Shown: one piece after another, positions 1 through 14,084 of the stretch
Layout: each line of letters starts with the position of its first letter
How positions within the stretch are numbered: the first letter of the stretch is position 1
Source: a virus
Lineage: Duplodnaviria; Heunggongvirae; Uroviricota; Caudoviricetes
DNA: 14,084 nt
Reading direction: 5' to 3' (one strand)
Virus record (IMG/VR): IMGVR_UViG_2663762908_000002
Program-made: the position numbers and the translations under genes
The notes under the pieces: generated by a model
The model's database searches: none
What the model saw: the letters and a program-made list of their open reading frames with translations, nothing else
Told to the model about the DNA's origin: nothing

Positions 1-1299
1 CTAAAGACGCATCCCCTTCCCTTTGCGATGTAGCATCAAAGAAACCAGAAACGCCACCACGGCCATCAAGGTCACATACCAGAAGAAGGCTGTTTCCATT
101 CCTATTGATTTCAGCGACAACGCTACGTACTCCGCCGAACCACCAAATATAGCATTAGCGACCGCATATGACAGACCAACGCCTAATGCGCGAACCTGTG
201 CCGGGAACATCTCAGCCTTCAGTATTCCACTGATTGATGTATAAAAACTCACTATCAGCAGGGCACACATCACCAGACCAAAAGCGGCATAAGGCGAGGA
301 AACGTTTTGCAATGCTGAGAGAATAGGAACGGTAAAAATGGCTGCCAGCGAACCGAAACATAACATTGAGGTACGGCGACCAATCTTATCCGACAGCGCG
401 CCAATGAGTGGTTGAATAAGCATGAATACAAACAATGCGGCAGTCATAATGCCACTCGCCACGTTGGCATGCATTCCCGCAGTATTTACCAGATACTTCT
501 GCATATAAGTAGTGAAGGTATAGAAACAAAGGGAGCCCGCAGCGGTAAAACCGAGAACCATGATGAATGCACGGCGATTGCGCCATAATCCTTTCAGAGA
601 TCCAGCTTCTTTTAAAGCGCGCGTTTCTTGTTGCGAAGTTTCATCTAACTGACGACGTAACCACAACGCCACAACAGCTAACACAGCTCCTAACGCGAAA
701 GGAATACGCCATCCCCACTCTCTGAGTGCAGCGTCTTCCATGGTGTGTTGTAAAACCACGACAACCAGTAGGGCTAGCAGTTGTCCGCCGATCAACGTCA
801 CATACTGAAATGATGCGTAAAAACCTTTGCGCCCTTCAACGGCAACTTCACTCATATAGGTGGCGCTGGTGCCATATTCTCCGCCAACGGATAATCCCTG
901 AAATAAACGAGCGAGAAGCAATAATGCCGGAGCCCACGTACCTATAGTTTCATAACCTGGGAGGCAGGCGATAACCAGCGATCCGAAACACATCATACAC
1001 ACCGATAACAGCATCGATTTTTTGCGACCATGTTTATCGGCTATGCGGCCAAATAGCCAACCGCCTATTGGGCGCATCAGGAATCCCGCAGCAAAAACAC
1101 CTGCTGTTTGTAGTAGTTGAGTCGTCGTGTTCCCGGAAGGGAAGAAAATGTGGGCGAAGTAGAGTGAACAGAACGAGTAGACATAGAAATCGAACCACTC
1201 GACCAGATTACCTGAAGAGGCCCCCACAATCGCCCAAATGCGGCGACGAGTATCACTACTTGTCAGTTTGCTGTCTGCCGTTACAGTACTTTCAGCCAT
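1..1299 (-). CDS. kgtP: alpha-ketoglutarate:H+ symporter (MFS transporter), 432 aa
   Basis: Translation from the ATG at 1299 ([41 protein letters not shown]...) matches E. coli KgtP as I recall it; AGGAGA Shine-Dalgarno 9 nt upstream; TAG stop at 1-3. The ORF-track start at 1401 adds 34 residues with no RBS and is rejected. Confidence 0.93.
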
Positions 1300-1534
1300 G
1301 CCATTATGTCTCCTGCCGTAATCCGATGCTTTTGTTGGTCGCTTTTGTTTATTTCTTTTGGTAAAGAAAATGTTATACATTTGTTGCGTATCATTATGCA
1401 ACCTTAACCATGAATTTAGTTAGCAGGAAAATGGTTATTGAGGAGCTTAAGGATAAATTTCTGGTAAGGAGGACACGTATGGAAGTAGGCAAGTTGGGGA
1501 AACCGCATCCGTTGCTGAATCTGGCATATGTGGG

Positions 1535-1564
1535 AGTATAAGACGCGCAGCGTCGCATCAGGCA
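1535..1564 (-). repeat. REP (repetitive extragenic palindromic) element, single copy
   Basis: Minus-strand sequence GCCTGATGCGACGCTGCGCGTCTTATAC resembles the E. coli REP consensus; imperfect palindrome. Confidence 0.5.
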
Positions 1565-1577
1565 TTTTTTTCACCAA

Positions 1578-1607
1578 CGCAAAAAGGCCATCCTGACGGA
1601 TGGCCTT
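1578..1607 (-). terminator. Rho-independent terminator at the end of an rrn operon
   Basis: Hairpin GGCCATCC / GGATGGCC (1586-1593 with 1598-1605, loop TGAC) followed on the minus strand by a T run (plus-strand A run 1581-1585); the same hairpin sequence is known from rrn operon terminators. Confidence 0.8.
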
Positions 1608-1619
1608 TCGCTTGATTTG

Positions 1620-1680
1620 ATGCCTGGCAGTTCCCTACTCTCGCATGGGGAGACCCCACACTACCATCGGCGCTACGGCG
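1620..1680 (-). rRNA. rrf: 5S ribosomal RNA, 3' 61 nt only (truncated by scaffold gap)
   Basis: Reverse complement of 1620-1680 reads ...CGCCGUAGCGCCGAUGGUAGUGUGGGGUCUCCCCAUGCGAGAGUAGGGAACUGCCAGGCAU, the canonical 3' half of E. coli 5S rRNA; interrupted by the N run. Confidence 0.9.
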
Positions 1681-1690
1681 NNNNNNNNNN
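1681..1690. other. assembly gap (10 N), contig junction
   Basis: Run of 10 n characters; unrelated sequence context on either side. Confidence 0.99.
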
Positions 1691-2740
1691 TTAGGCCAGC
1701 ACACCAATTGCCAGCGCGTGATCGATAAATCGAAAAATCAGCTCCAGTTGGGAGCCATACTTCTCTTCAAATGCCACGGTATCCGTATGCAGTTCGTCGT
1801 GATGCTTTCTGCATAAAGGCAACACAAAAAGATCATGTGCTTTGGTTCCCATTCCGCCCTGCCCGTGACCAATCAGATGATGCGGATCGTCGGCTGGCAT
1901 ACCGCAGCAAGCACACGGCTGTGTCTTCACCCAGCGAGTGTATTTCTCCTTAACCCAGCGGCGACGTTTAGGTAGCTTCATGAAAGATTCCGGAGACTCA
2001 GGATCAACGGTGATGCTTACCACCGTCCTTTCCTGTAGTGGGTGTTGTTCCTGGTGGGCGTGAGGCAACAGTGCAAGATTTTTTGTGCGCTGTTTCAATA
2101 TGCTGGTGGCGGTCTGCTCTCCCGGTACGATGTCGCTTTCGCGGTACATTGAGCGGATTTTTTCCGCTGGTAATCCCAGCGAGCGACGTAATACCGCTTC
2201 AGGTAGCGCATCCGCCACCTGATTTCGGACCGCCCACCAGGATAATTCAGCCAGAGATAATTCACGCTCCTGCGTACCGCTTATTGCGTGACCGATGACG
2301 TCAATCATCCATGCTGACAGGTTTTGATGAGCAAGTTGCTCGAGTGATTCGGATGTCTGGTCACGCAGCTGGTTGTCGCAGTGCCAGCACAACACCATTG
2401 CGCCGGTACCATAACGGTGAATGACGGTTTCACTGTGGTGATAATCGCCGTGTGGCCACTGGCAGGATTTAATATGGCGCAACAGCCAGTCAGACAATGC
2501 ACCAGCACCACCAGCAGCACGAATCACCCGTGCGTTACTGAAAAACGGCAGCAATGTTTTGTCTTCCACCAGCGGCTGGCGAACGGCAGGAACGACCCCG
2601 GACGGCAGATTACGCATGCTTTTCGGTTCCGGCTCCACCAGTACCCGGGTATTGTGGAATACCGGCATGGATTCACGGCCCGGCTTAACGATCACCACCC
2701 CGAGTTCCGGTACCAGAACAGGTCGAAGTAATACCCGCAC
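1691..2740 (-). CDS. YdfU-like prophage protein with a DUF968-type Cys/His-rich C-terminal region, 349 aa
   Basis: ORF with GTG start at 2740 preceded by GGAGG 4 nt upstream, immediately after the upstream gene stop. The C-terminal Cys/His cluster, the length and the position next to hok match my recollection of Qin YdfU. TAA stop is the first triplet after the gap. Confidence 0.7.
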   Translation of the reverse strand: MRVLLRPVLVPELGVVIVKPGRESMPVFHNTRVLVEPEPKSMRNLPSGVVPAVRQPLVEDKTLLPFFSNARVIRAAGGAGALSDWLLRHIKSCQWPHGDYHHSETVIHRYGTGAMVLCWHCDNQLRDQTSESLEQLAHQNLSAWMIDVIGHAISGTQERELSLAELSWWAVRNQVADALPEAVLRRSLGLPAEKIRSMYRESDIVPGEQTATSILKQRTKNLALLPHAHQEQHPLQERTVVSITVDPESPESFMKLPKRRRWVKEKYTRWVKTQPCACCGMPADDPHHLIGHGQGGMGTKAHDLFVLPLCRKHHDELHTDTVAFEEKYGSQLELIFRFIDHALAIGVLA

Positions 2741-2741
2741 G

Positions 2742-3020
2742 TTACCTCCAGATCCGTTGCTGGTATGTGCGGGATGAACGCGGTGGGCGTTCGGAGTAAG
2801 GGAGTCTGACTGAGATTATCCAGTGACGGTAGTCGAGGCTAAGAGCTTTCTTAACCTCGTATCCGCGCCTGCGGTAACACTGAATTATCCATTCCGCCTG
2901 CTCTTCAGTGCATGGAGGATGCTGGAACCAGTCTGATTTGAATGCGTGAAAACGCCGTCCGCACCTACTGGCAAAGACGGCAGAATCATTAGAATTGTGT
3001 AATTTGGTATCGTGCGCCAT
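2742..3020 (-). CDS. small prophage protein at the position of Rem in Qin, 92 aa from ATG 3020 (start uncertain)
   Basis: ORF between hok and the ydfU-like gene. The longer ORF-track version starts with GTG at 3149, has no SD and would span the terminator hairpin at 3090-3119, so the internal ATG at 3020 is preferred. Identity with Rem not verified. Confidence 0.4.
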   Translation of the reverse strand: MAHDTKLHNSNDSAVFASRCGRRFHAFKSDWFQHPPCTEEQAEWIIQCYRRRGYEVKKALSLDYRHWIISVRLPYSERPPRSSRTYQQRIWR

Positions 3021-3089
3021 CGGTTGTCTCTGCTGGCGCAGCAGGTGCCAGTTGTTCAGGCTGGCGTGCGAATTGTAAACCAGAATGCC

Positions 3090-3119
3090 AGGAAAAAACA
3101 AAACCCGCCGAAGCGGGTT
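3090..3119 (-). terminator. Rho-independent terminator downstream of hok
   Basis: Perfect 7-bp stem AACCCGC / GCGGGTT (3102-3108 with 3113-3119, 4-nt loop) followed on the minus strand by UUGUUUUUU (plus 3092-3101). Confidence 0.6.
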
Positions 3120-3187
3120 ACGTGCGGGTGCGTTGAGGATGCCTGACACATCAGAGGTGGCGAGGGATTTCTCCCCCGCCAGGTCTC

Positions 3188-3343
3188 TTACTCCTCAGGT
3201 TCGTAAGCTGTGAAGACAGCGACCTCCGTCTGGCCGGTTCGGATTCGTACCTCGCAGAGGTCTTTCCTCGTTACCAGTGCCGTCACTATGACGGTTAAAC
3301 AGATGACGATCAGGGCGATTAACATCGCCTTTTGCTGCTTCAT
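3188..3343 (-). CDS. hokD: Hok-family type I toxin, 51 aa (not in ORF track; below size cut-off)
   Basis: Hand translation of the minus strand gives MKQQKAMLIALIVICLTVIVTALVTRKDLCEVRIRTGQTEVAVFTAYEPEE, which matches HokD/RelF as I recall it; AAGGAGA SD upstream; TAA stop. Confidence 0.88.
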   Translation of the reverse strand: MKQQKAMLIALIVICLTVIVTALVTRKDLCEVRIRTGQTEVAVFTAYEPEE

Positions 3344-3399
3344 AGCCTGCTTCTCCTTGACCTTTCGGTCCGTAAGAGGCTAATCTCTATGTGTCGCAT
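3340..3399 (-). CDS. 19-codon upstream ORF ending in an ATGA overlap with the hok start (possible mok-like coupling ORF)
   Basis: Minus-strand ATG at 3399, reading MRHIEISLLRTERSRRSRL, with TGA stop overlapping the hok ATG. No SD checked; speculative. Confidence 0.25.
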   Translation of the reverse strand: MRHIEISLLRTERSRRSRL

Positions 3400-3601
3400 A
3401 GATATGGCCTCAGATTAATGTTAAGCGTCTTGCAGGACGCGTAATGTTAACTGGGGCTTTTCTCTATCTGCCTTTTGGTGTTCATGCCTGAGACAGATAG
3501 CCTCAAGCACCCGCAGTCATTCTACTTAACTAAGATTTCCCCGCAAACCGTTTTTGTCCGGCACAGTAAATATCCAACTAAACCAATGGCGTTCGCTGTA
3601 T

Positions 3602-3781
3602 TTACCGCCAGTATTCAATGCACATGACCGCCATGAACACCCCTAAAAAAAGGGCATTTATATATCCAAATATTAATATCAAAACATCAACTTTTTCCAT
3701 ATACCTTGCTGTGAAGATGATGGGCATACATGATACGAACAACCAGAACGCAACAAACAAAAACTGCAATGCGTTTTTCAT
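3602..3781 (-). CDS. small hydrophobic protein, 59 aa, two predicted transmembrane segments
   Basis: ATG at 3781 preceded by AGGAGG 5 nt upstream; translation MKNALQFLFVAFWLFVSCMPIIFTARYMEKVDVLILIFGYINALFLGVFMAVMCIEYWR; AT-rich gene and flanks. The ORF-track start at 3820 lacks an RBS. Confidence 0.5.
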   Translation of the reverse strand: MKNALQFLFVAFWLFVSCMPIIFTARYMEKVDVLILIFGYINALFLGVFMAVMCIEYWR

Positions 3782-4010
3782 TATTCCTCCTACAATCAAT
3801 GTGCAATTACATTTAAACACACCTCAATTTGGCCGGACATATAAATATCTAAACCAGAAAAAATCACTTACATAGCGTTACAAACTCTTTAGTCTAAATA
3901 TTCATCGTAAAACATTCCCCATACTTATCAGCCCGTTCTGCGCCAGGTAGCTCATTGCCTTATCTGGGAATCTGTAATCAGGTTTCCGGATGCTGGTGGA
4001 TTTTCGCGTT

Positions 4011-4268
4011 TTAGTTGTTCATAAAAGTGCACAGCTTTAACCAGTTCTTCTGATGTAACCGGGACTGGCGGGGCAGTGAATAAGGCCTGAATTTCATAGT
4101 TCGGCCTGTCGTTACAATCCTCTTTTTTCGGTACATATTTCCAGTCACCAGACCACTACTTCCCCTGAAAGTCCGTAACGCCTTTTTTTTCACGTAGCGA
4201 TATCGCCATGCCACTGTTTTTGCTTGCCCCGCCGTTTCATGCCCTTCCTGATAATTAACCTCGCTCAT
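4011..4268 (-). CDS. hypothetical basic protein, 85 aa (doubtful)
   Basis: ATG overlaps the stop of the upstream gene (ATGA), but the ORF is rich in rare Arg codons, low in complexity and spans an A8 homopolymer. Confidence 0.25.
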   Translation of the reverse strand: MSEVNYQEGHETAGQAKTVAWRYRYVKKKALRTFRGSSGLVTGNMYRKKRIVTTGRTMKFRPYSLPRQSRLHQKNWLKLCTFMNN

Positions 4269-4441
4269 TCATCGCCCCACTCATCACAATATGCTTCGAC
4301 CGGAGTTTTTCCTGCTTCATAATCATCACGCCATGCTTCAGCATCAGCAGCACTGCCACCACGTAACTCTGCATAGTCCATTAACAGTTCATGCCATTCT
4401 TCAAAACTGACGTTGTATTTAGTTGAACCAAAATCAGCCAT
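4265..4441 (-). CDS. small acidic protein, 58 aa (not in ORF track)
   Basis: Hand translation MADFGSTKYNVSFEEWHELLMDYAELRGGSAADAEAWRDDYEAGKTPVEAYCDEWGDE; GGAAG SD 7 nt upstream; ATG lies 5 nt before the stop of the preceding ORF (ATGGCTGA). Confidence 0.5.
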   Translation of the reverse strand: MADFGSTKYNVSFEEWHELLMDYAELRGGSAADAEAWRDDYEAGKTPVEAYCDEWGDE

Positions 4442-4616
4442 TTTGTTCTTCCTCTTCGTCTTTTATTTCGTGATATGAGTAATTGCAGTAGTTAAAGAAA
4501 ATATCTTTTGCTTCGTCATGTATTTCATCAGGCGTCGCATCATCATCCACTTCGAATTCATCCTCGAAATCTCCACCGGCTATTCCCGTTTCAATAATTA
4601 TTTTAAACTTTCGCAT
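4434..4616 (-). CDS. small highly acidic protein, 60 aa
   Basis: ORF MRKFKIIIETGIAGGDFEDEFEVDDDATPDEIHDEAKDIFFNYCNYSYHEIKDEEEEQNG; 20 Asp/Glu against 5 Lys/Arg; AGGAGG upstream, separated from the ATG by a hairpin. Confidence 0.55.
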   Translation of the reverse strand: MRKFKIIIETGIAGGDFEDEFEVDDDATPDEIHDEAKDIFFNYCNYSYHEIKDEEEEQNG

Positions 4617-4709
4617 TTAACTACCGCCCTTTCGGGCGGCCTCCTGATGTTCTGAGGGTGCAGAAATCCCTCCGGTTAAGGATTAAATTTTTAACAGAGC
4701 TAAATTTAA

Positions 4710-5066
4710 TTATTCAGTTCTGGATTTTGTCGCCCTGCGTATCCGCGCTTTCGCGTTACGCTCAATCTGAATTAGCTTTTCTATATTTTTTCGCCTTTCC
4801 CGCTCCTCCTGACGCAAGAGCCTTACATCATCTGCCAGTCTGGTTTCTCTTTTCGCCACAGAGAGCATCCAGTCAAATGGCTCCACAACTGCACCGCAGA
4901 TTTTACAGCGGACCTGACGCTCTTTTTCGTCAACCCGGACAGAGGCGTGATGACAATATGGTCTTTCCGATGGCTCATAAAGAAAATTAACCTGATTACG
5001 AGGGTCATCCTCTTTTACCGGAAATAAAACGATATTGCTTAACTCATCCTCTGGTTTTATTTCCAT
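4710..5066 (-). CDS. hypothetical protein, 118 aa, with a Cys/His cluster (CHH...CxxC) and a charged, possibly coiled-coil C-terminus
   Basis: ATG at 5066 with AGGAGAGGAG immediately upstream; the ORF-track start at 5123 has no RBS. Confidence 0.6.
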   Translation of the reverse strand: MEIKPEDELSNIVLFPVKEDDPRNQVNFLYEPSERPYCHHASVRVDEKERQVRCKICGAVVEPFDWMLSVAKRETRLADDVRLLRQEERERRKNIEKLIQIERNAKARIRRATKSRTE

Positions 5067-5123
5067 GCTCCTCTCCTTTGATGCGAATGCCAGCGGTAAT
5101 TGAAGCCTGATAGCTAATTTCAC

Positions 5124-5546
5124 TCACAGTACCGCCTCCTGAAAATTACCCTGATAGAAAGCCAGTACACGCTGCATAGCTTCACTCTTCCGGCACTCGC
5201 GACAGATTATGTTTAGGCGACTGTCGTAGCGACGTATTTCTCCGTCAGGTGATGACCAGATAAGGTCCGGATCAACCACAGCAGGTTTCTTCACCTTTGC
5301 CCTCGAGAGTTTTTTGCGGGCGTTTTGCCAGTCCTTACGCGCCTGTTCAGAGGGGAATAACCCGTAGCCGGAGTTGTATACATCGCCGCTGGCAACCAGC
5401 TCTCTTGCGAGAACGCTCATCAGATATCTTGTCGCACCTGTCTTGACTTCCAGTTGCCGTAACGTCTCACGCCCACTCTGGCGTACGAGTTCAACAACCT
5501 GCCCTTTAATTTTTTCTCGCTCTTCTTGTGTAAAAACTTTTGCCAC
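5124..5546 (-). CDS. hypothetical prophage protein, 140 aa
   Basis: GTG start at 5546 with AGGAGGG 3 nt upstream; sits directly downstream of the replication initiator gene. Confidence 0.55.
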   Translation of the reverse strand: MAKVFTQEEREKIKGQVVELVRQSGRETLRQLEVKTGATRYLMSVLARELVASGDVYNSGYGLFPSEQARKDWQNARKKLSRAKVKKPAVVDPDLIWSSPDGEIRRYDSRLNIICRECRKSEAMQRVLAFYQGNFQEAVL

Positions 5547-5586
5547 AAGCCCTCCTGAAAATTACCTCATGACCAGAAATCAACAC

Positions 5587-6657
5587 TTACCCCCTGAAGC
5601 CCGGTGGAATTTCGGTATCCGGTTCAGAAATATGATTCACACAACGCTGGTTGTTCGTGCCGCTTACCGGGAGCAACCAGGGGTTCTCAAAATTCCGGTC
5701 CGGTCCAAAAAACGTCGTCGCTCGCTGAACAAATTCCGTTCCCGTTTTCCCGGTAGCCGCCAAGTATCTTGCGTAACGCCTCACGCCATCCAGCATGGCC
5801 TCTGGTGGCACCCCCTCGCGTAATCTGGCCTTCCAGGCACTGAAAGCGGATTTCTTCGGGTTTGCTCCGGCACGCAACGGGTACTCCCGCCAGACCTGTT
5901 CGAACACATCCGGATAATCCACTCGTCCCACAGACAGCCCGGTGTTTTCCGGGACTACCCGATCGGCTTCCCGCTGAATGGCGGAATCGGCTTCAGGCTG
6001 CTGCAGTTGGTGTGATTGCTCCGGCCTTGGGGTCATCACCTGCTGCACAGCGCCCGAATCGGCTTTCAGCGCATACGCTGAATCGGCTTCCGGTGTCGTG
6101 CCTGCTGGCTGACCAGGATTGACGGTCTGAACATCCCCTGCCTGGTTCGTGGCGTTTTTTACGCCATGGACCATAGTGTTTTGATCTTCTTGATCTGTAT
6201 CTTTATCTGTATCTTTATCTGTCGTGACTCGTCGTGACATGTGCGTGACATTTCGTGACGCGCCGTGACAATCGCCATTTTGTTCCCGCTTTCTTTCCCT
6301 CTCTCGCTGCGCCCTCTTGCGCTCTGCCGGAGATTTTGCGGTTTGCGAAATATTGCCGTTGTCCTCTTTCAGCACCTGGCGTTTTTCCCATCCAGTGATT
6401 AAATCACCATCAAGTACCCGCCCCTGCATCGTCTGCAAAATTGAATCAATTACCTCTTCTGTCACGTCGAGCGCACTTGCCAAATCTTCTGTCGTGACAT
6501 CAATGTGACCTCGCGTGACATTTCGTGACGCGCTCACCAGGAGGTGGATATACACTGCCATCACTGTTGCAATTGGCTGCCCTGACACCCTGGCAATTGT
6601 TCGCCACTTAGGGTCATTTGGCATGTCATGCCATAATCTGAGCCAGGCGTTAGCCAT
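5587..6657 (-). CDS. phage replication initiation protein (O-like), 356 aa
   Basis: ATG at 6657 with GAGG 5 nt upstream. The N-terminus (MANAWLRLWHDMPNDPKWRTIARVSGQPIATV...) and a C-terminal motif block resemble phage replication-initiator families as I recall them; internal iteron-like repeats support an embedded origin. Confidence 0.7.
   Translation of the reverse strand: MANAWLRLWHDMPNDPKWRTIARVSGQPIATVMAVYIHLLVSASRNVTRGHIDVTTEDLASALDVTEEVIDSILQTMQGRVLDGDLITGWEKRQVLKEDNGNISQTAKSPAERKRAQRERERKREQNGDCHGASRNVTHMSRRVTTDKDTDKDTDQEDQNTMVHGVKNATNQAGDVQTVNPGQPAGTTPEADSAYALKADSGAVQQVMTPRPEQSHQLQQPEADSAIQREADRVVPENTGLSVGRVDYPDVFEQVWREYPLRAGANPKKSAFSAWKARLREGVPPEAMLDGVRRYARYLAATGKTGTEFVQRATTFFGPDRNFENPWLLPVSGTNNQRCVNHISEPDTEIPPGFRG
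6193..6222. repeat. tandem repeat, 12-bp unit ATCTGTATCTTT, 2.5 copies, AT-rich, next to iterons
   Basis: Direct reading; two GATC sites lie immediately upstream (6183-6186, 6192-6195). Confidence 0.8.
6223..6269. repeat. iteron-like array: 5 copies of CGTGAC at 10-11 bp spacing (putative phage origin)
   Basis: CGTGAC at 6223, 6233, 6244, 6254 and 6264; helical periodicity; inside the replication initiator gene. Confidence 0.55.
6494..6533. repeat. second iteron-like array: 4 copies of GTGAC at 10-11 bp spacing
   Basis: GTGAC at 6494, 6505, 6515 and 6525; a 21-nt exact copy (6513-6533) of 6243-6263. Confidence 0.5.
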
Positions 6658-6728
6658 ACTCACCTCTTCTGATACCGAATCTTTTTACTCACGAGTTGCC
6701 GGAAGCGATTCGATATGGCTATTGTCAG

Positions 6729-7154
6729 TCAATGTACTGCCACAGCATTTCCTGCCGGGCCACCACGGTTCATCTGATTGAAACCGGCGATTGCCACTGC
6801 GACAAAATCATCAGCGTCTCTCACCAGTCGCTCCCGCGTCTCCACCAGCTCCCGAAAATAAGCTGAACTGTGGCTGCGCATTCTGGCCACCAGCAAAGGT
6901 GGCATTGCCTTTTCGATCGCTGGTAACAACGCCTGAATTTTTTCAACTGCATCAGGGGTGTCTTTCTCTACCCAGCGGAAAATTTTCTGGGTATTGCGAG
7001 CCAGGGCTTCCGGATGGCTGTCGTCATACAGTTCCGGGAACGTCATTCCCAGCTCGAAATACGCTTTGGTAATTTTCGCAGCCGGTACTTTTTCGCCGTC
7101 CGGATGCGCCCAGGCATTCATCGCCATGCGGATGTGTTCATGCTTGATTTTCAT
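6729..7154 (-). CDS. YdaT-like protein (second gene of the cro operon), 141 aa
   Basis: ORF with ATG overlapping the cro-like stop (ATGA at 7151-7154); position and size match Rac ydaT; family assignment from memory only. Confidence 0.55.
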   Translation of the reverse strand: MKIKHEHIRMAMNAWAHPDGEKVPAAKITKAYFELGMTFPELYDDSHPEALARNTQKIFRWVEKDTPDAVEKIQALLPAIEKAMPPLLVARMRSHSSAYFRELVETRERLVRDADDFVAVAIAGFNQMNRGGPAGNAVAVH

Positions 7155-7381
7155 GAATCCCCCCCTTGGTTAGAAGGCGGATTATGATCAGAACCGGGAA
7201 TGACAACCGTCGGTATGTGTAACTCATATTTGAGCGCCCCGGCAGTGACTGCCTGAATTAGCAACGCCCATTTCCACGGAACCTCTTCCCCCCACATGCT
7301 GACTGTGGTTTTTGACGTTCCTAGAGCTGCGGCTGTTTTAACAACTCCGCCAAAATAGCCTAATACTTCTGATTTTTTCAT
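7151..7381 (-). CDS. Cro-like HTH regulator, DicC/YdaS family, 76 aa
   Basis: ATG at 7381 with GGAG 6 nt upstream; the sequence pattern (LGYFGG...KTAAALG...VSMWGEEVP) parallels DicC as I recall it; divergent from the repressor gene. Confidence 0.75.
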   Translation of the reverse strand: MKKSEVLGYFGGVVKTAAALGTSKTTVSMWGEEVPWKWALLIQAVTAGALKYELHIPTVVIPGSDHNPPSNQGGDS

Positions 7382-7472
7382 GAGTCGCTCCATAAAACTG
7401 AACGTCAAAAGTTTAATAATCAAAACCAAAGAAAGTCAAGAAACAAAACCATCTGTGTTTTAAAATCAAAAC
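7382..7472. promoter_or_regulatory. divergent immunity control region (PR-like and PRM-like promoters plus operator)
   Basis: Plus-strand -10 TAAAAT (7461-7466) about 7 nt before the cI ATG; minus-strand -35 TTGACT (complement of 7434-7439) with an AT-rich -10 candidate; palindrome TGTTTT-N6-AAAACA at 7456-7473. Confidence 0.55.
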
Positions 7473-8111
7473 ATGAGCAAGCAAACTATATCTGAACGCA
7501 TAACCCAACGTATGCATGCGCTAAACCTGAAAGGCAAAGACCTTGTCAATGGCACTGGCGCATCAAAAGGCTCCGTAAGTCAATGGATGAACGGTGGAGG
7601 AGCGCCGTCCTCGCGTTACATAAGTTCACTGGCAAAAATATTGAAAGTAAACGAAAATTGGCTTCTTAATGGAGGAGAGTTAAATACAGGTGATTCGCTT
7701 GATCTATCTTTACCGCCGATAAAAACGGTTCCGCTACTATCACTTCAGCAGGCAGCAAGCTGGAGTGATTATATGAAAAATTCCTCAATAACCTCTTGTG
7801 TGCAGCTTGTCGGAGAAATCCCGGTCAATACCTTTGCAGTTGTTCTAGAGAGTGACAGTATGTCAACATCTGGTGGGGGAGTTTCCATCCCAAATGGTTC
7901 AACAGTTTTTGTTGATCCCGATCGAACCGTACAACCAGGAAATATTGTCCTTGCCTTACCCAAAGGGACCACAACACCTGTCATTCGTAAACTGGAGATA
8001 GAAGGGCCGGATATTCTTTTAGTCCCCACGAATCCTCGCTACCCTTCAATTATGCTGGATGATCTATCTTGCATATTGGGCGTATGCTTTAAAATTCAAC
8101 AAGATATTTAA
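7473..8111 (+). CDS. CI-type prophage repressor (N-terminal HTH, C-terminal S24 LexA-like peptidase domain), 212 aa
   Basis: The C-terminal region aligns by eye with lambda CI and LexA autocleavage domains (ESDSMS...VFVDPD...IRKLE...LVPTNPRYPSI); divergent from the cro-like gene. Confidence 0.9.
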   Translation: MSKQTISERITQRMHALNLKGKDLVNGTGASKGSVSQWMNGGGAPSSRYISSLAKILKVNENWLLNGGELNTGDSLDLSLPPIKTVPLLSLQQAASWSDYMKNSSITSCVQLVGEIPVNTFAVVLESDSMSTSGGGVSIPNGSTVFVDPDRTVQPGNIVLALPKGTTTPVIRKLEIEGPDILLVPTNPRYPSIMLDDLSCILGVCFKIQQDI

Positions 8112-8175
8112 CCAACCTCATCTATTTGATTAACTGTATGCCATCGTGGTGATGGCTTAACAGCTGCCTGCTTAA

Positions 8176-8224
8176 AATGTTTTGATAAAAAAACATTGAC
8201 CTGGAAAGTTCGTCTTTCTAAACT
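8176..8224 (+). promoter_or_regulatory. PL-like promoter for the ydfABC-dicF-dicB operon with an overlapping operator
   Basis: -35 TTGACC (8196-8201), 17-bp spacer, -10 TAAACT (8219-8224); inverted repeat AATGTTTT-N6-AAAACATT (8176-8197) sharing the TGTTTT-N6-AAAACA core with the site at 7456-7473. Confidence 0.5.
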
Positions 8225-8403
8225 TCATTCATTCCCTCACCCCATCCTACAGAATGCAGGGCAATACTTCGAGTTACCAGGCAGTGGTCAGGGGTTAAGT
8301 AGCCAGCCCGAGGCGTAAGAACATGACGGCAGGGTTCAACTTTAATAACTATGCAGCAGGTTTTTGTTCCGCTACCCCGGCGTTAAGGGGAAATGAGGTC
8401 AGC

Positions 8404-8559
8404 ATGGATACTATCGATCTTGGCAACAACGAATCTCTGGTGTACGGCGTGTTTCCAAACCAGGACGGCACCTTCACCGCAATGACGTATACCAAAAGCA
8501 AAACGTTTAAAACCGAAAATGGTGCCCGTCGCTGGCTGGAAAGAAACTCAGGTGAGTGA
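8404..8559 (+). CDS. ydfA: Qin-type small protein YdfA, 51 aa
   Basis: ATG at 8404 with GAGGT SD; size and order match ydfA-ydfB-ydfC-dicF-dicB in K-12 Qin. The ORF-track start at 8323 lacks an RBS. Confidence 0.75.
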   Translation: MDTIDLGNNESLVYGVFPNQDGTFTAMTYTKSKTFKTENGARRWLERNSGE

Positions 8560-8560
8560 T

Positions 8561-8689
8561 ATGGATTTTGACACAATCATGGAAAAGGCTTACGAAGAAT
8601 ACTTCGAAGGCCTTGCCGAAGGCGAAGAAGCTCACAGCTTCAACGAATTTAAACAGGCGCTTTCCAGTTCGGCAAAATCTAACGGCTGA
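8561..8689 (+). CDS. ydfB: Qin-type small protein YdfB, 42 aa (not in ORF track)
   Basis: Hand translation MDFDTIMEKAYEEYFEGLAEGEEAHSFNEFKQALSSSAKSNG; starts 2 nt after the ydfA stop; acidic. Confidence 0.75.
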   Translation: MDFDTIMEKAYEEYFEGLAEGEEAHSFNEFKQALSSSAKSNG

Positions 8690-8718
8690 TAAGCGAAACA
8701 GCACCGCGAGGAATCAGT

Positions 8719-8937
8719 ATGCAGAAACGAGAACCCGTCATCATCGCGCCAGACTATACCGATGATGAACTTTATGAGTGGATGCGCCAGAAAATTAATG
8801 CAGCGCAGGATCTGAAATGGGCCAATGAAGCCAGGGCTAAGCAGGCTGAAAATCTGTCCGCTCTGGAGCAGGATATCACCAATCTGGAAAAAGCAGCGGC
8901 ATTAAGCATTGCCAGAATGATTACATACCCGCGTTAA
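8719..8937 (+). CDS. ydfC: Qin-type small protein YdfC, 72 aa
   Basis: ORF with GAGGA SD; size and position match ydfC. Confidence 0.78.
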   Translation: MQKREPVIIAPDYTDDELYEWMRQKINAAQDLKWANEARAKQAENLSALEQDITNLEKAAALSIARMITYPR

Positions 8938-9277
8938 TAGCTAACCAACGAAGCTAAGGTTGGTAATTAAGGAGTTCTCCACGGGTGAGGTGGAGTGCGT
9001 GCGCCGGACACGGGTGAGCATCCGGCACTGACAGTTTACTGAAAGGATATTTCCCTGAAAAGTCAGACCATAACGCGAAAGCGCACGGCGAGGTAGCTGG
9101 TTCATAGATAGCCTGTCGTTAAATTTTCGTCGACCGTGCGCTTCCGGTTGTGGCAACCCGCGAAATGGTGCGGCGGTAAGTATGGCGGGGTTATTTCTTC
9201 CCCGTTGAGGACACCGGGTTGTCAGGTTGACCATACGCTTAAGTGACAACCCCGCTGCAACGCCCTCTGTTATCAAT

Positions 9278-9335
9278 TTTCTGGTGACGTTTGGCGGTAT
9301 CAGTTTTACTCCGTGACTGCTCTGCCGCCCTTTTT
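9278..9335 (+). ncRNA. dicF: DicF small RNA (Hfq-dependent cell-division inhibitor, acts on ftsZ mRNA)
   Basis: Sequence TTTCTGGTGACGTTTGGCGGTATCAGTTTTACTCCGTGACTGCTCTGCCGCCCTTTTT matches DicF as I recall it, including the intrinsic terminator hairpin and U tail; lies between ydfC and dicB as in Qin. Ends approximate. Confidence 0.8.
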
Positions 9336-9504
9336 AAAGTGAATTTTGTGATGTGGTGAATGCGGCTGAGCGCACGCGGAACAGTTAAAACCAAAAACAG
9401 TGTTATGGGTGGATTCTCTGTATCCGGCGTTAATTGTTAACTGGTTAACGTCACCTGGAGGCACCAGGCACTGCATCACAAAATTCATTGTTGAGGACGC
9501 GATA

Positions 9505-9693
9505 ATGAAAACGTTATTACCAAACGTTAATACGTCTGAAGGTTGTTTTGAAATTGGTGTCACTATCAGTAACCCAGTATTTACTGAAGATGCCATTAAC
9601 AAGAGAAAACAAGAACGGGAGCTATTAAATAAAATATGCATTGTTTCAATGCTGGCTCGTTTACGTCTGATGCCAAAAGGATGTGCACAATGA
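9505..9693 (+). CDS. dicB: cell-division inhibitor DicB (MinC-dependent), 62 aa
   Basis: Translation MKTLLPNVNTSEGCFEIGVTISNPVFTEDAINKRKQERELLNKICIVSMLARLRLMPKGCAQ matches DicB as I recall it; GAGGA SD 7 nt upstream. The ORF-track start at 9400 is rejected. Confidence 0.9.
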   Translation: MKTLLPNVNTSEGCFEIGVTISNPVFTEDAINKRKQERELLNKICIVSMLARLRLMPKGCAQ

Positions 9694-9881
9694 ATTCAGC
9701 ATTTGTGCTTGTTCTGACAGTTTTTCTTGTTTCCGGAGAGCCAGTTGATATTGCAGTCAGTGTTCACAGGACAATGCAGGAGTGTATGACTGCAGCAACC
9801 GAACAGAAAATTCCCGGTAACTGTTACCCGGTCGATAAAGTTATTCACCAGGATAATATCGAAATCCCGGCAGGTCTTTAA
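9690..9881 (+). CDS. ydfD: YdfD (small membrane-anchored protein reported to cause lysis), 63 aa
   Basis: ATG overlaps the dicB stop (ATGA); translation MNSAFVLVLTVFLVSGEPVDIAVSVHRTMQECMTAATEQKIPGNCYPVDKVIHQDNIEIPAGL; hydrophobic N-terminus. Confidence 0.85.
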   Translation: MNSAFVLVLTVFLVSGEPVDIAVSVHRTMQECMTAATEQKIPGNCYPVDKVIHQDNIEIPAGL

Positions 9882-9973
9882 AACAGTTCCGTAATAAATA
9901 TCCGGTTTCATTCTTATATGCCAGCAATGGCAGGGATTTGTTCATCCTTAAATCTGTCATGAGGTTAAAACAA

Positions 9974-12445
9974 ATGAGTAAAGTCTTTATTTGCGCCGCT
10001 ATTCCTGACGAACTGGCAACAAGGGAAGAAGGCGCTGTGGCTGTAGCCACAGCCATTGAAGCTGGCGACGAACGCCGTGCTCGAGCAAAATTTCACTGGC
10101 AATTCCTGGAACATTATCCGGCTGCTCAGGACTGCGCTTATAAATTTATTGTCTGCGAGGATAAACCTGGCATACCCCGCCCTGCCCTCGATTCATGGGA
10201 TGCTGAATATATGCAGGAAAACCGCTGGGATGAGGAGTCTGCTTCTTTTGTCCCGGTTGAGACTGAATCCGATCCGATGAACGTCACTTTTGACAAGCTG
10301 GCCCCTGAAGTACAGAACGCTGTCATGGTTAAGTTCGACACATGTGAAAACATCACCGTTGATATGGTTATTAGCGCACAGGAATTGTTGCAGGAAGACA
10401 TGGCAACATTCGACGGACATATCGTTGAAGCGTTGATGAAAATGCCAGAAGTTAACGCCATGTATCCGGAGCTTAAGTTGCACGCCATTGGGTGGGTTAA
10501 GCATAAATGTATTCCTGGTGCTAAATGGCCCGAAATTCAGGCAGAGATGCGCATCTGGAAAAAACGTCGCGAAGGTGAACGCAAGGAAACCGGAAAATAC
10601 ACGTCTGTTGTTGATCTCGCCCGCGCCAGAGCCAATCAACAGTACACTGAAAATTCAACAGGAAAAATCAGCCCGGTCATTGCTGCCATTCATCGCGAAT
10701 ACAAGCAGACATGGAAAACACTGGATGACGAACTGGCCTACGCTCTCTGGCCTGGTGATGTGGATGCCGGAAACATTGACGGCAGCATCCATCGCTGGGC
10801 AAAAAATGAAGTTATCGACAACGACCGCGAAGACTGGAAGCGTATCTCGGCATCAATGCGCAAACAGCCTGATGCCCTTCGCTACGACCGCCAAACTATT
10901 TTTGGCCTTGTCCGTGAGCGTCCGATCGACATTCACAAAGATCCCGTAGCACTGAACAAATATATCTGCGAATACCTGACGACAAAGGGCGTGTTTGAGA
11001 ATGAAGAAACAGACCTGGGCACTGTTGATGTTCTCCAGTCATCAGAAACACAAACTGATGCAGTGGAAACTGAGGTATCTGATATCCCAAAAAATGAAAC
11101 CGCGCCGGAAGCTGAACCATCTGTAGAGCGTGAGGGGCCGTTCTATTTCCTCTTCGCAGATAAGGACGGAGAAAAATACGGTCGCGCAAACAAACTTTCT
11201 GGTCTGGATAAGGCACTGGCTGCTGGCGCCACTGAAATCACAAAAGAAGAATATTTTGCCCGAAAAAATGGCACATACACGGGCTTACCGCAAAATGTAG
11301 ATACCGCTGAAGATTCAGAACAACCAGAGCCGATAAAAGTTACCGCTGACGAAGTAAACAAAATTATGCAGGCAGCCAATATCATCCAGCCTGACGCCGA
11401 TAAGTTGCTTGCTGCATCACGTGGTGAATTTGTTGAAGGGATTAGTGACCCGAATGATCCGAAATGGGTTAAGGGGATCCAGACCCGCGATTCTGTGAAC
11501 CAGAACCAGCATGAATCGGAACGGAACTACCAAAAAGCGGAACAAAACAGCCCAAATGCGTTACAAAACGAGCCAGAAACGAAACAGCCTGAATCAGTGG
11601 CGCAACAGGAAGTGGAAAAAGTCTGCACCGCCTGCGGTCAGACCGGCGGCGGCAACTGCCCTGATTGTGGCGCGGTAATGGGCGACGCAACATACCAGGA
11701 AACATTCGATGAAGAGTATCAGATTGAAGTTCAGGAAGATGATCCGGAGGAAATGGAAGGCGCTGAACATCCACACAAGGAGAACACTGGCGGCAATCAG
11801 CATCACGATAGCGATAATGAAACTGGCGAGACGGCAGATCACTCAATTAAGGTGAACGGTCATCAAGAAATCACATCCACCAGCAGGACGTGTGACCATC
11901 TAATGATCGACCTTGAAACCATGGGAAAAAATCCTGATGCCCCGATCATCTCAATAGGTGCAATATTTTTCGATCCGCAAACCGGAGATATGGGACCGGA
12001 ATTTAGTAAGACTATCGATCTGGAAACTGCTGGCGGAGTCATTGATCGGGACACCATTAAATGGTGGCTTAAGCAATCACGCGAAGCGCAATCTGCCATT
12101 ATGACCGATGAAATCCCGTTAGATGATGCACTGTTACAATTGTGGGAATTTATCGACGAAAACTCCGGTGAATTTTTTGTTCAGGTCTGGGGAAATGGAG
12201 CCAACTTCGACAACACGATTTTGCGCCGTTCATACGAACGGCAGGGGATCCCCTGCCCGTGGCGTTACTACAACGATCGCGATGTACGCACAATCGTTGA
12301 GCTGGGGAAAGCCATAGACTTCGATGCCAGAACGGCTATTCCATTCGAAGGTGAGCGCCATAATGCACTTGATGACGCCCGTTACCAGGCAAAATACGTT
12401 TCAGTTATCTGGCAAAAACTGATCCCGAGTCAGGCTGATTCTTAA
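9974..12445 (+). CDS. prophage exonuclease-VIII-like protein, 823 aa, with a C-terminal DEDDh 3'-5' exonuclease domain and an internal CxxC...CxxC zinc ribbon
   Basis: ATG at 9974 with GAGG 9 nt upstream; the C-terminus carries DLET (Exo I), NFD (Exo II) and HNALDD (Exo III); zinc ribbon CTACGQTGGGNCPDCG. The N-terminal region corresponds to the truncated K-12 ydfE as I recall it. Confidence 0.85.
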   Translation: MSKVFICAAIPDELATREEGAVAVATAIEAGDERRARAKFHWQFLEHYPAAQDCAYKFIVCEDKPGIPRPALDSWDAEYMQENRWDEESASFVPVETESDPMNVTFDKLAPEVQNAVMVKFDTCENITVDMVISAQELLQEDMATFDGHIVEALMKMPEVNAMYPELKLHAIGWVKHKCIPGAKWPEIQAEMRIWKKRREGERKETGKYTSVVDLARARANQQYTENSTGKISPVIAAIHREYKQTWKTLDDELAYALWPGDVDAGNIDGSIHRWAKNEVIDNDREDWKRISASMRKQPDALRYDRQTIFGLVRERPIDIHKDPVALNKYICEYLTTKGVFENEETDLGTVDVLQSSETQTDAVETEVSDIPKNETAPEAEPSVEREGPFYFLFADKDGEKYGRANKLSGLDKALAAGATEITKEEYFARKNGTYTGLPQNVDTAEDSEQPEPIKVTADEVNKIMQAANIIQPDADKLLAASRGEFVEGISDPNDPKWVKGIQTRDSVNQNQHESERNYQKAEQNSPNALQNEPETKQPESVAQQEVEKVCTACGQTGGGNCPDCGAVMGDATYQETFDEEYQIEVQEDDPEEMEGAEHPHKENTGGNQHHDSDNETGETADHSIKVNGHQEITSTSRTCDHLMIDLETMGKNPDAPIISIGAIFFDPQTGDMGPEFSKTIDLETAGGVIDRDTIKWWLKQSREAQSAIMTDEIPLDDALLQLWEFIDENSGEFFVQVWGNGANFDNTILRRSYERQGIPCPWRYYNDRDVRTIVELGKAIDFDARTAIPFEGERHNALDDARYQAKYVSVIWQKLIPSQADS

Positions 12446-12517
12446 TGTTCAACTGTCGCCGGTTGTGACTGGTATTCTGCAACCGGCGCTCGTCTGATGT
12501 AAGAGATAAAGAAATCG

Positions 12518-12769
12518 ATGAGCGAAGTAATCATGATTGTCTCTCCCGGCAAATGGGTATCCGAAGAGCAGTTAATTGCGCTGAAAGGAATAAAAAAAGG
12601 TACGTTAAAAAAGGCCCGGGAAAAATCGTTTATGGAAGGAAGGGAATATAAGCATGTCGCTCATGACGGTATGCCATGGGATAACAGTCCATGCTTTTAC
12701 AACCTGGAAGAAATTGATCGCTGGATTGAGCGCCAGGCATCAGCAAGACCAAGACGTCATCTTACTTGA
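12518..12769 (+). CDS. excisionase-like protein (DUF1233-type putative Xis), 83 aa
   Basis: Small basic protein directly upstream of the integrase; the motif KWVSEEQL...GREYKHV..DG..W is typical of this excisionase family as I recall it. Confidence 0.65.
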   Translation: MSEVIMIVSPGKWVSEEQLIALKGIKKGTLKKAREKSFMEGREYKHVAHDGMPWDNSPCFYNLEEIDRWIERQASARPRRHLT

Positions 12770-12803
12770 CTAAAAGCCACACTAACTAATGAGAGAAATT
12801 GAA

Positions 12804-14084
12804 ATGAAATATCCGACAGGCGTGGAAAACCATGGAGGGAAATTACGTATCTGGTTTGTTTATAAAGGCGTAAGAGTCAGGGAAAACCTGGGGGTTCCTG
12901 ACACAGCAAAAAACAGGCGCGTTGCAGGTGAGCTACGCGCCTCTGTTTGTTACGCAATAAAAACTGGTGTTTTCGACTATGCAAAACAGTTTCCCTCCTC
13001 ACGCAATCTGGAAAAATTTGGTGAGACCCGACAAGATTTAACCATAAAAGAACTGGCTGAAAAATTTCTGGCACTGAAAGAAACTGAAGTCGCAAAAACA
13101 TCACTCAACACATACCGTGCCGTCATCAAAAATATCCTGAGCATAATCGGTGAAAAAAATCTTGCCTCATCGATTAATAAAGAAAAATTACTGGAGGTTC
13201 GTAAAGAGCTACTGACTGGATACCAGATCCCCAAAAGTAACTATATTGTTACACAACCAGGGAGATCGGCTGTAACTGTAAATAATTACATGACAAATCT
13301 TAACGCCGTGTTCCAGTTTGGTGTTGATAACGGTTACCTGGCAGATAACCCGTTTAAGGGGATCTCGCCATTAAAGGAATCAAGAACCATTCCGGATCCT
13401 CTTTCGCGGGAGGAATTCATCCGTCTTATCGATGCGTGCAGAAATCAGCAAGCCAAAAATTTATGGTGTGTTTCTGTTTATACTGGCGTTCGCCCTGGTG
13501 AGCTGTGTGCACTTGGATGGGAGGACATAGATCTGAAAAATGGAACAATGATGATCAGGAGAAATTTAGCAAAAGACCGTTTCACGGTACCAAAAACACA
13601 GGCGGGAACCAATCGGGTCATTCATCTTATTAAGCCAGCAATCGACGCTCTCCGGAGTCAGATGACATTAACGAGACTGAGCAAAGAGCATATCATTGAT
13701 GTTCACCTCAGAGAGTATGGCAGAACAGAAAAACATAAATGCACCTTTGTTTTTCAACCTGAAGTGTCAGCGAGAGTAAAAAATTATGGTGACCATTTTA
13801 CCGTTGACTCAATAAGGCAGATGTGGGACGCAGCGATAAAACGTGCCGGACTCCGCCATCGAAAATCATATCAGTCGAGACATACTTATGCCTGCTGGTC
13901 GCTGACAGCTGGTGCTAACCCGGCATTTATAGCAAACCAGATGGGCCATGCAGATGCGCAAATGGTATTTCAGGTATACGGAAAATGGATGTCTGAAAAC
14001 AATAATGCACAGGTAGCTTTGTTAAATACACAGTTAAGCGAGTTTGCCCCAACCATGCCCCATAACGAAGCAATGAAAAATTAA
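12804..14084 (+). CDS. tyrosine site-specific recombinase (phage integrase), 426 aa
   Basis: Conserved catalytic residues in order: R in VRPGEL, H-x-x-R in SRHTYA, GHA, Y in VYGKW; N-terminal arm-binding-type region. The start at ATG 12804 is preferred over 12789; TAA stop is the last triplet of the window. Confidence 0.9.
   Translation: MKYPTGVENHGGKLRIWFVYKGVRVRENLGVPDTAKNRRVAGELRASVCYAIKTGVFDYAKQFPSSRNLEKFGETRQDLTIKELAEKFLALKETEVAKTSLNTYRAVIKNILSIIGEKNLASSINKEKLLEVRKELLTGYQIPKSNYIVTQPGRSAVTVNNYMTNLNAVFQFGVDNGYLADNPFKGISPLKESRTIPDPLSREEFIRLIDACRNQQAKNLWCVSVYTGVRPGELCALGWEDIDLKNGTMMIRRNLAKDRFTVPKTQAGTNRVIHLIKPAIDALRSQMTLTRLSKEHIIDVHLREYGRTEKHKCTFVFQPEVSARVKNYGDHFTVDSIRQMWDAAIKRAGLRHRKSYQSRHTYACWSLTAGANPAFIANQMGHADAQMVFQVYGKWMSENNNAQVALLNTQLSEFAPTMPHNEAMKN

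What the first reader, a model, noticed from the sequence alone, without database searches (positions are those of the whole stretch)
3090..3600. Stand-alone hok type I toxin locus with its own terminator and a coupled leader ORF, not embedded in relBE
The 51-aa Hok protein (complement 3188-3343) is invisible to the ORF track and was found by hand translation. In K-12 Qin, as I recall, the orthologous hokD (relF) is the last gene of the relB-relE operon and lacks its own regulatory elements. Here all three minus-strand frames are closed by stop codons around 3525-3540, so no relE-sized ORF can lie directly upstream. Instead there is about 250 bp of leader with a 19-codon upstream ORF whose TGA overlaps the hok ATG, and a clean intrinsic terminator downstream (3090-3119). 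That layout suggests a complete, independently regulated hok/sok-type module in which an antisense Sok-like RNA would be expected in the leader.
Basis: partly seen in the sequence, partly recalled or inferred. Interest (0 to 1): 0.55.

Follow-up and report, generated by a model that had tools for sequence, protein, structure and literature searches.

The report
Complete prophage hok/sok toxin-antitoxin module
This is an ordinary, complete copy of the well-known hok/sok toxin and antisense-RNA antitoxin cassette in a Qin-like prophage of E. coli; about four in five E. coli genomes carry the complete form, and the truncated relBE-linked K-12 copy is the exception.

Summary
The minus strand at 3343-3188 encodes a 51-aa protein identical to K-12 HokD. 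A 19-codon ORF (3399-3340) ends in a TGA that overlaps the hok ATG. An intrinsic terminator lies at 3119-3093, and there is no relE upstream.

The leader (3512-3341) matches Rfam RF01794 at 106.7 bits. The predicted full-length mRNA pairs its 5' end (tac) with a 3' element (fbi) and sequesters the Shine-Dalgarno site (SD) of the leader ORF, mok. The GenBank sokW antisense RNA of phage 933W projects onto 3393-3461 (+), which has promoter-like hexamers, a 13-nt 5' tail, a long hairpin and a U-tail.

None of this is new. 933W has annotated mokW, hokW and sokW (about 91% identical to this locus). [quoted passage not shown] The complete leader occurs in 4275 of 5426 complete E. coli genomes, against 1175 with the K-12 relE-hokD junction.

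There are two minor points of interest. This allele, found in about 800 genomes, has a short stop-start-coupled mok, whereas most relatives have a 70-aa in-frame mok or an overlapping +1-frame mok. A 23-nt patch that encodes the Sok 5' tail is hypervariable among otherwise conserved loci.

The parts
3519..3546 (-). Putative hok promoter: -35 TTGCGG (3546-3541), 16-nt spacer, -10 TAGAAT (3524-3519), with +1 at G3512.
   Evidence: Read. The -10 and +1 region is conserved across 71 distinct related loci, while sequence upstream of about 3531 diverges (pi 0.47). The consensus scan did not flag it, because the -35 matches only 3 of 6. +1 is taken from the first position of the Rfam model.
3093..3512 (-). 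Full-length hok mRNA, about 415-420 nt.
   Evidence: The 5' end is position 1 of the Rfam RF01794 match and the 3' end is the intrinsic terminator. MFE is -175.2 kcal/mol with z = -7.8 against shuffles.
3501..3512 (-). tac (translational activator element), GGGUGCUUGAGG.
   Evidence: It pairs with 3138-3126 in the full-length MFE fold. In 60-175-nt 5' fragments it pairs instead with ucb at 3459-3453.
3451..3459 (-). ucb (upstream complementary box, the anti-SD for mok), AAGCCCCAG.
   Evidence: It pairs with the mok SD region 3413-3407 in the full-length fold and with tac in 5' fragments.
3340..3399 (-). mok-equivalent leader ORF of 19 codons. Its SD GAGG (3411-3408) lies 8 nt upstream, and its UGA (3342-3340) overlaps the hok AUG.
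   Evidence: Its start aligns with the annotated mokW start of 933W. In R1 the first 19 mok codons also precede the hok start (PMC9841398).
3376..3380 (-). dcb (downstream complementary box), GCCUC, which pairs with the mok SD GAGGC (3411-3407) in the open conformation.
   Evidence: Seen in folds of 140-nt and 175-nt 5' fragments. The helix is invariant in 33 alleles, so covariation gives no information on it.
3188..3343 (-). hok (hokD allele), 51 aa plus stop. The hok SD GGAG lies at 3356-3353.
   Evidence: with identity to WP_000813254.1. In the predicted fold the SD pairs with CUCUU at 3378-3374.
3159..3180 (-). Stable 3' stem-loop, GGCGGGGGAGAAAUCCCUCGCC. It is the likely protective 3' end of the processed (truncated) mRNA.
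   Evidence: The fold shows a 10-bp stem. The role is inferred from the R1 model (PMC9841398).
3126..3138 (-). fbi (fold-back inhibitory element), CCUCAACGCACCC.
   Evidence: It forms 12 bp with tac with one bulge. The pairing sits at stop+45 to +51 in most sampled relatives, with compensatory changes.
3093..3119 (-). Intrinsic terminator of hok mRNA.
   Evidence: a 7-bp stem, loop TTCG and a T-rich tail.
3357..3386 (+). Putative Sok promoter: -35 TTGACC (3357-3362), 18-nt spacer, -10 TAATCT (3381-3386).
   Evidence: Read. It occupies the same position as the promoter implied by the sokW annotation in 933W (TTGCCT, 17 nt, TAACCT). The hexamers are conserved in 71 loci. The consensus scan did not flag it. 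K-12 homology breaks at 3357, inside the -35.
3393..3461 (+). Predicted Sok antisense RNA, 69 nt.
   Evidence: This is the exact projection of the GenBank misc_RNA sokW of 933W. The fold gives a single-stranded 5' tail (3393-3405), a long hairpin (3406-3458) and a U-tail, at -29.8 kcal/mol and z = -4.4. It is complementary to ucb, the mok SD and the mok AUG.
3384..3406 (.). Hypervariable patch: the mok SD-to-AUG spacer plus mok codons 2-5, which is also the Sok 5' tail and the first bases downstream of the Sok -10.
   Evidence: Pi is 0.29 here against 0.02-0.06 in adjacent leader segments. There are 33 alleles in 104 loci.

Best explanation
Window 3546-3093 (minus strand) is a complete, self-contained hok/mok/sok type I toxin-antitoxin cassette of the hokD/hokW subfamily. 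It sits in the early region of a Qin-like lambdoid prophage.

Proposed mechanism, inferred from the R1 paradigm and matched element by element here:
1. A weak promoter makes a stable hok mRNA of about 416 nt.
2. The 5' end of that mRNA (tac) pairs with the 3' fbi element, and its ucb box sequesters the mok SD. The full-length RNA can therefore neither be translated nor be bound by Sok.
3. Slow 3' trimming removes fbi. tac then pairs with ucb and the mok SD is exposed.
4. If the labile 69-nt Sok RNA is present, it binds through its 5' tail, covers the mok SD and AUG, and the duplex is destroyed.
5. If Sok is absent, ribosomes translate the 19-codon mok and melt the hairpin that hides the hok SD. 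They terminate at the UGA that overlaps the hok AUG (AUGA) and re-initiate on hok.
6. The 51-aa Hok peptide inserts into the inner membrane and kills or lyses the cell.

What is shown here: the sequence elements, their order, the predicted pairings, homology to an experimentally validated locus, and population conservation. What is inferred: transcription, 3' processing, translational coupling and toxicity in this strain.

The physiological role is less certain. It could be prophage addiction, help with lysis on induction (as reported for hokW-sokW), or exclusion of other phages.
For: - Toxin: Pfam HOK_GEF at 82.9 bits and PHROG 251 'MokW-like host killing'. The protein is identical to HokD. 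The HokD coding sequence is listed among previously characterised toxic controls in bioRxiv 10.1101/2025.08.07.668861.
- Leader: Rfam RF01794 at 106.7 bits against a gathering score of 59, covering the whole model 1-157.
- Fold-back: tac and fbi form 12 bp and ucb pairs with the mok SD in the MFE fold of the full-length mRNA, z = -7.8. 5' fragments switch to tac/ucb plus SD/dcb.
- Covariation: tac/fbi covaries across relatives (GGGUGC/GCACCC versus GGGCGC/GCGCCC; GAGG/CCUC versus GAGA/UCUC), mostly at a fixed distance of stop+45 to +51.
- Antitoxin: Sok projects from the annotated sokW and has an antisense-RNA-like fold.
- Experimental homolog: hokW-sokW is HokW-toxic, a sokW promoter mutation unmasks that toxicity, sokW in trans rescues it, and both RNAs are seen on northern blots (PMC8621323).
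- Leader ORF: only translation of mok up to the hok initiation region is needed in R1 (PMC9841398). A 19-codon mok that ends at the hok AUG should therefore suffice.
- Autonomy: conservation starts at the -10 and ends at the terminator while both flanks diverge.
- Persistence: the exact short-mok allele is in about 800 of 5426 complete genomes, so it is not a sporadic lesion.
Against: - No expression data were available for this strain.
- The simple sigma-70 scan called neither the hok promoter nor the Sok promoter, because the hok -35 and the Sok -10 each match only 3 of 6.
- The MFE fold of a 3'-truncated mRNA did not give the textbook open form. Only the 5'-fragment folds did.
- According to the preprint's summary of Pedersen and Gerdes 1999, the chromosomal hokA, hokB and hokC loci did not mediate post-segregational killing.
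- No terminator is predicted between the upstream 59-aa ORF (which ends at 3602) and the hok +1. Read-through transcripts with a 5' extension are therefore possible.
- HokD carries Tyr at codon 46 (UAC followed by G, 3208-3205). [quoted passage not shown] Full toxicity may therefore depend on TadA.
Confidence: 0.88

Rival explanations
1. The cassette is structurally complete but functionally silent, a recently inherited relic. In this reading the short mok (a -1 frame change relative to most relatives) or the 18-nt Sok promoter spacer has crippled expression, as has been argued for several chromosomal hok loci.
For: - The chromosomal hokA, hokB and hokC loci were reported not to mediate post-segregational killing (the preprint's summary of ref. 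26).
- All 13 sampled loci with the 56-nt spacing share a single mok peptide, so the spacing looks like one event inherited by descent.
- No promoter was called by the consensus scan.
Against: - The allele is present in about 800 of 5426 complete genomes with an intact hok ORF, tac/fbi and Sok hexamers.
- A toxin with a dead antitoxin would be counter-selected, and a dead toxin would be expected to accumulate lesions.
- R1 data show that mok translation past the hok start is dispensable.
- The Sok hexamers here (TTGACC and TAATCT) are at least as close to consensus as those of the functional sokW (TTGCCT and TAACCT).
Confidence: 0.1
2. hok is expressed here mainly as the 3' end of read-through transcripts from the upstream early-operon genes, as in the K-12 relB-relE-hokD operon, and not from its own promoter.
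For: - The upstream genes lie on the same strand.
- No terminator is predicted between 3602 and 3512.
- The hok -35 is weak and lies in non-conserved sequence.
Against: - The -10 TAGAAT and the position of +1 are conserved in 71 distinct loci whose upstream flanks are unrelated (pi 0.47). This argues for a promoter carried by the cassette.
- The tac element must be at the extreme 5' end for the fold-back scheme. Read-through RNA would still be held silent by ucb/SD pairing and by Sok.
Confidence: 0.05

Closest known systems
mokW/hokW/sokW of Stx2 phage 933W (GenBank AF125520) and of Sakai prophage Sp5 (Takada et al. 2021, PMC8621323)
   Same: - 90.6% nucleotide identity over window 3558-3116.
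- The same element order, and a location in a lambdoid phage.
- The Sok coordinates project base for base onto the window.
- The two Hok proteins are 47 of 51 residues identical.
- This is an experimentally confirmed type I toxin-antitoxin system.
   Different: - mokW starts 57 nt upstream of hokW and is in frame with it, giving a 70-aa fusion. Here the spacing is 56 nt, so mok is 19 codons and stops on the hok AUG.
- The Sok 5' tail and its target patch differ.
- The Sok -35 is TTGACC with an 18-nt spacer here, against TTGCCT with 17 nt.
- The position in the phage genome differs: hokW lies near one end of the 933W record, whereas this copy lies between the replication genes and ydfU.
- The four Hok C-terminal differences are at residues 44, 45, 48 and 51.
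hokD (relF) of E. coli K-12 Qin, the last gene of relB-relE-hokD
   Same: - The Hok protein is identical (WP_000813254.1).
- The hok SD, 3' UTR, fbi and terminator are the same or nearly so (window 3357-3094 at 98.5% identity).
- It occupies the same relative position upstream of the hypothetical gene and the ydfU (DUF968) gene, in a prophage at the rspB site.
   Different: - K-12 lacks everything upstream of window 3357: the hok promoter, tac, ucb, the mok start, the Sok promoter and Sok. These are replaced by relBE.
- K-12 also has rem downstream, which is absent here.
- The K-12 junction is in 1175 of 5426 genomes, against 4275 for the complete leader.
hok/mok/sok (parB) of plasmid R1
   Same: - The same logic and the same set of elements: tac, ucb, mok SD, dcb, hok SD, fbi and a cis-antisense Sok.
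- 19 mok codons precede the hok start in both.
- The leader matches the Rfam model of the family.
   Different: - R1 Hok is about 44% identical to HokW.
- R1 mok is 70 codons in the +1 frame and overlaps hok (58-nt spacing).
- Relative to the Rfam consensus, the sokT/Sok hairpin here carries a 16-nt apical insertion. This makes Sok about 69 nt instead of about 64.
- The context is a plasmid rather than a prophage.
hokC (gef)/mokC-type chromosomal loci
   Same: They belong to the same family. The tac/fbi pairing is at the same distance, and Hok is about 80-82% identical.
   Different: - The leader is shorter (tac to hok AUG about 149 nt against 169) because the Sok hairpin is short.
- Some hokD-coding loci carry this short hairpin (the '147 class'), which shows mosaicism between subfamilies.

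Membership tests
[quoted passage not shown] | A Hok/Gef toxin ORF of about 50 aa | tested here: met
   HOK_GEF at 82.9 bits against a cut-off of 22. The protein is identical to HokD, WP_000813254.1.
[quoted passage not shown] | A structured 5' leader of about 150-175 nt that matches the family covariance model | tested here: met
   RF01794 at 106.7 bits against a gathering score of 59, E = 7e-24, model positions 1-157 of 157, window 3512-3341. The model matches the hok-sense strand, so it is evidence for the leader and not, by itself, for Sok transcription.
[quoted passage not shown] | Long-range tac (5' end) to fbi (3' UTR) pairing | tested here: met
   12 bp between 3512-3501 and 3138-3126 in the MFE fold. 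Most sampled relatives keep it at stop+45 to +51, with compensatory changes.
[quoted passage not shown] | ucb sequesters the mok SD in the closed form; tac/ucb and SD/dcb pairings form in the open form | tested here: met
   Predicted folds of the full-length RNA and of 5' fragments. This is in silico only. The MFE fold of a 3'-trimmed RNA did not reproduce the open form.
[quoted passage not shown] | A mok leader ORF with its own SD, translated through the hok SD and coupled to hok | tested here: met
   SD GAGG, 8 nt, then AUG at 3399. The ORF runs across the hok SD (3356-3353) and stops at 3342-3340. It differs in length and frame from R1 and 933W. The coupling itself was not tested.
[quoted passage not shown] | A cis-encoded antisense Sok RNA with its own promoter and terminator, covering the mok translation-initiation region | tested here: inconclusive
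   The positional homolog of the annotated sokW is 3393-3461 (+). Hexamers TTGACC and TAATCT are conserved, and the fold has a 5' tail, a hairpin and a U-tail. The consensus scan did not call the promoter and no transcript data exist for this strain.
[quoted passage not shown] | Toxin kills, the antisense RNA neutralises it, and activation follows 3' processing of the mRNA | not testable with these tools
   Shown only for relatives: hokW-sokW (PMC8621323), HokD coding-sequence toxicity (bioRxiv 10.1101/2025.08.07.668861) and R1 (PMC9841398).
K-12-type relB-relE-hokD operon arrangement | relE immediately upstream of hok, with the hok leader and sok replaced | tested here: not met
   There is no RelE or RelB ORF, all three frames are closed at 3532-3522, and a full leader is present.

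The most novel reading that the evidence does not exclude
The 23-nt hypervariable patch (3406-3384) specifies the Sok 5' tail and its target around the mok start. It may define orthogonal Sok/hok recognition classes that let several hokD/hokW-type cassettes (median 2, up to 9 per E. coli genome) coexist without cross-neutralisation. On this reading the window allele is a distinct class: it has a 5-nt target loop and a 19-codon mok coupled to hok by stop-start overlap (AUGA), and it is a natural third solution to mok-hok coupling. The evidence does not exclude this, but it gives only weak support. Same-allele co-residence (80 of 804 carriers) is about what random assortment predicts. The long Sok hairpin is shared between alleles.
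Probability: 0.25. Interest if true: 0.4.

Novelty: already known. Interest (0 to 1): 0.12.

Why it matters
It matters little as a discovery. It confirms that the textbook K-12 hokD is a truncated derivative of a cassette that most E. coli carry intact in lambdoid prophages.

Its practical value is for annotation. RefSeq annotates only the hokD coding sequence, and nothing (neither mok nor Sok) over the 169-nt leader in any of the rows listed.

The natural series of three mok configurations in loci with the same or nearly the same HokD, together with the hypervariable Sok tail, could serve as ready-made material for testing translational coupling and antisense specificity.

Tried and rejected
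1. Covariation in the small hairpin that holds the mok AUG (33 alleles, alignment A2). There were no compensatory pairs, the observed values did not exceed the shuffles, and the stem register differs between alleles. The hairpin is supported only by per-allele MFE folds.
2. Consensus promoter scan. It found neither the hok promoter nor the Sok promoter. Both assignments rest on homology and conservation.
3. Folding a 3'-trimmed mRNA to reproduce the open, translatable form. The MFE fold kept ucb/SD paired. Only 5' fragments showed tac/ucb pairing.
4. The idea that the prophage is biologically truncated just past DUF968, next to an MFS transporter. This is rejected. Positions 1681-1690 are Ns, and 1-1680 is the kgtP-rrf region from elsewhere on the chromosome.
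5. A test for avoidance of same-allele co-residence. The sampled genomes with several copies mostly carry different alleles, but about 91% of random pairs would too. In the complete genomes, 80 of 804 carriers have two copies of the window allele. Random assortment predicts roughly (2.3 - 1) x 0.083, about 0.11. There is no signal.
6. Family searches on the upstream 59-aa ORF. Pfam and PHROGs returned nothing.
7. The R1, hokA, hokB and hokE DNA sequences were not fetched.

Full report
**What is in the sequence.** On the minus strand, 3343-3188 encodes MKQQKAMLIALIVICLTVIVTALVTRKDLCEVRIRTGQTEVAVFTAYEPEE. It hits Pfam HOK_GEF at 82.9 bits and PHROG 251, 'MokW-like host killing'. RefSeq names the same protein (WP_000813254.1) HokD both in K-12 and in a strain that is 100% identical to window 3050-3650. 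The 19-codon ORF is real: ATG at 3399, and a TGA at 3342-3340 that overlaps the hok ATG as ATGA. Stops close all three frames at 3532-3522. The only terminator-like site in 2950-3700 is the hairpin 3119-3102 with its T-run. The one correction is that the 5' UTR is 169 nt, not about 250.

**Element map.**
- Leader: Rfam RF01794 matches 3512-3341 on the hok-sense strand over the whole model, at 106.7 bits against a gathering score of 59. This places the mRNA 5' end at G3512, 6 nt downstream of a conserved TAGAAT (3524-3519).
- Closed form: the predicted full-length mRNA (3512-3097) folds at -175.2 kcal/mol, z = -7.8. Its first 12 nt (tac) pair with 3138-3126 (fbi). GCCCCAG at 3457-3451 (ucb) pairs with the mok SD region at 3413-3407.
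- Open form: 5' fragments of 60-175 nt instead pair tac with ucb, and the mok SD (GAGGC) with GCCUC at 3380-3376 (dcb). These are the two conformations of the R1 model as summarised in PMC9841398.
- hok SD: GGAG at 3356-3353 is paired with 3378-3374 inside the mok ORF. A ribosome translating mok would unwind that pairing and then terminate on the hok AUG.
- Family-wide support: in most sampled relatives the tac/fbi duplex sits 45-51 nt after the stop, and it covaries (GGGUGC/GCACCC versus GGGCGC/GCGCCC; GAGG/CCUC versus GAGA/UCUC).

**Sok.** GenBank AF125520 (phage 933W) annotates mokW, hokW and a 71-nt misc_RNA, sokW. The locus is 90.6% identical to the window over 3558-3116. Projecting sokW through alignment A1 gives window 3393-3461 on the plus strand, 69 nt. 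That RNA folds into a 13-nt single-stranded 5' tail, a long hairpin and GGGGCUUUU, at -29.8 kcal/mol and z = -4.4. It is complementary to ucb, the mok SD and the mok AUG. Upstream lie TTGACC (3357-3362), an 18-nt spacer and TAATCT (3381-3386). Both hexamers are conserved in 71 distinct loci. The simple consensus scan called neither this promoter nor the hok promoter, so both assignments rest on homology. For hokW-sokW in prophage Sp5, the following have been shown experimentally (PMC8621323):
- HokW is toxic.
- A sokW promoter mutation unmasks that toxicity, and sokW in trans rescues it.
- Both RNAs are detectable on northern blots.
- The locus roughly doubles phage release after mitomycin C.

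**Relation to K-12.** K-12 genomes match only window 3357-3094. In alignment A1, homology begins about 14-16 nt upstream of the hok ATG, inside the Sok -35. Everything upstream in K-12 is the relE 3' region. K-12 therefore keeps the hok SD, coding sequence, fbi and terminator, and has lost the promoter, tac, ucb, the mok start and Sok. The closest complete genome to the window (EC32, 97.9% over 1990-14084) carries this prophage with its integrase next to rspB. That is where the Qin integrase remnant lies in K-12, and hok sits in the same place relative to the hypothetical gene and the ydfU/DUF968 gene.

**How common it is.** The counts among 5426 complete E. coli genomes are:

| Feature | Genomes |
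|---|---|
| 169-nt leader at 80% coverage or more (median 2 places per genome, up to 9) | 4275 |
| K-12 relE-hokD junction | 1175 |
| 44-nt stretch specific to the window allele | about 800 |

The leader carries no annotated feature in any of the rows listed. hok homologs are already catalogued on a large scale and are reported to be enriched in prophages (bioRxiv 10.1101/2025.08.07.668861). The finding is therefore an ordinary instance of a known system.

**What differs slightly.** In 90 sampled loci with the same or nearly the same HokD, the distance from the mok ATG to the hok ATG falls into three classes:
- 57 nt in the majority. mok is in frame with hok and gives a 70-aa product, as annotated for mokW.
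- 58 nt in two loci. mok is in the R1-like +1 frame and encodes 68 aa.
- 56 nt in 13 loci, including the window. mok is 19 codons and ends at AUGA. All 13 share one mok peptide, which points to a single lineage.

R1 mutagenesis showed that mok translation is needed only up to the hok initiation region (PMC9841398). All three layouts should therefore work, and I found no description of the short form in the papers I could search.

The indels that cause these frame changes lie in a patch (3406-3384) that is much more variable (pi 0.29) than the flanking leader (pi 0.02-0.06). The patch holds 33 alleles in 104 loci. It encodes the Sok 5' tail, which in R1 is the element that starts binding to hok mRNA (from my own knowledge: Thisted et al. 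1994, EMBO J). This suggests diversification of recognition specificity, but two tests failed to support it. Covariation in the small hairpin was absent. Same-allele co-residence (80 of 804 carriers) is about what random assortment predicts.

**Boundaries and autonomy.** Conservation among 71 distinct loci begins at about 3531, just upstream of the -10, and ends at the terminator T-run. Both flanks are essentially unrelated between loci (pi 0.47 and 0.54). This pattern is what a self-contained cassette carrying its own -10, +1 and terminator would show. The -35 lies in variable sequence, and no terminator separates the cassette from the upstream 59-aa ORF. Some read-through cannot be excluded.

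**Verdict.** This is a complete hok/mok/sok cassette of the hokD/hokW subfamily (confidence 0.88). It is already known as a kind, it is common in E. coli, and a close relative has been validated experimentally. Interest is low (0.12).

Noticed in passing
window 1681-1690 (and 1-1680): There is a run of 10 N. The window joins two contigs. Positions 1-1680 hold kgtP (the ORF at 1-1401, minus strand) plus the 3' part of a 5S rRNA gene, and they are 100% identical to many E. coli chromosomes. The prophage part begins at 1691, at the stop of the DUF968 gene. The apparent prophage end is therefore an assembly artefact.
   Followed up: yes
window 3602-3781 (-): A 59-aa hydrophobic ORF (MKNALQFLFVAFWLFVSCMPIIFTARYMEKVDVLILIFGYINALFLGVFMAVMCIEYWR) with a strong SD (GGAGG). 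It sits in an A+T-rich stretch (GC about 0.35) directly upstream of the hok promoter. It has no Pfam or PHROG hit and is not annotated in the strain that is 100% identical over 3050-3650. It could be a small membrane protein or moron, or it could be spurious.
   Followed up: partly
window 3384-3406; loci L003-L138: A hypervariable patch lies in otherwise conserved hokD/hokW-type cassettes. It covers the Sok 5' tail and the mok SD-to-AUG spacer plus mok codons 2-5. There are 33 alleles in 104 loci, and pi is 0.29 against 0.02-0.06 for the neighbouring segments. There is no covariation support for the local hairpin and no sign that identical alleles avoid each other.
   Followed up: partly
loci L076, L080, L087, L089, L117, L127, L137 (IMG/VR): These are mosaic cassettes. 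The hok coding sequence is the hokD type, but the leader carries the short, hokC-like sokT/Sok hairpin (tac to hok ATG 147 nt instead of 169). This indicates recombination between hok subfamilies inside the leader.
   Followed up: partly
window 3205-3208 (-): hok codon 46 is UAC followed by G (a UACG context) and lies in an unpaired stretch of the predicted fold. A 2026 preprint states that Cys46 in hokC, hokD and hokE arises by TadA A-to-I editing, as with hokB Y29C. HokD toxicity here may therefore depend on editing of A3207.
   Followed up: no
window 9279-9330 (+): DicF sRNA (Rfam RF00039, 76.7 bits, full length) sits in the expected ydfABC-dicF-dicB-ydfD context. The prophage carries an S24/LexA-like repressor (7473-8111, +), a P22-Cro-like gene (7429-7154, -) and YdaT in place of the K-12 dicA/dicC region.
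   Followed up: partly
window 3012-3146 (+) and equivalents in other genomes: Some public annotations place short 'mobile element protein' or 'hypothetical protein' coding sequences on the strand opposite the hok 3' UTR and terminator. Examples are EC32 LJN50_RS25255, phage Evi and phage vB_EcoS-640R1. They overlap fbi and the terminator and are probably spurious calls.
   Followed up: no

Follow-up and report, generated by a model that had tools for sequence, protein, structure and literature searches.

A probable replication origin with two matched iteron arrays inside the initiator gene of a Rac/Qin-like lambdoid Escherichia coli prophage

Introduction

Two clusters of short direct repeats lie inside the gene of a phage replication initiator, which raises the question whether they form the origin from which the phage replicates or whether they reflect the encoded protein, another binding protein or a function in the RNA. 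Based on the analysis of the window, i.e. the whole stretch of viral DNA under study (14,084 nucleotides), we conclude that a lambdoid E. coli prophage of the Rac/Qin-like kind very probably has its vegetative replication origin in the region ~6143-6533, inside the coding sequence of its own initiator. In the literature searched, no mapped origin or demonstrated initiator-iteron complex was found for any member of the initiator family, and nothing relevant was found in the literature on Rac oriJ.

Iteron arrays, AT-rich tract and palindrome

Since the initiator gene is located on the minus strand, the iteron core on the coding strand reads (T)GTCACG. An initial annotation of this DNA had listed five CGTGAC motifs with their spacing in a first cluster (array B in Table 1) and four GTGAC motifs in a second one (array A), and all of them were found as it had described. 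The other repeats that it had reported could be recovered as well: the 21-mer GCGTGACATTTCGTGACGCGC has exactly two copies, which start at 6243 and 6513, the 12-bp unit (TCTTTATCTGTA) beside array B was determined by Tandem Repeats Finder as x2.9 at 6188-6222 with 95% matches, the two GATC sites of the AT-rich tract are located at 6183-6186 and 6192-6195, and the repeated peptides SRNVTRGH and SRNVTHMSRRVTT are present in the translation. The minus-strand core, the inverted iteron, the palindrome and the family-wide layout had not been part of this annotation.

Table 1. Positions of the features in the window, with protein domains given as residues (aa) of the initiator
Feature	Position	Strand	Description	Basis
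Initiator gene	5587..6657	-	356 aa; ATG at 6657; GAGGTGA ribosome-binding site upstream	ORF and translation
Winged-helix-like N-terminal domain	~aa 1-95			AlphaFold2 secondary structure and pLDDT
Basic helix	aa 110-126			AlphaFold2 secondary structure and pLDDT
Disordered linker	aa 132-245			AlphaFold2 secondary structure and pLDDT
Helical C-terminal domain	aa 248-316		followed by the DnaT-like tail	AlphaFold2 secondary structure and pLDDT
DnaT-like tail	5590..5661	-	codons 333-356; mimics the C-terminal tail of E. coli DnaT (VNHISEPDTEIPPGFRG)	
Array A	6488..6533	-	four direct iterons; + strand GTGAC at 6494, 6505, 6515, 6525; spacing 11, 10, 10	
Array A, fifth iteron (inverted)	6460..6466	+	TGTCACG; coding strand CGTGACA, gene nt 192-198	
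Array B	6223..6269	-	five direct iterons; + strand CGTGAC at 6223, 6233, 6244, 6254, 6264; spacing 10, 11, 10, 10 bp	
A/T-rich purine-skewed tract	6183..6222	-	40 bp; coding strand (GATAAAGATACA) x2.9, encoding DKDTDKDTD	candidate DNA-unwinding element
Inverted repeat	6143..6173	.	13-bp stem, 5-nt loop; 9 bp beyond the AT tract	
pR-like promoter candidate	7410..7439	-	TTGACT-18-TAAACT upstream of cro	consensus scan only

Both clusters are located in the initiator gene, as had been annotated, with array B in codons 130-144 of the disordered linker, whereas array A comprises codons 43-55 and lies not in the linker, but in the folded DNA-binding domain, at the end of helix 1 and in the following loop. 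Array A is found ~260 bp upstream of array B, and only array B has an AT tract. The inverted iteron follows the fourth direct copy of array A after 33 bp. Within 50 bp, up to 5 same-strand copies of GTGAC are found in the window, and up to 9 within 320 bp, compared to maxima of 3 and 5 in 2000 first-order Markov simulations of the window, and a chance origin of the repeats is thus excluded. In the complete 46-kb genome of phage Tritos, the replication region of which is ~98.7% identical to the window, both clusters are the only runs of the motif.

Of all 40-bp segments of the gene, the AT tract was computed to melt most easily (z 2.8, within the top 0.4% of the whole window), although more AT-rich stretches exist elsewhere in the window, and it is regarded as a candidate for the DNA-unwinding element. 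The palindrome beyond it showed a DNA folding energy of -10.9 kcal/mol (z -5.5) and, with a compensatory swap, is retained in Shigella phage 75/02 Stx. GC-rich palindromes occur at a similar position in many loci of the family, but due to the uneven statistics across these loci the palindrome is not claimed as a family feature.

Selection at the DNA level

A codon alignment was made of 20 homologous initiator genes from loci with a GC content of 31-66%. For the invariant four- and six-fold codons within the array A iterons, third-position entropies of 0-0.57 bits were determined, compared to 1.35-1.97 bits for the invariant residues P13, P16, T20, P28, V32, A60, G79, V81 and G89 (array A codons versus other invariant codons, Mann-Whitney p = 4e-4). 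Six codons were identical in all 20 genes (V47 GTC, T48 ACG, G50 GGT, H51 CAC, V54 GTC and T55 ACG), and the third positions of the array A spacers (R45, R49) vary freely. At the inverted iteron, V65 was encoded by GTG in 18 of the 20 genes, and 18 of 22 type-I genes carried GTGAC there. The AT tract comprised 61-85% AT in all 21 type-I loci, including one locus at 69% GC, and its codons showed a GAT:GAC ratio of 69:4 versus 105:97 (Fisher p = 4e-12) and an AAA:AAG ratio of 56:5 versus 56:71 (Fisher p = 6e-11). These observations support the conclusion that selection acts on the iterons and the AT tract as DNA, and the locus would accordingly be a clear example of a sequence that is constrained both by the encoded protein and by DNA-binding sites.

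Conservation of the two-array layout

The iterons of array A were found at the same gene positions (nt 129, 139, 149 and 160) in more than 20 loci, while every type-I locus has an array B of 3-5 copies spaced by 10 or 11 bp, which always abuts the AT tract, the order from array B to the AT tract being kept in all 21 type-I loci. Among 22 type-I genes, a spacing of 10 or 11 bp was determined for 62 of 68 intervals in array A and for 58 of 58 in array B. The number of iterons shifts by steps of 21 bp (7 codons), which can also be seen in the protein alignment. The distance from the last A copy to the last B copy varies between 249 and 339 bp across the loci, which argues against a strictly phased loop.

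Further subfamilies carry twin arrays at the same gene positions with the cores CGAACGC, GTAACGC or GCAACGC. Altogether, four iteron cores were found, and the core was always identical between both arrays of a locus. In the distantly homologous loci of a Microcystis phage and of Ventosimonas and Entomomonas MAGs, a simple detector did not find the arrays. Judged from these comparisons, the two-array layout appears to be a typical and conserved hallmark of the initiator family, which is present in many proteobacteria; no description of it was found in the papers searched. The initial annotation had called two clusters unusual compared to lambda, which is correct insofar as lambda has one array, but the layout is typical of the whole family to which this initiator belongs. 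For the location of further origins in this family, annotation pipelines could use a simple rule: a 5-7-bp core recurs every 10-11 bp in two arrays, one close to gene nt 130 and the other close to nt 390, and (GATAAA)n follows the latter.

A comparison of proteins of the GTCACG type with those of the CGAACGC type showed that the only type-specific residues of the folded domain are 46, 47, 48 and 51, all of which are located within the loop encoded by array A, and that all others are confined to aa 101-115, a basic segment. The iteron type is not reflected in the predicted recognition helix (aa 67-77). Array A could hence be imagined as a self-referential specificity module, in which the recognised nucleotides also encode the recognising part of the initiator, but we consider this idea speculative and rather doubtful. 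If the loop did read the core, one gene conversion between the arrays could switch the specificity of site and reader together, which would explain the identical core in both arrays. This would amount to a one-step origin of new origin specificities and hence of replication incompatibility groups, and four natural specificity classes are available for swaps.

The initiator protein

The initiator matches the PHROG profile phrog_3729 'replication initiation protein' with an E value of 1.7e-256. The AlphaFold2 model has a mean pLDDT of 59.5 and is poor outside the N- and C-domains. For the N-domain, a topology of H-loop/strand-H-H-hairpin was predicted with a pLDDT of 83-93 over most of aa 11-90, and a pLDDT of 67 for the block holding the loop aa 46-55. 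This topology is suggestive of a winged-helix fold. A Foldseek search of the model against the PDB gave no significant match (best E 0.74). The non-significant entries of this list were mostly MarR, ArsR and GntR proteins.

Pfam gave no match to the initiator at E <= 0.01, including none to DnaB_2 or HTH_36, and at E <= 1 only Phage_rep_org_N and HTH_Crp_2 appeared below threshold. The N-domain (aa 5-125) aligns end to end with Phage_rep_org_N (PF09681 / TIGR01714, profile positions 1-119), with scores far below the cut-offs of both Pfam (12.7 bits versus 23.3) and TIGR01714 (15.4-18.5 versus 49.8). The end-to-end alignment leaves room for a distant kinship, so that Phage_rep_org_N would be a distant relative at best. 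The description of TIGR01714 mentions a low-complexity region that reflects the direct repeats of the origin.

At the other end of the protein, the C-terminal part is matched by a PHROG named 'DnaD-like helicase loader', and the tail matches NCBIfam NF002770 at positions 156-179 of 179. In a PDB sequence search with the initiator, only the DnaT tail was matched (chains 6aep, 2ru8 and 9zbt), and the match is restricted to the last 24 residues of DnaT. The ssDNA-binding domain of DnaT (PF17948) is present in 4 of 16 family members and absent from the initiator of the window. The same DnaT-like tail is found on the initiators of HannyBb and 75/02 Stx, the N-domains of which differ. Based on this similarity, the tail may link the initiator to the helicase-loading machinery of the host, and it hints at how the host helicase could be recruited by a phage that has only one replication protein.

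Gene neighbourhood and distribution

The genes are arranged in the order cI / cro / cII-like / initiator gene / LygF-DUF977, which places the initiator gene in the early-right operon at the position of lambda O, with a DUF977 / LygF / Ren-like gene downstream. No P- or DnaC-like gene was found in the phage by domain searches of the window and in the annotation of Tritos, and the latter contains neither another annotated replication gene nor an annotated loader or helicase. A transcript from the putative pR-like promoter would extend across cro, the cII-like gene and the origin. Since the promoter and terminator scan gave no more matches than shuffled sequences, the pR-like assignment is based on position.

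The region is present in ~37% of complete E. coli genomes (2036/5426), and phage isolates of Pseudomonas (Detrevirus), Aeromonas and Ralstonia carry the replication module as well. GenBank/NCBI annotators name the initiator 'phage replisome organizer', and elsewhere the gene is overlooked entirely or carries the label 'hypothetical protein', 'replication protein O' or 'primosomal protein I'. The origin is not marked in the existing annotations, for which the present analysis provides a precise map of the probable origin of a very common E. coli prophage replication module. Among the 20 type-I loci compared, the initiator is the sole common ORF, while its C-terminal domains and the neighbouring genes vary.

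Proposed function of the locus

The elements of an iteron-containing origin, namely phased direct repeats, an adjacent AT-rich tract and a cis-encoded initiator, are in place. An origin inside the initiator gene, as proposed in the initial annotation, is supported by the selection at the DNA level, by the layout that is kept at 31-66% GC and by the core changes that are matched between the arrays. The gene context, i.e. the initiator as sole common gene and its position in the early-right operon, points in the same direction, and precedents for in-gene origins exist in lambda, SPP1 and TP901-1/Tuc2009.

From this arrangement, we infer how initiator binding, melting, helicase recruitment and the contribution of array A might proceed. 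After induction, transcription from the early-right promoter would lead to the synthesis of the initiator, whose winged-helix-like N-terminal domain would bind the 7-bp core (T)GTCACG. Since the iteron sites occur once per helical turn, it is proposed that the protomers stack along one face of the DNA, occupying five sites in array B as well as four direct and one inverted site in array A. The filament on array B would end at the A/T-rich purine tract of the (GATAAA)n type, the presumed unwinding element, with the palindrome beyond. The phage encodes no helicase, loader or primase, and in the proposed scheme the DnaB/DnaC machinery of the host would be brought in by the disordered linker together with the C-terminal domain and the DnaT-like tail of the latter. 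The same initiator would bind array A, which most likely loops to array B in a higher-order initiation complex or limits the supply of initiator or the firing of the origin.

Alternatively, array B and the AT tract could be the origin proper, with array A as an in-gene regulatory operator that is not part of the firing machinery and acts either as a roadblock to transcription of the initiator gene or by titration or handcuffing that limits re-initiation. We regard this as the most serious alternative, albeit a less likely one. It would fit the location of array A ~190 bp upstream of array B and its lack of an own AT tract, the extra inverted site that is absent from array B, and the inter-array spacing that is not helically conserved. 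Furthermore, a single repeat region operates in each of lambda, SPP1 and TP901-1 (PMC7466680, PMC6316719), and the extra distal iterons of Stx phages are weakly bound, but still required (PMC7466680). On the other hand, array A is conserved as strongly as array B with an always matching core, which fits either role.

It is improbable that the arrays are bound by another protein, such as a host factor or a ParR- or omega-like protein, with a function in partition, transcription control or exclusion instead of replication. Short direct repeats that recur with every helical turn are indeed typical of ParR-parC centromeres and of the heptad operators of omega repressors. However, no par gene or other gene for a DNA-binding protein accompanies the arrays, the initiator alone being common to the 20 loci, and the arrays abut an AT-rich tract and a palindrome like those of lambda ori. 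A conserved host factor is also difficult to reconcile with the different iteron types of related hosts, as E. coli carries GTCACG-type iterons, but Enterobacter and Pantoea carry GTAACG.

An even smaller chance is given to the explanation that the conserved nucleotides act in the RNA, as mRNA structure, sRNA target or translational control element. While synonymous conservation alone would fit selection on either DNA or RNA, and base pairing between the inverted copy (nt 193) and a direct one is conceivable, the direct repeats are unable to pair with each other, and no Rfam family matched here. The strict periodicity of 10/11 nt and the neighbouring AT tract rather fit the geometry of duplex DNA, and between subfamilies the core changes, whereas periodicity and positions stay.

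Least credible of all is that repeated peptide motifs (SRNVT, DKDT) or a low-complexity linker merely gave rise to the repeats, which would then have no function in the DNA: the repeats do encode repeated peptides, the linker is predicted to be disordered, and R49 and G50 are retained at the amino acid level whatever the iteron type, which indicates some protein-level constraint in the array A loop, but the synonymous sites of the core are invariant at 31-66% GC where those of other invariant residues are near saturation, GTCAC uses all three codon phases in both arrays, a spacing of 10 or 11 bp is no multiple of 3, and the AT tract keeps AT-rich codons against the genomic bias. The PEADSA peptide repeats of the same gene are all in one codon phase.

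Comparison with known systems

Twin or helically phased sets of short repeats are known from non-coding DNA, unlike the arrays described here. The ori of SaPIs consists of two sets of short iterons that flank an AT-rich region outside the rep gene, and parC of plasmid R1, which is a centromere and not an origin, comprises two groups, each with five direct repeats of 11 bp that recur with every helical turn and are bound cooperatively along one face.

In lambda, the iterons are ~19 bp long, internally symmetric and bound by O dimers, and a palindrome follows the AT-rich tract of the origin. The iterons of the present locus differ from these in being direct repeats of a 7-bp core every 10-11 bp, while the succession of iterons, AT-rich tract and palindrome along transcription is the same. 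Lambda ori lies within gene O (PMC7466680), and both origins are thus located in the initiator gene, in a linker between an N-terminal DNA-binding and a C-terminal recruiting part, the gene itself following cro and cII in the early-right operon. In Stx phages with 6 iterons, two additional iterons add 13 aa (PMC7466680); here, gain or loss of iterons alters the protein likewise, with a step of two iterons and 7 aa. The lambda-like in-gene origin of the initial annotation therefore holds for the location, but not for the proteins: the initiator is no homologue of lambda O (no match to Pfam Phage_rep_O, absent even at E <= 1), and where lambda has a P-type loader gene downstream, a DUF977 / LygF / Ren-like gene is found. 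None of the replication regions of Eru-type Stx phages corresponds to the initiator gene (PMC8044961).

In Bacillus phage SPP1, oriL lies within gene 38, and the replisome organiser G38P binds direct repeats beside an AT-rich unwinding element (PMC6316719). With oriL and oriR, SPP1 also has two separate binding regions, but these are separated by ~13 kb and have an AT-rich element each (PMC6316719), whereas here both arrays lie ~260 bp apart in one gene, with a tract at one of them only. SPP1 moreover encodes its own loader and helicase, in contrast to the phage described here. No homology to G38P was detected (hhalign probability 0.16% against the N-domain profile; Phg_2220_C is present in G38P and absent here). 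In the lactococcal P335 phages TP901-1 (ORF13) and Tuc2009 (Rep2009), the replisome organisers bind in-gene regions rich in direct repeats, which represent the ori (PMC8965321). The repeat region of TP901-1 resembles the present one by its location in mid-gene in an A-rich linker, but it is a single region with ~15-bp spacing, and no kinship with TP901-1 Rep (HTH_36 + DnaB_2) was detected (hhalign probability 1.5% against the N-domain profile). Compared to the single array of lambda, the locus described here has a second array, and the position of this array inside the codons of the folded DNA-binding domain is the feature that distinguishes it from the origins of lambda, SPP1 and TP901-1.

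Repeat elements in the initiator gene

The repeats of the window form a putative origin of the iteron type that lies inside the initiator gene, a reading that is strongly supported by comparative genomics. Such an in-gene origin had been proposed in the initial annotation, and all elements listed there were found at their positions. They comprise array A, located in the codons of the N-terminal DNA-binding domain (N-domain), and array B in the codons of a disordered linker, next to an A/T-rich purine tract (AT tract). On one strand, GTGAC reached 5 copies per 50 bp and 9 per 320 bp compared to maxima of 3 and 5 in 2000 Markov simulations, a clustering far beyond what chance can account for. 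Across all 46 kb of the complete phage Tritos genome, no runs of the motif other than the two clusters were seen. The easiest-melting 40 bp of the initiator gene were determined at 6179-6218, within the top 0.4% of the window. As a DNA fold, the inverted repeat showed -10.9 kcal/mol (z = -5.5), and its position corresponds to that of the lambda ori palindrome.

Features of the replication region
Feature	Position	Strand	Remark
Array B, five CGTGAC	starts 6223, 6233, 6244, 6254, 6264	+	motif search
Array A, four GTGAC	starts 6494, 6505, 6515, 6525	+	motif search
21-mer GCGTGACATTTCGTGACGCGC, two exact copies	6243 and 6513		motif search
12-bp unit, 2.9 copies	6188-6222		Tandem Repeats Finder
Two GATC sites	6183 and 6192		
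Inverted fifth iteron, TGTCACG	6460-6466	+	
Inverted repeat, 13-bp stem	6143-6173		just past AT tract
S24 cI-type repressor gene	7473-8111	+	divergent from cro
P22-Cro-like gene	7151-7429	-	first in leftward order
cII/YdaT-like gene	6729-7154	-	between P22-Cro-like gene and initiator
Initiator gene	5587-6657	-	356 aa, ATG at 6657; contains the repeats
DUF977/LygF/'Ren-like' gene	5124-5546	-	next after initiator

Gene neighbourhood and predicted protein

Based on the surrounding gene order, the initiator gene occupies the lambda O position, but the next gene is not of the P or DnaC type. The protein gave no match to Phage_rep_O. Downstream of the initiator (4000-5546), no helicase, helicase-loader or primase gene was observed. 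No Pfam family matched the protein; over its full length it matched phrog_3729, 'replication initiation protein'. The region shared 96-99% identity with three E. coli phages, vB_EcoS-640R1, Tritos and Evi, the replication region of Tritos being about 98.7% identical to the window. In Tritos, a viable phage with 56 annotated features, the initiator is the sole annotated replication gene. The origin segment was present in 2036 of 5426 complete E. coli genomes.

An AlphaFold2 model built on a 16-sequence alignment predicted a mostly confident N-domain (10-residue pLDDT blocks of 83-93, down to 67 at aa 41-50) of winged-helix-like topology, with helices 29-45, 56-63 and 67-77 and a hairpin at 78-87. 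It is followed by a basic helix (110-126), a disordered linker (132-245) and a helical C-terminal domain (248-316). Foldseek against the PDB returned chiefly MarR, ArsR and GntR winged-helix proteins, none of them significant. Mapped onto the predicted structure, codons 43-55 of array A correspond to the end of helix 1 with the loop after it, and the inverted iteron to the turn preceding the third helix, while array B (codons 130-144) and the AT tract (145-158) both fall within the linker. The linker also contains four copies of GAATCGGCTT (+ strand; 5959-6093, gene nt 569, 593, 665 and 689), which encode PEADSA at spacings of 24, 72 and 24 bp. Since all copies share a single codon phase, the repetition appears to be at the level of the peptide and may represent a short linear motif; two copies are kept in Shigella phage 75/02 Stx.

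Conservation of the arrays as DNA elements

A search for the N-domain family yielded 797 clusters at E <= 1e-3, and a GTDB scan with one genome per species gave 49 loci, from Gamma- and Betaproteobacteria plus a few other groups. In more than 20 loci, ranging in GC from 34% (Entomomonas) to 69% (Pseudothauera), GTCAC occurred at constant gene positions (nt 129, 139, 149 and 160, inverted copy at 193), and array B comprised 3-5 copies around nt 387-430. Pseudomonas phage phi1 showed the same pattern as the other loci with a (T)GTCACG core (type I). In the phi1 (Detrevirus) record, the initiator homologue with both arrays (positions 3001-3896) has no CDS annotated in GenBank, and in other Pseudomonas phage records the homologue is split into two hypothetical proteins. 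The two-cluster layout had been regarded as unusual compared to lambda; two arrays are indeed present, but their layout is conserved across the family and not peculiar to the window.

When 20 of these genes were aligned codon by codon without gaps, single codons were used throughout (20/20) for V47 (GTC), T48 (ACG), G50 (GGT), H51 (CAC), V54 (GTC) and T55 (ACG), and near-fixed ones for A43 (GCG, 18/20) and S44 (TCA, 19/20). Residues outside array A that are just as invariant (P13, P16, T20, P28, V32, A60, G79, V81 and G89) showed third-position entropies of 1.35-1.97 bits, a significant difference from array A (Mann-Whitney p = 4e-4). The third positions of the spacer residues R45 and R49 varied freely. 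As expected from the iteron spacing of 10/11 bp, the core was found in all three codon phases in array A and array B alike, unlike the single-phase PEADSA repeats; this is the hallmark of selection on the DNA duplex and not on the peptide. Copy number changes in steps of 21 bp (two iterons, 7 codons): array B has 5 copies in the window compared to 3-4 in most relatives, and array A of E. albertii has 6, seen as a 7-residue insertion.

In every type-I locus, array B is directly followed by (N)AGATAAAGATAAAGA-like sequence. In the 33 bp following the last iteron, AT content was 61-85% in 21 of 21 type-I loci, whereas the N-domain codons had 34-59% (Wilcoxon p = 6e-5). The AT tract also showed an extreme bias in codon choice, with GAT:GAC of 69:4 against 105:97 (Fisher p = 4e-12) and AAA:AAG of 56:5 against 56:71 (p = 6e-11). 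The inverted repeat is retained in 75/02 Stx (locus positions 3043-3071), which has only the C-terminal half of the initiator gene in common with the window, with a compensatory base-pair swap from GCGT/ACGC to GCGA/TCGC. GC-rich palindromes such as CCCCCC…GGGGGG were seen 25-65 nt beyond the last iteron in many family loci.

When flanking ORFs were compared all against all, the initiator was the only ORF common to 20 of 20 type-I loci, followed by a cI-like repressor (11/20). C-terminal domains and downstream genes vary by locus; among them are a DnaT-like domain, DnaB helicase, a large 'P' protein and a DnaC-like protein, and some loci have none of these. Most simply, the N-domain and both arrays can be read as one cis/trans module.

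Iteron subfamilies and specificity

The two arrays were found at unchanged gene positions in subfamilies with other cores: CGAACGC (Janthinobacterium, Massilia, Collimonas, several MAGs and a Manatee Spring viral genome), GTAACG(C) (Enterobacter hormaechei, Pantoea, Marinobacter and Sphingomonas) and GCAACGC (Ralstonia phage Firinga, protein identity only 38%). In each locus, array A and array B carry the same core. In the CGAACGC group, the cores again occupy three codon phases, with variation only in the spacer. Loci of a Serratia MAG and Pantoea showed periodic repeats with a CTACG core; there, the N-domain is followed (gene nt ~330-700) by what appears to be a T5orf172- or GIY-YIG-like segment (YVYYV…GISRNPWAR).

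Comparing the GTCACG and CGAACGC subfamilies, the presumed recognition helix did not track iteron type. The type-specific residues of the folded domain were only 46, 47, 48 and 51, in the loop that array A itself encodes, and the remaining type-specific positions fell into the basic segment 101-115. The core would be read either by this segment or by the loop; the latter, in which the binding site would encode its own reader, is speculative and considered improbable.

Proposed mechanism

It is assumed that each 7-bp core is bound by the N-domain, and since the cores recur every helical turn, the protomers would be arrayed on one DNA face. The array B complex would adjoin the purine-rich A/T tract, which would then melt. 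Because the phage is without helicase, loader and primase, host DnaB/DnaC would have to be recruited by the C-terminal part of the initiator. In its final 24 residues (…QRCVNHISEPDTEIPPGFRG; 5590-5661, -), the initiator reproduces the C-terminus of E. coli DnaT. The C-terminal domain of DnaT docks on PriA/PriB and forms ssDNA filaments in the preprimosome (PMC13377028), which suggests a possible link of the initiator to the restart primosome. The initiators of phages HannyBb and 75/02 Stx share this tail and have different N-domains; it looks like a portable module contacting host replication proteins. 75/02 Stx, sharing the C-terminal domain, has a DnaC-like gene.

For array A, two roles can be considered: that of an operator or titration site within the gene, or looping to array B to form a higher-order complex. 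Since the distance between the arrays varies among loci from 249 to 339 bp, a role independent of phasing is weakly favoured.

Other loci in the window

A hok/sok-type toxin-antitoxin locus (3188-3512, -) comprises an Rfam sok RNA (3341-3512, 106.7 bits) adjoining a 51-aa ORF (3188-3343); in Tritos, a gene in the corresponding stretch is annotated as HokD. A DicF sRNA was detected at 9279-9330 (+; Rfam, 76.7 bits). In Tritos, DicF is followed by dicB and ydfD-like genes, a RecE-like exonuclease VIII, excisionase and integrase, to which the long ORFs at 9938-12445 and 12789-14084 correspond. Such a DicF-dicB-exonuclease-integrase arrangement is what Qin/Rac-type prophages typically show. A run of 10 N (1681-1690; masked bases or assembly gap) directly precedes a DUF968/YdfU-like ORF (1691-2740, -).

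Comparison with known systems

Origins within initiator genes are known from lambda ori in gene O (PMC7466680), SPP1 oriL in gene 38 (PMC6316719) and the replisome-organiser genes of TP901-1 and Tuc2009 (PMC8965321), and by analogy the element of the window probably works like these. By sequence comparison, the initiator passes no membership test for the lambda O, SPP1 or TP901-1-type families: Phage_rep_org_N/TIGR01714 aligned end to end with scores far under the cut-off, and no homology to TP901-1 Rep or SPP1 G38P was detected (hhalign probabilities of 1.5% and 0.2%). In the HannyBb initiator (locus 2688-3653), the linker codons (gene nt 352-445) contain an array of five GGTCAAAATG-like repeats spaced by 23 bp, with the full 10-mer in 3/5 and a TCAAAA core in 5/5. 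The in-gene origin principle seems to recur with different N-domains in the initiator gene slot.

While TP901-1 and SPP1 have a single mid-gene repeat region each, the window has two arrays. The distinctive features are the very short cores at one per helical turn, the second array and inverted fifth site in codons of the folded DNA-binding domain, the conserved (GATAAA)n tract that also codes for a DKDKD linker, and a replication module that consists of one protein with a DnaT-like tail at its end. No paper on this origin was found in the literature searched. Altogether, the putative origin belongs to a known kind, iteron origins inside initiator genes, and has a conserved twin-array architecture; the element is widespread and mostly unannotated.
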